DNA of 56,577 nt from a virus (taxonomy: Duplodnaviria > Caudoviricetes). Below are positions 1 through 56,577 of the stretch, in pieces. The stretch is from the IMG/VR virus record IMGVR_UViG_3300027759_000111, positions 1-56,577 of that record; one strand, 5' to 3'. The position numbers and the translations under genes were made by a program. How positions within the stretch are numbered: position 1 is the first letter of the stretch; each line of letters starts with the position of its first letter. The notes beneath the pieces were generated by a model. It searched no databases. It had not been told where the DNA came from and saw only the letters and a program-made list of their open reading frames with translations.

Positions 1-22
1 TGTAAATATTGCCATAGTTCCT

Positions 23-268
23 TTAAACTCCTATTTGTTCTTTTATTTCTTTGTTAAAATATTTTTCAATATCTTCTTTTTTTATATTACGAGATGCCAC
101 AACTTTTTCTATGGCTTTATCAAATCGTGTTAACACGTCTGTTTGTTCTGTTTCAATTAATCTATAAATCTCTTTAATAGCTTCTTTCATAACAGGCGTT
201 AATTCTTTATAGGACTTTGAATTCAAAAGATTAGTTTCTCTTAATATATTACTAATCTTGTTTTTCAT
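23..268 (-). CDS. hypothetical protein in the head-assembly cluster
   Basis: 81 aa ORF overlapping the end of the gp67-like gene; charged and helical; no recognisable motif. Confidence 0.6.
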   Translation of the reverse strand: MKNKISNILRETNLLNSKSYKELTPVMKEAIKEIYRLIETEQTDVLTRFDKAIEKVVASRNIKKEDIEKYFNKEIKEQIGV

Positions 269-494
269 TTACAACAGGTTCCGTTTTAGGTGCCGGGTCT
301 GCAATTACAGGCTTTGGATCACTGTGTGCTTCTGCTTCAATTTGTCCTTGAAACAATACACCAGCTAATTCTTTTCTTTTTGCCTCTAAAGCATCTCCAA
401 CTTTATCTCTTAAAGCATCTTTAAATGCTTCACCAGCTTCAGCTGCTTGTCCTAATGACAATTTGTCAATAAAATTTTTAACTTGTTCACTCAT
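252..494 (-). CDS. gp67: prohead core protein (gp67-like)
   Basis: Small helical protein directly after the portal gene, as in T4-like phages; AGGAG SD and late promoter upstream. Confidence 0.65.
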   Translation of the reverse strand: MSEQVKNFIDKLSLGQAAEAGEAFKDALRDKVGDALEAKRKELAGVLFQGQIEAEAHSDPKPVIADPAPKTEPVVNEKQD

Positions 495-512
495 ATTTTT
501 CTCCTATTATTA

Positions 513-520
513 TATTTATA
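513..520 (-). promoter_or_regulatory. T4-type late promoter TATAAATA
   Basis: Exact TATAAATA on the minus strand upstream of the gp67-like gene. Confidence 0.75.
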
Positions 521-2036
521 CTAAAGTTTCAGTTTTCTTAGGTGTTTCTGTACCACCTAAAGAGTCCATACCTGCAGGTTCATAAGGGCCTTCTTTACTT
601 ATTTGTCTATCTAAATCTTTAATCTCTTTTTCAGATTGTTTAAAAACAAACTTTCTAATGTATTCTTGTGAAAAATACTTACCTACATACTTTTCTAAAC
701 CATCAGCTAAAGCAACACGTTCCTTTAACATTTCACTTTCTTTTAATTCAGCAAAGTGACCATCTTGTAAAAAGTCATATTGAATATTAGATTGTATTAC
801 AGGCCAATCTTCTATAGATATTACACCTTTTAATACTAACTGTGTCTTTAAAAAATCATTAAAGAGTTCAGTAAATTTCTTTCTTAATCTTTGAACAAAC
901 TTGGTAAACTTTAATTCATCTCTTGTAATTTCTGTAGAACGGCCCATACTAAAACCTGTCGCTGGTTCTAATCTACTTACTGGTACATTTAAAGAACGAT
1001 AAAGTTTTCTTTGGAAATATTCTATGTCGGCCATTTCTCCTAAATTTTGGCCACCAGGTAGAGTAGTAATATCTGTTCCTCTTCCACCTTCTCTTGTTGG
1101 TAACCAATAATCTTCCAACATATTCATATAACTTCTATCGTCCCTAATTTCTCCTGTGTTGGCATCATAGACAAGTTTATTTCTATAACGTGCCATTACA
1201 TCTCTTAAATATTGTTCTGCCTTTTGTTTAGGTAGATTACCAACATCTATTTTGAAAATTCTTCTTTCAGGTGCTCTTGCTATACGATAGATAACAACAG
1301 CATCTTCAATCATACGTAATTGATTTACTGGTTTAATTGCCTTATGTAAATAAGACAAGATCATATTTTTGTTTTGATCTACTAGACCTGAAGAACAGAA
1401 AGCAATTGTATCAGCCGCTATTCTTACTCCTGAACCTGATGTTGAACCTGCAACACCCTTTTCATTAAACATAAAGTATTCTTCGTAATCATTTGTAAGA
1501 GATAAATCTACAGTGCTTCTCATCTTCTTAAGCTCTCTTACTTTTTTAATTTTTCTAGGATCAATATAACGCAATTCAGTTATACCGTTTTTAGGTGTTT
1601 CTCTATCAATAATCTTTTGATAAAATATTCTACCATCTACATACCATCTTTTAAATATCTCAAAACCTTTTGTACTAAAATTCATTAATTTAAGTACGTT
1701 TAAAAATTCTTCGTCTATTCTTTTCTTAACTTCGTTACCAAAAGGTATATTTTCTAATGTAACTCTTACAGAATCTTTTTCTTCACTAGAAACAATTGCT
1801 TCGTTGCAAATATCTTCTATTGCTTGGTCACATTCTGGATGTAACGAAATTTCTCTATATCGTCTTACAAGGTCGGCTTCGTTCTTAGCCGTTCCTTCCA
1901 TATCAAGGTACGAACCAAAATAACCTCCAGCAGCGACGGTAGTTGTACCGTCATCTGCTTGAGGTGTAGTAAAGTTTTGTTTCGGATCTTGCTCTTGTTT
2001 TTTACGGGTTATTGAAAACCCAAACAGATCAGCCAT
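516..2036 (-). CDS. gp20: portal vertex protein
   Basis: Motifs YLHKAIKPVNQLRMIEDAVVIYRIARAPERRIFKIDVGNLP and EDYWLPTREGGRGTDITTLPGGQNLG; synteny. Confidence 0.97.
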   Translation of the reverse strand: MADLFGFSITRKKQEQDPKQNFTTPQADDGTTTVAAGGYFGSYLDMEGTAKNEADLVRRYREISLHPECDQAIEDICNEAIVSSEEKDSVRVTLENIPFGNEVKKRIDEEFLNVLKLMNFSTKGFEIFKRWYVDGRIFYQKIIDRETPKNGITELRYIDPRKIKKVRELKKMRSTVDLSLTNDYEEYFMFNEKGVAGSTSGSGVRIAADTIAFCSSGLVDQNKNMILSYLHKAIKPVNQLRMIEDAVVIYRIARAPERRIFKIDVGNLPKQKAEQYLRDVMARYRNKLVYDANTGEIRDDRSYMNMLEDYWLPTREGGRGTDITTLPGGQNLGEMADIEYFQRKLYRSLNVPVSRLEPATGFSMGRSTEITRDELKFTKFVQRLRKKFTELFNDFLKTQLVLKGVISIEDWPVIQSNIQYDFLQDGHFAELKESEMLKERVALADGLEKYVGKYFSQEYIRKFVFKQSEKEIKDLDRQISKEGPYEPAGMDSLGGTETPKKTETLV

Positions 2037-2070
2037 AATTTATATTCCTCTACTACTACTTATATAAGTT

Positions 2071-2598
2071 TTAAGTAGTCGTATTTGTTTCAAAATACTG
2101 ATAAGCAAAAGTTACAACAAACTGTTCAATCGCTGTTTGTTCGTCATACGTTAAATCAATAGCGCCGATTTCTTTTGGAAAAGCACCTCTTAGTGTATAT
2201 GATTTAACAGTATTACCGTTACGATCTAAGTGGTCAATAAATGCGTCCACTTGATAGTCAGCAGGATTTGTTAATCCTTCATTGTCTGTCATATTGTTGA
2301 TACCATTTTGCCATCTTTCAAAAGCATTTCTTACTTTGAAGTTTGTATCGTTATAAACTGTAACGGTCCAATCTGCAAATGTTCTATCTCCTGCAATCTT
2401 AATTGATCGTCCTCTAAACTTAACGTCAACTTCACCGATTGTCATAGCAGGTATAGAAGTTGCTCTACATAAGAAAGCTAGATCTTCTATTTCGCCACCA
2501 ACTTGAGCGTAACCAGGAAAAGGCATTACTACCTTAAACTGATTGGCACGAGCGCCTCCGCCAGCAAGTTTAGCTTTGAAGTCATTAATGTTTGCCAT
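2071..2598 (-). CDS. gp19: tail tube protein
   Basis: Motifs GGGARANQF and FRGRSIKIAGDRTFADWTVTVYND; lies between sheath and portal genes. Confidence 0.95.
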   Translation of the reverse strand: MANINDFKAKLAGGGARANQFKVVMPFPGYAQVGGEIEDLAFLCRATSIPAMTIGEVDVKFRGRSIKIAGDRTFADWTVTVYNDTNFKVRNAFERWQNGINNMTDNEGLTNPADYQVDAFIDHLDRNGNTVKSYTLRGAFPKEIGAIDLTYDEQTAIEQFVVTFAYQYFETNTTT

Positions 2599-2620
2599 TT
2601 TTTATTCTCCTATTCTAAAA

Positions 2621-4543
2621 TTACCCAGCTACTTCTTCAAAAGAAACGCCAGTTCTTGTTGCTACAAATTGTAAAGTAATGAAGTTAATGCTTCTAGCAG
2701 GTTTTACAAAAATCTCCGCTATAAATTCATTTCTATCAATTACTTCGCCTGTGTTATTCGTTTCATCACACACTACTAAAAAGTCTGTGATACCACGTCT
2801 GCCTTGTACCTCTCGTAAGAATGGTTCAACGATATTTCTAAAGTTTGCTCTAGTAAACTCGTCATTAAATTCAAACAATTGGAATTTAGAAGCAGTAGAG
2901 ATTGCTTTTTCTAAAACTATAAACAATCTTCGTACATTGATTCTATCGAAAGCAGATGGAGCACTTAATCCAGTTTTATCACCAAACAGAACAGTGCCTT
3001 GGCCAGGGAATGTTACCACAGCGTTAACTCTATTTCTGTATAGATCATCTCTTTGTGTTTTATTTGGATTGAAAGCTAACTTAACCGCACCTCTAATAGT
3101 ACCTCTATTAAAGCCAGCTGGTGAATACCAACTGTCGGCAATTAAATCAGTTCTTGCTGATAAACCAGCAATATCTCCGTTTAACGGTACAAATCTGTAC
3201 ACGTCATTGTATCTGTCATACTGATATTTGTAACCACTGTCAAATACAACATAAGAAGAAGAACGTATTGAGTTATAAAAACCTACTACGTTACTTGTTT
3301 GTGTATTTGCGTTTGCCACGTTAACAACATCTGTTCTTCTAGGCGATACAAAAGCAACTGCATCTTTTCTATCTTCTGCAATTGATATTACATTATCTAC
3401 GTGAGTAGCATCGCCTGAACCAGCAATAATTAAACCTACATCCACTGTTTCAGAATCTAGGAATTTTTCGTATGCTGTTTTCTTTTGTGCAATTGTAACA
3501 GCTGAACCATCAGAACCACTTTGTAAAGAAGTTAATGTTGGTGTTGATACTGCTGTATAAGTTGTACCTGATGCAGTATTACCCCAGTTAGATCCACCAG
3601 AATTATGATCCATCCAATATACATACTTTGATCTTGTCTGTATTACTGTTGGATAATAATTTGTGTCACCTTGTGGTGATTTTGCATCTGAAGCTTTAGA
3701 AAGTTTTTGATAAACTTCTAATACTGTATTTGCTGTACCTGAAATTCCACCATCTTCATCTACTACTATTACGTGGATTTCATCATTTGATCCACCTTTT
3801 GAAGTAGCGTATGGCGAAGTTCCTGGAGCGCCAGCAACTTGATCGTAAAATCTCCATCTACGTCTTATGTTACTGTTTATAGCTACATCTCTTTGTAATC
3901 CACCTGTACCTGAAGGATGTCTTACGATAGTTATTACGTTAGTTGATTTAGCAGTAACTCTATACTCGTGACCGTCGTTGTAATCACTTGTAGAAGCTGT
4001 AGTAGAAAAATTAATAATATCACCTACGGCGATATTTGTTCCACTTGTAACTGTTACTGAAGTTGCACCTGCTACTGCAGCTGTACCTAAAGTTGTTACT
4101 ACTGTTGTTTCGTATGCAGCAGCTGAAGGACATATAGAAACAAGTAAATTGTTTCCCCAAGCGCCTGCTGTTCGTGCAGCCCACTCGCCAACTGATCCTT
4201 GGCCTGTTGCAAAGTTATTAATATAATCTGTTTCATTCTTAATAACAAATGAGCTGCCTGAAGCAACTGCGTTTGCTAATGAAGAATTTTGTGCTCGTAC
4301 TACTCTTAATGCGTTAGAGTATTGTAAGAAATTGGCAGCACTAAAAAAATCCTCAAAGTTATTTGAGTCTGGCTTACCAAACGTTTCTACTAACTCTTGT
4401 TCGCTAGAAACCGTTACGATTTCATCTAAAGGACCTTTTCTAAACTCTCCTGCAAAAGCACCAACTGACGTTGATACTGCTGGAATAATTCTTGTTAGGT
4501 CTCTTTCTTGTACGAGAACGCCTGGTGATACTTGAAATGCCAT
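2621..4543 (-). CDS. gp18: contractile tail sheath protein
   Basis: N-terminal MAFQVSPGVLVQERDLT; WYSPAGFNRG; FDRINVRRLF; KPARSINFITLQF. Confidence 0.97.
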   Translation of the reverse strand: MAFQVSPGVLVQERDLTRIIPAVSTSVGAFAGEFRKGPLDEIVTVSSEQELVETFGKPDSNNFEDFFSAANFLQYSNALRVVRAQNSSLANAVASGSSFVIKNETDYINNFATGQGSVGEWAARTAGAWGNNLLVSICPSAAAYETTVVTTLGTAAVAGATSVTVTSGTNIAVGDIINFSTTASTSDYNDGHEYRVTAKSTNVITIVRHPSGTGGLQRDVAINSNIRRRWRFYDQVAGAPGTSPYATSKGGSNDEIHVIVVDEDGGISGTANTVLEVYQKLSKASDAKSPQGDTNYYPTVIQTRSKYVYWMDHNSGGSNWGNTASGTTYTAVSTPTLTSLQSGSDGSAVTIAQKKTAYEKFLDSETVDVGLIIAGSGDATHVDNVISIAEDRKDAVAFVSPRRTDVVNVANANTQTSNVVGFYNSIRSSSYVVFDSGYKYQYDRYNDVYRFVPLNGDIAGLSARTDLIADSWYSPAGFNRGTIRGAVKLAFNPNKTQRDDLYRNRVNAVVTFPGQGTVLFGDKTGLSAPSAFDRINVRRLFIVLEKAISTASKFQLFEFNDEFTRANFRNIVEPFLREVQGRRGITDFLVVCDETNNTGEVIDRNEFIAEIFVKPARSINFITLQFVATRTGVSFEEVAG

Positions 4544-4636
4544 TCGGTTTTCTCCTTTTTATAAATTAGCTAATTGTTTCATATAGTCCAACTGTCGTAT
4601 TATTCATACGCCCATAGTCAAAATTTCATATACATC

Positions 4637-4644
4637 TATTTATA
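4637..4644 (-). promoter_or_regulatory. T4-type late promoter TATAAATA
   Basis: Exact motif in the gp17-gp18 intergenic region. Confidence 0.75.
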
Positions 4645-4664
4645 AAATGCGTATTTTGTACACA

Positions 4665-6293
4665 TTACTCACCTTTTCTAACTACTGGATGCCACGTTTC
4701 TCCATACTCATCTTTAAAGGGCTTATCTTCTTCTGGTGTACCATCATCTATAAAACCAAAGGGAGCCATATCCTGTTCTATTATATTGGCCTGGTCTTCG
4801 TATAGTTTAGAACGTACATCAGAATTACTTAACTCTTTAAAGTATGGTTGATTAGATAACCAGCCAAATATAATAAGACAAGTCATTAAATCGTCATTAC
4901 AACCTTCTTCTGCTTTCCAAGAATTGTGTTGACGTGAAAAAGTAGACATTTCTTCTATGATATTAAAATCATTTATAACTATTTTATCTGCTTCAATAAT
5001 AGTTTTTAAATTAGAACAACCTATTTTTTTAATTTGTTTAGTCATACGAATACCTAACTGACTGCCTCTACCACTGAAGGCCGTACCTAATACTTGTCCA
5101 GCTCTACCTCTTTGTGTAGTCATTAATAGATTGTCATACTCTAAATCAAACTGTAATGCATCTGATATTTGGCCACCTATATCGTTTACTTCAATCAATG
5201 TATGAGCGTGATTATATCCTTTTATAGTTTGTTCTATAACATTAGGAAAAACTAAAGGTTTAATTTCATTGTTACGATATTTGGCTACAACACGATAAGG
5301 CATTTTTGTTACGTCAAATATAATAAAGGCCGAATAATCTTTTGCAAGACCTCTTGACACGTCAACAGTACAAACATATATTTTATTTTTATCAGGTTTT
5401 TCAAATATATCTAAACCACCTTGTGACTGTAAAGGTTTAATATAAGGTGTAGCTTTAATTTTTGTAGGACTAATAAGTGTATCTATTGAACCTAAAAATT
5501 CACATTCAAACTCCTGTTGGAATTGTTCAGGACTTGTATTTCGTATTGTTTCTTGTTTCCACTTTTCATCTCGGCCTGGAACTTCTGACCAATGTACATC
5601 AATAGGTATATAATCGTTTTGTTTATTTACGGCATCTGTCCATAACTTATAGTACATATTCATACCGTGAGGTGTAGAAACAATAATCATCTTTGTACTT
5701 TTACCAGAAGAAATTGTAGGAAACACCGAACTAAAAAATTGTTCTGCAATTGTGGCTGGTACGAAAGCAAACTCGTCTAAGAAGATTATATTGTAAGAAC
5801 CTCCTCGGATTGCACTTGAAGATGTTGCAGCGGCCACAACTTTACTGCCGTTCTCTAATTCTATATTACCTTTGTTCCAGTTTAATACACCTTGTTGTAA
5901 AAACTTTGGTATATTCTCATAGGCCAATTGTAAACGGCCCAATATATCTCTTGCTGTAGATGACTTGTTTGCAAGTATGGCAACATTTGTATTTGGATTA
6001 AACAGAACATAATGTAATAGGTAAGATACAATTGTTGTTGATTTACCTGACTGTCTTGGTAATTTACATATAGTAAAACGGTTGTTATGCATAGTGCCAA
6101 CCATTTCTTTTTGAAAGTTATACATTTTGAAAGGCACTAAACCTAAATCAAGTGAAACTATCTTTACATAGTTTTGTATAAAGTATAAAGGATCTTTAGA
6201 ACACTTTTCAAATTCTAAAATTTGTTCTTGTGTAAACTCTACAGGTACGTTTACTTTTTTTAAATTTGGATTACCGAGATAAACTTCACTCAT
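4665..6293 (-). CDS. gp17: terminase large subunit
   Basis: YLGNPNLK; Walker A PRQSGKST; Walker B IIFLDEFAF; STPHG; nuclease motifs VDVSRG and NDDLMTCL. Confidence 0.97.
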   Translation of the reverse strand: MSEVYLGNPNLKKVNVPVEFTQEQILEFEKCSKDPLYFIQNYVKIVSLDLGLVPFKMYNFQKEMVGTMHNNRFTICKLPRQSGKSTTIVSYLLHYVLFNPNTNVAILANKSSTARDILGRLQLAYENIPKFLQQGVLNWNKGNIELENGSKVVAAATSSSAIRGGSYNIIFLDEFAFVPATIAEQFFSSVFPTISSGKSTKMIIVSTPHGMNMYYKLWTDAVNKQNDYIPIDVHWSEVPGRDEKWKQETIRNTSPEQFQQEFECEFLGSIDTLISPTKIKATPYIKPLQSQGGLDIFEKPDKNKIYVCTVDVSRGLAKDYSAFIIFDVTKMPYRVVAKYRNNEIKPLVFPNVIEQTIKGYNHAHTLIEVNDIGGQISDALQFDLEYDNLLMTTQRGRAGQVLGTAFSGRGSQLGIRMTKQIKKIGCSNLKTIIEADKIVINDFNIIEEMSTFSRQHNSWKAEEGCNDDLMTCLIIFGWLSNQPYFKELSNSDVRSKLYEDQANIIEQDMAPFGFIDDGTPEEDKPFKDEYGETWHPVVRKGE

Positions 6294-6615
6294 TAATTAT
6301 AATTCCTTCTATATGTGTATAACCTAATTGTAATGCAGCCTGTATTCGTTGATTGCCTCTCCACACACTATATTTTTTTTCTTTAAAACTAGTACCATTA
6401 GATCCACTTCTTTGATTTTTATAATCTATCAATGTTTCACCTTTATAATTAATAGGAGAAACGTATGTATCGTGTTTTAATACTTCAATAGGTTCTATCA
6501 TATCTTCACCATTTAACAACTCTTTTAAAGGAGTCGTTCTATCTATATAAGTTAAATCACTTATCTGAAATATCTGTTTCTTCGGATTTGATGATTGTGC
6601 TTTTAATATTTTCAT
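6286..6615 (-). CDS. ParB/Srx-like small protein
   Basis: EPIEV...VWRGNQRIQAALQLGYTHIEGII resembles the ParB-N GxxRxxA motif; overlaps both terminase genes. Confidence 0.5.
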   Translation of the reverse strand: MKILKAQSSNPKKQIFQISDLTYIDRTTPLKELLNGEDMIEPIEVLKHDTYVSPINYKGETLIDYKNQRSGSNGTSFKEKKYSVWRGNQRIQAALQLGYTHIEGIIINE

Positions 6616-7033
6616 TTTCTCTTTTTAACATTTTTTGTAATTCAGCAGTAGAACCTACAAACAAAGCATTTTTAATATTTTGATTTGCAGTTTTAGGTAA
6701 GTCTTTTAAATCTTTTAATTTTTTTTGTAAATCTTGTAACTTATCTACTGTTTGTGCAACGTTAGTAATTAACTGGCCTGCTACTTCGTATGCTCTTGGA
6801 TGTTGGCCTTCTTTTGCAATTTCTAATATGCCCTCAATTGCTTCTTGGCCTTTTTGTATAAGATCATAATAATTATCCCTACTATATTTGTAATCGTTAT
6901 CAATATCTGATTTGTTTGTATCTTCTATTCTAGGTACTGGAGGATTTTCTATCCTCACTATAGATTCTAGTGTAGATTTATTATCAGGTTCTATGCCAAG
7001 TATCTCGTTTACTTTATCTTCTAGTTTTGTCAT
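6557..7033 (-). CDS. gp16: terminase small subunit
   Basis: DYKYSRDNYY, HPRAYEVAGQLI and NALFVGSTAELQKML are typical of T4-like gp16. Confidence 0.92.
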   Translation of the reverse strand: MTKLEDKVNEILGIEPDNKSTLESIVRIENPPVPRIEDTNKSDIDNDYKYSRDNYYDLIQKGQEAIEGILEIAKEGQHPRAYEVAGQLITNVAQTVDKLQDLQKKLKDLKDLPKTANQNIKNALFVGSTAELQKMLKRENENIKSTIIKSEETDISDK

Positions 7034-7035
7034 AA

Positions 7036-7842
7036 TTAAACATCAGTATCAGTCGTAGGGTTATATTTCTTACTATCAGTGTAAGAAGTAATTGTTGTTG
7101 TAAATCCAAAGTCATCATCAGCGTCAGCTGTAGTAGGGTCAGGTACTACCACAATTCTTTCTTCTCTTTTTGCCGTAGTTAAATCCGTATCAGTGTAAAT
7201 ATCTGACTGTACAGTTTTAATAACACCTTGATTGGACATAGGCCCAAACAAATAAGTTTTGGCAGTAAAGTTTAAGGTATATATAACGGCCCTACGAGTC
7301 GTAAAATCGCCACTATAACTATCTTCATAAGATACACTATTTAAAATTATAGGTATATCTCTTTTTATATTCATCTCTGGTAAAACATTTACAGTAATGG
7401 TATAATCAGGTTGAAAGAAAGGTAATATCTGTTCTACTATTTGTAGACCGTTTTCTGCTGTAGCCGTAAAAGCATAAAGATTTAAACTTATATTATAAGG
7501 TACAGGAACATAATTAAAATTATGAACTTCTCCTAATTCACCGGCTTTAACTTTTTTAAATTTTTGAACTCTTGTTAATTTTCTTGTAGCGTCATAAGCT
7601 AATCCAGAAATTTCAAATCCTAATCTAGGTAAAGTAACCGCAAAACTACGATCATCTAAATCTGGTTTTTGGTCAAGTCTAACTAAAAACTTTTCTTTTG
7701 GTGCATAGGCTAAAGGTACTTTTAATCTTTTAGTTACGGCACCTGTGCTTGAAGTTGATTGAATAACAATGTTATTAAATAATTGACCAAAGGCAATTAT
7801 TATTTTTCTCATTCCTTCGTTGTAAAAAAAATTACCAAACAT
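7036..7842 (-). CDS. gp15: tail sheath stabiliser / tail terminator
   Basis: KVPLAYAPKEKFL, LPRLGFEI, QIVEQILPFFQP; synteny. Confidence 0.93.
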   Translation of the reverse strand: MFGNFFYNEGMRKIIIAFGQLFNNIVIQSTSSTGAVTKRLKVPLAYAPKEKFLVRLDQKPDLDDRSFAVTLPRLGFEISGLAYDATRKLTRVQKFKKVKAGELGEVHNFNYVPVPYNISLNLYAFTATAENGLQIVEQILPFFQPDYTITVNVLPEMNIKRDIPIILNSVSYEDSYSGDFTTRRAVIYTLNFTAKTYLFGPMSNQGVIKTVQSDIYTDTDLTTAKREERIVVVPDPTTADADDDFGFTTTITSYTDSKKYNPTTDTDV

Positions 7843-8636
7843 TAGTCAATTTCTCCAAATGGGTTTCTTTCCGTAAAGTCTAATATATCATCAGTTACAG
7901 ACTGTGTATCAAAACCAGCTTCTGTATCTAAATCTAAATTTTGTGCGTAAGTAGATTGAGTGGCCACTGTTGTTGTAGTTGTTGCTTCTTCATTGAGTAA
8001 GAAGTTAGCTTGACCAGATGACTGGTCTTGTTCTAGTTGTAAAGAACCATCTTCATTCTCTAAAGTAAATCTGTTGTTTAAAAGATTTAAAGAGTAATCA
8101 GTTTCTTTATCATCTATTTCTGCAATACCTGTATTTAATTCTTCTGAACTATACTCCCAACGTGTTACTCTTAATTTATAAACTGGTAGATTGCCTAATT
8201 GAAAAAATGGCTCTTGATCTTCTACGAACTGTATTTCAAAAAAACTATTCATTAAAGGAAAATATATAATATCTCCTTCATTAGGACGGCCTTCCACGAT
8301 CTGTGTCATTGGATTATCTACTTGATTTTGCCAACTTCTTTTAGAAATAACAAACGTTGTATCTTCTCTTATTTCTAATCCAAACTTATTGATTAACTCT
8401 CTTTGGCCTGCAAATCCTTCAGTCGTTTCAAAATACATTTCAATTAAATAACTATCATCAAATCTACTTGATGTATCTTCACCTAATATTAAATCTCTAT
8501 TGACTAATGTTCTTGGTAAATAATAAACATCGTGGCCATATATCTTTAGGCCTTCTACAATTAAATCTTCGTAAAGTGTTTTTTCAGCTTGATTGCCAAT
8601 ACCTTGGCCGCCTTGAAAATAATGATTTACTGGCAT
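7842..8636 (-). CDS. gp14: neck protein
   Basis: YGHDVYYLPR, KFGLEIRE, RPNEGDIIYFP, PFFQLG, FTERNPFG. Confidence 0.93.
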   Translation of the reverse strand: MPVNHYFQGGQGIGNQAEKTLYEDLIVEGLKIYGHDVYYLPRTLVNRDLILGEDTSSRFDDSYLIEMYFETTEGFAGQRELINKFGLEIREDTTFVISKRSWQNQVDNPMTQIVEGRPNEGDIIYFPLMNSFFEIQFVEDQEPFFQLGNLPVYKLRVTRWEYSSEELNTGIAEIDDKETDYSLNLLNNRFTLENEDGSLQLEQDQSSGQANFLLNEEATTTTTVATQSTYAQNLDLDTEAGFDTQSVTDDILDFTERNPFGEID

Positions 8637-8640
8637 AGTA

Positions 8641-9453
8641 TTAACCTACTAAAAATGCTGGTGCTAATTCAAAACTATCTCTAATTTCTTTTTCTAATTT
8701 TTCAACGTCTGTAATTGCATCAGTATAAATTTTTTCACCATTTAATTTAACTCCGCCAATCATAGTTACTCCATCAAATTTACTTAGATTAGCTCCCCAT
8801 TGTTTTTTAAATAATGCCGTGACATATCTTTTTAACCATTGGTCATTAAATACGTCTGTGTATGTTGTTGGATCTAATTTACGATAACAGTCTATAATTA
8901 AAAATTCTCCAACTTCTAAATCGTGTACCCAATCCATATCAATATACAAACGATTATCGTGTTGTTGAAATCGTATAGGTTTTATACCTACTAATATTTG
9001 ATCTAAGAAATCTAAATGTCTTAACACCATATCATAATTAATAATAGATGTTGAAGCAAAATCATAAAGGTCATTTAAACGTAATTGGTATCTTACGTCA
9101 AACATATTCATACTAGCTTTATCTGAAAATGGAAATATATTAGTTACACCAATAACGGTTTCAGGCACTACTAAAAAATTGCTTCCTTCATACCAAGTAG
9201 ATGAAACTGAATTTTTAGTGGCCGTTTCTGTTGAACCTAAAGACGCTTGTAATCTGGCTTTATCTGTTTCTGTTACTTGATATTTTAGATATGTTCGTCT
9301 AATACCATCATAGTGATATTGAGCATAAAATTGTAAGGCTTCGTCCAGTCTATCTTCTAACTGGTCGTCATCAGCGTTAATCTCTATAACTGGTTTACCT
9401 AATGCTCTTAAAGCATATTGTTTAAGTGTTTCTCGTGTTGCTGGAGTTGCCAT
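8641..9453 (-). CDS. gp13: neck protein
   Basis: LRALGKPVIEIN...QLEDRLDEALQ; WLKRYVTALFKKQWGANLSKF. Confidence 0.93.
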   Translation of the reverse strand: MATPATRETLKQYALRALGKPVIEINADDDQLEDRLDEALQFYAQYHYDGIRRTYLKYQVTETDKARLQASLGSTETATKNSVSSTWYEGSNFLVVPETVIGVTNIFPFSDKASMNMFDVRYQLRLNDLYDFASTSIINYDMVLRHLDFLDQILVGIKPIRFQQHDNRLYIDMDWVHDLEVGEFLIIDCYRKLDPTTYTDVFNDQWLKRYVTALFKKQWGANLSKFDGVTMIGGVKLNGEKIYTDAITDVEKLEKEIRDSFELAPAFLVG

Positions 9454-9462
9454 AATCTCTAC

Positions 9463-9470
9463 TATTTATA
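9463..9470 (-). promoter_or_regulatory. T4-type late promoter TATAAATA
   Basis: Exact motif 9 nt upstream of the gp13 ATG. Confidence 0.75.
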
Positions 9471-9479
9471 ATAATAGGA

Positions 9480-10580
9480 TTAGAACTTATATCGTATTGT
9501 CGCTAATAATTGAGGGTTATAATCTTTATAGACACCTGTATATACTGATGTTTGTTCTTTATCGTGGTAATATAAACCAAACTCTAGGCCAGCTCTTTTA
9601 TCTGGTCGTTTATGTTTATCATCTTCTGTATGTATATTGTAAACAAGTCCGTAATAGTTGCCTGTAAATCCTAGGTCATCATTTTCTGTTCTATGAACTG
9701 TACCATAAATTTTTTCATTAAAACTATACAACACACCATAGTCATATCTGTTCTTATCAGCAAAACCAGTATCTTTATCGTCCCAAATTTCTGCACCCCA
9801 TATTAAAGGAATATCCCAACGATACAAAGTACCACCTAATGACCAGCCTTGTTGTGTTCGTTCATTAAAACTAGAAACACTTGTTGAACTTTTTGGATTT
9901 TTAATTTGCATATAAGATAAATCAGCATAACCAAATAGTCCTACTGTTGCACTTGTATATAAAGCATCTCTCTCGTTATCCCAACCTACAACTAAACCTA
10001 CTGGCAAATCTTGTCTTAATCTATATGAATCAAAATCAAATTGTTCGTCCCAATTAAAACCACCAATCGCAAGAACTGTTTTCTCTCTATGATCTATCCT
10101 TGAATTTGTTTGTGTAATAATTAATGGTACACCTATTTTTGGTGTTTTAGCAAATCCTAATCTTTGTGCGTCTGTTTCACCAAGATATAATCTGTAATAG
10201 TCATTACCAAATCCCATTTGTTTTTCTTGTATCGTATTATTTAAAGAAGTATCTAAAGAATAATGAGTATCATACAACATTGAAGCACCCGTCCAATTTA
10301 CGTATTGATTATTAAACTTGTGTGTAATGCCTATTTGTAATTCTGCTCTTGTATCTAAACCACTATCATAAGTACGGTCATCATAATAAGCTTCAACTTC
10401 ACCTGTAATAAAAAGGCCTTTAGGTATTGATAGTTTGTTTGATTCTAATTGTGATATTCTTTTTTCTAATTCAGATATTTTCTTTTCATCTGCTTTTACA
10501 ATTGAAGTTAAAAGTAAAGCAATTAAAAATATTATAATAACTGCAACATATTGTATTGTCAATTTCTTATCTAATTTCAT
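9480..10580 (-). CDS. porin-like outer-membrane beta-barrel protein
   Basis: Sec signal peptide (VKA-DE), short coiled coil (ISELEKRISQLE), aromatic amphipathic strands, C-terminal ATIRYKF beta-signal ending in Phe. Confidence 0.7.
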   Translation of the reverse strand: MKLDKKLTIQYVAVIIIFLIALLLTSIVKADEKKISELEKRISQLESNKLSIPKGLFITGEVEAYYDDRTYDSGLDTRAELQIGITHKFNNQYVNWTGASMLYDTHYSLDTSLNNTIQEKQMGFGNDYYRLYLGETDAQRLGFAKTPKIGVPLIITQTNSRIDHREKTVLAIGGFNWDEQFDFDSYRLRQDLPVGLVVGWDNERDALYTSATVGLFGYADLSYMQIKNPKSSTSVSSFNERTQQGWSLGGTLYRWDIPLIWGAEIWDDKDTGFADKNRYDYGVLYSFNEKIYGTVHRTENDDLGFTGNYYGLVYNIHTEDDKHKRPDKRAGLEFGLYYHDKEQTSVYTGVYKDYNPQLLATIRYKF

Positions 10581-10581
10581 A

Positions 10582-11265
10582 TTAAGTATTTATCTTTGGA
10601 AAAAGATGGTCTTTATTAAAGGTTATTACATCTTCTTCTTCTAAACCTAAAGATAACATTACCCTAGGTGTATGTGGGTTTTGTTGTTGATATTCACAGT
10701 AGTAATTCTGTGCTGTTATAACATCTTCTTGTTTTGAATCATTTTTAAAATCACTTATTTTATCCAAGTAATTATGTAAATTACTTTCGGCCATTGTTGT
10801 GACTTGGAACAATTCTTCTTCTGTTTGTATATTACCAGCCGCAATCATACCACCACTAAAGATGGCCTTTGCCCAATCTGGTAACTCTCTCTCTTTACTC
10901 GGTTTATACCATTTTGTTTCATTGATAAACCAATTCGTTAATGGATGTTCTTTTTTAAGTAATGGTGAAAAATCGTGGAATGCACCCGTTACTTTATTCT
11001 TACCTGCAATTACATCAAATCCATATATTGGGCCACCATTTGTAAGGCCAGGAAATAAACAAACGTGCATCATCCATAAACCTTTAGTATCTCTTGCATC
11101 AACCACGTCAACGTGTGCTCGTCTTATGTTGTCATTTTTCCAAGTACGATTGACCCAACCTTCTTTATTAAATCGTGTCATACCTTCTTCAAAGTATTCT
11201 GTACAATTTAAATCTAATATGTCTATGATATTATTTTTGCACTGTATAAGATTTTCCCAAATCAT
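10582..11265 (-). CDS. pcyX: ferredoxin-dependent bilin reductase, PcyX/PcyA type
   Basis: RRAHVDVVD, GLWMMHVCLFP, PIYGFDVIAG, GAFHDFSP, RELPDWAKAIFS, QNYYCEYQQQNPHT; coupled to the heme oxygenase gene. Confidence 0.88.
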   Translation of the reverse strand: MIWENLIQCKNNIIDILDLNCTEYFEEGMTRFNKEGWVNRTWKNDNIRRAHVDVVDARDTKGLWMMHVCLFPGLTNGGPIYGFDVIAGKNKVTGAFHDFSPLLKKEHPLTNWFINETKWYKPSKERELPDWAKAIFSGGMIAAGNIQTEEELFQVTTMAESNLHNYLDKISDFKNDSKQEDVITAQNYYCEYQQQNPHTPRVMLSLGLEEEDVITFNKDHLFPKINT

Positions 11266-11809
11266 TCATTTCCTTAAATAGTTCTGTAGCATATTCAAAA
11301 CATAATTTAGCTTCAGCGACCACGTTTATTTGATACGTGTTCATATAGTTATTTATTAACTCTCTTACAACTCTTTTTGTTTCTTCTGGTTTTAAAAATA
11401 CAAGATATGTATTAGGGCCAGGTGTTTTTCTTTTTATCATTTGTCCACCATACAAATCTCCCATATGTCTTACGTAGATATGAGCATATAACTTTTCAGC
11501 ATCGCTTTTAATTGTATCTAAATGATAAACGTATCTTAATGTACTGTCCGTTATATGTGGTTTATTCGGTTGATTCCACAGTGAACGAAAGTCGTGGTCT
11601 ATTTTTTGTGCTCTGTCAAGGCCAGGTGTTTGTCTAAACAGGCCGTTTTCAAAGGCATATTTTTCTAGTGTTGAATAACACTGTAATAGATTAAACAAAT
11701 ATGTGGCGTAGAGGTCTGGATTGATCTGACCAGACATAAGAGTTTGTACAAAAGGTTCCGATTCAGCTCTTTTATGTTCTTCTAAAGTCAATTGTCTTAT
11801 ATCACTCAT
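11231..11809 (-). CDS. hemO: heme oxygenase (start revised to ATG at 11809)
   Basis: Proximal His in EEHKRAE and distal helix HIYVRHMGDLYGGQ; the longer track start overlaps the divergent gene and the promoters. Confidence 0.9.
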   Translation of the reverse strand: MSDIRQLTLEEHKRAESEPFVQTLMSGQINPDLYATYLFNLLQCYSTLEKYAFENGLFRQTPGLDRAQKIDHDFRSLWNQPNKPHITDSTLRYVYHLDTIKSDAEKLYAHIYVRHMGDLYGGQMIKRKTPGPNTYLVFLKPEETKRVVRELINNYMNTYQINVVAEAKLCFEYATELFKEMNDLGKSYTVQK

Positions 11810-11814
11810 ATATC

Positions 11815-11833
11815 TATTTATACGATATAAATA
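11815..11833. promoter_or_regulatory. back-to-back T4-type late promoters
   Basis: TATAAATA on minus at 11815-11822 and on plus at 11826-11833, each 5 nt from an ATG. Confidence 0.75.
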
Positions 11834-11838
11834 TATTA

Positions 11839-12465
11839 ATGAATAATCAAATTTTGCAATTATGGCCCACACCTGTTTATTTGGCTCAAACAAATTTAAT
11901 AACCAACGAAATTATAGAAAACGTAAAAAATCAAAGTTACATTAGAACAAGTAATAATTTAAATGATATAACTATTGACAAAAAAATATTATTAAAAACC
12001 GAGTTTAAAAATTTAAAAGAAAATATTGATGAGCATTTTTATAATTATGTTTATAATGTATTAAATATTAATACTAATAACAAATTTATTATGACCAATA
12101 GTTGGATTTTAAAAAATTCTTCTAACGAAACAACTCACGCACATACACATCAAAATTGTATATTTTCAGGAGTAATATATGTAGTTGCTGAAGAAAATCA
12201 AGGTGTATTAAAAATTCATAAAGACTACGATCAAATATTTGATAATTCTATAAAACCTGATTTTTCACAAAGAAACATTTATAATAGTGATGAGTGGAAT
12301 ATAACACCTCAAAAATCATTACTAATAATATTTCCCTCAAAATTGAAACATAGTATTACTGAAAATAAATCAAATAAAACTAGATTTAGTATTTCTTTTA
12401 ATTATTTTTTAACTGGTACTGTAGGCGATAGTCCTGTAATTAGATTAAATTTAAATTGTTCTTAA
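11839..12465 (+). CDS. putative Fe(II)/2OG oxygenase (TIGR02466-like)
   Basis: LWPTPVY, NSW, HAHTHQNCIFSGVIY, IIFPSKLKHSI, RFSISFN. Confidence 0.85.
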   Translation: MNNQILQLWPTPVYLAQTNLITNEIIENVKNQSYIRTSNNLNDITIDKKILLKTEFKNLKENIDEHFYNYVYNVLNINTNNKFIMTNSWILKNSSNETTHAHTHQNCIFSGVIYVVAEENQGVLKIHKDYDQIFDNSIKPDFSQRNIYNSDEWNITPQKSLLIIFPSKLKHSITENKSNKTRFSISFNYFLTGTVGDSPVIRLNLNCS

Positions 12466-13061
12466 AAATAATTTAACCATCCTGTGATAATAAACTTTTC
12501 TTCTGTGTTAGAAACTATGCCTCTATGAGTATGTGTCCAATCTGCAGGCCATATTAATGTTAATCCTTTTTTACATTTTGTTACTATATTTTGAATAGGA
12601 AATTCTGTGCCTCCTTGATCGGATATATTATTTAAATAAGTCATAAAAACCAGAACTCTATTACTATTAGGTCCTTGTCTTTCAGCGTGAAAAAATTTAA
12701 AACCGCCACCAGGTTTATAATATTGAATATTTACAGGTTCAACTAAACCAAAATGAGCACCATCATTTATATATGTAAATGTTTTTTTATATTCTTCTAA
12801 ACATAACATCAAATGATTCCAATAATTATTAAATAACAATTCAGTTTTAAATAACTTAGGATTTATACATATATCAATAGAATCTTTTTGACGAATATCT
12901 ATTTTAGGACCACCAATTGTACTTCCTATAACACCCCTTTCTTGTAATTTTTTATTTTTTTTAAAATAATTTGTAAGGTCATCACATAATGTGGTATCTG
13001 TCATACAATAACCTTGTATAAAATTTACAGGTTCAAAATTAATATTTTCTTTTTCAATCAT
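12462..13061 (-). CDS. Fe(II)/2OG oxygenase (prolyl 4-hydroxylase-like)
   Basis: IQYYKPGGGFKFFHAE, RVLVFMTYLN, GGTEF, IWPADWTHTHRG, KFIITGW. Confidence 0.88.
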   Translation of the reverse strand: MIEKENINFEPVNFIQGYCMTDTTLCDDLTNYFKKNKKLQERGVIGSTIGGPKIDIRQKDSIDICINPKLFKTELLFNNYWNHLMLCLEEYKKTFTYINDGAHFGLVEPVNIQYYKPGGGFKFFHAERQGPNSNRVLVFMTYLNNISDQGGTEFPIQNIVTKCKKGLTLIWPADWTHTHRGIVSNTEEKFIITGWLNYF

Positions 13062-13062
13062 A

Positions 13063-14553
13063 TTATAAATTGATTAAATAATTGTTTAAGTTGGTAGCTG
13101 TCAAATAATTTTTTAATTGCATATTTTTTTTAAAATCATAGTTTTGTTTGAATCTTATCTCATCTAATTCTTCAAAATCAAATTGATTATGTATTAATAT
13201 TCTCTCTATAATTTTCTTATCAAAATATCCTAATCCTGCTAAGGTATAATTCCATAATGATTGATCTGCACAACCAGAATATATTTCAAAATCTGAATAT
13301 CTTGTTAACCTAGATTTTGCTAAATCAATTATGTTTAGTAATCTTTCAGATTTGTAACTATAATAATTTACATAATTCCAAAATGCACTATCTTTTCTAT
13401 TTCCTAAGTAAGTCATTTGTACAAAATCTTTTAAATCATTATTTAATTTAAAAATTTCTTTATTGTATTTTTCTATAGAAACCGGTATAAAAGTTTCTTT
13501 TACAGTAGGCATCAAACAGTTTGTAATTAATTTCTTTAAACTTGTAAGAAGTGTGTGTAAACTAGTAGCTTGTAACGGTTCCAAAAAAGATGAAGATAAC
13601 CCTAAAGAAATACAATTTGATACCCAAGTATCTTCATAAGCTCCCGAAGAAAAATTTATTTTTTTAATTACTTCAATATTAGGATCATTATAATATTCTT
13701 TTAGTTCCTCTAAAGCACCATTTTCGTTTGTAAAAACATTATTATAAACATAACCTCTTCCAATTTTATGCCTTGTAGGAATTTCAAAAACCCAACCATT
13801 TTTTAAAGCTGTTGAAATTGTACAAGAAAATCTATCATCCGAATTTTCTTTTGTTTTAAAAATTATAGCTTCATTAACAGGAAGACTTTCTTCAAAAGAC
13901 ACCCAATTAGAATTTAATTTTGATATTAACAACTTTTGAAAACCTGTGCAATCTATAAAAACGTCAGCTGTTACGATTTCGTTATTAGATAAAATTAATT
14001 TTTCAATTTTATTATTTTTAACTTCAATATTTTCAACAACCTCATCAAAAATTTTTATTTTAGTTTTTGATTTAAAATATTCTACAAATTTATAAGCATC
14101 AATATGATAAGATTTATAATAATCCCATTTTAATGTATTATTTTCAATGTAATATGGAACAACATTATTTTCAAAATAGTGGCCACTAATACCACTTTTA
14201 CTTAAATTTAAATCATTTAATAAATGATAAAATAAGCTTGCATCTAAATTTTTATTAGCTGTTGTTGAACCTTCTAAAGGACTGAAAAAAGAGGAATTGT
14301 CTCCTGACCAATTTTTAAATAATATTCCTATTTTAGGTAATGCCCAAGTTTTAACTAAAAAATCCATTTCATCTAATTCTAAACTAGGATCTAAAAACAA
14401 ATCACTTAATGTTCCTGTAACTCCTTCACCAACGCCTACAATAGGAAGTTTGCTAGAATCGATTATTGAAATATCTTGATACGGTTGTTTTTTGCTTAAC
14501 AAAAAAGCAGTTAACCAACCTGAAGTTCCACCACCAACAATAACTATTTTCAT
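13063..14553 (-). CDS. flavin-dependent (tryptophan halogenase family) halogenase
   Basis: GGGTSG FAD motif, VGVGEG, putative catalytic Lys in LPKIGILF, FIDCTGF, GWVFEIP, FLEPLQATSLH. Confidence 0.88.
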   Translation of the reverse strand: MKIVIVGGGTSGWLTAFLLSKKQPYQDISIIDSSKLPIVGVGEGVTGTLSDLFLDPSLELDEMDFLVKTWALPKIGILFKNWSGDNSSFFSPLEGSTTANKNLDASLFYHLLNDLNLSKSGISGHYFENNVVPYYIENNTLKWDYYKSYHIDAYKFVEYFKSKTKIKIFDEVVENIEVKNNKIEKLILSNNEIVTADVFIDCTGFQKLLISKLNSNWVSFEESLPVNEAIIFKTKENSDDRFSCTISTALKNGWVFEIPTRHKIGRGYVYNNVFTNENGALEELKEYYNDPNIEVIKKINFSSGAYEDTWVSNCISLGLSSSFLEPLQATSLHTLLTSLKKLITNCLMPTVKETFIPVSIEKYNKEIFKLNNDLKDFVQMTYLGNRKDSAFWNYVNYYSYKSERLLNIIDLAKSRLTRYSDFEIYSGCADQSLWNYTLAGLGYFDKKIIERILIHNQFDFEELDEIRFKQNYDFKKNMQLKNYLTATNLNNYLINL

Positions 14554-15095
14554 TTTTTCCTTATAAAAGTTTTAAAACAAACCATATCATCTCCATAATT
14601 TAAAAAAGTTCCGTGCCAAAGTGTACCAGGAAAAACTAACACATCATTTTCTAAAGTTTCAATTTCTTGTTTTTTATTATTTATTATAAAATAATAGTTT
14701 GGATTGTTTCTATTTTTTTTAATAAAATGTATAACAGTATATGGTAACTCAATATTTTTTTTTTCTTGTATATGTTTTTTCAAACTAACATCCATACCTT
14801 CTAAATTTTGATTATTAACCAAACAAACATTTTCTGTGTTTTTAAGGGTAACATCAATATAACCTTGAGTAAAAACAAAATCAAAATCATAATCTAATTT
14901 TATTTTAAAATTTTTAATTGCTTTACTATATAAATTTGTAAAAAATGTTTTTTTTAAATTTTCTTTTTCAGTATCAGTAAAAAAAGTGCAATTAATTAAA
15001 TTATTTTCATAGTAAGATTTTAAAACAATATCACTAATTTCTTTAGAAAAAAAATTAAATTTAAAAATTTTTATATTATCTATAGTTATAATCAT
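14550..15095 (-). CDS. hypothetical protein, possibly degenerate cupin/2OG oxygenase
   Basis: C-terminal ENDVLVFPGTLWHG resembles the second His motif of DSBH oxygenases; translationally coupled to neighbours. Confidence 0.5.
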   Translation of the reverse strand: MIITIDNIKIFKFNFFSKEISDIVLKSYYENNLINCTFFTDTEKENLKKTFFTNLYSKAIKNFKIKLDYDFDFVFTQGYIDVTLKNTENVCLVNNQNLEGMDVSLKKHIQEKKNIELPYTVIHFIKKNRNNPNYYFIINNKKQEIETLENDVLVFPGTLWHGTFLNYGDDMVCFKTFIRKK

Positions 15096-15096
15096 T

Positions 15097-15675
15097 TTAA
15101 TTGAAATTGAAAGCTGCTGTTATTCTAGGTGTTTCATTATTACATTTTTGAACCATATGTTTTATATTTGATCTAAAAATTACCAAAGTTTTAGGTTTAA
15201 AATTGTAACTGCAATTTAAAGAATTTGTTTCGTTATAGTTTTTTACATCCTTTAAAGGCAACATATCAGGTTCATAAGGATTTTCAAAATATAATTTTCC
15301 TGATTTTTCTGGATTGGTTACAAAATAAACAGCGCTAAAAATAGAATTACTATGTGTGTGCCATTCTTGATAGTCGCCCTTATTATATACATTTATCCAT
15401 CCATCATTACAACTATAATCACCTTCAGACTTTAATTCTTTAGCAAATAAATTAACATTTTCATTTACTTTTTCAATTAAAAAATTAAAATTTTTATCGT
15501 TTTTTAAATTATAAGAACCTAAAGTATTATATACATCTGATATCCAATTTTTACCACCTTTTTCATTACTATCTTTAACACTCAAAAATAAGTTTTTAAT
15601 TTTTTCATTTTCTTCATCCGAAAAAACATCTTCTTTAATATATAAAACAGTGGGAAACCAATAATGTAAAATCAT
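15097..15675 (-). CDS. putative Fe(II)/2OG oxygenase (TIGR02466-like)
   Basis: WFPT, WINVY, EWHTHSNSIFSAVYF, VIFRSNIKHMV, RITAAFN. Confidence 0.85.
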   Translation of the reverse strand: MILHYWFPTVLYIKEDVFSDEENEKIKNLFLSVKDSNEKGGKNWISDVYNTLGSYNLKNDKNFNFLIEKVNENVNLFAKELKSEGDYSCNDGWINVYNKGDYQEWHTHSNSIFSAVYFVTNPEKSGKLYFENPYEPDMLPLKDVKNYNETNSLNCSYNFKPKTLVIFRSNIKHMVQKCNNETPRITAAFNFN

Positions 15676-15680
15676 AAGAC

Positions 15681-15688
15681 TATTTATA
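15681..15688 (-). promoter_or_regulatory. T4-type late promoter TATAAATA
   Basis: Exact motif 5 nt upstream of the ATG at 15675. Confidence 0.7.
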
Positions 15689-15739
15689 AGCTTTTTAGGA
15701 CGTATATATATACCATAGATTATATTAAAAAAAGGAATT

Positions 15740-16324
15740 ATGGAATATCATTGGTGGTTAAGTGAAACTATTTTAGAACCTTATGTAATAGGTGAAAAAG
15801 TGTTTAATGATGAAGAAATACAAAAAATAATTAAAATAGGAAAAAATGAAAAATTTAGTACTTTTGAAGAACCTTTAATAAACGGTAAAGAAAAAGACAT
15901 ATCAACCAGAAATTGTTTTTTATCTTTTTTAAGATCAGACATAGATGACAATAAATGGATTTTTAGAAGAATAACGGATTATATAGTTAATATCAATGAA
16001 CAATTTTATAATTATAATATAGAATATATTGAAAATTTACAATTTACAGAATATAAAAGTCCAGGACATTTTTACGGAAAACACGTAGACTTACAATATA
16101 AAAGTTCTAAAACTAGAAAAATAAGTTTCTCAATTCAACTTTCAGACGATAACGAATATGAAGGAGGAGATTTAATTTTGAATACAGGTAAAGAAATAAA
16201 AGCGAAAAGAAATAAAGGTTTTATTAATATTTTTCCTAGTTATGTATTACACGAAGTAACGCCAGTAACTAAAGGTATGAGATATAGCTTAGTAGGTTGG
16301 ATTTTAGGCCCTAGTTTTAAATAA
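15740..16324 (+). CDS. PKHD-type Fe(II)/2OG hydroxylase
   Basis: LQFTEY, YGKHVD, RKISFSIQLS, YEGGDL, IFPSYVLHEVTPVTKGMRYSLVGW; AAGGA SD. Confidence 0.9.
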   Translation: MEYHWWLSETILEPYVIGEKVFNDEEIQKIIKIGKNEKFSTFEEPLINGKEKDISTRNCFLSFLRSDIDDNKWIFRRITDYIVNINEQFYNYNIEYIENLQFTEYKSPGHFYGKHVDLQYKSSKTRKISFSIQLSDDNEYEGGDLILNTGKEIKAKRNKGFINIFPSYVLHEVTPVTKGMRYSLVGWILGPSFK

Positions 16325-17905
16325 TTAATATCGTAAAATCACTATACCATTAGCCTGTACACTTCCAGCACCAGATCTAGCAGCACCACCTGAATTTCCA
16401 GGAGTTGTATCACTACCGGCTGTTAAAGTTGCAGAATTTACAGTCGTTGGTTTATAATAAGCTGAACCTCCGCCTCCGCCGCCCATATCATATGGTTCTG
16501 CGTATGCACCTGCACCTCCACCCCAATAACCACCACCTCCACCTGCACCATAAGCACCGTTTCCATCTCCACCTCTTAATTCAGATCCGCCTTGTGCAGG
16601 ACTTCCGCTTCCTCCTGCATTTTGTGTTCCAGGTTGTCCTCTATAACCTGAATTGTATGAATTTCCACTTTGTCCACTGCTTCCTCCTCCAGCTCCACCA
16701 TTTGTACTTCCTGGAGATCTATTTGCACCACCACCTCCACCGCCTCCAGCAATTAAAAGTGAACGAGCGTGAGTACCAGATTGTGGTTCAGAACCTGAAA
16801 ATACAGTTCCAGATCCTTGAAAAAATCCTGATAATCCTCCTCCTGAACCTGGTCCCCAAGTATTGTGAGCTCTTCCGCCTCCTCCATATTTTCTACTATC
16901 ATTGTTAGCTTGGCCAGCTTGACCTACAACTACAGTGTAAGCAGCTCCTGGTGTAACAGTAACCGTGCCTGTTGCATAACCACCAGCGCCGGCATTTCCT
17001 CCTCCAGACCATCCTGAAATATTGCCATTACCTCCTCCTGCTCCCCACATTTCTATAGCAACAGCATTAACTCCTGCTGGCGCAGTAAAAGCTTGATCTG
17101 AACCGGTATAAGTATATGTTGTTGTAACAGGAGCATTTACTGTAATACTAAATGATCTTGTAACACTTGCATTTGCTGTTGCAGCTCTAACTGTAAATGT
17201 TGATGTAGTATTTGAAGCAACGGCCGAAGCTGTGCCTGTAATTGCAGCTGTAGATGCGTTTAAAGATAATCCTGTTGGTAAAGCACCTGATGTAATTGAA
17301 TATGTAATAGTATCACTTTCATTATCTGATGCAGCAGCAGAAGAAAGAGTATATGCTGATCTAGCAGCATCACCTATTGTTCCTAATGATCCAGAAGCTG
17401 TATTAAAAAATGGACTAGTATCAACCGATATACAAGAATCTAATACGCCACTTAAACCTGAAGCATTAGTTACTCTAACGCTATATGGTTCATTTGCATT
17501 TACAAAAGAACTATATGGTACAGTAATTGTAAGAGATGTTACACTGTTAAATGTAGTTGTAGAAGGAGATATATTACTTCCTGAAGTTGCTAATAATAAA
17601 ACAACTGATGAAGATGTAAATAAAGTACCAGTTATAACAATTGAAGCATTTCCCGCTAAAGAACTATCTATAAATGCTGAAGTTAAAGGACCTGCACCAT
17701 TTATATTAACTGTAAGAACAGAAGGAGGACTGTCAATAGGTTTCCAGGTGGTACCTGTATAATACTCCATCAACTGTGTAGTACTATTGAATCTTAAACG
17801 TGCAGCTTCATTAACTCTATCACCTGTCGAACCACCAGACACTTTAATTCCAGCTAAGCCAGAAAATACTGTGTTTTTATTTTTAAAATCTGTTATATCT
17901 GCCAT
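16325..17905 (-). CDS. virion fibre/adhesin with Ig-like and C-terminal glycine-rich domain
   Basis: RLRFN...MEYYTGTTW module, Ig-like SITSGALPTGLSLN segment, polyglycine domain (MWGAGGG...GIVILRY). Confidence 0.7.
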   Translation of the reverse strand: MADITDFKNKNTVFSGLAGIKVSGGSTGDRVNEAARLRFNSTTQLMEYYTGTTWKPIDSPPSVLTVNINGAGPLTSAFIDSSLAGNASIVITGTLFTSSSVVLLLATSGSNISPSTTTFNSVTSLTITVPYSSFVNANEPYSVRVTNASGLSGVLDSCISVDTSPFFNTASGSLGTIGDAARSAYTLSSAAASDNESDTITYSITSGALPTGLSLNASTAAITGTASAVASNTTSTFTVRAATANASVTRSFSITVNAPVTTTYTYTGSDQAFTAPAGVNAVAIEMWGAGGGNGNISGWSGGGNAGAGGYATGTVTVTPGAAYTVVVGQAGQANNDSRKYGGGGRAHNTWGPGSGGGLSGFFQGSGTVFSGSEPQSGTHARSLLIAGGGGGGGANRSPGSTNGGAGGGSSGQSGNSYNSGYRGQPGTQNAGGSGSPAQGGSELRGGDGNGAYGAGGGGGYWGGGAGAYAEPYDMGGGGGGSAYYKPTTVNSATLTAGSDTTPGNSGGAARSGAGSVQANGIVILRY

Positions 17906-17927
17906 TATTCTCTCTCTCTTATAATAC

Positions 17928-17935
17928 TATTTATA
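17928..17935 (-). promoter_or_regulatory. T4-type late promoter TATAAATA
   Basis: Exact motif upstream of the ATG at 17905. Confidence 0.7.
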
Positions 17936-20900
17936 TTAATTTTCTATTAATCTCCAACCATAAGTTGATCCTGTATATACTATACCAATACCTGAATTTT
18001 GTTGAGATACTACTAAATTTTCGGTTAAGCCCATTATTTTATTACCAGCTCTTCCTATTGTTAAATTATTTGTATTAAAAGTTCCTGCTAAATCTAAAAA
18101 TCTTACTTGATCTCCTATTTGAGGAGAAACAGGTAAATTAATTGTACAAGCCGCTGAATTAGTATTTACAAAAATTCTATCATTTGACGCAGCAGTAAAT
18201 GTAGAAGAACCATCTGCTGTTACTGTTGACCAAGGATTACCACCACCTAGTCCTGTCCATTGAGTTCCATTATAACCTTCCCAAGTTGTTAAAGATGTAT
18301 TGTATCTTAGACCTCCCGTATATAATCCAAAACCAGCAGTAGGTCTTTCAGCAGTTGTACCAGTTGGTGGAACAAATATACCTGTTCCCATATTATCTCT
18401 TTGTATGTAACCAACAACAGCGTTTTCTGTAGGAACGGCCGTGTTTGAATTGCCTGACATAGATTCGTCTGAAGAAAATTCATTAATAGTAGCACCTAAC
18501 TGAGCGCCAATAGAACCTAATTGTAATTCAGTTAATCCTGAAAGGTCAAAAGCATCAGCATTTAAAGTTGCAATACCAGTTGCCTGTTGAATACGGAATA
18601 AATCTCCAACTCTAAAATCTCCACCTTGATCTGAAGATGTCCAGTAAACTCTACCGCCTGTATTAAATTCTATTTCATCTGCTTGGTCGGCCGGTTGTAA
18701 AGGTTCATTCGGATAATTTGTATCTACAAAACCTCCTGTACCAATATCTAAGAAATCGTGACCAGTAAATCTACAGTTAGAATATTTACGAGTAAATGTA
18801 ACAGTAGTTCCATCAGGCACAGCATCTAAAGTTGAAAGTTCAGTTACTAAACGAACAGTTGCTTTTTGAGTGGCTGTGTCTTGATTTGTAAAGCCAGAAA
18901 CAATATAGTATTGTTCACCTACGCCAAATCTAACGTTATCTCCTATTTTAATATTATTAGTACTAGATAAAACTCCATTTGATGATTCTATTTCAATTAA
19001 GCTACCTGATTGTTTAGCACCGTTACCACTGATACCAGCAGCCGTGTTAGGTATAGCAAAAGTAAATGTACCAGCACTTAATCTTGTAACTCTAACTGTT
19101 TCACCTTGTGCAAAATTGCCTGTTGCAGGATCTAAATGTATTTTATTTGCTGAAATGTTTAATCTAAAAATTGTACCTGTAGCGCCTGAAGTGAGACCAA
19201 GCACAGTTTGACCTATTTGAAATTCTGAAGCACCAGCGCCTGATACTGTAAGTGGATTGTAATTGATTGTTCTACCTCTTGTAGTTACAGTAATAGGAAT
19301 TTCTGCCGCTAAGTTTCCTTCAGCAACAATACCTTGTTCTCCATAAGCAGAAGAACAGTTTAATCCTCGTAAGAATCCACCACCTGAAGTATAGAAAGAT
19401 TTTTGGCAATAATATGTAAACACAGAAACCATTTCACCTCGGCCTCCGTTTAATGCCCAAACTCCTAGACCATCGGAGTTAATTTGTGTAAAGTCGTTTG
19501 CAAGAATTGATCTATTACTTGTAGCAGAAGGATGTAATAAACCATCAACTTTAATACCTACAGCATTATCATTAAATGAAGTACAGTTTTGAATATATGG
19601 AGAAGTATTTGTAATTAATTCTTCAGGATCTAAAGATACTACAACAGCACCGTGGCCACCTGTGTAAGTAGCAGCACTGTGTGTTTGAAGGCCTGTAAAT
19701 CCTCTAAATGCAAAATATTCAACGTTAGCTCCATTAGCACATAAGAAAACATAACCAGCATTATTATTTTCTAAAGTTGTTACAGTTAAAACAATGTTAC
19801 CACCACCTCCAACATCTGTTGAATTTAATGTAATTGTATTACCTACGGCATAATCATAACCACCGTGCAGCACTGTAATAACTGGATTAGAAGAACCATC
19901 TTTTACTACTTTAAATCTAGCACCAGCTCCCGAACCTGATGTTGAAAGTTGTTTAACATACGTATATGTTCCCGCTGTTCCTCCGGTTCCTGATGTTCTT
20001 GTTACTGTTGCAATTGTAGTTGACGAACCTGTAGCTGGTCTAATTTCTGTTGATCTTAAACTATCTCCTCTTACTGTTACAAAAGGAGGAATACGCAAAG
20101 GCATTTGTTCTCTATAACTTCCATTTCTCACATATAAAACATCTCCAGCATTTACTGACTTAACTGTAAAAGTTATGTTTGTAGCTGGTGTTCCACCTAA
20201 TTGAGATAAACTAATTGTTATTGTATCTCCAGCTGCGTAATTTTTTCCACCGTTTGTAATATCAATTACAGGTGTGGTTGAACCGTCTATTGTAACTCTT
20301 GCTGTAAATCCTGATCCTGTTCCACCTGAACCAGTTACATCATAAGTTCCTGGGACACCTCCTGTGCCGCCTGAAATTGTAGAAGTATCAAAATCTGTTA
20401 TATCACCTCGACCAGTTTGTGTTAAACCATATTTAATTGTTTTAAAAGGTAATAATTCTGTTCCTGGATTTGAATCAGATCCATCATTAGATACGTATAA
20501 TACTTGTCTATTTGTAGGATTTTTCCAAACAGGATCTAAACCAGTTGAAACTAATTGTGAACCTGCAACACCAATAGGTAATCTAGCCGCAGCAGATGCA
20601 CTTCTTACAACAATATCTCCTCTATATTGTAATACAGCTTGACTATCACCTTGTGCTAACAAACTCCATTTAGCTGCATCAGTTCCTGGTGTTACGTTGT
20701 AAATATTATCTGCTATAGCTATGTATGAACTAGCTGTATACGATACTACATCTCCTCTAAAATATGTTAATATATTACTGTATGTTTGTCTGTAATTAAG
20801 ACCTTGAACAACTAAAGTCCATTTTGATGAGTGTGTATATGGACTTTGTCCAGCACCGGTATCTTGTGTACAAACAAATGCATATCCTCCAAATTGTAGA

Positions 20901-21628
20901 ACATCGCCAGTTTTATATGATGAAACGGCATCCCAAGTTCCTAATGCTCTAAATCCTGGAACAATTAAATCCCAATTTGCACTTGATGCTATAGGTGCTG
21001 GCTGTGCTGCCGCAACTTCTAAAGCAGCAACGTAAGCATATCCTCCATAAGTTACTACATCGCCTTTTTCATATGCTGTGGCCGCACTCCAAGTATCTTC
21101 CCATTGCAATCCTTCAGCGTAAGCAGCAAAATTACTTTCATTAAATGACGAAGCACTCGCTGATGATGTATGAGCAGTAGTACAAATATATAAACTACCT
21201 CCATATTTCACTACATCATTAACTTTATAATAAGTGCTTATAGCATATGCGCCTTTGTAATCTGTAGCATCAATATATAATTCAAAATTTGAAGCATTTA
21301 ATATTGCTGTTCCTGAAACGGCCGCAGCTGATGTGTGTTGAGTTGTGCAACGATATTGTCTAGCACCATATTTTACAACGTCATTTAATTTGTAATGTGT
21401 AGAGGCCGCATATGTGCCTTTAAAGAAAAGAGATTCAGCTTGTAATGACCATTTAACAGCAGATAAATCTGTATAAAATCCTGGACTTGTAGATTGAGAA
21501 GTATGGTTAACAATACAGACGTAAGTATTACCGCCGTATTTTACTACGTCATCAATAAGAAAACCTGTAGAGGTTGACCAGTCACCTCTCCATTTAAATT
21601 TAATCCTACCTAGTTTAAAATCTGCCAT
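17936..21628 (-). CDS. large tail fibre/spike with carbohydrate-binding-like repeats and beta-helix region
   Basis: N-terminal repeats W/YxxxTxYxxxDVVxYGGxxYxC; LYVSNDGSDSNPG...PFKTI motif preceding a pectin-lyase-like region. Confidence 0.7.
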   Translation of the reverse strand: MADFKLGRIKFKWRGDWSTSTGFLIDDVVKYGGNTYVCIVNHTSQSTSPGFYTDLSAVKWSLQAESLFFKGTYAASTHYKLNDVVKYGARQYRCTTQHTSAAAVSGTAILNASNFELYIDATDYKGAYAISTYYKVNDVVKYGGSLYICTTAHTSSASASSFNESNFAAYAEGLQWEDTWSAATAYEKGDVVTYGGYAYVAALEVAAAQPAPIASSANWDLIVPGFRALGTWDAVSSYKTGDVLQFGGYAFVCTQDTGAGQSPYTHSSKWTLVVQGLNYRQTYSNILTYFRGDVVSYTASSYIAIADNIYNVTPGTDAAKWSLLAQGDSQAVLQYRGDIVVRSASAAARLPIGVAGSQLVSTGLDPVWKNPTNRQVLYVSNDGSDSNPGTELLPFKTIKYGLTQTGRGDITDFDTSTISGGTGGVPGTYDVTGSGGTGSGFTARVTIDGSTTPVIDITNGGKNYAAGDTITISLSQLGGTPATNITFTVKSVNAGDVLYVRNGSYREQMPLRIPPFVTVRGDSLRSTEIRPATGSSTTIATVTRTSGTGGTAGTYTYVKQLSTSGSGAGARFKVVKDGSSNPVITVLHGGYDYAVGNTITLNSTDVGGGGNIVLTVTTLENNNAGYVFLCANGANVEYFAFRGFTGLQTHSAATYTGGHGAVVVSLDPEELITNTSPYIQNCTSFNDNAVGIKVDGLLHPSATSNRSILANDFTQINSDGLGVWALNGGRGEMVSVFTYYCQKSFYTSGGGFLRGLNCSSAYGEQGIVAEGNLAAEIPITVTTRGRTINYNPLTVSGAGASEFQIGQTVLGLTSGATGTIFRLNISANKIHLDPATGNFAQGETVRVTRLSAGTFTFAIPNTAAGISGNGAKQSGSLIEIESSNGVLSSTNNIKIGDNVRFGVGEQYYIVSGFTNQDTATQKATVRLVTELSTLDAVPDGTTVTFTRKYSNCRFTGHDFLDIGTGGFVDTNYPNEPLQPADQADEIEFNTGGRVYWTSSDQGGDFRVGDLFRIQQATGIATLNADAFDLSGLTELQLGSIGAQLGATINEFSSDESMSGNSNTAVPTENAVVGYIQRDNMGTGIFVPPTGTTAERPTAGFGLYTGGLRYNTSLTTWEGYNGTQWTGLGGGNPWSTVTADGSSTFTAASNDRIFVNTNSAACTINLPVSPQIGDQVRFLDLAGTFNTNNLTIGRAGNKIMGLTENLVVSQQNSGIGIVYTGSTYGWRLIEN

Positions 21629-21651
21629 TGATGAACCTTATTTTATTCTAC

Positions 21652-21659
21652 TATTTATA
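21652..21659 (-). promoter_or_regulatory. T4-type late promoter TATAAATA
   Basis: Exact motif upstream of the ATG at 21628. Confidence 0.7.
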
Positions 21660-21671
21660 ATCATTTTAACT

Positions 21672-22292
21672 TTAGCTTCTCCAACTTGTTGAATTTACTA
21701 CTTGTGTACTCTCAAAAGTACTGAAATCATCACTTGCTATACTCGTTAGAGATTTTACAAAATTCTCTCTTTTTACAAAATAACCATTACTATCAACAAA
21801 ATATGTGGCTTCACCATCTTCAAAGACATATTGATAATAAAAATCTGATGGATTCGCTTGAGTTGTTTTATCTATTTTACCTACAGCCACTTGTGAGCTA
21901 CTTTGTGGAGCAACTTTAAATGTAACAATAGGACTTGTGTAACTATATGTATTGTCTAATTCTTGTATATTACCATTAACAAAAACTGCAATTCTACTAC
22001 CATCTAATACAGGCGCTGATAATGTAAATGCAGTTGTAGAACCATTTCCTGTAAAAATTTCTGTTGCTCCAGCTTGTAATTTAATAGTATCTTCTACGTA
22101 ATTTTCGTTTGTTGGTAATTGTCTGTTACCGTTTTTATCTGTTGGATTACCAGCATCAAAATCTATTGAAACATTTTCATCTTTATTAATTTTTGTGTAA
22201 TATAACAATCCTTCGCTTGTACGTCTTAAAGCGTGAAACGTTTCCGTTGTTTGTGTTGAAGTTTCTGGTACTACGAATCCTAATTTAGCCAT
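21672..22292 (-). CDS. virion structural protein
   Basis: FTGNGSTTAFTL...IAVFVNG module shared with the fibre at 46628-47923; coupled within the structural operon. Confidence 0.55.
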   Translation of the reverse strand: MAKLGFVVPETSTQTTETFHALRRTSEGLLYYTKINKDENVSIDFDAGNPTDKNGNRQLPTNENYVEDTIKLQAGATEIFTGNGSTTAFTLSAPVLDGSRIAVFVNGNIQELDNTYSYTSPIVTFKVAPQSSSQVAVGKIDKTTQANPSDFYYQYVFEDGEATYFVDSNGYFVKRENFVKSLTSIASDDFSTFESTQVVNSTSWRS

Positions 22293-22639
22293 TAAGTAAT
22301 CTCCAATACACTAGCATAAGCTTCAACATCAGGTGAAGATGAATCATCATTGACAGCTGCTACCAATCTAATTTTATCGTTAGCTTCTAAATTTATTGGT
22401 TTATCCATTACTAAAGTGTTTTCTACAGGAATTTGTAAAGATTTTCCTATATGATAAAAAGTTGTACCACCATCTGTAGTAACTTTTACATCAACATTGG
22501 CCACGTTTGTAGCACTCTTATTTGAAATATACAATGCGTGAATAACGGCCGTTGTAGCAGATGGACAAGTGTATAAATTAGCACTTGCATTATCTGAAGT
22601 GATAACTGTCATACCTGCATTTTTAAATGTACTTGCCAT
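22292..22639 (-). CDS. small virion structural protein
   Basis: MASTFKNAG...LYTCPS...KPINLEANDKIR beta-rich pattern; context among fibre genes. Confidence 0.55.
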   Translation of the reverse strand: MASTFKNAGMTVITSDNASANLYTCPSATTAVIHALYISNKSATNVANVDVKVTTDGGTTFYHIGKSLQIPVENTLVMDKPINLEANDKIRLVAAVNDDSSSPDVEAYASVLEIT

Positions 22640-22647
22640 TTTTTAAT

Positions 22648-23028
22648 TTATCCTCCGAAAACAATTGACAATGCTAATGCATCATCAACCATTGCCACTG
22701 TTCCGCTTTGATTTGGTAAAGTTATTGTTCTATCACTTGTAGGTTCAGCTACTACTAAACTTGTTTCAAAAGCGTTTTCAATACTACCTTCAAAAACTAA
22801 ATTTGATCCGTTCAATACAATATCATTTGTTGTTGAGTTACCACTATTTGTAGCTCCTTGAAGTGTAACTGCACCGGCACCTCCAACTTCTTTTACTATG
22901 TTACTAGAAGTTTTAGTGTAAAATTTACCGTCAGTTATATTGAGTGCTATTTCACCTACCTCTAATTGACCTGTTGTAGGTATTGAAGCTGCTACTTCTG
23001 AGCGTTTTGGTTTAAATACAGTTGGCAT
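22648..23028 (-). CDS. short tail-fibre-like protein
   Basis: KRSEVAASIPTTGQLEVGEIALNITDGKFY fibre N-terminal module plus FEGSIENAFET module. Confidence 0.6.
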   Translation of the reverse strand: MPTVFKPKRSEVAASIPTTGQLEVGEIALNITDGKFYTKTSSNIVKEVGGAGAVTLQGATNSGNSTTNDIVLNGSNLVFEGSIENAFETSLVVAEPTSDRTITLPNQSGTVAMVDDALALSIVFGG

Positions 23029-23034
23029 AATAAA

Positions 23035-23175
23035 TTATTTTTTAAATATATTTTTTAATCTATCAATATAATTGTAATTTCTTCTATCTTCTTTTTTGCC
23101 TAAACTGTAACCAATCAAAAATGATCCGGCCATAACTGTAAGTATTGCGATTATGTGCCAAGCTAAAAATGCCAT
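23035..23175 (-). CDS. small single-TM membrane protein (46 aa, not in ORF track)
   Basis: MAFLAWHIIAILTVMAGSFLIGYSLGKKEDRRNYNYIDRLKNIFKK; TAATG coupling to the upstream stop; fills the gap. Confidence 0.65.
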   Translation of the reverse strand: MAFLAWHIIAILTVMAGSFLIGYSLGKKEDRRNYNYIDRLKNIFKK

Positions 23176-24869
23176 TAATATGTTCCTCCGTCTATTGTTG
23201 TTATTGCTACTGAACCACTTGTAACTAAAAAGTTTGCAGTAGGGAAAAAAGCAACTCCAGCATTTGAAGCTGTTGCTAATTCTCCTGATATTGTTATTCT
23301 ATTTTGTGATACTGTTGTGTTAATTCCTTCGCCTGCTAAAAATTCTAAAGTATCTTCTAAAAAAACTTGTCCTAATGTAGAAGATTCATCCGCTAATCTT
23401 ATAAATGGATTTGCAAGTTTGCTTCTTGTAATAGAACCTGCTAACATAGCATTTGTAATACCTAATGCTTTTACTCTTAGAGCATCACTGTTAACTTCTA
23501 TTGAACTGCCATCAACTGCAACATTTAAAGTGTTGCCTGTTTTTGTTAAAGCATCACCTGCTGTAATTTGTCCAGCACCTGAAAATTGTCCTACTGTTAA
23601 TGAAGTTGTACCAATTGTAGGTGTACCTTCGTGTGTGAATACATAACCATTATCAGCATTATCTGTACCTTGTTCTACAAATACAAAAGCACCACCTGTT
23701 AATTCAGCAGCAGTGTCGGCATCAACTGATCTTGTCCATACTGTTGATGATGTTCTTACGTAAATACCGTTTTGACTTTGTGTAGTTTGGTTCTTAACTA
23801 AAATTCTATCACCATTTGTTAAAGTTACACCGTCGAGTGTTGTAACAGCAGAACCAAAAGTTAATGTAGCACCTACACCTGCTGTACCGTTAGCATATGT
23901 AGCACTTAAATTTACTGTTGTAGCCGCAACGACTGAATTTTTAACATCTAAACCTTGTGATGTTGCGTCAACATATTCTTTTGTTGCAAGTGAGTCAGTA
24001 GTAAATCCTGCACGGTCTTTATAACCTGATGGAACTTTAACTGTTCCTGTACCGTTTGGTGATAATGTTAAATCACCATTACTGTTTGTTGTTGAAATTG
24101 TATTCGCATCAACTCTAATATTATCAACATCTAATTGTGTTAATCCTGCAACGGCCGTTGTTGTAGAACCTAAAGTAAGTGTAGAACTTCCTAATGTGAT
24201 TGTAGAATTTGCTAATTTTACATTTGTAACACCAGCATCTGTTAATTGTGTTGTGCCAATTGAACTGTTACCAATTGAAAATGCTACTTGGTTATTTGTA
24301 ACAGCAGTTACAACTTGTGTGTTACCTTGAAAATCTAAAGTTTCATTTGTATTAAATGTATCTGAACCTGTATCGCCTGTAATTGTAAAACTAGAATAGA
24401 TAGTATCAAAAGATAAAACACCAGAACCGTCTGTTTTTAAAAACTGGCCGGCAGTTCCATCATCTGGTGGTAAAGTTAATGTGTAACTTGCGGCTAAAGT
24501 ATTCGGAGCTTTAATTATAATACTATCAGTACCGTTATTAGTACCTTCATTTAATTTAATTCCGCCACCAACTGTTGTACTATTTCCTACAATAATTTCA
24601 TCTACTGCTTTATTTGCATCAACGATAATAGCTGAACTAGCAGTTAAAACTCCTGGCTGATGATCTAAAGCGTTTGTAAAATACTTACCGCCAATGACTT
24701 CTTGCGTTGTCGCATCGCCGTTACCATCAACTGGCCCAACACCAATAAAGAGTTTATCTCCTAATGTGTTATAAGCACCTGCAGCGTATGAATACGAAAG
24801 CTCTCCGATTTTGGCTGTAGCTGGTTTACCTAAACCACTGGACGTTTTTATTTTAATTATAGTTGCCAT
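23175..24869 (-). CDS. tail fibre protein
   Basis: Thr/Gly-rich; ATKEYVD...GLDVK, DRILVKNQT..QNGIY, GAFVFVEQG fibre modules; ends IDGGTY. Confidence 0.75.
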   Translation of the reverse strand: MATIIKIKTSSGLGKPATAKIGELSYSYAAGAYNTLGDKLFIGVGPVDGNGDATTQEVIGGKYFTNALDHQPGVLTASSAIIVDANKAVDEIIVGNSTTVGGGIKLNEGTNNGTDSIIIKAPNTLAASYTLTLPPDDGTAGQFLKTDGSGVLSFDTIYSSFTITGDTGSDTFNTNETLDFQGNTQVVTAVTNNQVAFSIGNSSIGTTQLTDAGVTNVKLANSTITLGSSTLTLGSTTTAVAGLTQLDVDNIRVDANTISTTNSNGDLTLSPNGTGTVKVPSGYKDRAGFTTDSLATKEYVDATSQGLDVKNSVVAATTVNLSATYANGTAGVGATLTFGSAVTTLDGVTLTNGDRILVKNQTTQSQNGIYVRTSSTVWTRSVDADTAAELTGGAFVFVEQGTDNADNGYVFTHEGTPTIGTTSLTVGQFSGAGQITAGDALTKTGNTLNVAVDGSSIEVNSDALRVKALGITNAMLAGSITRSKLANPFIRLADESSTLGQVFLEDTLEFLAGEGINTTVSQNRITISGELATASNAGVAFFPTANFLVTSGSVAITTIDGGTY

Positions 24870-24872
24870 TTA

Positions 24873-25127
24873 TTAATATTCTCCACCGTTAAGTGTTAAA
24901 TTTCCTGTCGTTGTAATGATGTTTGTTCTTGTAACAAACTTTTGATCGCTTGATCTATATTGTAATAAAGAGCCGTCAATTAAGCCTTCAGTTGTTGTAT
25001 CTACATCGCCTAATAATTTTAATTGTAATGAGCTGTTTTGTAATGTGGCACCAGATGGTATCGTTACAGATACTTTTTGGGGTCCAGCAGATGTAGGTGA
25101 ACTGATCCTAGCAGTTATGTTAGCCAT
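24873..25127 (-). CDS. small virion structural protein
   Basis: LKLLGDVD...DGSLLQY module; ends LNGGEY. Confidence 0.55.
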   Translation of the reverse strand: MANITARISSPTSAGPQKVSVTIPSGATLQNSSLQLKLLGDVDTTTEGLIDGSLLQYRSSDQKFVTRTNIITTTGNLTLNGGEY

Positions 25128-25148
25128 TCAAATCTCTCTTTTTACTTA

Positions 25149-25156
25149 TATTTATA
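25149..25156 (-). promoter_or_regulatory. T4-type late promoter TATAAATA
   Basis: Exact intergenic motif. Confidence 0.7.
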
Positions 25157-25184
25157 TTAATTTTAATCTATAATAAAGAATAAT

Positions 25185-25523
25185 TTAAACACTTACTTCA
25201 GGTCTAACGGTAATAATTCCTTCTAAAACTCTTGTAACTGAACCATTACTAGAGGTAATTTCAACGTCATAGACGTATCTTTCTGCGTCCAGAGCGGTTG
25301 TTTGATTGGCCGTTAAAGAAATAGTCAAAACACCAGTTGTTCTGTCCGTAGCAAAAGCAGTAGTCATTGCTGTTCTTGTTCTTGTAGATGAATAACCTTT
25401 GGCTAGTTTTGCACTGGCTGTATAACCAGTCAAATCAAATACGTTTCCGTTTATGTCTTTTACGGTTATATCTGATGTAAATGTTGCGCCTTGGTCTATT
25501 GATAGGTTTGCTACAGCTGCCAT
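25185..25523 (-). CDS. Ig-like virion structural protein
   Basis: NLSIDQGATF, FDLTGYTA, RYVYDVEI, TRVLEGIITVRPEV pattern common in T4-like phages. Confidence 0.65.
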   Translation of the reverse strand: MAAVANLSIDQGATFTSDITVKDINGNVFDLTGYTASAKLAKGYSSTRTRTAMTTAFATDRTTGVLTISLTANQTTALDAERYVYDVEITSSNGSVTRVLEGIITVRPEVSV

Positions 25524-25733
25524 TTATTTTGTTTCTTTAGTTTCCTTAACCTCTATACCTAATTCTTCTATAATTCTATTGTTATAGTATTCAGTTAAAA
25601 CGTCTATTTTCTCAATTTCAATAAGCAATCTTGTCTTATTGTTTTGTATTTCTTGTCTTGCTATGATGTAGTTTTTCAATTTATCACTGAACTTAGTTTC
25701 ATCATATTCTTTACCATTAATTGTAATCGCCAT
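25524..25733 (-). CDS. small coiled-coil hypothetical protein (start revised to 25733)
   Basis: AAGGAG SD 5 nt before the ATG at 25733; MAITINGKEYD then coiled coil. Confidence 0.6.
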   Translation of the reverse strand: MAITINGKEYDETKFSDKLKNYIIARQEIQNNKTRLLIEIEKIDVLTEYYNNRIIEELGIEVKETKETK

Positions 25734-25753
25734 ATTCACTCCTTGTTATACTA

Positions 25754-25761
25754 TATTTATA
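25754..25761 (-). promoter_or_regulatory. T4-type late promoter TATAAATA
   Basis: Exact motif at the end of the radical SAM operon, upstream of the resuming structural genes. Confidence 0.7.
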
Positions 25762-26155
25762 TTAAAAATTCAGACGTATAATACTTTTTAATATCCAACA
25801 CAATGCCTTTGTTTTCATTTAGTGGAAAAACTCTTTTTATTATATTATCGTAAACTTCTCTATCATTATCGTATGTTTTAAAATAAGGGTCGTTGTTAAA
25901 TAGTAAGTCTTTATCTCTTAATAATTCATAAAAATTCTCATTAAAATCTTTAGATAACCAGTATGCATAACAAATAGCTACAACATAACTTTTTGCAGGA
26001 TATACGAAACCCAAATCTTTATCATTAAAATATTTTACAGCTGTTTCCACCACATCACTCGAATATTCAATATGAAGTTTATTAAGGTCATCATCATGTT
26101 CTGTATTTGTTTTATGATATAATTCTTGTCTAATTTTCCATTCTTTTTTTATCAT
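25757..26155 (-). CDS. hypothetical protein, last gene of the radical SAM operon
   Basis: 132 aa; ATGA-coupled; YPAKSYVVAICYA and NDPYF look like conserved blocks. Confidence 0.7.
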   Translation of the reverse strand: MIKKEWKIRQELYHKTNTEHDDDLNKLHIEYSSDVVETAVKYFNDKDLGFVYPAKSYVVAICYAYWLSKDFNENFYELLRDKDLLFNNDPYFKTYDNDREVYDNIIKRVFPLNENKGIVLDIKKYYTSEFLI

Positions 26156-26781
26156 ATTTTTATTTTATTAATAGGATCATTATAAGATAACGATATTTCA
26201 GAAATATGTGCGCTATTATTATTATCAAACACATCAATAATACATTTGACCCATTGTTCAGGAGTATGACCATACATAAATTTTTCATCTTTTATTTTTA
26301 TATTCAATAAAGGTTTTAATTCTTCAGAAGAATAATATTCTTCCATATTTTTAATTATATTTTCATTTTTAATTGAAATGTGACCAGGATTTAATAATGT
26401 TACCATAGGCCACATTGATTTTGAATTTAATACTTTAGTTATTTTATTTAGAAACCTTTTTTGCATAACATATTCTAAATCATCTCCATTATTTTCATTA
26501 TTTAAGTTGAATGGATTATAACTGCCTATGTTCCAAATATGTTTTTTTAAACCTTTCCATTTTTTCCACACTTCATAAAACAAATCTATTTGTGCATAAT
26601 TTGAATGTGCATTATTAATAAACATATCGCAAGGTTCAATAATATTAGATATTTCTATTACATTGTTTATATCCTTACCTTCACTTTTACTAATTCCAAT
26701 AATTTCGTGACCTCTAATTTTTAATATATTTGAAAAAGCCTTTCCTATTCCTTTCGTGTGTCCTGTTATTGCAATTTTCAT
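26152..26781 (-). CDS. short-chain dehydrogenase/reductase
   Basis: ITGHTKGIG Rossmann motif, FINNA, NIGS, YVMQK (YxxxK). Confidence 0.85.
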   Translation of the reverse strand: MKIAITGHTKGIGKAFSNILKIRGHEIIGISKSEGKDINNVIEISNIIEPCDMFINNAHSNYAQIDLFYEVWKKWKGLKKHIWNIGSYNPFNLNNENNGDDLEYVMQKRFLNKITKVLNSKSMWPMVTLLNPGHISIKNENIIKNMEEYYSSEELKPLLNIKIKDEKFMYGHTPEQWVKCIIDVFDNNNSAHISEISLSYNDPINKIKI

Positions 26782-27503
26782 ATTTTATCCTCGTAATCTT
26801 TTATATTATTTTTAATATATTCTGTAAGTTTTTTAGTGAAATAATTTCTAAATTTGTAAACCACAAAGTAATATGGATACTGAAAAATATATTTTAGAAT
26901 ACCTAAAAAAGTAAAATTAGTTTCTGGTAATGACGCTATACGTATTTGCATTAAATAATATTCAGTATAATCTCTTAAAAACATAGCATTATAATGTTTT
27001 ACAAAATCTTCTTCAGTAATTTTACCTGATAGTTTAATAAATTCTTGCACAGATAATTTTTTTTCTTTTATTTCTTTATAATTATATGTAACATTGTGCC
27101 CATGCCAAGCTTGATTTTTTTTATCTGATATTCTAAAGTTTAATGGTAATTTAGATTTTAAAATATTTTTTTTAAAATTATTTAATTGTTCCATAGTATT
27201 AAAAGCAATAGTAACATATCTAAATTTTCTATCAGAATGTCCCTCACAACTAGAACAGGTTAAATAACCTTTATTAATTAATAAGATTACCAAATCAAAA
27301 ACTCCAGGATCAATATTTTCACCTATAAAAGGATTATATGGACTTACATGACTACTAACATATTCACCATCTTTGTCAATATATTCGTAAGGTCTTCCAT
27401 CTTTTGTTTTAAATTTGTTAGAATGTTTAAACAAAGCGTAATTTAATATTTCTTCATTATCATCAATTGCAACTTTTGTATTAGTTTTATATTCTTTGTT
27501 CAT
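26778..27503 (-). CDS. hypothetical protein with TxxSCxGH motif
   Basis: IDPG...LINKGYLTCSSCEGH; coupled within the operon. Confidence 0.6.
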   Translation of the reverse strand: MNKEYKTNTKVAIDDNEEILNYALFKHSNKFKTKDGRPYEYIDKDGEYVSSHVSPYNPFIGENIDPGVFDLVILLINKGYLTCSSCEGHSDRKFRYVTIAFNTMEQLNNFKKNILKSKLPLNFRISDKKNQAWHGHNVTYNYKEIKEKKLSVQEFIKLSGKITEEDFVKHYNAMFLRDYTEYYLMQIRIASLPETNFTFLGILKYIFQYPYYFVVYKFRNYFTKKLTEYIKNNIKDYEDKI

Positions 27504-28407
27504 AGTAATCTAGCAATCCTTTATATCCGTTGCAACTGTTTGTTAAATCTTTAACATAACGGTAATGCTCTGTTAAACAATGGCCATAATATTTACACTT
27601 TTTACATATATCTGAAACATTATTAATAGGTTCTTGTTCTGCCCATTTTATATATTCTTTAATTGAATTTAATTCTAAAAAATATTCTTTATCATCTTTA
27701 TTAAATTCTAAAACAGCAAAGTTACCATTTGGTGTTATATACACGTGGTTGTTTGAAAATGCATTATAATTTTTATTTAAACTTTCTATAATTTTGCCTT
27801 CATTTATAAAATCAAATTTTTTTGTAACTGAACTTTCAATCCATTTTTTTACAAACAATTCAAAATCTTTATGTGTGATAGGATGTGCATTAGCCTGATT
27901 TATTGAATATGGCTTAATCTCAACACTTTCTATACTAGAACACAAATTTAATTTGTTTATCATATCATCTACGTTCATCTCTATAACCTTTTGACTTGCA
28001 AGTATTAACACCGCTATTGGAACAGTGCTTTGAAACATATTATTATAAACCAAATCAGATTTTTCTCTAGCTTCAAAATCATAACTTATACTTAAATAAA
28101 AGTCATTTTCAAAAAATCCTTCATGCAACATAGAATAGTTTGTTATTATATTTATCTTGTCTTTATAGTATTTTCTTATAACATTTTTTATCCCATAGAA
28201 ATAATCTTTTTTTAAAGCACCTATTTCGCCGCCATATAAATCTACCCAATCAATCTTTCTTACTTCACTAATTTCTTTAAGTCTTTGATTGAGTATTGCT
28301 AGTGGTATTTTTTTTTGATCTCCTAATTGTTCAGGTGTAAGATAACAAAAATTGCATCTAAAATTACAAAAATAACTTGGATTTATAGAAACAGTTATAC
28401 TATTCAT
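27487..28407 (-). CDS. radical SAM protein with partial SPASM-like domain
   Basis: CNFRCNFC (CxxxCxxC), LYGGE, C-terminal CKKCKYYGHCLTEH...SC. Confidence 0.9.
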   Translation of the reverse strand: MNSITVSINPSYFCNFRCNFCYLTPEQLGDQKKIPLAILNQRLKEISEVRKIDWVDLYGGEIGALKKDYFYGIKNVIRKYYKDKINIITNYSMLHEGFFENDFYLSISYDFEAREKSDLVYNNMFQSTVPIAVLILASQKVIEMNVDDMINKLNLCSSIESVEIKPYSINQANAHPITHKDFELFVKKWIESSVTKKFDFINEGKIIESLNKNYNAFSNNHVYITPNGNFAVLEFNKDDKEYFLELNSIKEYIKWAEQEPINNVSDICKKCKYYGHCLTEHYRYVKDLTNSCNGYKGLLDYYEQRI

Positions 28408-28409
28408 TT

Positions 28410-29105
28410 TTATGCGTTATTATCTTCAAAAATCAAATCAACAGGCATAGATATTCTTAGTTTTCCAAAAAATAATTCTACACCATGATAAACAAAACTA
28501 GGAAACAATACTACATCTCCGGTTTTAGGTTCTAGTCTTTTGTCATCAAACATTTTTGAAAAGTTTGCATTAATTTGATACCCCCTATTTGCATTTCCTC
28601 TAGGATCTCTAACACTTAAAGCACCTCCTAAATTTTCATTTTCATTTAATAAATAAAATACAGCACTCAAATGAGAGCCCGAATGATTATGTTCAGGCAT
28701 AGCGTAACCTTCTTTAAATGTAACACCAGATCCATTCAACCAAGATTTTAAAAAATATTTTTCTTTTTTTAAATCTATATTTAGCTGTTCTTTTAAATAT
28801 TTTTCAAATACAGGAATAACTTCCTTTTCTTTAAATTCGTTAAAAAAACTATCATCTAATAAATTTTTTTCACTTCTTATTTTTAAGTCTTTATCAAAAG
28901 TATAACCATTTGTAGCAATCGCACCACTCTTATCAGTTGTTTCAGTTAGATAATTAGTTATAACATGATTTACAACTTTTTCTAATAAGACTTTATCTTG
29001 AATTTTTGTTATTAAAATTGGTGTTGGCCAACAATAATTATAACCTTCATCAAAACTATATTTTTTATTAGTTTGTTTGTTTATTGATAAATTTGAAAAT
29101 GTCAT
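28410..29105 (-). CDS. putative Fe(II)/2OG oxygenase (TIGR02466-like)
   Basis: WPTPI, SWLN, EHNHSGSHLSAVFY, DPRG, LFPSFVYHGV, RIS. Confidence 0.85.
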   Translation of the reverse strand: MTFSNLSINKQTNKKYSFDEGYNYCWPTPILITKIQDKVLLEKVVNHVITNYLTETTDKSGAIATNGYTFDKDLKIRSEKNLLDDSFFNEFKEKEVIPVFEKYLKEQLNIDLKKEKYFLKSWLNGSGVTFKEGYAMPEHNHSGSHLSAVFYLLNENENLGGALSVRDPRGNANRGYQINANFSKMFDDKRLEPKTGDVVLFPSFVYHGVELFFGKLRISMPVDLIFEDNNA

Positions 29106-29626
29106 ATATTAGTTAAATTTTTATTTACAAAATAATGAAAACTTGCAACCTTTCTAGGCATTTTAATTTTCAATGGTGTTACCATGTGTTCAAATTGTTC
29201 ACTTTGATTCATTATAATAATATCATGTTGTTTAGGATAATAAGAATTAATTAATTCTTTTGTTTTTGTATTTCTAAATTGAATTGCACCACCTATATCT
29301 TCATCCATCGTATCAAAATACATTAAAACACAAAGATTAGATACTATAATCATGTCATTATGCCATTCTAAAGTTGCTTTATCCATACCATTTACCAAAT
29401 CAATTTTTTCTGAAATTTTATAGTTGTTATCTATTTCTTTTACATATTTTTTTGCCAAATATGTTTGCGTTTCTACTAATTGATTTTTTAATTCTTGATC
29501 TTTTATTGCAACAGATAATCCTATGCAGCCTGGATCTGACCATTGTACATTATGTATATCTATATATTTAAATGCGTTACTGTCATTTAAATATATATGT
29601 CCTTTTGACAAAAAATTATCTATCAT
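29102..29626 (-). CDS. Fe(II)/2OG oxygenase
   Basis: WHND (HxD), LMYFD, GGAIQF, FEHMV, RKV. Confidence 0.8.
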   Translation of the reverse strand: MIDNFLSKGHIYLNDSNAFKYIDIHNVQWSDPGCIGLSVAIKDQELKNQLVETQTYLAKKYVKEIDNNYKISEKIDLVNGMDKATLEWHNDMIIVSNLCVLMYFDTMDEDIGGAIQFRNTKTKELINSYYPKQHDIIIMNQSEQFEHMVTPLKIKMPRKVASFHYFVNKNLTNI

Positions 29627-30713
29627 TTACACTTTCATTTATATAAGGTGTTACTTCTATATTTAGTCCGTTAGATTTAAGTATATCTGGAGCAATTGAT
29701 TTCATTAACTTACAGTGCTCCTCTACCATATTATGCTGTTTTAAATCTTTAATTGTTTTTCTGCAACCATTACATATCTCAAACATAGGACAAGTAAAAC
29801 AGGCCTTCTTCATACTAATAAAATTAATATCATCTTGTAATGGTGTAAAAAACTCACCTTTCATTTCTTTATCAAAATTTATTGATTTATCTTTATCATC
29901 ACCAAACGAACCACAAGAATAATAATCTCCACTAGGATTTAATGCACGAATACCACTATCACATTTACGATTTTGAGGACATGATGTTCTTCCACCAATT
30001 AATCTTTGTATCATTTGCCTTGTATTAAATTCCCAAGGCGTAAGTCCACGTTTCCATATTTCTACATAGATTTGGTATATCTTACTTAGTAAGTAGGGCT
30101 TACCTTGTTCTCCACTTGCCATTGCATAGTTTAATTTACACTCAACACCTATTTTACTGTTACGTGAAAAATTATGTAATGTTCCATCTGGTTTAACATC
30201 TTCACTCATTCGTTTGGCTAACTCTACGTTTTTAATTGCATCTTTTTCATTTTCAGGTACAATAACAGATATAAAATCTGGTCTATAACCACAGTGTTCT
30301 AACATAGTATCAGAACACTTCCAAAAATCTTCTTCTGTAAATTCTGAATAATCTCCTTTAAGACGGCCACCACCATATTGAAAAGAAGTTGTTACACCTA
30401 TTCTTTCGTTATTAAATAAAGACTTCCATTTTTTGGGTTTTATATAAAAAGGCCATAAATTAGTAGTTAGAGCTATAGAAGTTTTATAATCGTGTTCGTC
30501 TAACCAGTTTATAATTTTCCAATAATAATCTGGTTTCATCATTAAAGGGTCGCCACCATTGACTATAATGGTTTTTGTATTAGGAAATCTTTTTAAAAAT
30601 GTAAATATTTGTTCGTGTGATAATACATCTTTTTTATGTTCTGCTATTTTAGTACTCGAACAAAAACTACATTTAAAATTACATAGTTCCGTTGGTTTTA
30701 TAATTAAATCCAT
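29616..30713 (-). CDS. radical SAM/SPASM protein
   Basis: KPTELCNFKCSFC, NGGDPL, CPQNRKC...GDYYSC, CFTCPMFEICNGC. Confidence 0.92.
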   Translation of the reverse strand: MDLIIKPTELCNFKCSFCSSTKIAEHKKDVLSHEQIFTFLKRFPNTKTIIVNGGDPLMMKPDYYWKIINWLDEHDYKTSIALTTNLWPFYIKPKKWKSLFNNERIGVTTSFQYGGGRLKGDYSEFTEEDFWKCSDTMLEHCGYRPDFISVIVPENEKDAIKNVELAKRMSEDVKPDGTLHNFSRNSKIGVECKLNYAMASGEQGKPYLLSKIYQIYVEIWKRGLTPWEFNTRQMIQRLIGGRTSCPQNRKCDSGIRALNPSGDYYSCGSFGDDKDKSINFDKEMKGEFFTPLQDDINFISMKKACFTCPMFEICNGCRKTIKDLKQHNMVEEHCKLMKSIAPDILKSNGLNIEVTPYINESVNDR

Positions 30714-31282
30714 TTCAATTCTTTATCAGTAGGAGCTTCAACATTCCACCCAAAAACCAATGTTGTTCTTGGTTTTTCGCCAAAATAAGGTTTTACACGG
30801 TGAACAAGAAATCCTGGAAAAATAATCAATCTATTTTGTTTAGGTAACACATTTATTGTGTTAGATGGATATTCTGCAAAAGTTAAATTTTTATATATGG
30901 TTAATTCGCCACCTACCCAATCAACACCATTAAAAGAAGAGTCTATATAATAGATAGCCGTAATGTATGAACGTTCCACCATATCGTGATGAGGTTCATA
31001 TAAATGATTGTAGACCATTTTTTCATCATATTTTTTTAAACGGCCTTTTTGTAAATTACTAAAATTAAGAGAATTAAAATCTATATTATTTTCAGCGCAA
31101 TAATTTATAAATGTAACATTTACTATTTCATATAATTTTTGTTGACTTTCTGAAAAACTATCTTGACCGGCAATAGTTTTATCTATTAAAGATTCTTTTT
31201 TTAACCTTTCTATTAAGTTTACATCATCTATATAATCATCATAAACACAAACAGGTTCGTTTATAAATTTTAATATTTTCAT
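30704..31282 (-). CDS. Fe(II)/2OG oxygenase
   Basis: PHHD, AIYY, WVGGEL, NRLIIFPGFLVHRV, RTT. Confidence 0.85.
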   Translation of the reverse strand: MKILKFINEPVCVYDDYIDDVNLIERLKKESLIDKTIAGQDSFSESQQKLYEIVNVTFINYCAENNIDFNSLNFSNLQKGRLKKYDEKMVYNHLYEPHHDMVERSYITAIYYIDSSFNGVDWVGGELTIYKNLTFAEYPSNTINVLPKQNRLIIFPGFLVHRVKPYFGEKPRTTLVFGWNVEAPTDKELKWI

Positions 31283-31293
31283 TTTTAAATAAA

Positions 31294-31938
31294 TTATTCT
31301 ATTTTATATCTAAACCCAAACGTATACCTAACTTTATCCCCAGCAGAAATTACTTGATGATGAATTAAAGGATTTGAGTTATTAATAACAACAAACGTTG
31401 AATCTATTGGATAGTGTGTATGCGTTAATTTAACAGAACCATCTTCTTGTTCTACACCAATATTTAATTGACCACCCCAATTTTCATTCCATTCTTTATG
31501 GTCGTTTATATAAACTAACACAAAAAAATCTGACGTATCGCTAACATCATTGTGCATCTTAATATCTAATTGTTTATCCCACAATCCCATACTCAAAGGT
31601 TTGATATTTCTAATACTTCTATATTTTATATGCTGTATTTTAACCAAAGAATCTTTTAGTGTATCAAAAAATTTCATATCAATAATAGAGTTAGCTAAAT
31701 TTTTAACTTTTGTTGGAGACTTACCATAACTCATTTTACATCTTAAAAGCTCTTCATAAAATTCTTCATTTTTTTCAATTTCAGGAGTTACTGCCCAATT
31801 TGCAAATCTTGGTTTATCGCCGTACCAATCTGTATTGATAATAATATCATTTGCTTCTTTTCGTATTTCTTGGGGTAAAATTCCAACATTATATCCTTCA
31901 GTGTAGAATTTAAATTTATTAAACTTCAAATCAATCAT
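31294..31938 (-). CDS. Fe(II)/2OG oxygenase
   Basis: MHND, LVYIN, WNENWGGQL, HHQV, RYTF. Confidence 0.82.
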   Translation of the reverse strand: MIDLKFNKFKFYTEGYNVGILPQEIRKEANDIIINTDWYGDKPRFANWAVTPEIEKNEEFYEELLRCKMSYGKSPTKVKNLANSIIDMKFFDTLKDSLVKIQHIKYRSIRNIKPLSMGLWDKQLDIKMHNDVSDTSDFFVLVYINDHKEWNENWGGQLNIGVEQEDGSVKLTHTHYPIDSTFVVINNSNPLIHHQVISAGDKVRYTFGFRYKIE

Positions 31939-31947
31939 ATTGCTAAA

Positions 31948-31955
31948 TATTTATA
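31948..31955 (-). promoter_or_regulatory. internal T4-type late promoter TATAAATA
   Basis: Exact motif in the 42-nt gap, the largest in the radical SAM operon. Confidence 0.65.
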
Positions 31956-31980
31956 TAGACCTTAAAACACAATTTTAAAT

Positions 31981-32556
31981 TTAACTTAACCTTCTTATCC
32001 AATAATTACCTTTTCTTTTAAAGTTAAATTGTTGCATCAACTCTCTATGATATGGTTCATGTTGTATTTTTTTTTGATTCATAGCTAAATGCAGATATTC
32101 AAAATAAGAACCGGCTGGAACTATTATTTTTTTATCACCAAACATATAAATTATATCCGACCACATTTTTCTTAACAGATTTCTAACTTCTTTAATAGGT
32201 TTGATTTTTAAAACTCCAGAATATTTAATGCCCCCTATTATAATCTCATCATTATAAATGTGTATCATTGCAATACCTTTTTCTAATTTCCAATTTTCTT
32301 TACAAGTTATCCATTGTTCTTCATTTTTATTTTTCAATGTTTGTTCATAGATGTCTGGATCAGTTTCTTTAGTTCCCCACCAAATAAACATATGTGCTTG
32401 TCTAGGACTAATTCTTGGTATAAAAGGATGTTTTAATGGTAACGTATCTAATACTACATCAACATTTTTAGGTAAATTTATGTTAACGAGCGATGTATCC
32501 TCTTGATACTCGTACATCTTCGATATATCTGTGCGTAAGTTTATAGACACACTCAT
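31981..32556 (-). CDS. hypothetical protein
   Basis: 191 aa ORF overlapping the end of the upstream radical SAM gene; true start may be the internal MYEY. Confidence 0.65.
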   Translation of the reverse strand: MSVSINLRTDISKMYEYQEDTSLVNINLPKNVDVVLDTLPLKHPFIPRISPRQAHMFIWWGTKETDPDIYEQTLKNKNEEQWITCKENWKLEKGIAMIHIYNDEIIIGGIKYSGVLKIKPIKEVRNLLRKMWSDIIYMFGDKKIIVPAGSYFEYLHLAMNQKKIQHEPYHRELMQQFNFKRKGNYWIRRLS

Positions 32557-33529
32557 TTAACTCCTCTCTATACTTATAATCATGATTCATAAAACAACCT
32601 AAGGTACATCTTTCTAAAAACTCACAAGAAACACAATTGTATTTTTCTAAAAATTTATTTTCTATTATAGAGTTATCTCTAGGCTTAATTGGTGATTTAT
32701 ACATACTTAAAGATTTCGTGTCTTGCACTAAATTACCGCATAAACATAAAGTTCCATCTGCTAAAACTAACTTACTTACTCTACAAGAAGAATAATTTTT
32801 TTTGTTAAAAATCCAATCTTTAATTGGGTGAACGTTAGGATATTTGTCAACACAATACTTAAAAAATTTTAAAAGCAATTCATCACTTGGCATATTAAAT
32901 TTTGCGTGTTCATCAGGCATATAATAATCAAAATAAATATATTTGCCATTATTATATAAGTAATCAAAATATTCATCGCCTTCTTTTAAATAATATTCTA
33001 TATTAGGTTTTGTAAGTAAACAAGAAAAACAAGTAACTCTATTACCAAAATAATCTACATTTTTTTTAAAAATTTCAAATTGTTTAGGATTAAAACGACC
33101 TCTAGGATCGTATGATGTTGTTATTCTAGCTGATATATTGTTGTCTTTAGAATACTTTAATAAATCTTCTATTAAATCAAGTTTATCTGTTACTAGATTT
33201 GTAACCCAATTTAAAGAACAAGTTTTTTTATATTTTTCTGATATTTTTTGTATACCTATCGACAGCTGTTTATATGCTTCGTTTAATTCTTTAGTGTAAA
33301 TAGTGGGAGCAAAAACTTCACCTCCCATTAAATTTAAAGTAACTTTATTTTTATTTTCTTTACTTATAAATTTTTCAATAGGTTCCAGTTTATTTAAAAC
33401 CGTGTCTAAACCTATTTTATCTTGGTGATTTTGCCAACAAAAAGAACAACTTAAATTACAAAATTCAAATAAATGTATAGTATATTCCTGCTCAGGATCT
33501 CTTTTAGGATCAATTAAAAATTCACGCAT
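32483..33529 (-). CDS. radical SAM/SPASM protein
   Basis: CNLSCSFC, MGGE, SC...DGTLCLC, CVSCEFLERCTLGC (Cx2Cx5Cx3C). Confidence 0.92.
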   Translation of the reverse strand: MREFLIDPKRDPEQEYTIHLFEFCNLSCSFCWQNHQDKIGLDTVLNKLEPIEKFISKENKNKVTLNLMGGEVFAPTIYTKELNEAYKQLSIGIQKISEKYKKTCSLNWVTNLVTDKLDLIEDLLKYSKDNNISARITTSYDPRGRFNPKQFEIFKKNVDYFGNRVTCFSCLLTKPNIEYYLKEGDEYFDYLYNNGKYIYFDYYMPDEHAKFNMPSDELLLKFFKYCVDKYPNVHPIKDWIFNKKNYSSCRVSKLVLADGTLCLCGNLVQDTKSLSMYKSPIKPRDNSIIENKFLEKYNCVSCEFLERCTLGCFMNHDYKYREELNECVYKLTHRYIEDVRVSRGYIAR

Positions 33530-33538
33530 ATCAAAATA

Positions 33539-34657
33539 TTATAATAATTTAAATTTGGATAATTCTTCTATATTATTTTCTTTCTTTAAATTTATAATAT
33601 AATGCACAAAAACGTAATTTGTGTTTTTAAAATCAAATTTAGGAATCAGTAGGGTATCACTAGGATGTTCTATTAATAAATTTAACAAAGAATCTAATTC
33701 AGACTTTGTAATTTCATCCTTTGTAACATATTCTAAAAAATCAAAGATGGCAAAATTGTTTTGGTCAATATCTATACCTTCAATATCTTTATATATTTTT
33801 AAAAATAAGTTTCTTAAACCATCAATTTGTTCTTGCGTTAAATTTTTAAAATTCAAATAATTACGATTATCTGATTTTAATTTATCCGTTGGCCATATTG
33901 TTTCATCTGAATAATATTTTAAAGATTCAATATTTTTAATAGGATTAATATTGTAAAAATCTATATTAGATTCTGTATAATTTAAAACTGATTGAAAATT
34001 TCTATTAAGTAAATTAAATAACACCATTTCTTTACTATCTCTTAATATTTCTAAAAACCATCTTTTTAAAAAAACAAGTATTGTGAATTTTAGTGATTGT
34101 AAATTTTTTACGGAATTGCTAAAATAATCAGCCAATAAAAATTCAATTGAATAATTTAACTCAAATGATTTAATTTTTTCTATTTCGGTTTGGCTAATAA
34201 CAGTATTGTTAAATATAGTATCAACATTTTCAAATAGATAATCAGAACTCCAAAAAGCATTATCATTCTTAATTGTTATATCATCACCTTCAGAATTAAC
34301 AAAATTCATTCTTTCTTTGAATACAAATAATTTTATATAGTTTTTATAACTTTCTAAAGTTAAATTAGGTAATATTAATTTTAACCATTTAGTTAAAAAC
34401 TTGCAATAATTAGTTTTATCGCAATATATAATAGTTTTATTATTTGAAGATTTTGAATGATCGTATATTTTTTGAATTAAATCTGTAAAGCTAATATCAT
34501 CAATATTTTTTTCAAAATGTATTAACTCTCCTTTATTAATTTGTTTATATAAATCTAATAGAGGAACACCTTTAATTTCCGATATTACAACACGATCAAA
34601 ACTTGAATTTATAACATCATCAAATTCTAAATATGATTTATTAAATAAATGAAACAT
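33539..34657 (-). CDS. hypothetical protein in the radical SAM operon
   Basis: 372 aa, coupled; no clear motif. Confidence 0.7.
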   Translation of the reverse strand: MFHLFNKSYLEFDDVINSSFDRVVISEIKGVPLLDLYKQINKGELIHFEKNIDDISFTDLIQKIYDHSKSSNNKTIIYCDKTNYCKFLTKWLKLILPNLTLESYKNYIKLFVFKERMNFVNSEGDDITIKNDNAFWSSDYLFENVDTIFNNTVISQTEIEKIKSFELNYSIEFLLADYFSNSVKNLQSLKFTILVFLKRWFLEILRDSKEMVLFNLLNRNFQSVLNYTESNIDFYNINPIKNIESLKYYSDETIWPTDKLKSDNRNYLNFKNLTQEQIDGLRNLFLKIYKDIEGIDIDQNNFAIFDFLEYVTKDEITKSELDSLLNLLIEHPSDTLLIPKFDFKNTNYVFVHYIINLKKENNIEELSKFKLL

Positions 34658-35336
34658 TTTTTATAATTTCTTTGTCGTTATTTCTAGCATTTATATATTC
34701 TTTACCTTTTCCGTCTACTATATTCCAAGTTAATAAAAACATTGGGTTATTTTCGTTACTCCAATATGAAAATAAATTTTTACCTCTAAACATATAATCT
34801 TCAAAGTAACGTGTATAGAATTTAACTATATCATTATTTATGTTTTTAAAAAATAAGTAAAATCTTTCATGTTTTAATAAACTAACAAAATTTATGCCAT
34901 CTAGGCTATTAGTATCATCTTTTGGAAATGATTTTGCATAATCTTTAAATTCATCAGAATTTACACTGTAAAGATTAAAAATTGATAAACTTTCTAATTT
35001 TTCTCTCCACTTAGATATTATATCTTTGTTTTCATCTATAAAATTTTTATATTTATTTTCTTTAGATATATTTTTAAATTCAAAAAGTATATCAATAACA
35101 ATATTTTCTAGTGAACTTATATTAAGTAAACTAATACTATGTAAATATTCTTTTACTAATTCTAAATCTGGATTTTTTATATCTGTTGGCAAATCTAGGT
35201 TACTTAAATACGTTAAAAATTTTTTTCCTTTTAAACCACTACCTTGATAATCTATTGCATAAGATACTTCTTTATCTGTAAAATATTTTTTTAAATTTTC
35301 TATTGATATAGGTACTGTTGTTTCAATTATTTTCAT
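34641..35336 (-). CDS. hypothetical protein directly downstream of the CHxS-repeat gene
   Basis: 231 aa; TAATG-coupled; FLTYLSNLD, GINFVSLL and MFRGKNLFSYW blocks. Confidence 0.7.
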   Translation of the reverse strand: MKIIETTVPISIENLKKYFTDKEVSYAIDYQGSGLKGKKFLTYLSNLDLPTDIKNPDLELVKEYLHSISLLNISSLENIVIDILFEFKNISKENKYKNFIDENKDIISKWREKLESLSIFNLYSVNSDEFKDYAKSFPKDDTNSLDGINFVSLLKHERFYLFFKNINNDIVKFYTRYFEDYMFRGKNLFSYWSNENNPMFLLTWNIVDGKGKEYINARNNDKEIIKNVSFI

Positions 35337-35878
35337 TATCTTCTACCTCGTGAACTGTGGCAAGAACTATGACAGCTTGTGTGGCAAACATCTATTGTTG
35401 TAGTCACAGTATTACTTCTTAGAGTTGTATATTCTGTAGCCAAATTACCAAAATAAGTTTCTAAATTAGAAGATGATATAGTTTGTGTAGCATCTACACT
35501 TGCACTATTAATTGCACCTAATGTTTGTCTATTACTAGTGGCCATATGAGCAACGTTTGTTGCATCAAAAATAACTCCACTTCCTAAAAGATTTTTTATT
35601 GCTCTTTGTAATCTAATATTTGTATATAAAGCAGTTTCAGTTTCTAATACTGTTTTTATTGTACTAGCGGTAATAGCATTTCCTGCGCTACCTATTGTTG
35701 CACCTGTCGCTGTAACTGTTGCACCGGCCGTTGTACCAGCATATGTTGCATCTGGCATTTCTGCAAAAGGTTTACTGTCTGTACCGTAAACAATACCTGT
35801 GTTAGCAACGTCAGTTACTAGGTCTTTAAATCTATCCACTATATTTTGTGGTGTAACTGGATTAGTTAATGTTACCAT
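35336..35878 (-). CDS. Thr/Ala-rich virion-like protein with C-terminal (CHxS)3-RGRR motif; candidate radical SAM substrate
   Basis: Ends DVCHTSCHSSCHSSRGRR; all 3 Cys lie in this tail; coupled directly behind a radical SAM/SPASM gene. Confidence 0.7.
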   Translation of the reverse strand: MVTLTNPVTPQNIVDRFKDLVTDVANTGIVYGTDSKPFAEMPDATYAGTTAGATVTATGATIGSAGNAITASTIKTVLETETALYTNIRLQRAIKNLLGSGVIFDATNVAHMATSNRQTLGAINSASVDATQTISSSNLETYFGNLATEYTTLRSNTVTTTIDVCHTSCHSSCHSSRGRR

Positions 35879-36899
35879 ATTGTATATTTTTCTTTAACTC
35901 TTTCATTAAACTCTTTGGTGCGCCACATATATCTCCTTGCCAAGCAAGTTGGTGGCAATCACCTCCACAAAACTCAAAAACTTCACAAGAAAAACATATA
36001 GGGTTTCTTGCACGTTCACAAGCGATGTTTTCTATTCGCACAGGACTATTTATAACACTTTTAATATCGTCTTTTATGTGTCCAAATTGAAATTCTGGAG
36101 CTGAATTTGGACAACCTGATATAGTACCATCTGCATTTATTGTAAATATTTTTTGTTCACAATCTCTACAAAAAGTACCACCTTTTAAAAAACCTGTTTC
36201 AAATTTACTATATATTACTTCTAAAGTATCATTACCAAACCAATCTCTACAATTAAATTCTTCAGACTGGTGGTGCATTTTCAAAAACCACTTATCTTGT
36301 TCTATATTATCAGGAAATATTTCAGGATGTAATTTTGCATTTCCGTTACCTGTTAATCTTTCAAAGGACACTTCTTGTACACCCAATTGTTTTACCCATT
36401 TTAATAATTCAATGGGTTCCATAGCAATAGTATCTTTTGTTACACTGATAAATAATCGAATCGTTGCACCTTTAGACAACAAATCTTTTACATTTTTTTC
36501 CCACAAATTATATTGGCCAGCTGTTTCAAATCTAATTTTAGGATCCCAACTTGTTCCTATACGATTGTTTAATGTGTATTTTATAAAATCATAATGCTCT
36601 TGTTTTAATTTCAATACTAAATTTGTTGTAATACCAAATGACCTATTCTTCCATAAATCTTTACATTCATCATACAATTTTTGCATATGAGATACTGGTG
36701 CTAAAAATGGTTCCCCACCATGAAACTCAAAATGAATTGAATCATCTTTATCGTTAAAATAATTTCTAAATCTTTTTATAAAATCAATAGTTTTAAAAGG
36801 ATCAAAGTAAATCTTTTTACCATTTATACCACTTGTGAAACAATGTTTACAGTTAAGTTGACAAGTTTCTGTAGTTTTTATATAAAACATCCATCTCAT
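35862..36899 (-). CDS. radical SAM/SPASM maturase (start revised to 36899)
   Basis: KTTETCQLNCKHC, FHGGEP, CRDC...DGTISGC, CFSCEVFEFCGGDC; ATGA overlap with the upstream stop. Confidence 0.93.
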   Translation of the reverse strand: MRWMFYIKTTETCQLNCKHCFTSGINGKKIYFDPFKTIDFIKRFRNYFNDKDDSIHFEFHGGEPFLAPVSHMQKLYDECKDLWKNRSFGITTNLVLKLKQEHYDFIKYTLNNRIGTSWDPKIRFETAGQYNLWEKNVKDLLSKGATIRLFISVTKDTIAMEPIELLKWVKQLGVQEVSFERLTGNGNAKLHPEIFPDNIEQDKWFLKMHHQSEEFNCRDWFGNDTLEVIYSKFETGFLKGGTFCRDCEQKIFTINADGTISGCPNSAPEFQFGHIKDDIKSVINSPVRIENIACERARNPICFSCEVFEFCGGDCHQLAWQGDICGAPKSLMKELKKNIQYGNIN

Positions 36900-37348
36900 T
36901 GTGTATATCCTATACTTAAAGCCCAAGTAAATGGTAAACTATCAACTTTATGTTTTGCTCCTTTAGGTATTGATATAGATTGTCCTTCTTTTATTAAAAT
37001 AGGATAGTTTTCCGTATATATTTTTTTACTACCTTTTATAACACATAACAACACATCTATATCGTCTGTATGTTCAGGAAAAGAAAATCCACCAAATTGA
37101 TTGTAAAAAAGATGAACATTTTTTGTTTTAAAATTTAAATTATAATCTTTCAACAATTGAAGATGATAGTTATTATCTTCTAATCCTTCAATTTTTATGT
37201 GTGAAATAGTTTTATATGTTTTTATCCAATCACCGTAAGTCATTTGTTCTTTAACTCTATAGTCGTTACCTTTTTTATCTATATAGATTATTTGATTATT
37301 TTGGTATCTTGTGAAGGATATTAATTCATCATTTAAAGCATTAATCAT
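36896..37348 (-). CDS. JmjC/cupin-like oxygenase
   Basis: HLF...SFPEHTDDIDV...GSKK...IPKGAKHKV (HxD...H) resembles cupin_4/JmjC. Confidence 0.75.
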   Translation of the reverse strand: MINALNDELISFTRYQNNQIIYIDKKGNDYRVKEQMTYGDWIKTYKTISHIKIEGLEDNNYHLQLLKDYNLNFKTKNVHLFYNQFGGFSFPEHTDDIDVLLCVIKGSKKIYTENYPILIKEGQSISIPKGAKHKVDSLPFTWALSIGYTQ

Positions 37349-37368
37349 ACTGTAATATTTATTACAGT
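37349..37368 (-). promoter_or_regulatory. 8-bp inverted repeat overlapping a variant late promoter (AATAAATA)
   Basis: ACTGTAAT-attt-ATTACAGT directly upstream of the first ATG of the operon. Confidence 0.45.
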
Positions 37369-37372
37369 GGAA

Positions 37373-38773
37373 TTATAGTATAATTGCCTCAATAAGGCCG
37401 TTTTCATTATCTTCTAACGCTATTGCAAATACTTTATTAAATTCTATGCTAATCGTTGTTGCAAAACCTCCGTTGCCTGCAACTAATTCATCACCTTTTT
37501 TAATGGGTCCTACAACTTTTACTTTAACACGGCCTTTTAGTGCTATTGGTTGGCCTGTACCTTTTGCGTTCATTAAAAAAGCAGGTCTATCAGATATAAC
37601 ACCTATCGCTTTATTACCTACAAAACATTCAGTAACTTCTTTATTACCGCCTACCATAACAACTGTACCAATATCATAAATTTTATCTGTTTCATAGATT
37701 TCGGCTAAATCGGCATATTGTGCTTGTGTAGCTGTCGTTGAAAGAACATTAGTTGAAGGATTATAAGTTAAACTTGTGTCAGTTTTTAACGCCTGGTTAC
37801 CTGTTGCAGTACCAGCAAACGTTAAAAAGTTTGCAGTATTAGTTGTGTCATCAGCAGTCAATGTAACTGTAGAAGCAATAGATGAAGTTCCTGTTATAGT
37901 TGAAGCAACTAAAGTATTTACTGTTAATGTATCTCCTGATAAATTTAATTTTGCAGCTCTTATAGTTGTGTCTGCAATATCTTCATTTATAATTGTACCA
38001 TTGGCAATCATTGTACTTGTAACTGTGCCTGTATCTCCAGTTGTTATAATTGTACCTGTGATATTTGGTATGGTAATTGTTCTATCTGCTGTTGGATCAA
38101 CAACAACTAAAGTTGTTTCAAAAGCATCATTCGTTGAACCTTCAAATATAATTCCTACTGAGCCTGTTAAAAGCAAATCAGTACCTTGTATTGTGCTTGT
38201 TCCCGTAATTGTAGTGCCTGATACTGCTCCTGAAAAAGCTCCTGTTGTTCCTGAAATTCCTGTACCTGCTATAGTTCCTGCTGATATGATAGAAGAAGCA
38301 TTTATAACTCCAACTACAGTCAAAGGATCATTTATTGTAACTAAAGAAGTGTTTGTTGATCTAATAGTATTACCGCTAATTTCAATAGTACCTAATGTAT
38401 GTAAAGCACCTCCTGCAGTAATATTTCCAGATGTAGCTGTAAAATTACCAGGAATAGTTACGTTACTAGTCAATGCTAATGTTAAAGTATCGGTTGCACT
38501 TACAACTGCTGTAATTTGATTTGAAGTGCCTCTTACGTCTAAAATTTGACCTGCACCTATAGCTTGAATTGTTGAACTTGAATCTCTAATTGTCCAACCT
38601 GCAGCAGAAAAGGCAACGCCGGCTATTTCTACAACCGCACCCACAATAGAAGTGGATGAAAGACCAGCACCTGCAAGTAATGATGGATTACCAAAATCAG
38701 TTTGAGTTAAAGTGTTTAACTTAACTCGCATCTGTTCTAGTGTATCAGTGGTATTGATTACTGTAAATGCCAT
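37373..38773 (-). CDS. tail fibre protein with conserved C-terminal domain
   Basis: TDTLEQMRVKLN N-terminus, Thr/Gly-rich shaft, YADLAEIY...GTVV...PAFLMN...ALKGRVKVKV C-terminal domain. Confidence 0.75.
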   Translation of the reverse strand: MAFTVINTTDTLEQMRVKLNTLTQTDFGNPSLLAGAGLSSTSIVGAVVEIAGVAFSAAGWTIRDSSSTIQAIGAGQILDVRGTSNQITAVVSATDTLTLALTSNVTIPGNFTATSGNITAGGALHTLGTIEISGNTIRSTNTSLVTINDPLTVVGVINASSIISAGTIAGTGISGTTGAFSGAVSGTTITGTSTIQGTDLLLTGSVGIIFEGSTNDAFETTLVVVDPTADRTITIPNITGTIITTGDTGTVTSTMIANGTIINEDIADTTIRAAKLNLSGDTLTVNTLVASTITGTSSIASTVTLTADDTTNTANFLTFAGTATGNQALKTDTSLTYNPSTNVLSTTATQAQYADLAEIYETDKIYDIGTVVMVGGNKEVTECFVGNKAIGVISDRPAFLMNAKGTGQPIALKGRVKVKVVGPIKKGDELVAGNGGFATTISIEFNKVFAIALEDNENGLIEAIIL

Positions 38774-38776
38774 TGT

Positions 38777-38995
38777 TTATTTTTTAATTACCTCTTTTAA
38801 TAATTCTTTTATCTCAAACAACTCTTGTTTTAAAATATTTATCTCTTTTATTGTATTTCTTATCTGATCTCCTTGTTGTTCACGTGACTTAACTCTATTC
38901 ATATATATTTGATATTCATTTTTGTTTGTATTTACAATAGCGTTTGACCTAATATCTCTTTCAAGTGAACTATGGCCTTCAACTTTAATTTTCAT
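38777..38995 (-). CDS. conserved small T4-like protein
   Basis: KVEGHSSLERD..SNAIVN followed by a coiled coil; directly follows the VrlC-like gene. Confidence 0.7.
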   Translation of the reverse strand: MKIKVEGHSSLERDIRSNAIVNTNKNEYQIYMNRVKSREQQGDQIRNTIKEINILKQELFEIKELLKEVIKK

Positions 38996-38996
38996 A

Positions 38997-41900
38997 TTAT
39001 GCTGCTAAAGCTATTCCTCTTAAATCCCTAATAATAGGAGGGTAAGAAGAATTGCTACCTTTCAAAACTATTTTAATTTGAAATGCTGTGAACTCATTTA
39101 AACCTGTATCTGAATATTTGTATTCTTTAAAAACATTTGAATTTTCTGCTGGTATTACAGTTATATCTTCATTACCATCTGTATTAAATGGCACCCAGCT
39201 CAAATCATTTATATTTCTTACTTCTGAAGAACTAGTAATTCTATAGAAAACTTTTACAGAAGAAGATGATCTTACATTTTGAGTTAATCTCACATCTAAA
39301 GCTGTAGAAGCATTTTCTAAAATAATTGGTCGTGTTACGTAAACAGCGGCTGATGATGTTCCTGTAGGACTTGTATCTGTTACAAAGTTTGGTGTATTAG
39401 CTGACGTAGGTAGATTCAATCTATTTTGTACGGCAACCATACTCATACGTTTCACATCTAAGACAGGAGATAATTTTGTATTTGTAGTTGTCATTGTTAA
39501 ATTGACAAACAAAGATTTACCACCTGACATTTCATTAGTTTCATTTATAGAACTTGCAACCATTTGAGGTGATGTAAAGTAAATATTATCACCAACTGTT
39601 ACCTGAATTTGATTTGACGCTGAAGTTAAACTAAAAGAAGTTTCACTTCCGTGTATTGATTTACCACTTGTTGTTCTCATTGTATAAAGAATTTGAGTAT
39701 CAGGAACCGTTAAAGTAGATATATTTAAACAAGATAAATCAAACAATCTATTTTGTGTGGCCGTTACAGTTGTGCCACCAATATCTCCTGTAGATGTTGC
39801 TGTACCAGCTGTTGTAATATCATAACTGTCTAAAGTTACATTTGAAATGCTTGTATATGTTCCATTTATTTGTGTATGAGTTATTCCATTATATGTACCT
39901 GCTGCTACTCCTGCAATCGTAACATTATTAGTTGTACTATGCATTCCGTGATTTTTATGGAATACTCTAATTACTCCTGAAGTATTTGTTGTTCTCAATG
40001 AATTGTTTGGTAAAGTTTTTGTAGGCACAATATCGTTACATAAAGTTACAACGCCAGTAACATTAGTAAATTCAGCTCTATTAATTTTAAATTTTATATC
40101 TGTTGTTTGATCTGGAGTCCAAGTAGAACCATTTTGTGATTTAAAGAAAACACCTGCATAAGGGTTAGACGATATTGTTCTATTTGAACCTATTTGTGTT
40201 TCACCTAATGTGGCCACAAAAGCATTATAATTATCACAATTACTTAATAAACAAAAACTATATTCTGTTTTTTCTTGTAAATAAACTGGAGAAGGAAATG
40301 TAAATTTTGTAGCTGTTGTAGCATCAGCACTAATACTTACTGAACTTGGATTTAAAACAACTTCACCAAAAGGTACAATTGTGCGTGAAGGATAACCATT
40401 TACGACTTCTCTTATTTGTAAAGTGATAGGAATGTTAGTATCCTTTGATTGAAAATAACATTCAACAGATGTTACAAAAACTCCACCAGTATCATCAATT
40501 AAAAATGTTTGTGCAATAGGGTCAATCCAACCAACAACTTCTGTTGTAGACCTTGTAGACTCTCTAGTAATATTTCTTGTATCGTTTACTGTCTGTCTAG
40601 TTAATATAGTTTCTCTTGTTGAAACAATTGTATTTTGTACAGTTTCTAAAGAACCTTTAGCAATATAATCTGCTTCAGCAGAAGTTTCAACATCATTTGT
40701 TGAATTTGTAGATGAGCTTGTTAATCTGAATACTCTTTGACCTGTTCTCCATCTAGGATTAGAGTCATTAGTTGCATCAGGTATAGCAAACGTTCCTGAT
40801 ACGGCACCATTAGCGTCTGTAACTAAATTGCCACTTAATGAACCACCTGTTGGTGTAACATATGAAGTAATTGCTATATTATCAAAATAAGGATAAACTC
40901 TAGTATTTGGTTTTAATCTAGTGGCAGTAAAATTAATTGTTCTACTTCTAATAAATGGTATAAAAGCTATATTTAATACTCTATCACCTAAAGATGTTCT
41001 AACAACCTGAGGAACTAAAGCTGTTCTAATTCCTGACCTAGTTTGAGAAATCGCTTGCGCTGTCGTTGTTGTTACATCTTGTACCCAAGGCCTTCTTCCA
41101 CCTCCTCCTGCATCTCTTGTTCCACCTCGTTGTATAGTTTCAACTGGTGTACCTTGCCAAAAATCTTGCCATTCATTCCATACAGTATCAATCTCAACAC
41201 TATTTAAATTAGTATTTCCTATACCAGCAACCATTGTGTCAAAAGAACCTTGTTCATTTATTAATAAATCAGGAACTCTATTTGTTTCTTTCCATTCGTC
41301 GCCTGGAGGATCAAGCGTAACTGAACCTGCCCAAGTAAATACACTAAAAGGATTTACATTTACATATCTACTAGCATAAGGTTGTTCAATTATATTTGTT
41401 TCTGTATAAGGTAACGTAATTAAATCTCCTGTTTTTTGATAATTGGCCGCTGTTCTATCAGCTGTTAATATTGCTGTACCATCATCATCTGCTTCGATTA
41501 ATTGAACTGATTCAGAATTGAACATAGGTCTAACATAACCGCCAGCCATATCCATAGATACTTTATAATCTAAATTTCCTACGTCACCTATTCCGTGTCC
41601 AGTAAAATTATCTACAATAAATCCGTTTTTAAATCTATCAAATCCTTCAGCGTCTTGTATTTGTAAAGATTGTGCTTGTGTTTCTAATAAGGATAATTGT
41701 GTGTAATATTCTACGTTTTCAATTCTTTTTTCTAAACGGCCAATATCTCTCATAGTATATCGTCTATTATCTTGTTCTCTAATTTCTAAGTCTGTGGTAT
41801 CAAAAGTATAAGGCCTTAAAGATATAGTATATAAATGCATAGCATTTTCAAGTCCTTTAGGAACTTTAGGTGATAAAGAACTTGCACCTTTAACTACTTT

Positions 41901-44900
41901 AAAATTACCATCTTTATCCAAAAATATTTTATCTATTCTAGCTAAATAATATTCAAAATCTGTAGAAATATCTGAATTGAACTGTACAACATCAACAGTA
42001 GAAGCGCCTGTTGCAATAGCACTTGATGTTGATTGAAAAATTCTATCTTGTGTTGCGCTTGTAACAGTTGAAGCGTCAGCAACTCTAGGTCTAAAATCTA
42101 AACAATCTCTTAATTTGTATACTTTACCAGAGGTATCTGATGTGTATGAAGGTATATCTACGTAAGGTATACTTGAATAAGAGTCAACATCAAAATAATC
42201 TCCTGAACCGTGAGAGTAATAATCAAAATCAATTAACAATCTTCCTGTAGGAACAATTGCACCTGTTTTTAATTTAATCCTACCTATATCATAAAAATTA
42301 TCTCTTTGACCATTATCTAAAGTAAACCTTGAAGTAATATTTGTATTTGCAGTTGTAGCTGCAGTTGAAAAATTAGCAGACATATAAATGTTATTAATAG
42401 CAACAATATCTGCTTTTTGTAAACTTATAATACCAGATTCAATTAATGTTTGAGATGATATTGCAATCGTAGAATTTGCATTTAACGTTTTTGTTTTTGA
42501 ATCTGTTGTTGTTCTATTTACCGTGGCTAATATTTTAATTTTTGCGTTTGAGTAATTTGTACCAAAATTTAATGTAAGTGTTTTATTAGCAGGAGAAGTT
42601 GATAATGTAAATATTGCGGTTCCTAAATGATTATTTCCGCTTAAACTTAAAACGTTACCATTAGCTCCGGCTGTTGCAGAACCTATTGTCATAATAGAAA
42701 CAGAATAATCTTTTTCAATTAAAGAACTAAATGTTTCGTTTGTACCCGCTGTAATTGTTGCAGTTCCTGAAGATAATGTTGCTACAAATTGTTTTCTTAC
42801 TTTAAAACTAGTATCAGAAATTCCTGAATTTGCCGTAGTTTTTAAAGTTTTAATAACGTTATAAGGCAATTCAAATATTGATACATTTTTATTAGAACCT
42901 TGTAATACAGGTCTCTTTCTAATTGCAACTGTTTTAGTAGAAACATCAGAAGATCCTACAGCAGTTAATAATTGTAAACTTGTATTTGAGGAGATAGATT
43001 CAACAATTCTTGTAACTGAACTTCCTGCATCAGTAGTAAATGTAATAGAATCACCTAATCTTAATTCAGTTAAAAATAAAGTACCAAATCCTGTTACTAA
43101 TGTTCCACTGTTTGCAACTGATATAGAACCAAATACTGGATAATTATCTCCATATGTAGAATCAAGTGCAGTATCAGCTGTATAAGTAGGAGAACCTGTC
43201 ATACCAACTTGTTTAACTTGTGTAAAATCAAAAGTTTGAACACCTTTAAATCCGTATATTTCATTTTGTATAACTGCTGTTACACTTGAAGTAGCACCTG
43301 TAATTGTTTCTCCTTCTACAAATGTGCCTGTTACATTATTTAAAACTGTAACACCGTGTGCGGCTGTAGGAGCTGAACTGTAAGAAGTTACGTTAATTGC
43401 TGCATCACCAGCGGCATTAAATAATTGAAAAGTGTTTGTTGTAGGATTTTTAACTGTAAATACTGTGCCTGTTGTATATGCAACAGAATTAATAGCAAAA
43501 GAACCACCTGTTAAAGTTATTTGCATTCCTTCTTCAAATGAATGTGCGTTTAATGTTACAACTCCAGGACTTGCAACTGAAATACTTGAAACTGCTGCCG
43601 ATTTTGTATTAGATATAGATTGAACATAACCAAAAGCTCCTGATGTTCCACCTGTTACCTTTTCTCCATTAGTAAAAGCAGGCGCTGTTTTTACATTTAA
43701 ATGTGTAAACATTTCTATATCAAATAAAAAATGTTTATAAACTGCACTTGTTAAAGCTGAACTAGAAAATGTGTTTGCACTGGCCGTTCCACTGTTTAAT
43801 TCAAAGCCTCTTGACTTAGCACGACCAATTTGCGGTACTGTAACTCCTACTGTCGATTGTTCAGTACCTCTAGTAACTGTAGCCGTGTCGTATAAATTTA
43901 TTCCTTTAAATGCTTCTATTTCACCAGAAACAAATCCCATATCAGGTGTGCCAAATACGTTTGTAACATTTACAAAATTCTCTACGTCAAATCTTGTACT
44001 AAAATTACTTTCACTATTAAAATCCCTTGCTTTATCAGCATCTAAAAAAATAGTACTTAGAGTTTCAACTTCATATCCTTTAATATATGCTTTTCCAGGA
44101 CCCATACCATATGCAAGTTTTGCTTCATCACCAATGTCTGTAGGTGGAGCTAAATATATACCTCTATTATTTTCAGCGGTATTAAGTATATGTTCTCTTA
44201 CGTCTAATTGAAAATTTCTTACTGTGTAGTCGCCCGATTCATCATATGTTCTTCGTGCAAAAGTATCCTCTAAAACTGCATAATCGGTAGAACGAACTTG
44301 ATTTTGTCTAATACCTGTTTTTAATCTTAATAATTCTACAAAATTATTATCAGCAGATGACGTTAATGTTCTTTTTGCAAGAATTAAATCTATCTTAAAT
44401 CTGTGAGCTCCTGGTGCATTTATGTTTGATGAACCTTGAGCATTATCAACTAAACTAGTATCATCATTAGATGTAATAAAAGATTCTTCAACTGTTAACC
44501 CAATTCTATAACTTGGTGTGTTTGTATATTTGTCAAGTATTAGTGTTTGTTCTAAAACTGAAACGTGAAAACCATTTATGTAATAAACACCGGCCGATAT
44601 ATTAGCAGCAGAACCAGTTGCCGTTGAATTTACCACGGCAGTTGCTAAAACTGTCGCAACACCTACTGTTCTAGCTTGTATTGTTTCACCACTAGTAAAA
44701 GCAAAAGATGTATTGTTTGTTCCTGATTTATTATATTTTACATATAAAGTATCTGGATCTGTACCGTCTGTTACAACAGCATTGACACAAATACCTACAA
44801 CACCTGAAGTAACACCTGTTAGTTGTTTACCAATATATTCAGCAACTGTGGCATATGTTTTGGATGTAAGTTTTACAGCGTAGTAATTTAAATCAAAAGC

Positions 44901-45104
44901 AATTTCTCCAGGAATAATCATAGCACCTTTTTCAAAAAGATGATCTGATACTCTTTCAATTTGATTTTGAAGAATTGTTTGTGATTGTGTTAACTCTCTG
45001 GCCTGTACTGCAAAAGCTGGTCTAAAAAGAACTCTATGAAATTTCTTTGACTCAGCGTAGTCATCAAAGTATGGTGAGAGGTTAAAGTCTGTTGGACTTG
45101 GCAT
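38997..45104 (-). CDS. VrlC-like (DUF4815-type) giant virion structural protein
   Basis: PYFDDY...FHRVLFRP..AVQARELTQSQTILQNQ, APGAHRFKI, NRRYTMRDIGRLEKRI, RFKNGFIVDNF, DPIAQTF. Confidence 0.8.
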   Translation of the reverse strand: MPSPTDFNLSPYFDDYAESKKFHRVLFRPAFAVQARELTQSQTILQNQIERVSDHLFEKGAMIIPGEIAFDLNYYAVKLTSKTYATVAEYIGKQLTGVTSGVVGICVNAVVTDGTDPDTLYVKYNKSGTNNTSFAFTSGETIQARTVGVATVLATAVVNSTATGSAANISAGVYYINGFHVSVLEQTLILDKYTNTPSYRIGLTVEESFITSNDDTSLVDNAQGSSNINAPGAHRFKIDLILAKRTLTSSADNNFVELLRLKTGIRQNQVRSTDYAVLEDTFARRTYDESGDYTVRNFQLDVREHILNTAENNRGIYLAPPTDIGDEAKLAYGMGPGKAYIKGYEVETLSTIFLDADKARDFNSESNFSTRFDVENFVNVTNVFGTPDMGFVSGEIEAFKGINLYDTATVTRGTEQSTVGVTVPQIGRAKSRGFELNSGTASANTFSSSALTSAVYKHFLFDIEMFTHLNVKTAPAFTNGEKVTGGTSGAFGYVQSISNTKSAAVSSISVASPGVVTLNAHSFEEGMQITLTGGSFAINSVAYTTGTVFTVKNPTTNTFQLFNAAGDAAINVTSYSSAPTAAHGVTVLNNVTGTFVEGETITGATSSVTAVIQNEIYGFKGVQTFDFTQVKQVGMTGSPTYTADTALDSTYGDNYPVFGSISVANSGTLVTGFGTLFLTELRLGDSITFTTDAGSSVTRIVESISSNTSLQLLTAVGSSDVSTKTVAIRKRPVLQGSNKNVSIFELPYNVIKTLKTTANSGISDTSFKVRKQFVATLSSGTATITAGTNETFSSLIEKDYSVSIMTIGSATAGANGNVLSLSGNNHLGTAIFTLSTSPANKTLTLNFGTNYSNAKIKILATVNRTTTDSKTKTLNANSTIAISSQTLIESGIISLQKADIVAINNIYMSANFSTAATTANTNITSRFTLDNGQRDNFYDIGRIKLKTGAIVPTGRLLIDFDYYSHGSGDYFDVDSYSSIPYVDIPSYTSDTSGKVYKLRDCLDFRPRVADASTVTSATQDRIFQSTSSAIATGASTVDVVQFNSDISTDFEYYLARIDKIFLDKDGNFKVVKGASSLSPKVPKGLENAMHLYTISLRPYTFDTTDLEIREQDNRRYTMRDIGRLEKRIENVEYYTQLSLLETQAQSLQIQDAEGFDRFKNGFIVDNFTGHGIGDVGNLDYKVSMDMAGGYVRPMFNSESVQLIEADDDGTAILTADRTAANYQKTGDLITLPYTETNIIEQPYASRYVNVNPFSVFTWAGSVTLDPPGDEWKETNRVPDLLINEQGSFDTMVAGIGNTNLNSVEIDTVWNEWQDFWQGTPVETIQRGGTRDAGGGGRRPWVQDVTTTTAQAISQTRSGIRTALVPQVVRTSLGDRVLNIAFIPFIRSRTINFTATRLKPNTRVYPYFDNIAITSYVTPTGGSLSGNLVTDANGAVSGTFAIPDATNDSNPRWRTGQRVFRLTSSSTNSTNDVETSAEADYIAKGSLETVQNTIVSTRETILTRQTVNDTRNITRESTRSTTEVVGWIDPIAQTFLIDDTGGVFVTSVECYFQSKDTNIPITLQIREVVNGYPSRTIVPFGEVVLNPSSVSISADATTATKFTFPSPVYLQEKTEYSFCLLSNCDNYNAFVATLGETQIGSNRTISSNPYAGVFFKSQNGSTWTPDQTTDIKFKINRAEFTNVTGVVTLCNDIVPTKTLPNNSLRTTNTSGVIRVFHKNHGMHSTTNNVTIAGVAAGTYNGITHTQINGTYTSISNVTLDSYDITTAGTATSTGDIGGTTVTATQNRLFDLSCLNISTLTVPDTQILYTMRTTSGKSIHGSETSFSLTSASNQIQVTVGDNIYFTSPQMVASSINETNEMSGGKSLFVNLTMTTTNTKLSPVLDVKRMSMVAVQNRLNLPTSANTPNFVTDTSPTGTSSAAVYVTRPIILENASTALDVRLTQNVRSSSSVKVFYRITSSSEVRNINDLSWVPFNTDGNEDITVIPAENSNVFKEYKYSDTGLNEFTAFQIKIVLKGSNSSYPPIIRDLRGIALAA

Positions 45105-45112
45105 AAATCTCC

Positions 45113-46582
45113 CTAAAACTCAATTACTAATTTAATATTTTCAGTTTGGTCTGAAGCTCTTGTTATTGGTGCTCTGTTTTCAATGTATAAAACATCGCCT
45201 TTATGTCTATCTAATTCTGTATCTTTATAACCACTTGTAAATGTAATTTGGTCAGCAGTTTCACTCGCTGTTGCACTCGGTGTGCCTGTAGCACCTGAAG
45301 TTGCACCTGTAATAACATTTGCTCCTGAAAATGCCGTTCTATTACCTAAAGAACTAAGACCTTCATCATTAAATCTTGTTTGTATATAATGTAAAATTCT
45401 ATTTGCAGCATCATATTCTACAACTTTACCTATAGCACCTGTTGTTGTTTGAGTAATTTTTTCATCAACTGTAAAAGTTCCTGGTGCAGGAGAAGCAGCA
45501 AATCTTATAGCTTTTGTTCCTCTTAATGTTGTAGTGCTAGCTGCTACACCACCTGAAAGTGGATTTCTTATTAAAACAATTCTTCTAAAATCATTTTCTG
45601 CTGTAAAGTCACCTGTGTTTGTAGATTCTGTTCCTTCTAAACTTACGTTTAACATCACAAAAAAACCACCCAATTCTTTTACTGCATCAAAACCATGTCC
45701 ACCTTTTGGTGAAATAATTACATCTATTTCAGCACCTGATAAACTTGTTGCACCAGCGGTTACTATATCAGCATTTCTTACATATGCAATTGTATAACCT
45801 GTACCTGCGGTTGTAACTGTTACTGATGTTACAATACCTCCCGATACTGTGGCAGAAATAACTCCACCTGTACCATCACCTCTTATTGGAATATTTGTAA
45901 ATGATCCGTTTGTTCCACCTGAACCACCTGATTTAATTTTTACTACACTGATTGCACCGTCAACGGCAGCAGATGAAACTGTAGAATTTGTTTCAACAGC
46001 CATAAAATCTGTTGATAAAAAATTTGATTGTTGTGATGCTGATAGAGTGTACATATATTTCCACTTATAACCATCAGCAGTTGTTAAAATAGATGTAGAT
46101 GTGCCTGTTGGTTCTGTAGTTGAAGCTGCATTACCATTATTATCTAAACATTTATAAACGTTTCTTGCTGTAGTTAATACATAGAACGTTGCATCAAATA
46201 AAGTTGTTGCACCACTGTTTGCTGTTTGTGTTGTTGTTGTACCTGTAATACGATTGCCGTAATCGTGTCTGTAATAATCATAAACTGTAGATGTAGTCCA
46301 GTTTCTTCTTGGTATTACAAATGATGTATCTGAAGTTGTAATTTTTTTAACAGCCAGTAAATCATCAAACGTATTAAATTCTTCTATAACACTGTCGGCT
46401 GGTGTAATTGCAGCTGAATCTGTGCCTTGATTTTCTGTTCTTAAATCACCTCTTGTTTGTGTAGCAAATGCTTGAGGTCTACCAATACCTAGGTAATAAG
46501 TTTCTGGTGATGCTTCTGAAAATGACTCGCTAAATTGTTCAGCGTTGTTTATTCTAAATTTATTTGTTATAATTGCTGGCAT
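45113..46582 (-). CDS. gp8: baseplate wedge subunit
   Basis: MPAIITNKFR, VIPRRNW, VYKCLDN, DGYKWKYMY, GDVLYIENRAPITR..DQTENIKLVIEF. Confidence 0.88.
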   Translation of the reverse strand: MPAIITNKFRINNAEQFSESFSEASPETYYLGIGRPQAFATQTRGDLRTENQGTDSAAITPADSVIEEFNTFDDLLAVKKITTSDTSFVIPRRNWTTSTVYDYYRHDYGNRITGTTTTQTANSGATTLFDATFYVLTTARNVYKCLDNNGNAASTTEPTGTSTSILTTADGYKWKYMYTLSASQQSNFLSTDFMAVETNSTVSSAAVDGAISVVKIKSGGSGGTNGSFTNIPIRGDGTGGVISATVSGGIVTSVTVTTAGTGYTIAYVRNADIVTAGATSLSGAEIDVIISPKGGHGFDAVKELGGFFVMLNVSLEGTESTNTGDFTAENDFRRIVLIRNPLSGGVAASTTTLRGTKAIRFAASPAPGTFTVDEKITQTTTGAIGKVVEYDAANRILHYIQTRFNDEGLSSLGNRTAFSGANVITGATSGATGTPSATASETADQITFTSGYKDTELDRHKGDVLYIENRAPITRASDQTENIKLVIEF

Positions 46583-46603
46583 ATTTTTTAGTTTCTTTTG
46601 TTA

Positions 46604-46611
46604 TATTTATA
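46604..46611 (-). promoter_or_regulatory. T4-type late promoter TATAAATA
   Basis: Exact motif upstream of gp8. Confidence 0.7.
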
Positions 46612-46627
46612 CAAGTTTTTCATAGTG

Positions 46628-47923
46628 TTATCCCAAATATCTTACCATAATAACAGCAGCTAAAGGCGGTGGTGATATGAAAGTTAAGGTTGTTCCTGAT
46701 ACTGTATAATCTGTTGTTGGTCTTAAACATAAACCGTTTTGAAAAACTAATATATTATTTACGTTATATAAATTAGTTATAGTAAAGGCTACTGTTGCTC
46801 CGTCACCTGTAAGTAATGTAGTTGCACCTAGTGTTGCTGGTATAAATTTACCACTTGCTGATACCCAACTTAAAGTTTGTTTTCCTGTTGGAGATGCCGT
46901 TACTAAGTCAACGTCTGTGAATAAATTAATACTAGAGTTTTCGTTTGCAATTTCATTCCAACCACCACTGTCAGCAAAATATGCTTTTGCTGTACCTGTT
47001 ACTACAGCTAATGCACCTTGATATGTTGTAGCGTCTGGTCTACCTCCAGTAGTTGCAAAGTTAAATCTTAATTTATTTCCTGAACTTGTTAAATCAATTG
47101 TGTTTGCTGAACCTGTTAAAGAAAGGCCAGCAATAGAAGTTGTTGTTCCTCCTAATGATGTTGAAGTTGAACCTAATGTGATAGATGAATTTGTTAAACT
47201 TCCATTTGCAATATTTGATAAAGTGTTTGATGAACCACTTATAGTTTTGTTTGTTAATGTTTCTGAACCAGTAAGTGTAGCTAAATCAGCATCAGATACA
47301 GCTGTATTAAATTGTGCTATAGTGCCAGTAATAGTATTTGTTGCTAATGATATAGATTTATTTGTTAAAGTATCTATTGAAGTTTCAGTAAGAATATTAC
47401 TATCTAAACTAATTGTAATTGTATCGCCTTGACTTACTGTTGTTGTAATACCATCATTACTTTTTAATTTTAAAGTACCACCTAATGAAATTGATATTGC
47501 TGATGATGAATCATCTCTAATACTAAAACTTGAATTTGTTAAAGAAGAATTTCCAATGTTTGATAATGTATTATTTGCACCACTGATTGTTTTGTTTGTT
47601 AAGGTTACCGTGTTAGTTAATGTTGCAAAATCATCATCTGTTAATGCTGTATTAAATTGTGCTGTAGTACCAGTTAATGTATTAGAACTTAAATTTATTG
47701 TTTTATTTGTTAAAGTAACGGCGTTAGTGGTTGTAACAATTGCTGTTACACCTGCTAATAAATTTAATTCTGTAGGTGTAGCAGTAAGTGTAATTGTTGT
47801 ACCATTACCAAGGGCCGTATAAATTTCATTAAAGTTAGCGTTTATAATTGTACCGCCAGAACGTAGATTTGTACCTGTTCCGTCGTTTGCTACCGAACCT
47901 ATATTGAGTGTTTGTTTAGCCAT
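46628..47923 (-). CDS. baseplate-anchored fibre with gp9/gp10-like N-terminus
   Basis: MAKQTLNIGSVANDGTGTNLRSGG..INANFNEIY; TLTNKT repeats. Confidence 0.75.
   Translation of the reverse strand: MAKQTLNIGSVANDGTGTNLRSGGTIINANFNEIYTALGNGTTITLTATPTELNLLAGVTAIVTTTNAVTLTNKTINLSSNTLTGTTAQFNTALTDDDFATLTNTVTLTNKTISGANNTLSNIGNSSLTNSSFSIRDDSSSAISISLGGTLKLKSNDGITTTVSQGDTITISLDSNILTETSIDTLTNKSISLATNTITGTIAQFNTAVSDADLATLTGSETLTNKTISGSSNTLSNIANGSLTNSSITLGSTSTSLGGTTTSIAGLSLTGSANTIDLTSSGNKLRFNFATTGGRPDATTYQGALAVVTGTAKAYFADSGGWNEIANENSSINLFTDVDLVTASPTGKQTLSWVSASGKFIPATLGATTLLTGDGATVAFTITNLYNVNNILVFQNGLCLRPTTDYTVSGTTLTFISPPPLAAVIMVRYLG
47184..47716 (-). repeat. internal duplication of about 63 aa
   Basis: Two diverged copies of TLTNKxIxLxxNTxTGTxAQFNTAxxDxDxATLTxxxTLTNKTISGxxNTLSNIxNxSLTNSS; coordinates approximate. 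Confidence 0.8.
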
Positions 47924-47940
47924 TGATTATTCTTTTGTTA

Positions 47941-47948
47941 TATTTATA
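47941..47948 (-). promoter_or_regulatory. T4-type late promoter TATAAATA
   Basis: Exact intergenic motif. Confidence 0.7.
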
Positions 47949-47954
47949 CATATA

Positions 47955-50555
47955 TTACGGTGTTGTATCATCAAAGGTTCCAATATTACTATCGAAGAAA
48001 GTTAATGTATTATCAAATTGATTAAGTGGTTCAATAATAAAAATTTCAGCAGGTATTGTTAATTTTGTTTTAATTAGTCTACCTAATTCTGTTGAACAAA
48101 ATAATAACGTATTATCTTGTCCATCAAAAGAAGTTCTTGTACCAAAAGTAACATTTTTACTCAATTCTTCTATAGAATAATTTGTTCCAGATTGTCGTAC
48201 AAAAGTTCTTAAAACTTCTCTATTGATTGTGCCATATCTTGGTCCTGCGTAAACAAATCCTTGTACAATTGTAACTGGAATTGAATTAACATTCGTAAAT
48301 ATTCCTCTTACTCTTGACACGATAGATAAATCTATTGATGGTCTAAATAAAGTTACATCTCTTGTATTTGCAGTAAAATGTTCTATTGTAGCTGGATTTA
48401 AATCCACAGGCACACCTAATTTTGCATTTGTTCTTAATGTTGTTCCGTCGGTTGTAGTACCTAATCTTCTGCCAAATATTGTTCCAAATAAAGTATTGAT
48501 TACTGAAAATAAAGGTTCATCAACTGCGCCTGATATTTGTCCAGTAATAGGAAATCTTATTCTGGCATTAATTTGTGATTGTATTCTAACTTCATTAGAT
48601 AAATAAAATCCTGCTGTATGCATTGTTTTTTTAAAGCTACCACGCCAGTCGTCAATAGAACGTGCAACTCTAATTAAGTAAGAAAAATCTTGATAGAGTA
48701 AGCTGTCTTGTATTTTCATTGTGTTCTCAGACAATTTTCCATCTTCATTTATATAAACACCATCAGTATCTCTTACCGCACCCACTGTAACTGTAGCTGA
48801 TGCTTGATTTATTTTTTTAATTGAGGCTGTTGCTGTAGAAGTATTACCGGTGATTGTAGAATTTTCTGTAAATGTTCCTGTTATATCTTTTAATACTAAT
48901 AAACCAGTATTACTATTAAAACTTACAATTTTACCTGTTGCTGAAGTGCTACTAGTTACGGTTTCTTCTATTATAAACGTTCCTGTTTTATTTGTTAAAA
49001 TTAAATTTTTATAAAAATTTAAAGTAGGTGGAGTAGGCGCATTATCATATTCAGCTCCAGGTTCTATCACCGCTAATTCTACAACTTTACCTATATTATC
49101 ACTATAAGCTTTTAATGAACCATTTAATCCAGTTGTTGAAGAAATTGTAACAGTAGGAAGTCTTGTATAACTTTTGCCTAAATCATATAAAAATATATCT
49201 GTAATGTCTCCTAAATCTGTTCCTAATTCTTGAACCATTACACTGCCCTCATATGAATCTCCTAAACCTGTTGCATCTTCTAAAATAATACGGTCACCTG
49301 AATTATCTTCATTTGATATTCCTCCATTAACTATAGAAATAAATCCTGCTGCTCCAGCACCATTTGTGTTTGCATTATTAAAAATTAATTCATCACCAAT
49401 AGAATAGTTTAATCCTGGATTATCAATTAATATTTCTGTAATATTGCCTGATTTTATAGTTTTAGTTTGAATTAAAGCCTCAAAGCCTCCACCAGTTACC
49501 GTAACGGGTAAATTCTCACTATATAATGCACCAGAGTTTGTAATTGTTAATGTTGTAGGTATACCTGTAATTTCAGATTTAATAATATTATCGTCATCAT
49601 CAGTTTTAGTTCCTCTTATTTCTTCATTAGGCAAAAATGTTCCTGATATTGTATCATTATTTAAAGTACTCTCAGAAATTACATGGCCTCCTATAATAAA
49701 TTTTTTAACATTTTCTATAGTTGCTTTTGCTTGTGAAGTTTGACCTGTTATTTCACGACCTAGTAAATCATTTAAATCTCCTGAAAAATCTATTGATCTT
49801 AAAATTTTATTTGTTGTAAATTTACCATCTGATATTCTTAACATTTGTTCACGTGGATATAATGTTTCTGATGTTTCATTAAATAATAATCTAAAAAAAA
49901 CTTCGTGTCCTGCTCTTGTACCTTTTTGTTTATATAATGATTTTACATTTTTAATTAAATTTCTTTTATTTACATTAACATTTAAATTTTCAGGTAATGT
50001 AGTTAAAAATTCATTTCTAAATTGACTTAAAAAATTTGATATAACTTTATCAGGATCTCTAAAGTTTAATAACTCTTGTATATTATTTACTGGATTTGGT
50101 TTATAATTATTAATTACAGCACTTGCGTTTGAAGATAACCCTAAAATTGTTTCACCCTGAATAAACTTATCTTGTGCAACAATAATTAATCTATTATTTG
50201 TTAGATCTTCTGTTAATATTGTTGATGATGATTTAGATGTTTGACCTTTAATTGTTTCACCTTTTGTAAATTTACCAAAAGTTGAACTTTCTAAAATTAA
50301 TTTATCGCCTTCATCTAATGGTGTTATATCTGAACCAATATTTGAACCATCTAATAATAAATTATTTTGTTGATTAGTTTCAGTTTCTAATTGAATACCA
50401 TCAGTTGTTTCAATAGAAGTAACCGATAATTCGGCAGCCTCCATAAAAGTATAATAAGTTTCTAAAAATTTTAAAAATTTAGGATGATCGTCAAGTACAA
50501 AATCAGGTACTTGTGAACCTATGAGGTTTGAAAGTTTATCTTTAAATGTAGCCAT
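47955..50555 (-). CDS. baseplate wedge protein (gp7-like)
   Basis: QVPDFVLDDHPKFLKFLETYY, LYKQKGT, IQDSLLYQDFSY, HTAG; follows gp6. Confidence 0.7.
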   Translation of the reverse strand: MATFKDKLSNLIGSQVPDFVLDDHPKFLKFLETYYTFMEAAELSVTSIETTDGIQLETETNQQNNLLLDGSNIGSDITPLDEGDKLILESSTFGKFTKGETIKGQTSKSSSTILTEDLTNNRLIIVAQDKFIQGETILGLSSNASAVINNYKPNPVNNIQELLNFRDPDKVISNFLSQFRNEFLTTLPENLNVNVNKRNLIKNVKSLYKQKGTRAGHEVFFRLLFNETSETLYPREQMLRISDGKFTTNKILRSIDFSGDLNDLLGREITGQTSQAKATIENVKKFIIGGHVISESTLNNDTISGTFLPNEEIRGTKTDDDDNIIKSEITGIPTTLTITNSGALYSENLPVTVTGGGFEALIQTKTIKSGNITEILIDNPGLNYSIGDELIFNNANTNGAGAAGFISIVNGGISNEDNSGDRIILEDATGLGDSYEGSVMVQELGTDLGDITDIFLYDLGKSYTRLPTVTISSTTGLNGSLKAYSDNIGKVVELAVIEPGAEYDNAPTPPTLNFYKNLILTNKTGTFIIEETVTSSTSATGKIVSFNSNTGLLVLKDITGTFTENSTITGNTSTATASIKKINQASATVTVGAVRDTDGVYINEDGKLSENTMKIQDSLLYQDFSYLIRVARSIDDWRGSFKKTMHTAGFYLSNEVRIQSQINARIRFPITGQISGAVDEPLFSVINTLFGTIFGRRLGTTTDGTTLRTNAKLGVPVDLNPATIEHFTANTRDVTLFRPSIDLSIVSRVRGIFTNVNSIPVTIVQGFVYAGPRYGTINREVLRTFVRQSGTNYSIEELSKNVTFGTRTSFDGQDNTLLFCSTELGRLIKTKLTIPAEIFIIEPLNQFDNTLTFFDSNIGTFDDTTP

Positions 50556-50560
50556 AATAA

Positions 50561-52417
50561 TTAATAGCTAGTGATAGTTGTATATCCTATTCCAGCGTCA
50601 GATGCTCCGTTCAAAAAACTATCGGCTTGCACTGTTACTAAAATATTTTCTATATCAATTTCTATAATTTGATCTCTTACAGGAACAATATCGTTTGAGT
50701 TTGGTTTTACTGTTAATTCTATAACTGTAGATAAAGCACCTCTTATATTTTCAATTGAGGTTATATTTAAAGATGTAAGAGTAATTTGTCCTGTTGTATA
50801 ATCAATTGTTCCTTGATTATTATTTACGTATGATCTAATACCGCTTACTAATTTAAATCTTCTTACTTTACCTTCACCATCATCATCTAAAAAATAAATA
50901 TTAGTAGTATCGCCACTTACTTTAAAACCAGATGATTCTAAAATACCACCTTGTGCAGCTGCATATCCTAAAAATGGATTAAATAATGAATTTCTAAAAA
51001 AAATATCATATCTTATAGATGAGTTCAATATGGGTGTAAAATTTTTTCTAATTTTAATTGATGTAATATTTGAAATAACACTTGTATCTGCGTTATCGAT
51101 TAAACTTATTACTTTAGAATGTCTAAAAATACCGTCAAATCTTTGTAATACGTTTGTGTTGTAATCAGATATTGATTCAATGATATTTGATTTTATAGTA
51201 TCTGATGATTTTGAAGTCAGTCTTGCATCATACTTGGCATTCGTAGTTATTAATATACTTGTAACTTCAGGATCTACAATTACTGGTCTTACTGAAGCAA
51301 CATTGAAAGCTTTTAATGATGATACTATATTTTGTTTAGTAGAAGTTGTTAATGTAGAACCACTGGCCGCTTTGATTGCAATTTTAACTGTACCATAAAC
51401 AGGAGTTTCATCATCTTCTCCGCCCCAAGCACTAACTGATAGAGCATTAGGATAAATTGATCTTACAATTGTTTCGTAATCAGAAGTTGTTACAGCACGA
51501 TTTTGTGTAGCATATCCTAATGGTGCATTAAAACGAATTGACTCTTTAGACTCAGCTGCACTGCCACCTTGTGATATAGATTTAGTTGTAACAGTAATAT
51601 CAGAAAATCCACCTATAGTTGTTGCTAAAGTAAATGTAGAAGCTCCGTTAGATTCATCTCTATTTGTAACAATATATTCTAAAATTATTATATTGCCTGT
51701 TGAAACAGCCGCACCTAAAACACCATCGCCAAAATAAACTTCAAATTTACCATCTTCTACTTCTTGTAAAAAATAAACTTTAGATGTATCTGTAACATTA
51801 TTAAAACCGCCTGCTAAAGAGTAAATGTTTGTAGTTGTGTTTGTAGAACTTTCTTGTACTGATACTTTGAGTGTTGTTGTATCAGCATTTGCATTTTGAA
51901 TTATGTATTTTTGGTCTGGATCTTCATTATCAACTGTATATCTAAATGTAACTAACGTGCCCTCGTAAATATCTATATCTGAAAAATTAAATATACCATT
52001 TATAGGAGTAATTGTATAATCTTGATTTGTTAAATATTGATAACCTACTCCTGAAACTGTAGTTGTAAATATTGTGCCTTTTGATAATGTTAAAGTTGAG
52101 CCTGTTGCATCATTTACTTCAATATCTATACTTGCTACTGGTGATCTTACTGATGATGGTGTGTAGTTTAACATTTTAGCTAACGATACAATATTTTTTC
52201 GTATGTCAGCACTGTCTAAGTACATTTCGTTTGCTAACATATTAGCATTGAAGCCTAGATAGTGAGTGTTGTATGCTAATATATCTAAAAGTATAGAAAA
52301 GCCTGAACCTTCAAAATTATAATCTTGAAATTCTGTTTGACTTTGTAAAAATGTTTTTAAATTTGCTTTTATGCTATCAAAATCAAAATCTGATACTTCT
52401 AATTTATTACTTGCCAT
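50561..52417 (-). CDS. gp6: baseplate wedge subunit
   Basis: DFDFDSIKANL, DYNFEGSG, LLDILAYNTHY, QNRAVTTSDY, AWGGED. Confidence 0.95.
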   Translation of the reverse strand: MASNKLEVSDFDFDSIKANLKTFLQSQTEFQDYNFEGSGFSILLDILAYNTHYLGFNANMLANEMYLDSADIRKNIVSLAKMLNYTPSSVRSPVASIDIEVNDATGSTLTLSKGTIFTTTVSGVGYQYLTNQDYTITPINGIFNFSDIDIYEGTLVTFRYTVDNEDPDQKYIIQNANADTTTLKVSVQESSTNTTTNIYSLAGGFNNVTDTSKVYFLQEVEDGKFEVYFGDGVLGAAVSTGNIIILEYIVTNRDESNGASTFTLATTIGGFSDITVTTKSISQGGSAAESKESIRFNAPLGYATQNRAVTTSDYETIVRSIYPNALSVSAWGGEDDETPVYGTVKIAIKAASGSTLTTSTKQNIVSSLKAFNVASVRPVIVDPEVTSILITTNAKYDARLTSKSSDTIKSNIIESISDYNTNVLQRFDGIFRHSKVISLIDNADTSVISNITSIKIRKNFTPILNSSIRYDIFFRNSLFNPFLGYAAAQGGILESSGFKVSGDTTNIYFLDDDGEGKVRRFKLVSGIRSYVNNNQGTIDYTTGQITLTSLNITSIENIRGALSTVIELTVKPNSNDIVPVRDQIIEIDIENILVTVQADSFLNGASDAGIGYTTITSY

Positions 52418-52418
52418 C

Positions 52419-52844
52419 TTATCTTAGTCTTTCTAAAAATGTTTGTACTGTAACCAATTCAGTAGAACCAATAACATAAAAGTAAATACTCAAATCATAT
52501 GAATTTCTATCAATATCAGGTCTTGCTGACACTTGAACCAATTTAATTCTTGGTTCAAAATTTTGTAACACCTCGTGTACTTTTCTTTGCAGATTCAAAG
52601 CAGTTAATGGTGTCATTAATTCAAATAACATCGCTCTTATATTTGAACCTATTTCAGGATGAAAAGGTCTTTCAAAGTGTGATGTATTAATTAAATTTCT
52701 TACACTTCTTTTAACAGATTCAACATCTGTTAATTTATTAACGTCATTTGTAACCGTATTACGACCAAAATCTAAGTCTAAATCTCTATATTGTTTTGTG
52801 GCTCTTTTACTTCTGTTTAAAGAACCAGCATCGTAATTTGGCAT
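52419..52844 (-). CDS. gp25: baseplate wedge subunit
   Basis: YRDLDLDF, SVKRSVRNLI, ERPFHPEIGS, NFEPRI. Confidence 0.93.
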   Translation of the reverse strand: MPNYDAGSLNRSKRATKQYRDLDLDFGRNTVTNDVNKLTDVESVKRSVRNLINTSHFERPFHPEIGSNIRAMLFELMTPLTALNLQRKVHEVLQNFEPRIKLVQVSARPDIDRNSYDLSIYFYVIGSTELVTVQTFLERLR

Positions 52845-52851
52845 ATTACTA

Positions 52852-52859
52852 TATTTATA
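52852..52859 (-). promoter_or_regulatory. T4-type late promoter TATAAATA
   Basis: Exact motif 7 nt upstream of the gp25 ATG. Confidence 0.7.
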
Positions 52860-53271
52860 TCAAATCTTCAGGTGATCTACCGTTGTGATGTAATTTAAAT
52901 TCTTCTACATAATCAGGTATAGTGGGCGTAGTAAAGGTAATAAATTTATCTTCATATATACCAAAATTATCAATCCATACTTTTATTTTGTAAGTTGTTG
53001 AAGATTCACAATTAAACCTAATAACTTGCAAATATTCAGATTGAGTTTTAAACATATTAACGTTTTCTGGTGGATAATTCTTTGAATCTAATTTTATGTC
53101 GTTTAAATATAATTCACAACCAAATTTTAATGTATTAAATTCAACTATATTTGAATTATTATTATAAAAACCTATATGTACATCTATATAAGTATAATTA
53201 TGATCGTTATTTAATTCGGATACAATCCATTCATTTGTTATTACGTTTTTTTTAATTTTTATATTACTCAT
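52855..53271 (-). CDS. hypothetical protein
   Basis: 138 aa AT-rich ORF coupled behind the glycine-rich gene. Confidence 0.6.
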   Translation of the reverse strand: MSNIKIKKNVITNEWIVSELNNDHNYTYIDVHIGFYNNNSNIVEFNTLKFGCELYLNDIKLDSKNYPPENVNMFKTQSEYLQVIRFNCESSTTYKIKVWIDNFGIYEDKFITFTTPTIPDYVEEFKLHHNGRSPEDLI

Positions 53272-53272
53272 A

Positions 53273-54160
53273 TTAGTTTGATATTGGATATCTTATATAA
53301 CAAACACCACCTTGGCCATTTGCATTACCATAACTGCCTGCATTTAAAGAATCTGAACTATTACCTGCACTTCCACCATTATTTCCATTTATAACTTCGG
53401 TTGCAAAACTGGAACCTCCTCCACCTCCGCCTGCAGCCGTATCTCCTCCTGGTTCAGGCCCATAACTTCCTCCATTATAACCGCCTCCGCCTCCGCCTCC
53501 ACCACTTTGATCTCCTCCTGGAGTATAACCATCTTGACCATTTTGTCCTGCTTGATTACCAGTAGTTCCTCCTGCACGACCAGTATTAGAACTACTTCCA
53601 TTATTTCCTCCGCCGCCGCCGGCTCCTCCTACGCCTCGGCCTCCTCCTTCGCCGCCGCCTCCGCCTCCGCCTCCGGCCGCAGCAACTAAAATTGTTCCAC
53701 TACGAAGTAAAAAAGTTCCTCCGCCTCCTCCGCCACCAGCACCAGAACATCCTCCTGTGCCAGCTCCCATTCCATTTCCACCTTTACCTAAAAGTGGGCC
53801 AGTTCCTCCAGCAGCTCCATTTCCTGTTGTACAACCACCTGTAGCTGTTGAACCTCCTCCTCCAACACTTACATTTAAAGTTTCTTGTGTTATTGCCAAT
53901 GCTGAAGTACGAGCATAAGCACCTCCGCCACCATCGGCGCCTGCACCTGAACCTGATCTTCCTCCTGCAGCTCCCCACATAATTACATCTACAGTTGCTC
54001 CTCCTGGAGCAAAAGTAATTACAAAATCTCCTGAAGTTCCTGGATCAAATCTATGTACGTTATAAGTTATTGAGTCTATTGTTTGTTGAAATATTGTTCC
54101 ACCTGTGGCCTCGATAAATTTTTTACCACCACTACCTACTAATAAAGGATATACAGTCAT
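53273..54160 (-). CDS. glycine-rich adhesin-like virion protein
   Basis: ATGG...VHRF...MWGAAGG followed by polyglycine tracts, ending CYIRYP. Confidence 0.7.
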   Translation of the reverse strand: MTVYPLLVGSGGKKFIEATGGTIFQQTIDSITYNVHRFDPGTSGDFVITFAPGGATVDVIMWGAAGGRSGSGAGADGGGGAYARTSALAITQETLNVSVGGGGSTATGGCTTGNGAAGGTGPLLGKGGNGMGAGTGGCSGAGGGGGGGTFLLRSGTILVAAAGGGGGGGGEGGGRGVGGAGGGGGNNGSSSNTGRAGGTTGNQAGQNGQDGYTPGGDQSGGGGGGGGYNGGSYGPEPGGDTAAGGGGGGSSFATEVINGNNGGSAGNSSDSLNAGSYGNANGQGGVCYIRYPISN

Positions 54161-54168
54161 AAATTATT

Positions 54169-54684
54169 TTATGATAGGCCACCGCCATTAATAACATATG
54201 TATTTGTGCCTACACACAATAATGTTGCAATACCTCTTTGGGCTAATGTTCTGCTACCTGTGTTTGCTGTGCCTGCTAGATAAATTGTAACACTTGTACC
54301 TTGTGTTATTGTAATAGATGAAGATGAGTTATTAAATATAGTAACGTTTTGTCCTATTGTAAATATTCCTGTGTTTAAAGTTACACCAGCTGTTGTTGAA
54401 ATGTGTTTTCCGTGATCTGAATTTTGTAAAACATAACTTGTACTTTTAGTTTCTTGTGGTACACTTCTTATTTCACCTTTAGCGTCAGATAATGTAGCTG
54501 AACTGCCTGTTGTTTGAAAACCTGTACTTGTTATAGTACCTGTTGTTATTAAATTTCTTGTAGTTGTGTTGCCATTTGCTAATACACGGTCAATATCTGT
54601 ATCTTCATATAGATCACGTATGTTTTCATCCATTTCAGCATAAGTTAATGCTGTACCTTTTATGCCTCTTTTAACTATTGTCAT
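54169..54684 (-). CDS. short fibre-like structural protein
   Basis: KGTALTYAEMDEN N-terminal module; SYVLQNSDHGK...YVINGGGLS C-terminal module. Confidence 0.6.
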   Translation of the reverse strand: MTIVKRGIKGTALTYAEMDENIRDLYEDTDIDRVLANGNTTTRNLITTGTITSTGFQTTGSSATLSDAKGEIRSVPQETKSTSYVLQNSDHGKHISTTAGVTLNTGIFTIGQNVTIFNNSSSSITITQGTSVTIYLAGTANTGSRTLAQRGIATLLCVGTNTYVINGGGLS

Positions 54685-54869
54685 TCTGTATTATCTCCGT
54701 TATCATTATAATAAATTCCAATGTAACTTTGAAATGAATTACCTACTATGCCTGGATTTTTATCAATATAATCAAAAGCAACATATTCAAAACGTTCTGT
54801 TTCTGCTTTTGTTGGTTGACTTGTAAATGTTAAACCTGAAGCATCTAATTCTGCCATATTATCCTGCAA
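54681..54869 (-). CDS. hypothetical protein
   Basis: Coupled between the PAAR and fibre genes; start may be the internal MAEL. Confidence 0.55.
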   Translation of the reverse strand: MQDNMAELDASGLTFTSQPTKAETERFEYVAFDYIDKNPGIVGNSFQSYIGIYYNDNGDNTE

Positions 54870-55149
54870 ATACGTTAGGAGAACCGCTGGCTGATTTATT
54901 TGCTACCCAACATCCGTGTCCACTTGTTGCATCCTCTTTTCTATGAACTCCAATACCGTTTACAAACACAGAAGTACTTCCTTCTACAGCTACATCTGAA
55001 CAGGCACACTCATCTCCTATTCTAACTACAGCAGCACCATTTATAAAAACATTTTCCGAGCCTGTTTTATAAGGAGTTTGATGATAAGGTTCAATTATAC
55101 AAGCGTGACCAATGTGTTTATCTAATCCTACTCTGGAAATAGCTGTCAT
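54859..55149 (-). CDS. PAAR-domain spike tip protein (gp5.4-like)
   Basis: GSENVFING..VVRIGD, GSTSVFVNG, GSPNVFAG repeats with His/Cys metal ligands. Confidence 0.88.
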   Translation of the reverse strand: MTAISRVGLDKHIGHACIIEPYHQTPYKTGSENVFINGAAVVRIGDECACSDVAVEGSTSVFVNGIGVHRKEDATSGHGCWVANKSASGSPNVFAG

Positions 55150-55150
55150 T

Positions 55151-55300
55151 TTATCTTCCTTGACCTCTATATTTTTTAAAACTTCTTCTTTTATGTTTAT
55201 TCATCATACATTTGCTGTGAAATCCACGGCCAATGTTTGTTCTTTTAGGTTTGCTTGTTTTTTTTGAGGAATTTGTGTTTCCTGCAACTTTTCTTGCCAT
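55151..55300 (-). CDS. small basic protein (49 aa, not in ORF track)
   Basis: MARKVAGNTNSSKKTSKPKRTNIGRGFHSKCMMNKHKRRSFKKYRGQGR; abuts the PAAR start; ACTAAATA late-promoter variant upstream. Confidence 0.7.
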   Translation of the reverse strand: MARKVAGNTNSSKKTSKPKRTNIGRGFHSKCMMNKHKRRSFKKYRGQGR

Positions 55301-55499
55301 ACTTTACTATTTAGTGTGATTCTTTATCAAAAATATTCATTTTTTTTTGAAAAAAACACAAGAACAAACGTAGTCCGGCAAAAAATAGTTGTTAAGTTAT
55401 TGATTTTACTGCTTTATTTCTTTAAAACTATGGCGCTTTTCGCTTGTTTTGTTGATTTTTATATGTTATATTATATGTATATTAACAATTAATAATAAT

Positions 55500-55736
55500 A
55501 TGACAAAATATAACGTAACTTATACTGTGTACTTTGAGAATGACATCAAAAACATAGATACGGCTATTATGGCCGATAATGAAGATGAGGCAATTAAGTT
55601 TTCTAAAAAAAAACTAGAAAAATATCTTGAAAAAAGAAATGATTTTGAAGGTTTTGAATTAGATAATATTGTTGAATATAGTAAAGTTTTTCATTCTGTT
55701 AAACTTAACGGTTTTTATGAATACAAATCTGCTTAA
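55500..55736 (+). CDS. hypothetical protein (start revised to ATG at 55500)
   Basis: MTKYNVTYTV...ADNEDEAI; first gene after the strand switch. Confidence 0.6.
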   Translation: MTKYNVTYTVYFENDIKNIDTAIMADNEDEAIKFSKKKLEKYLEKRNDFEGFELDNIVEYSKVFHSVKLNGFYEYKSA

Positions 55737-55737
55737 T

Positions 55738-55863
55738 ATGAATAAAGATGATATAAAAAGTCTATTGGTAGCCGCTGCTATCGTAGCATTTGGTTATGTG
55801 TTAATGTTAGGATTTTATTACTTCGCTGATTACATAGGAATATATGAAAACCTTAGATACTAA
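55738..55863 (+). CDS. small single-TM protein (start revised)
   Basis: MNKDDIKSLLVAAAIVAFGYVLMLGFYYF; ATG 1 nt after the upstream stop. Confidence 0.5.
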   Translation: MNKDDIKSLLVAAAIVAFGYVLMLGFYYFADYIGIYENLRY

Positions 55864-56074
55864 ATTAAAGTGGTTTGCAACGGCCGTTCTCATAGTTGCT
55901 ACTGCATTGACATCATTAAACATTTATCCTTTGGGGCCATTATTATATTTACTTGGTGGTTTACTTTGGTTAATTGTGAGTGTTATGTGGAAAGAACCTG
56001 CATTAATTGTAACCAATATTACTTTGGCGTCTGTTAATGCTATAGGATTAATTTATAATTTATTTTTAAAATAA
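55844..56074 (+). CDS. small multi-TM membrane protein (DUF6552-like)
   Basis: LKWFAT...LTSLNIYPL...LLWLIVSVMWKEPALIVTN; three hydrophobic segments. Confidence 0.6.
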   Translation: MKTLDTKLKWFATAVLIVATALTSLNIYPLGPLLYLLGGLLWLIVSVMWKEPALIVTNITLASVNAIGLIYNLFLK

Positions 56075-56238
56075 TGGAAAAACCAGAAATTAAAGACATT
56101 AATTATACTGGCTCTTGGGGTAAAGTTTATCTTGTAAAGTATAAAGGATTTTCTAATGTAATGTTAAAAGAAGAAATTGCTGATTGGTGCGAAGAAGTTG
56201 ACCAAATAAAAGAAGAATTACAATCTACCGAATCTTAG
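56074..56238 (+). CDS. hypothetical protein (54 aa, not in ORF track)
   Basis: MEKPEIKDINYTGSWGKVYLVKY...; TAATG coupling to the upstream gene. Confidence 0.55.
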   Translation: MEKPEIKDINYTGSWGKVYLVKYKGFSNVMLKEEIADWCEEVDQIKEELQSTES

Positions 56239-56401
56239 AACTATTTTCATTTATTATCCAAGGATAATAAAACGCTGTTACCAAATCAATTTGTTTATAG
56301 GTAATATTCCAAACACATTCCATCCATTCACGTTCATAATCATATTCTTGGAAGTTACCTGCATTATAGTTATGTAAACTATTTGTTCTGTCTGTGTGCA
56401 T
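56225..56401 (-). CDS. hypothetical protein (58 aa, not in ORF track)
   Basis: MHTDRTNSLHNYNAGNFQEYDYEREWMECVW...; TATAAATA 9 nt upstream. Confidence 0.5.
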   Translation of the reverse strand: MHTDRTNSLHNYNAGNFQEYDYEREWMECVWNITYKQIDLVTAFYYPWIINENSSKIR

Positions 56402-56410
56402 TTATAATAT

Positions 56411-56424
56411 TATTTATATAAATA
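56411..56424. promoter_or_regulatory. overlapping divergent late promoters
   Basis: TATTTATATAAATA palindrome gives TATAAATA on both strands. Confidence 0.6.
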
Positions 56425-56451
56425 CTCTTACCAATTAACCAAGGAGTTACA

Positions 56452-56577
56452 ATGGGCAGAAAAAAAGTAAAAACTCCTGAAGATATAATTGAAGCTATAA
56501 AAGAAAAACAATCTGAAATTGACGATTTATTATACGACCTAGAAGATACTATAAATGTTTCTTCTGATGAAGATATT
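56452..56577 (+). CDS. hypothetical protein (partial, runs off window)
   Basis: AAGGAG SD, then MGRKKVKTPEDIIEAIKEKQSEIDDLLYDLED... Confidence 0.6.
   Translation, partial: MGRKKVKTPEDIIEAIKEKQSEIDDLLYDLEDTINVSSDEDI

Follow-up and report, generated by a model that had tools for sequence, protein, structure and literature searches.

Organization of the module

The window, by which we mean the whole 56,577-nucleotide stretch of DNA analyzed here, comes from a T4-like phage (IMG/VR record IMGVR_UViG_3300027759_000111) and holds a module of 16 head-to-tail ORFs, all on the minus strand, that runs from position 37348 down to position 25757. Eleven of the 15 junctions between these ORFs overlap, by 1 to 74 nt. 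The module encodes four CxxxCxxC radical SAM (rSAM) proteins, four 2OG-Fe(II) oxygenases, a cupin with an HxD...H motif, a weak SDR, five unknowns, and a 180-aa protein that we term the CH-tail protein. The first-pass annotation of this DNA had recognized the co-oriented rSAM/oxygenase cluster, which our coordinates confirm, but it counted 15 genes where its own list sums to 16. Domains were called with Pfam and NCBIfam profiles and their family cut-offs, and the homolog counts given for each gene were taken over 84 other loci.

PF04055 (Radical_SAM) matches all four rSAM genes at 26 to 34 bits, two above the cut-off of 29.5 and two just below it, and each protein carries CxxxCxxC near its N terminus, as the earlier annotation had noticed. 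SPASM-type Cys motifs are found in three of the four. Only rSAM-A (35862..36926, minus strand; 354 aa, with a start that is possibly an internal ATG; homologs in 83/84 loci) exceeds the SPASM cut-offs (PF13186, 24.0 vs 21.5 bits; TIGR04085, 34.4 vs 27). rSAM-B (32483..33529, minus strand; 348 aa; 68/84 loci) bears a C-terminal CX2CX5CX3C, rSAM-C (29616..30713, minus strand; 365 aa; 70/84 loci) has a SPASM-like C terminus, and rSAM-D (27487..28407, minus strand; 306 aa; 66/84 loci) retains a reduced C-terminal Cys cluster. Among the four, conservation is strongest for rSAM-C, which shares 49 to 63% identity with jumbo-phage homologs; rSAM-A is 41 to 51% identical to its homologs in 12 jumbo phages.

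The nearest curated families of rSAM-A are PapB (56 bits), TIGR04083 (47), DynA (42), anSME (42), HxsB (41), and the CXXX-repeat family (38), all of them peptide or protein maturases, and the alignment of its profile to anSME 4k37 runs from one end to the other (model positions 13 to 319). The proposed likeness to peptide- and protein-modifying SPASM enzymes therefore stands. Every module rSAM nevertheless scores far below every cut-off of the curated maturase families, so that the assignment of a substrate class rests on resemblance. The rSAM core begins within about 20 residues of the N terminus, and neither Pfam nor NCBIfam detected a RiPP recognition element (RRE).

The first gene of the module encodes the cupin (36896..37348, minus strand; 150 aa; 78/84 loci), a probable Fe/2OG oxygenase of the JmjC type. 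Its Pfam matches are weak and below cut-off (Cupin_2, 21.0 bits; JmjC_2, 17.5), but H93, D95, and H133 of the HxD...H motif are invariant in 26 homologs and the ortholog at locus L101 passes JmjC_2 (36.8 vs 22). Two of the four predicted Fe/2OG oxygenases are above their Pfam cut-offs: a PF13759 protein (28410..29105, minus strand; 231 aa; 49.4 bits; 46/84 loci) and a P4H-like PF13640 protein (30704..31282, minus strand; 192 aa; 34.6 bits; 20/84 loci). The other two are oxygenase-like proteins just below the cut-off of 27, one of 174 aa (29102..29626, minus strand; 26.3 bits; 50/84 loci) and an accessory one of 214 aa (31294..31938, minus strand; 24.3 bits; 6/84 loci).

Three core proteins, u231 (34641..35336, minus strand; 231 aa; phrog_20767; 64/84 loci), u372 (33539..34657, minus strand; 372 aa; 52/84 loci), and u132 (25757..26155, minus strand; phrog_20737; 54/84 loci), the last module gene and one also present in Bdellovibrionota, are without a recognizable fold or family; the model of u231 is confident (pLDDT 83) and found no fold match. 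The remaining genes are accessory: u191 (31981..32556, minus strand; 22/84 loci), the TxxSCxGH protein u241 (26778..27503, minus strand; 20/84 loci), in which C86 and H89 are invariant in nine homologs, and the SDR-like Rossmann protein (26152..26781, minus strand; 0/84 loci), whose gene is skipped in RNA-library contigs of relatives. The TxxSCxGH protein reported earlier is thus real; the SDR, at 15.9 bits against a cut-off of 26.6, is a weak assignment. Among the module proteins no transporter or peptidase family was matched in Pfam or NCBIfam, in agreement with the first reading.

The G+C content of the module is low (0.25 vs 0.33), GC3 is 0.10 to 0.25 in module and flanks alike, and the low value accordingly reflects amino-acid composition. 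At 0.355, the G+C of the CH-tail gene is that of the flanking fiber genes. A second island, rich in oxygenases and halogenases, lies at 9480-16324.

The late-promoter motif TATAAATA occurs 17 times in the window, against 17.7 copies expected by chance; 15 of the 17 are on the coding strand, and 12 of these 15 lie 8 to 25 nt upstream of a start codon when coordinates are compared with ORF starts. As had been described, a variant stands at the start of the module and other copies inside it: AATAAATA, a late-promoter-like sequence with one mismatch (37356..37363, minus strand), lies 7 nt before the cupin start, and TATAAATA is found within rSAM-A, some 170 nt ahead of the CH-tail gene (36047..36054, minus strand), just upstream of the oxygenase-like ORF starting at 31938 (31948-31955), and at the final gene of the module, roughly 15 nt ahead of the gene that follows (25754-25761). 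From these motif positions, with a total count equal to chance, the module may be expressed late.

The CH-tail protein

The CH-tail protein (35336..35878, minus strand) ends in CHTSCHSSCHSSRGRR. Codons 165 to 180 (35339..35386, minus strand) spell three C-H-x-S units followed by R-G-R-R and the stop. In 30 aligned CH-tail proteins C165, H166, C169, H170, C173, H174, R177, R179, and R180 are invariant, while identity is otherwise 27 to 69%. Clustering at 50% identity gave 807 clusters, and of their best 150 representatives 139 carry this ending; the fourth-position Ser of the three repeats is kept in 130, 111, and 127 of 141. Bacterial homologs carry two to four CH units per tail.

An AF2 model predicts a folded body (pLDDT 89.7, pTM 0.81) from which a flexible, low-confidence tail is exposed. 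The body contains conserved N-terminal and internal motifs and accepts insertions of 17 to 96 residues at four sites; a structural search with the model gave no fold match, and no signal or peptidoglycan-binding domain was found. One of the cluster representatives is a fusion of the CH-tail protein with a Pfam Gly_rich_2 domain. The CH-tail gene, with a homolog in 66/84 loci, overlaps the end of rSAM-A by 17 nt in the window, and in 59/65 loci the CH ORF starts no more than 100 nt from where the rSAM-A ORF ends.

Conservation and fiber linkage

A search of IMG/VR yielded 168 relatives, from which 80 loci were kept, and tblastn with rSAM-A returned 15 records representing 12 cultured jumbo phages. 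The core, comprising the cupin, rSAM-A, the CH-tail protein, u231, u372, rSAM-B, rSAM-C, rSAM-D, and u132, is inherited together and recurs in the 80 IMG/VR loci, the 12 jumbo phages, and chromosomal loci of Bdellovibrionota, accompanied by 2OG-Fe(II) oxygenases in variable number. Its order is kept in T4-like contigs, in three jumbo-phage lineages, and in Bdellovibrionota, and the same gene order is found in Burkholderia phage SURPRISE13 (loci L001 and L003), Agrobacterium phage Atu_ph07 (L002), and Pseudomonas phage pPa_SNUABM_DT01 (L004). The Bdellovibrionota loci are flanked by genes for NusB, NrdR, Fab proteins, SHMT, CarAB, LepA, and MetK; the module, described at first as phage encoded, is therefore not exclusive to phages. 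It is a conserved gene set rather than a chance island, which upholds the earlier view of a single functional module.

The pattern CH..CH..CH..R.RR closes a protein at its extreme C terminus in 65/84 loci. The 19 loci without it comprise 4 contigs cut inside the CH gene, L003, which continues L001, and 14 rearranged contigs that we call type B. Eight type-B contigs were searched beyond the fetched flank: in five of them a tandem pair of CH-tail genes lies a short way outside it, and the three negative ones are fragments of 9.5 to 15 kb. Every locus of sufficient length to show the tail has it, and the search for clusters lacking this proposed constant partner failed to refute the proposal.

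The embedding of the module among fiber genes, also remarked on in the first-pass annotation, is borne out well beyond the window. Immediately upstream of the module lies a gene for a fiber-like protein, fib466, with a C-terminal Peptidase_G2/IMC-type domain (37373..38773, minus strand), and a fib466 homolog with an IMC-type C terminus ends no more than 1.5 kb upstream of rSAM-A in 57/83 loci. The CH genes of type-B contigs come straight after a fiber gene that matches Peptidase_G2. Four of five Bdellovibrionota genomes have one of their few (two to four) Peptidase_S74 genes at most about 5 kb from the module, so that fiber genes with self-cleaving chaperone domains adjoin it both there and in marine-type phages; in genome G004 housekeeping genes stand between the module and the S74 gene. 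In three jumbo phages the fiber-like genes upstream of the module gave no match to Pfam IMC. For the jumbo phage FLC6, the available part of its description (PMC8066314) gives an annotation-based list of 16 presumed structural proteins that includes gp68 and not gp72. By gene order, with the cupin as gp70 and an rSAM as gp71, gp72 should be the tail protein.

Proposed function and alternatives

We propose that the module is a protein-maturation system that acts on the CH tail and is tied to fiber or adhesin function, a reading to which comparison of the sequences leads us to assign a probability of roughly 0.55. The CH tail would be the substrate of the module enzymes: the rSAMs would abstract hydrogen atoms from tail residues to give crosslinks, or oxidized Cys or Ser, and the cupin and P4H-like oxygenases would add hydroxylations. 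Because the rSAMs have no recognizable N-terminal recognition domain, at least one of the unknown proteins may act as a docking partner. The matured protein would work with trimeric fibers bearing self-cleaving chaperone domains, namely tail fibers in phages and fiber adhesins in predatory Bdellovibrionota; given these two settings, it would serve to recognize or enter a Gram-negative host or prey cell. One tension is that rSAM enzymes are oxygen sensitive whereas 2OG oxygenases need O2, which bears on when and where each chemistry would take place. The interpretation given in the first-pass annotation is partly supported.

Three Cys and three His could also simply be a ligand set for a metal or an Fe-S cluster, which counts against maturation. 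The tail would then be a cofactor site, such as a carrier for the four Fe-S enzymes or a metal site at the tip of a trimeric fiber, and the rSAMs and oxygenases would have another target, for example the neighboring fiber protein, a small molecule, or a glycan of the cell surface. Repeated His motifs bind metal ions in T4 fiber tips, the only invariant side chains of the tail (Cys, His, and Arg) are typical ligands, the number of CH units varies in bacterial homologs, and in marine-type loci the fiber gene is as constant a neighbor as the tail gene. T4-like marine viral genomes with many rSAM genes and Fe-S assembly genes are also on record in the available part of PMC5332604. We nevertheless regard a cofactor site as unlikely: a gene as tightly coupled to rSAM-A as that of the CH tail usually marks a precursor paired with its enzyme, the strongly kept Ser is not a ligand, the tail sits at the extreme C terminus before a fixed RxRR in the manner of C-terminal core peptides, and an Fe-S carrier is not expected to tolerate the body insertions. 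More doubtful still is a classical RiPP or peptide-derived cofactor pathway, in which the body of about 165 aa would be an unusually long leader and the 16-residue core, once modified, would be cleaved from it to yield a small product such as a metallophore, toxin, or redox cofactor. An invariant C-terminal core behind a variable body, RiPP maturases as the best NCBIfam matches, and the resemblance of multiple rSAMs, oxygenases, and an SDR-like gene to the extensive tailoring seen in PQQ- or mycofactocin-type pathways would fit. Against it, neither the window nor the conserved core shows a peptidase, exporter, or immunity gene, the body is modeled with confidence as a folded domain that has conserved motifs, unlike a disordered leader, none of the 84 other loci has the SDR, and the constant fiber-gene linkage is left without explanation.

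Enzymes that act on nucleotides, DNA, or tRNA, in viperin-like or thymidine-hypermodification reactions with the tail protein incidental, would account for the weak viperin likeness of all four rSAMs (NCBIfam, 22 to 32 bits; PADLOC pVip, 30 to 35 bits, the rSAM-D match spanning 9-222 of 257). Phage rSAMs that act on DNA do exist, but the companions of thymidine hypermodification named in the available part of that report (kinase, aGPT-Pplase, and PLP enzyme; PMC8989533) are absent here. The viperin-type scores fall far short of the cut-off of 180 and reflect the generic rSAM core, SPASM-type motifs and full-length anSME similarity point to peptide or protein substrates, and the module lies in structural and not replication blocks and also on chromosomes beside fiber genes; we judge this explanation very improbable. 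A hypervariable island of unrelated auxiliary genes without a common function is hardly credible. The deviating G+C of the region, the second island, and the coming and going of the SDR, u241, u191, and some oxygenases would suit it, but it is already contradicted by the synteny of the core across T4-like contigs, jumbo phages, and Bdellovibrionota, and GC3 matches that of the flanks.

Comparison with known systems

[quoted passage not shown] As far as that text describes HXS, both systems combine a folded protein bearing tandem, basic-residue-rich His-x-Ser units with more than one rSAM and small partners of unknown fold; in the module each unit is C-H-x-S, with RxRR at the end of the tail. 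HXS, however, serves bacterial defense, and its HxsA, which is processed N-terminally for export, combines five repeats with a peptidoglycan-binding domain. The module has three repeats with an invariant Cys in each at the extreme C terminus, four rSAMs plus oxygenases, and phages and predators as carriers, beside fiber genes. Tests for membership of the HXS families fail (HxsB, 41 bits vs 370; HxsC, 29 vs 268), and NCBIfam gave no match to HxsA or HxsD in the module. The literature searched held no description of the module, in line with the earlier annotation, and it is apparently undescribed to date.

Like rSAM-A, anSME (4k37) is an rSAM/SPASM enzyme of about 350 to 370 aa without an N-terminal recognition domain, and it acts on Cys or Ser of a protein. 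The sulfatase motif is C-x-P-x-R, and the last tail repeat, C-H-x-S-R, has the same Cys...Arg spacing. The module differs in having no sulfatase, no Pro in the motif, and four different rSAMs instead of one, and TIGR03942 scores are 42 to 43 bits vs a cut-off of 349. PapB ranthipeptide and CteB/SCIFF systems and the uncharacterized CXXX-repeat maturase family (TIGR04115) have in common with the module Cys-rich repeat cores with i/i+4 spacing as substrates; PapB is the best NCBIfam match of rSAM-A over its full length, and CteB (5wgg) is among its best PDB matches. The module rSAMs lie far below the cut-offs of PapB (340) and TIGR04115 (350), and we found no paper linking a CXXX repeat with radical SAM for the latter family. 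Thioether-forming SPASM maturases, unlike the module, pair short leader-bearing peptide substrates with RRE-bearing enzymes, and we know of none from phage structural regions. S74/G2 fibers are not known to depend on rSAM enzymes. The constant neighbors of the module share their self-cleaving chaperone domains with phage tail fibers and with the Bdellovibrio MAT fiber adhesins, whose description, in its available part, makes no mention of radical SAM (PMC10769870).

The cupin invites comparison with the JmjC-type ribosomal oxygenases of the MINA53 family (JmjC_2). The window cupin is shorter, at only 150 aa, and its best PDB matches are generic Cupin_2 proteins, but it shares the HxD...H cupin and matches MINA53, a histidyl hydroxylase according to its PDB entry, at an E value of 0.017; the invariant residues of the tail include His and Arg.

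A fixed gene set among the structural genes of a T4-like phage

The window carries the structural region of a T4-like myovirus (PHROG matches to portal, tube, sheath, terminase, neck, baseplate wedge, and tail fibres, all on the minus strand), and within it 16 co-oriented ORFs at 25757-37348 form a module flanked by a fibre-like gene (37373-38773) and by small structural-type genes from 25739 downwards. Eleven of the 15 ORF junctions overlap. Read along the minus strand in the direction of transcription, the module encodes a cupin (150 aa); the radical SAM protein rSAM-A (354 aa); the CH-tail protein (180 aa), named for its Cys-His C-terminus; u231 and u372, which like the other unknowns are named by length; rSAM-B (32483-33529, 348 aa); u191 (31981-32556); two 2OG oxygenases (31294-31938 and 30704-31282, 214 and 192 aa); rSAM-C (365 aa); two more 2OG oxygenases (29102-29626 and 28410-29105, 174 and 231 aa); rSAM-D (306 aa); u241, with a TxxSCxGH motif; a weak SDR-like protein; and u132. 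As called, u191 shares 74 nt with the end of rSAM-B, which makes a real start further downstream probable. The first-pass annotation had counted 15 genes where we find 16; Pfam and NCBIfam back its enzyme assignments, some with scores just below cut-off, and the low G+C of the module is confirmed (0.24-0.28 versus ~0.33). Since GC3 (0.10-0.25) is as low in the flanks as in the module and the G+C of the CH-tail gene (0.355) is that of the fibre genes, the gap reflects amino-acid composition, and foreign DNA as its source is rejected on GC3. Megablast searches of the phage collection with the module and with the neighboring 6-kb gene found nothing.

The gene set is fixed and co-inherited across phages. 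A tblastn search with rSAM-A recovered proteins of 41-51% identity in 15 records, representing 12 jumbo phages of Agrobacterium, Sinorhizobium, Ralstonia, Burkholderia, and Pseudomonas. The three of these that we examined share one order (cupin, rSAM-A, a 178-296-aa protein, a u231 homologue, a u372-sized protein, rSAM-B, rSAM-C, rSAM-D, 2OG oxygenases, and a u132 homologue), and each has a fibre- or baseplate-type gene upstream. The jumbo-phage papers, in their available portions, list the module genes merely as accessory (PMC11898562, PMC8066314, PMC5468394), and the FLC6 annotation list, as available, omits gp72, the expected tail protein by gene order (PMC8066314). In IMG/VR, 168 stretches encode an rSAM-A relative; we kept the best 80 of these and added four phage-record loci, for 84 in all. 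Homologues at E<=1e-5 were found in 83 loci for rSAM-A, 78 for the cupin, 70 for rSAM-C, 68 for rSAM-B, 66 each for rSAM-D and the CH-tail protein, 64 for u231, 60 for the upstream fibre-like gene, 54 for u132, 52 for u372, 50 and 46 for the 174- and 231-aa oxygenases, 22 for u191, 20 each for u241 and the 192-aa oxygenase, 6 for the 214-aa oxygenase, and 0 for the SDR-like protein, all lower bounds because contig ends cut many loci. These counts define a core of cupin, rSAM-A, CH-tail protein, u231, u372, rSAM-B, rSAM-C, rSAM-D, and u132; the SDR-like protein, u241, u191, and the particular oxygenase set are accessory. In the Burkholderia jumbo phage SURPRISE13, two genes annotated as dihydrofolate reductase (13421-14598 of locus L001) lie inside the module, between rSAM-B and rSAM-C.

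The invariant tail and its coupling to rSAM-A

The tail is invariant, and its gene is tightly coupled to that of rSAM-A. Wherever the tail motif was found (65 of 84 loci), the product right after rSAM-A ends in CH..CH..CH..R.RR followed by the stop codon, and in 59 of these 65 its ORF starts less than 100 nt from the end of the rSAM-A ORF. The first-pass annotation had asked whether a Cys/His-repeat gene always accompanies the rSAMs, and we searched the 84 loci for the opposing case of clusters that commonly lack it. That case was not borne out. The 19 loci without the motif comprise four contigs that end within the N-terminal part of the gene, locus L003, which only continues L001, and 14 rearranged loci of type B (order oxygenase, cupin, rSAM-A, rSAM-C, rSAM-D, u132). 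Whole contigs were searched for eight of the 14: five of these have a tandem pair of tail genes (125 and 131 aa, ending ...ICHxSCHYSCHGSRGRR), and the three negatives are fragments of 9.5-15 kb. The tandem genes lie directly 3' of a fibre gene with a Peptidase_G2 match and are followed by a 353-360-aa ORF, u372-like by size and position only, and then by a u231-like gene. In type-B locus L077 (13234-19986, minus strand, and the contig beyond), a divergent block of six further rSAM genes, namely five with CxxxCxxC and then rSAM-B, lies beyond two tandem CH-tail genes; this block fits a remark, in the available part of its source, that a marine T4-like genome has 12 rSAM genes (PMC5332604).

An alignment of 30 tail proteins (27-69% identity to that of the window) has invariant columns at C165, H166, C169, H170, C173, H174, R177, R179, and R180, and the top-residue fraction is 0.89 in the tail versus 0.50-0.62 in the body, where four sites tolerate insertions of 17-96 residues. 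A profile search of 1.84 billion representatives of clusters at 50% identity returned 807 at E<=0.001, 498 of them at <=1e-10. Among the best 150 of the 807, 139 end with exactly three CH units and RxRR, two match with one unit, and nine deviate through an extra Gly, truncation, or an altered end. For the three units in turn, the fourth residue is Ser in 130, 111, and 127 of 141, so that the unit is C-H-x-S, an HxS repeat preceded by a fixed Cys. Among the 8000 candidates that it scored, a word-index search listed 434 proteins, and all 120 shown of the 434 are unnamed or "hypothetical." The jumbo-phage tail homologues were found through the ORF following rSAM-A and a small local BLAST; a tblastn search of phages with the 180-aa protein had returned nothing at E 1e-5.

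For residues 1-165, AlphaFold2 run on the alignment of tail proteins predicts an alpha/beta domain with confidence (mean pLDDT 89.7, pTM 0.81), from whose last strand the tail departs with low confidence (block mean 54). No fold relative was found by Foldseek against the PDB at E<=0.001; the best VIA-align Z against 48,161 chains was 4.2, a PDB sequence profile search found nothing, and no Pfam or NCBIfam family matched the protein, nor Pfam its longer variants. A complex prediction for rSAM-A with the tail protein scored 0.01, which speaks neither for nor against interaction. Two variant architectures were seen: a 453-aa cluster representative (P0160) has a Pfam Gly_rich_2 domain (43 bits) fused ahead of a complete CH-tail protein, and in four loci (L024-L027) the tail protein is apparently split, ~900 nt after rSAM-A, into an N-terminal-like ORF and a separate 140-aa ORF with the remainder and the tail.

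The enzymes and their partners

Judged by their profiles, the enzymes resemble protein and peptide maturases. All four radical SAM proteins have CxxxCxxC; two PF04055 scores are above the cut-off of 29.5 (34.4 and 30.1) and two just below it (27.3 and 26.2). rSAM-A alone exceeds the SPASM cut-offs (PF13186, 24.0 versus 21.5; TIGR04085, 34.4 versus 27). rSAM-C (23.3) and rSAM-B (17.1) fall below 27 for TIGR04085 and keep the CX2CX5CX2-3C motifs in their sequences, and rSAM-D has a reduced C-terminal Cys motif. The profile of rSAM-A, which has a full SPASM motif, can be aligned over its entire length to 4k37, the structure of an anaerobic sulfatase maturase, and over its N-terminal half to the thioether maturase 5wgg. 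Its NCBIfam matches are peptide or protein maturases throughout, at 38-56 bits versus cut-offs of 300-450; it is a member of none of these families. The ranthipeptide maturase PapB (NF047865, cut-off 340) is matched over its full length at 56.2 bits. rSAM-A and rSAM-C score 42-43 bits against anaerobic sulfatase maturase (TIGR03942, cut-off 349), whose sulfatase substrate has no gene in the module by Pfam. The CXXX-repeat peptide maturase (TIGR04115, cut-off 350) reaches 38.2 bits, and the C-x3 spacing of its target is a likeness in substrate pattern only. All four rSAMs match phrog_1802, yet BLAST separates them into four orthologous groups across phages. PADLOC gave generic viperin and 2OG matches only.

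Two oxygenases belong to the 2OG-Fe(II) superfamily by Pfam (2OG-FeII_Oxy_3/4/5, cut-off 27; 28410-29105, 49.4; 30704-31282, 34.6), and those at 29102-29626 (26.3) and 31294-31938 (24.3) score slightly under it; two of the oxygenases are P4H-like (PF13640). The cupin falls under the cut-offs in the window (JmjC_2, 17.5 versus 22; Cupin_2, 21.0 versus 27.2), its HxD...H triad is kept in 26 homologues, and a bacterial orthologue in locus L101 passes JmjC_2 (36.8). The SDR-like protein matches PF00106 at 15.9 bits versus 26.6, over the N-terminal Rossmann part only. The module also supplies three conserved proteins without a recognizable fold. u231 has a confident predicted fold (pLDDT 83), for which Foldseek against the PDB found no relative at E<=0.001 and VIA-align a best Z of 4.6 over 53 residues. 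PDB sequence profiles and the protein Atlas gave no informative match for u372 or u132, the Atlas returning only unnamed clusters for u132. PDB searches with profiles A1, A2, A3, and A6 gave nothing meaningful; the A6 matches to designed PPR proteins come from a low-complexity stretch of 20 residues.

Linkage to fibres in phages and predatory bacteria

Linkage to fibre genes recurs in two very different kinds of attacker. In 57 of 83 phage loci, no more than 1.5 kb lies between the end of an upstream-fibre homologue and the rSAM-A gene that follows it. The fibre of the window matches Pfam Peptidase_G2 (IMC autoproteolytic cleavage domain) over residues 310-403 at 23.7 bits, just below the cut-off of 25; Pfam on the upstream genes of the jumbo phages gave no families.

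Scanning one genome for each prokaryotic species turned up 15 loci. Three of them, from marine bins, are evidently on contigs of T4-like phages, another is on a contig in a Bacilli bin that has phage head genes, and ten lie in Bdellovibrionota MAGs (Bacteriovoracaceae, Pseudobdellovibrio). The latter ten have rSAM-A, CH tail, u231, rSAM-B, rSAM-C, rSAM-D, and u132, and their tails have 2-4 units and always end ...CH[GS]SRGRR. We made the viral-or-chromosomal call here from flanking genes, the terminase search being uninformative. Two loci studied in depth are chromosomal because housekeeping genes flank them: NusB, NrdR, 2-oxoacid dehydrogenase E1, SHMT, FabF/G/D/H, and alanine racemase in one, and PilD, CarAB, PyrB, signal peptidases, LepA, and MetK in the other. 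Genes for the Peptidase_S74 chaperone domain number only 2-4 per Bdellovibrionota genome (2.2-4.2 Mb), and in four of five genomes one lies within ~5 kb of the module, the fourth being counted on the assumption that contig C138 is the contig of locus L093. In one genome two S74 genes directly adjoin rSAM-A, one of them with a pilin-type N-terminal methylation motif. Such S74 fibres are described as the MAT adhesins of Bdellovibrio in a paper (PMC10769870) whose available text has 0 occurrences of "radical SAM." Bacterial tail variants (L103, L104, L097, and L105) have two or four CH units, a CN unit, or an RGWR ending (Methylococcales bin), and in a Pseudobdellovibrio locus (L101, 7138-8862) a 575-aa protein with a weak B12-binding domain match (25 bits, below cut-off) is encoded just ahead of the CH-tail gene.

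A possible offensive counterpart of the HXS defense

The closest described system is the bacterial antiphage system HXS, in which, according to the available part of its report, the rSAMs HxsB and HxsC with HxsD mature HxsA, a protein of five HxS repeats, with +8 Da on SHRSS, and matured HxsA blocks entry of phage DNA (PMC13128918). The module stands outside these families: rSAM-A scores 41.3 bits against HxsB (TIGR03978, cut-off 370), over the N-terminal part only, and rSAM-C 29.3 bits against HxsC (TIGR03977, cut-off 267.9). [quoted passage not shown] No description of the module or of the tail motif was found in the openly accessible full-text literature, the range of our search.

We propose that the rSAMs and oxygenases may modify the tail, that the unknowns could be docking or assembly partners, and that the product would act together with the fibres. 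Candidate chemistries are thioethers from Cys to backbone or side chain, His-Ser type crosslinks as suspected in HXS, and anSME-type Cys/Ser oxidation on the last unit (C-H-x-S-R). The main rival takes the same Cys3His3 tail as a ligand set that binds a metal or cluster, a reading that the invariant Cys, His, and Arg would fit; the coupling of the tail gene to rSAM-A points to modification. Less weight goes to the release of a RiPP or cofactor and to chemistry on nucleotides. The maturase profiles would suit a released peptide and sit less easily with nucleotide chemistry; no transporter or peptidase family matched in the module (Pfam, NCBIfam), as the first-pass annotation had said of transporters and leader peptidases.

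A bolder extension of this reading, to which we give a probability of roughly 15%, is that the module might build a chemically new, rSAM-crosslinked Cys/His/Ser "warhead" at the C-terminus of a fibre-associated protein, shared by several unrelated phage lineages and predatory Bdellovibrionota to recognize or breach Gram-negative envelopes, an offensive counterpart of the HXS defense with its rSAM-matured HxS repeats. If the proposed maturation reading is right, the module would represent an undescribed and widespread pathway by which phages and predators mature their attack machinery post-translationally; the tail protein alone falls into no fewer than 807 sequence clusters at 50% identity. 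The module would add four rSAM enzyme families that are new and whose 16-residue substrate is defined, invariant, and easily tested by mass spectrometry. It would also connect, in evolution, the tail fibres of phages with fibre adhesins of the Bdellovibrio type and with the HxS chemistry of an antiphage system, making the role of modified tails in cell entry directly testable.

Promoter-like motifs, RNA, and a second island

The motif TATAAATA occurs 17 times in the window versus 17.7 by chance. Fifteen of the 17 copies are on the coding strand, and 12 of these 15 lie 8-25 nt upstream of a start codon (coordinates read against ORF starts). In the module one copy stands ahead of 31938 and one ~170 nt ahead of the CH-tail gene, and AATAAATA, which differs from it by one mismatch, is found 7 nt upstream of the cupin start. 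Small shares of the window are present in 15 lake-water metatranscriptome runs; in the four runs mapped, RNA-library contigs 90-99% alike span the flanking structural genes and parts of the module, the tail gene included, and because genes cannot be ranked by contig depth and some DNA may have been carried over, they show neither expression level nor timing. RNA-library contigs from two lake-water runs join across 26139-27491 of the window, omitting the SDR-like gene and u241, so close relatives without these two accessory genes exist.

A second enzyme-rich, low-G+C island lies at 9480-16324 of the window, between the neck genes and the fibres. It contains a tryptophan-halogenase-like gene (13063-14553), two additional 2OG-Fe(II) oxygenases (12462-13061 and 15097-15675), and a ferredoxin-oxidoreductase-like gene (10582-11265).

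What the first reader, a model, noticed from the sequence alone, without database searches (positions are those of the whole stretch)
35336..35878. Structural-looking protein with a precursor-like C-terminal core CHTS-CHSS-CHSS-RGRR
Seen: the first ~164 aa are Thr/Ala/Gly-rich like the fibre proteins and unlike the Lys/Asn/Ile-rich enzyme genes around it. All three Cys and three of four His lie in the 12-residue repeat (35351-35386). The codons differ between repeats (TGC CAC ACA AGC / TGT CAT AGT TCT / TGC CAC AGT TCA), so the repeat looks maintained at protein level. Known: His-Xaa-Ser repeats (Hxs systems; triceptide aromatic-X-X cyclophanes) and Cys-Xaa3 repeats are both described radical SAM target motifs, and this tail combines the two. 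Inference: the tail becomes thioether- or cyclophane-crosslinked, or forms a metal site, displayed on the virion, for example for receptor binding or stability.
Basis: partly seen in the sequence, partly recalled or inferred. Interest (0 to 1): 0.88.

Follow-up and report, generated by a model that had tools for sequence, protein, structure and literature searches.

The report
Radical-SAM-linked Cys-His-tailed phage fibre-module protein
A small folded protein of a marine SAR11-type phage ends in an almost unchangeable Cys-His repeat tail and is always encoded with a set of radical-SAM iron-sulfur enzymes, which points to an undescribed chemical finishing step for a virus-particle protein that predatory bacteria and some large plasmids also use.

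Summary
ORF 35336-35878 (-) encodes 180 aa ending in (C-H-x-x)x3-R-G-R-R, with all 3 Cys and 3 of 4 His in that tail.

The tail is far from chance. 115 of 120 relatives found through the N-terminal domain keep it exactly. A back-translated DNA pattern finds at least 121 viral stretches against roughly 0.02 expected. Synonymous codons vary freely.

The body is not a fibre. It is a compact alpha/beta domain (pLDDT 87.8) with no match in the PDB.

The gene sits in a conserved order: fibre, JmjC-like cupin, rSAM/SPASM, CH-tail protein, p231, p372, then further rSAMs and 2OG oxygenases.
- 70 of 80 loci anchored on the rSAM carry a tail gene just downstream.
- Five contigs that looked like exceptions were searched whole, and all 5 have the enzymes about 10 kb away.

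The same module occurs in jumbo phages (RSL2, Atu_ph07) and in Bdellovibrionota chromosomes. A variant sits in a Pseudomonas megaplasmid pilus operon.

Published mass spectrometry finds the Atu_ph07 homologue gp170 in virions, most abundantly in the top gel slice. The neighbouring enzymes are not listed there.

My reading at 0.6: the tail is the substrate of the co-encoded rSAM enzymes and the product is a virion protein of the fibre module. The chemistry is unknown. No curated family or paper found here covers it.

Earlier agents of this scan reached the same reading on other DNA.

The parts
35336..35878 (-). CH-tail protein, 180 aa: novel compact alpha/beta domain (residues 1-164) plus a 16-residue C-terminal tail
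   Evidence: Family of 636 cluster representatives at E<=1e-3. Start overlaps the rSAM1 stop by 17 nt; its TAA overlaps the ATG of the next gene.
35339..35386 (-). The tail itself: (C-H-x-x)x3 then R-G-R-R at the extreme C-terminus; proposed site of modification
   Evidence: Cys, His and the three Arg are invariant in 115 of 120 homologues. The fourth position of each unit is mostly Ser and never Gly in 217 distinct tails.
35862..36926 (-). rSAM1: radical SAM/SPASM enzyme, proposed first maturase of the tail (ORF from TTG 36926; probable ATG start at 36899)
   Evidence: CxxxCxxC at residues 22-29, SPASM domain above Pfam cut-off, no N-terminal RRE extension. Orthologues at 48-51% identity in jumbo phages.
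36896..37348 (-). JmjC-like cupin, 150 aa, with an H-x-D...H iron triad
   Evidence: Orthologues directly upstream of rSAM1 in RSL2 and Atu_ph07. Present in 53 of 82 loci.
37373..38773 (-). Fibre protein, 466 aa, with a C-terminal intramolecular-chaperone-type domain
   Evidence: Peptidase_G2 IMC 23.7 bits, just below the 25-bit cut-off; PHROG tail-fibre hits. A homologue lies upstream of the module in 49 of 82 loci. The Atu_ph07 homologue gp176 is in virions.
34641..35336 (-). p231 (phrog_20767): conserved immediate downstream partner, function unknown
   Evidence: Present in 62 of 82 loci and in Bdellovibrionota modules. AlphaFold2 pLDDT 83.3; no known fold.
33539..34657 (-). p372: conserved cassette protein of unknown function
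   Evidence: no family; recurs after p231 in most loci.
32483..33529 (-). rSAM2: second radical SAM enzyme of phrog_1802
31981..32556 (-). p191: cassette protein of unknown function
31294..31938 (-). 2OG-Fe(II) oxygenase-like protein, 214 aa (below Pfam cut-off)
30704..31282 (-). 2OG-Fe(II) oxygenase, 192 aa
29616..30713 (-). rSAM3: radical SAM enzyme of phrog_1802 with a weak SPASM match below the curated cut-off
   Evidence: Orthologues in type-2 phage loci and in Bdellovibrionota.
29102..29626 (-). p174 (phrog_19592), unknown function
28410..29105 (-). 2OG-Fe(II) oxygenase (phrog_81), 231 aa
27487..28407 (-). rSAM4: fourth radical SAM paralogue (phrog_1802)
   Evidence: Orthologues.

Best explanation
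The ORF encodes a small protein of the phage's host-recognition (tail-fibre) module. It has a novel globular alpha/beta domain carrying a 16-residue C-terminal tail, (Cys-His-x-Ser)x3-Arg-Gly-Arg-Arg. Proposed course of events: (1) The tail is recognised and covalently modified in the infected cell's cytoplasm by the rSAM/SPASM enzyme encoded immediately upstream. Further processing probably comes from the JmjC-like cupin, the three other rSAM paralogues and the 2OG oxygenases of the same cassette. This step is inferred from gene linkage. (2) The matured protein is then built into the virion next to the fibre. Virion presence is shown only for the Atu_ph07 homologue. (3) There the rebuilt Cys-His tail acts as a cross-link, lock or metal-binding site that stabilises or arms the fibre tip. 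This step is inferred and the chemistry is unknown. Candidate chemistries, in my order: His-to-Ser or Cys-based intra-tail cross-links of the HxS or cyclophane/thioether type; Cys oxidation of the anSME type on the last C-H-x-S-R unit; hydroxylation of His or Arg by the cupin. The same tail-plus-enzymes kit serves fibre-like or pilus-like surface structures in predatory Bdellovibrionota and in Pseudomonas megaplasmids.
For: Tail conservation. 115 of 120 homologues found by their N-terminal domain keep the strict tail, with free synonymous variation. N-terminal domains diverge from 126 to 402 aa while the tail stays fixed. AlphaFold2 places the tail as a low-confidence extension after the last strand of a confident domain.

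Enzyme linkage. The ORF start overlaps the rSAM1 stop by 17 nt. Of 82 tail-anchored loci, 64 hold rSAM1 and 66 any rSAM within 3 kb. All 16 without one are a tandem small-gene type. Five of those 16 contigs were searched whole and 5 of 5 hold cupin-rSAM1-rSAM3-rSAM4 elsewhere. Starting from rSAM1 instead, 70 of 80 loci have a strict-tail ORF downstream, 3 are cut by the contig end and 7 are the split type. The cupin-rSAM1-tail protein order also holds in RSL2 and Atu_ph07, where the N-domains differ. Of 37 tail ORFs in prokaryote genome contigs, 33 have rSAM genes within 4 kb.

Enzyme type. rSAM1 has the CxxxCxxC motif, a SPASM domain and eight conserved C-terminal Cys. This is the class that modifies peptides and proteins.

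Repeat number. The number of CH units varies (4 units in L025, L035, L241 and L249; about 12 in L240), as in repeat-type rSAM substrates.

Virion and fibre link. Atu_ph07 gp170 (31.89 kDa, identity confirmed) had 8 unique peptides and 35% coverage in virions. It was most abundant in gel fragment 1, alongside 76-139 kDa proteins. The enzymes gp165-169, 171 and 172 are not listed. A fibre gene precedes the module in 49 of 82 loci. Fused forms carry a Gly_rich_2 domain in front. The pelagimyophage literature places rSAM cassettes in the host-recognition cluster (passages).

Precedent. The HXS system shows that rSAM enzymes mature a protein on an S-H-x-S-S motif (abstract and section 9 read).
Against: No modification has been observed, and every link to the enzymes is genomic. 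Cys and His are classic metal ligands, so a plain metal site would explain the conservation by itself. rSAM1 matches no curated maturase family above cut-off (best 56 bits against 340), so its reaction cannot be inferred. There are four rSAMs and four oxygenase-type proteins (one cupin, three 2OG) for one 16-residue tail, and only one tail in the window. Some of these enzymes may therefore act on other targets. In one Bacteriovoracaceae chromosome the module lies among housekeeping genes with no fibre or phage gene within about 10 kb. The closest cultured relatives of this phage (Mosig, HTVC008M) gave no rSAM1 match, so the kit is dispensable for this phage type. Virion evidence comes from one distant homologue, and running in the top gel slice could be aggregation.
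Confidence: 0.6

Rival explanations
1. The tail is simply a metal-binding site (Zn, Fe, Cu or an Fe-S cluster) built from three Cys-His pairs, perhaps on an oligomer axis. It is not covalently modified. The rSAM and oxygenase cassette acts on something else, such as the fibre or a small molecule.
For: The invariant residues are exactly the usual metal ligands. The 4-residue spacing puts all Cys on one face and all His on the other face of a strand (my inference). Some phage fibre proteins hold metal ions through His (recalled, not checked here). The number of enzymes looks excessive for one tail.
Against: It does not explain why the tail and rSAM1 travel together across T4-like phages, jumbo phages, Bdellovibrionota and a megaplasmid while everything else changes. 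It also does not explain the translational coupling to rSAM1, nor the strong preference for Ser and the absence of Gly at the fourth repeat position.
Confidence: 0.15
2. The protein is a RiPP-type precursor. The folded N-terminal domain is a long leader, and the modified 16-residue tail is cut off and released as a small peptide such as a metallophore or toxin.
For: A conserved C-terminal core beside rSAM/SPASM enzymes is the classic RiPP layout. L240 carries about 12 CH units separated by short spacers, like a multi-core precursor. Bdellovibrionota modules can lack fibre genes, and two M10-type peptidase genes lie beside one of them.
Against: The Atu_ph07 homologue is in virions with 35% sequence coverage, so the body is a stable product. 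The body is a well-folded domain shared across the family and is fused to an adhesin-like Gly-rich domain in some phages. Pfam, PHROGs and NCBIfam scans of the window's cassette genes named no protease or exporter.
Confidence: 0.1
3. The tail is a docking tag. It recruits the enzymes or an assembly partner, and the chemistry happens elsewhere, on the N-terminal domain or on the fibre.
For: In RiPP systems the most conserved segment is often the recognition element. The variable N-domains could be the real, diversifying substrates.
Against: The N-domains hold on average 0.34 Cys and 1.4 His and share no other invariant reactive motif. Variation in repeat number fits a repeated reaction site better than a tag.
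Confidence: 0.1

Closest known systems
HXS antiphage system (HxsA matured by the rSAM enzymes HxsB and HxsC with HxsD; Li et al., Nat Commun 2026, PMC13128918; abstract and section 9 read)
   Same: A whole protein, not a small peptide, is matured by more than one rSAM enzyme on a His-x-Ser-containing repeat. The mapped +8 Da change needs the His and the flanking Ser residues. The repeats sit in a basic context. The product works outside the cytoplasm.
   Different: HxsA has contiguous H-x-S triplets without Cys, a peptidoglycan-binding domain and N-terminal processing, and it defends bacteria against phage. Here the unit is C-H-x-S with an invariant Cys, the tail is at the extreme C-terminus with R-G-R-R, and the carrier is a phage fibre-module protein. 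The enzymes score far below the HxsB and HxsC cut-offs (41.3 against 370; 29.3 against 267.9). No HxsA-type or HxsD-type match appeared.
Anaerobic sulfatase-maturating enzyme (anSME, PDB 4K36) acting on sulfatases
   Same: It is the best and only full-length solved match of the rSAM1 profile (E 6.5e-10, residues 12-319 against 12-333). The architecture is the same: the rSAM motif sits at the N-terminus, there is no RRE domain, and there is a SPASM domain. It acts on a protein. The last repeat, C-H-x-S-R, resembles the sulfatase C/S-x-P/A-x-R motif (motif recalled).
   Different: The score is 42 bits against a family cut-off of 349. The third motif position is Gly, Ser or Thr and is Ala in only 5 of 217 tails. 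The residue after the aligned auxiliary-cluster Cys is Pro, where anSME has the Asp proposed as catalytic base (the role of that Asp is recalled). anSME does not explain the two other C-H units or the invariant His.
Cyclophane-forming rSAM/SPASM maturases (triceptides: XyeB, GrrM/OscB, FxsB, YhhB, ChlB)
   Same: They are rSAM/SPASM enzymes that link an aromatic residue to the beta-carbon of the residue two positions on, in repeated three-residue motifs. Each H-x-S here has that spacing. The i+2 position is never Gly, as a beta-carbon reaction would require (chemistry recalled).
   Different: All family scores are far below cut-off (YhhB 35.9 against 445; XyeB 27.9 against 450; FxsB 24.8 against 370). 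ChlB (9GM3) matches only the N-terminal core. Triceptide precursors are short peptides, and they give no role to the invariant Cys.
Cys-targeting rSAM/SPASM systems: ranthipeptide/SCIFF (PapB), CXXX-repeat maturase (TIGR04115), QhpD acting on the QHNDH gamma subunit
   Same: PapB is the best NCBIfam hit of rSAM1 (56.2 bits). Cys residues are spaced every four positions as in CXXX repeats. QhpD is a precedent for thioether cross-links made inside a protein subunit (recalled).
   Different: Scores are far below cut-offs (340, 350, 453). There are no Asp or Glu acceptor residues in the tail. His is invariant here and plays no part in those systems.
Radical SAM gene cluster next to the type IV pilus genes of Pseudomonas megaplasmids (pQBR103, pBT2436 family)
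   Same: The one locus inspected (pQBR103) holds several rSAM genes around a 124-aa protein ending in four C-H-x-A units plus R-G-W-R, downstream of pilin and secretion genes. The papers call the cluster conserved and of unknown function (passages read).
   Different: The rSAMs are only about 26% identical to rSAM1. The small protein has a signal-peptide-like N-terminus and no homologue of the alpha/beta domain. The last four residues differ.

Membership tests
Radical SAM / SPASM peptide- or protein-modifying enzymes (rSAM1, 35862-36926) | CxxxCxxC cluster motif in a radical SAM core | tested here: met
   C22, C26 and C29 are invariant in 14 orthologues. Pfam Radical_SAM scores 26.2 bits, slightly below the 29.5 cut-off. 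PHROG phrog_1802, E 2.4e-73.
Radical SAM / SPASM peptide- or protein-modifying enzymes (rSAM1, 35862-36926) | C-terminal SPASM domain with Cys ligands for auxiliary clusters | tested here: met
   Pfam SPASM 24.0 bits against cut-off 21.5. TIGR04085 34.4 bits against 27. C256, C272, C311, C314, C320, C324 and C334 are invariant and C253 is nearly invariant.
HXS system (HxsA/B/C/D) | Enzymes belong to the HxsB and HxsC equivalogs | tested here: not met
   rSAM1 against HxsB: 41.3 bits against cut-off 370, N-terminal 120 residues only. rSAM3 against HxsC: 29.3 bits against 267.9.
HXS system (HxsA/B/C/D) | Substrate is an HxsA-family protein with contiguous His-x-Ser repeats, and an HxsD partner is present | tested here: not met
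   The CH-tail protein has no NCBIfam family at E<=0.01, and no HxsD-type hit appeared among the 10 cassette proteins scanned. The repeat is C-H-x-S with period 4, not period 3.
Anaerobic sulfatase-maturating enzyme | Equivalog-level similarity to TIGR03942 | tested here: not met
   42.3 bits against cut-off 349.45. The Halobacteriovoraceae orthologue scores 71 bits.
Anaerobic sulfatase-maturating enzyme | Substrate motif C/S-x-P/A-x-R (recalled) | tested here: not met
   In the last unit C-H-x-x-R, the third position is G101, S66, T21, N12, A5 and never Pro, in 217 distinct tails.
Anaerobic sulfatase-maturating enzyme | Asp next to the auxiliary-cluster Cys, proposed as catalytic base (role recalled) | tested here: not met
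   In the profile alignment to 4K36 the aligned position after the Cys is Pro (C-P-N) where anSME has C-D-F.
Triceptide / three-residue cyclophane maturases | Enzyme in the XyeB, GrrM, FxsB, YhhB or AmcB families | tested here: not met
   All scores 18-36 bits against cut-offs of 310-450.
Triceptide / three-residue cyclophane maturases | An aromatic-to-beta-carbon cross-link is formed | not testable with these tools
   Needs mass spectrometry or NMR. Only the H-x-S spacing and the absence of Gly at i+2 are seen.
Ranthipeptide / SCIFF and CXXX-repeat systems | PapB or TIGR04115 equivalog, and Cys-x3-Asp/Glu or CXXX-repeat peptide substrates | tested here: not met
   PapB 56.2 bits against 340; TIGR04115 38.2 bits against 350. 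There are no acidic residues in the tail. The period-4 Cys spacing is shared.
Phage tail-fibre or adhesin proteins | Fibrous or known receptor-binding fold | tested here: inconclusive
   The model is a compact alpha/beta domain. No Foldseek PDB match at E<=0.001. Best VIA Z is 4.2 (rmsd 5.0-5.7 over 127-141 residues). BFVD matches are uncharacterised phage proteins only.
Virion protein | Detected in purified particles | tested here: inconclusive
   Shown by published MS for the homologue Atu_ph07 gp170. There are no data for this phage or its close relatives.

The most novel reading that the evidence does not exclude
Four radical SAM/SPASM enzymes and four iron oxygenase-type proteins together rebuild the Cys-His repeat tail into a new kind of protein-derived cross-link or cofactor. 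That product would be a shared, enzymatically forged anchor or warhead at the tip of extracellular filaments used to grip other cells: phage tail fibres, fibres of predatory Bdellovibrionota and pili of megaplasmids. It would be the first radical-SAM post-translational modification of a virion structural protein, and a common attachment chemistry across viruses, predators and plasmids.
Probability: 0.3. Interest if true: 0.9.

Novelty: new variant of a known kind. Interest (0 to 1): 0.78.

Why it matters
Radical SAM maturation is known for small peptides (RiPPs) and for a few cellular proteins such as sulfatases, QHNDH and HxsA. In the papers I searched I found no such modification described for a phage particle protein.

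This kit has these features:
- It is large, with up to about 12 genes.
- It is widespread, with 636 cluster representatives of the substrate family.
- It sits in the host-recognition region of abundant marine phages.
- It is shared with predatory bacteria and plasmid pilus operons.

If the tail is modified, several things follow:
- It defines a new substrate class and probably a new reaction for rSAM/SPASM enzymes.
- It gives a chemical handle on how fibres are stabilised or armed.
- It gives a function to gene clusters that several papers have only listed as 'radical SAM, function unknown'.

It is directly testable by co-expression and mass spectrometry.

Tried and rejected
1. tblastn of the CH-tail protein and of P0118 against the phage collection found nothing, and megablast of the 10-kb region found nothing. 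The jumbo-phage homologues do exist in that collection, so the miss probably reflects divergence plus the low-complexity filter, not absence.

2. Complex prediction with rSAM1, the CH-tail protein, three 4Fe-4S clusters and SAM returned 'no answer' (score 0.02 against a mark of 0.32). It counts neither for nor against binding.

3. Fold searches for the CH-tail domain and for p231 (best Z 4.8 over 53 residues) gave no known fold. PDB sequence searches gave nothing for p231 or for rSAM1 as a single sequence. The protein atlas gave only a weak PcfJ-like lead for p231.

4. Pfam and NCBIfam gave no family for the CH-tail protein or for its Halobacteriovoraceae counterpart. PHROGs gave one family of unknown function (phrog_35144, E 1e-6, C-terminal 68 residues).

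5. Literature searches found no paper describing the tail or its modification. Searches returned zero papers. PMC12801897 mentions a different rSAM gene.

6. I considered heme attachment, because C-x3-C-H resembles variant cytochrome c motifs (recalled). I set it aside because no heme-attachment gene turned up in the cassette scans.

7. I considered that the Bdellovibrionota copies are prophages. Two loci were inspected. One is flanked by housekeeping genes with no phage gene. The other is also flanked by housekeeping genes but holds an S74-type fibre-like ORF.

8. Eight high-GC hits of the genome scan have no matching ORF and were dropped as chance.
Full report
**1. The observation**

ORF 35336-35878 on the minus strand encodes 180 aa ending in C-H-T-S-C-H-S-S-C-H-S-S-R-G-R-R followed by a stop.
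- Cys occurs only at residues 165, 169 and 173. His occurs at 111, 166, 170 and 174.
- The three repeat units use different codons.
- T+A+G+S makes up 45% of this protein and 46% of the adjacent fibre. It makes up 15-20% of the four surrounding enzyme or unknown genes that I tabulated.
- No other real ORF in the window carries such a tail.

**2. What the window is**

PHROG matches to T4-type baseplate wedge proteins show a T4-like myovirus. The baseplate J protein is 67.6% identical to that of Pelagibacter phage Mosig and 55% to HTVC008M. GC content is 24-37%. This is a pelagimyophage-type genome.

The finding lies downstream of a 2035-aa structural protein, a 72-aa virion protein and a 466-aa fibre with a chaperone-type C-terminus. 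A paper on pelagimyophages notes that radical SAM cassettes come and go in their 'host recognition cluster' and says nothing on function (PMC7029224, passages).

**3. Conservation of the tail**

- A word-indexed homology search found 342 proteins at E<=0.01, of which 120 were listed.
- 115 of those 120 have the strict tail at the extreme C-terminus. The five exceptions are one read-through, two truncated proteins and two with the first His replaced by Pro or Gln.
- An exhaustive profile search found 636 cluster representatives at E<=1e-3, 283 at 1e-10 and 91 at 1e-30.
My estimate of the chance expectation is about 0.02.
- The proteins that carry the tail range from 126 to 402 aa and have very different N-terminal parts.
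- In 217 distinct tails the third position of each unit is free and is often Gly. The fourth is mostly Ser (otherwise Asn, Ala or Gln) and never Gly. The residue before the first Cys is hydrophobic. That set was selected for Cys, His and Arg, so only the other positions are informative.
- Among 195 distinct DNA versions, both Cys codons and both His codons are used about equally, all six Arg codons occur, and Ser uses both codon families. Selection therefore acts on the protein.

**4. The body**

AlphaFold2 run on a 40-sequence alignment gives a confident compact alpha/beta domain (mean pLDDT 87.8, pTM 0.79). The tail extends from the last strand at low confidence.
- Foldseek finds nothing in the PDB at E<=0.001.
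- VIA-align against 48,161 chains gives a best Z of 4.2.
- BFVD matches are uncharacterised phage proteins only, among them Atu_ph07 gp170.

The body is therefore not fibrous. It is a domain of unknown fold shared across the family. Some relatives are longer: three 461-aa proteins carry a Gly_rich_2 domain (45.1 bits against a cut-off of 24.3) in front of the CH-tail domain.

**5. Linkage to the enzymes**

The ORF start overlaps the stop of a 354-aa rSAM/SPASM gene by 17 nt, and its stop overlaps the start of the next gene. The rSAM has these features:
- a CxxxCxxC motif at residues 22-29;
- a SPASM domain above the Pfam cut-off;
- eight conserved C-terminal Cys;
- no N-terminal extension for an RRE domain.

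I examined neighbours in 82 tail-anchored loci (L001-L082, not de-duplicated). The other 41 loci had only 300-nt flanks and were not examined. Gene counts per locus within 3 kb:

| Gene | Loci out of 82 |
|---|---|
| rSAM1 orthologue | 64 |
| any rSAM | 66 |
| p231 | 62 |
| cupin | 53 |
| fibre466 homologue | 49 |

The usual order is fibre, cupin, rSAM1, tail protein, p231, p372, rSAM2.

The 16 loci with no rSAM are all of one type: two tandem tail proteins of about 127 aa directly after a fibre gene. I searched five of those contigs whole. All five hold an oxygenase-cupin-rSAM1-rSAM3-rSAM4 block elsewhere, with rSAM1 at E 1e-104 to 1e-154.

Starting from the enzyme instead, I took the best 80 of 374 rSAM1-encoding loci:
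- 70 have a strict-tail ORF downstream;
- 3 are cut by the contig end;
- 7 are the split type.

**6. Beyond this phage type**

*Jumbo phages.* rSAM1 has 48-51% identical orthologues in 15 records of jumbo phages. In RSL2 and Atu_ph07 the order cupin, rSAM1, tail protein holds. The tail proteins are 187 and 297 aa long, look unrelated in sequence and end in the same tail. Papers on S13 and FLC6 list these cupin, rSAM and 2OG genes as annotations only (passages).

*Prokaryote genomes.* A scan of one genome per prokaryote species found 47 stretches.
- 8 are high-GC with no ORF and are chance hits.
- 27 record titles name Bdellovibrionota lineages.
- 37 have a tail ORF, and 33 of those have rSAM genes within 4 kb.

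I inspected two Bdellovibrionota regions in detail. In a Bacteriovoracaceae contig of 2.45 Mb, the module sits among housekeeping genes with no phage or fibre gene. In a Halobacteriovoraceae contig of 1.29 Mb, it includes a 413-aa ORF with a Peptidase_S74 chaperone domain. That is the signature of phage spikes and of the Bdellovibrio MAT fibres (PMC10769870, passages, which do not mention radical SAM).

I inspected one locus, pQBR103. There a 124-aa protein with a signal-peptide-like start ends in four C-H units plus R-G-W-R. It lies among rSAM genes and after secretion and pilin genes. Two papers call this cluster conserved and of unknown function (passages).

**7. Virion evidence**

Supplementary Table S5 of the Atu_ph07 paper (PMC6102473; part 3 of the supplement read) lists gp170 as follows: 31.89 kDa, 8 unique peptides, 35.16% coverage, found in gel fragments 1-9 and most abundant in fragment 1.
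- The protein I translated from the locus weighs 31.89 kDa, so it is the same protein.
- Fragment 1 is the top of the lane. It also holds proteins of 76-139 kDa. The 117-kDa sheath peaks in fragment 2 and the 43.5-kDa capsid protein in fragment 6.
- The fibre homologue gp176 and gp177 are listed too.
- gp165-169, 171 and 172 (the enzymes and p231) are not listed.

So a family member is a virion protein that runs far above its monomer size after boiling in SDS. That fits a covalent or very stable assembly but does not prove one.

**8. What the enzymes are like**

No curated family fits.
- The best NCBIfam scores of rSAM1 are PapB at 56 bits (cut-off 340), anSME at 42 (349), HxsB at 41 (370) and the CXXX-repeat maturase at 38 (350).
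- The bacterial orthologue scores 71 bits against anSME.
- The only full-length solved match of the rSAM1 profile is anSME 4K36 (E 6.5e-10). CteB, ChlB and 8VPO match only the N-terminal core.
- In the alignment to anSME, the residue after the aligned auxiliary-cluster Cys is Pro, not the Asp of anSME.
- The cupin keeps an H-x-D...H triad in the window, in RSL2 and in Atu_ph07.

The closest functional precedent is the HXS system. There two rSAM enzymes mature the protein HxsA on an S-H-R-S-S motif with a +8 Da change (PMC13128918; abstract and section 9 read). Membership in HXS is not met.

**9. Most likely mechanism**

*Shown:*
- a conserved tail on a folded domain;
- tight and near-universal genomic linkage to an rSAM/SPASM enzyme and a larger enzyme cassette;
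- virion presence of one homologue.

*Inferred:*
- the tail is modified by rSAM1 and probably by other cassette enzymes before assembly;
- the product sits in the fibre module;
- the modified tail cross-links, locks or binds metal.

The chemistry is unknown. I put 0.6 on this reading. The rivals are a plain metal site (0.15), a released RiPP (0.1) and a docking tag (0.1).

**10. Novelty and earlier notes**

No family model and no paper found in my searches describes the tail or its modification. Earlier agents of this scan noted the same system on other DNA. Their notes agree with mine but are not independent evidence. I took two leads from them, the HXS paper and the megaplasmid pilus operons, and checked both myself.

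I class the finding as a new variant of a known kind: rSAM maturation of a protein.

Noticed in passing
window 27487-37348: About 10 kb of the host-recognition region holds four radical SAM paralogues (all phrog_1802), one JmjC-like cupin, three 2OG-Fe(II) oxygenase-type genes and four proteins of unknown family. Only one Cys-His tail is present, so some of the enzymes may have other substrates.
   Followed up: partly
L240:3907-4266 (Dysosmobacter segnis contig, Firmicutes): A partial ORF carries about 12 C-H-x-x units in blocks separated by short N-V-(P)-V spacers before the usual R-G-R-R end. p231, p372, rSAM2 and rSAM3 homologues lie beside it. It looks like a multi-core form of the substrate.
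   Followed up: no
P0125-P0127 (461 aa, metagenomic): A fusion of a Gly_rich_2 domain (PF21722) to the N-terminus of the CH-tail domain. This suggests the CH-tail domain can serve as the C-terminal module of a larger, possibly adhesin-like protein.
   Followed up: partly
L260:2765-4006 (Halobacteriovoraceae chromosome): A 413-aa ORF with a Peptidase_S74 intramolecular-chaperone domain sits at the edge of the bacterial rSAM and CH-tail module. It resembles phage spikes and the Bdellovibrio MAT fibres.
   Followed up: partly
L259:2373-3610 (Bacteriovoracaceae chromosome): An FGE-sulfatase-family gene and a glutaredoxin gene lie about 7 kb from the bacterial module, and two matrixin-like (M10) peptidase genes lie directly beside it. 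Whether they are linked to the module is unknown.
   Followed up: no
L261:8326-8700 (pQBR103): A 124-aa protein with a signal-peptide-like N-terminus ends in four C-H-x-A units plus R-G-W-R. It is embedded among at least five rSAM genes and lies after type II secretion and pilin-like genes of a Pseudomonas megaplasmid.
   Followed up: partly
L003, L028, L036, L041 and 12 further loci: A second phage layout: two tandem CH-tail proteins of about 127 aa directly after the fibre gene, with the enzyme block about 10 kb away on the same contig. One 151-kb contig (L081/L124/L129) carries both layouts and two rSAM1 paralogues.
   Followed up: partly
window 12001-16000: GC content falls to 23.5% in this 4-kb stretch, against 25-37% in the rest of the window.
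   Followed up: no
window 38777-38995: A 72-aa ORF between the 2035-aa structural protein and the fibre matches PHROG phrog_473, 'virion structural protein' (E 6.8e-21).
   Followed up: no
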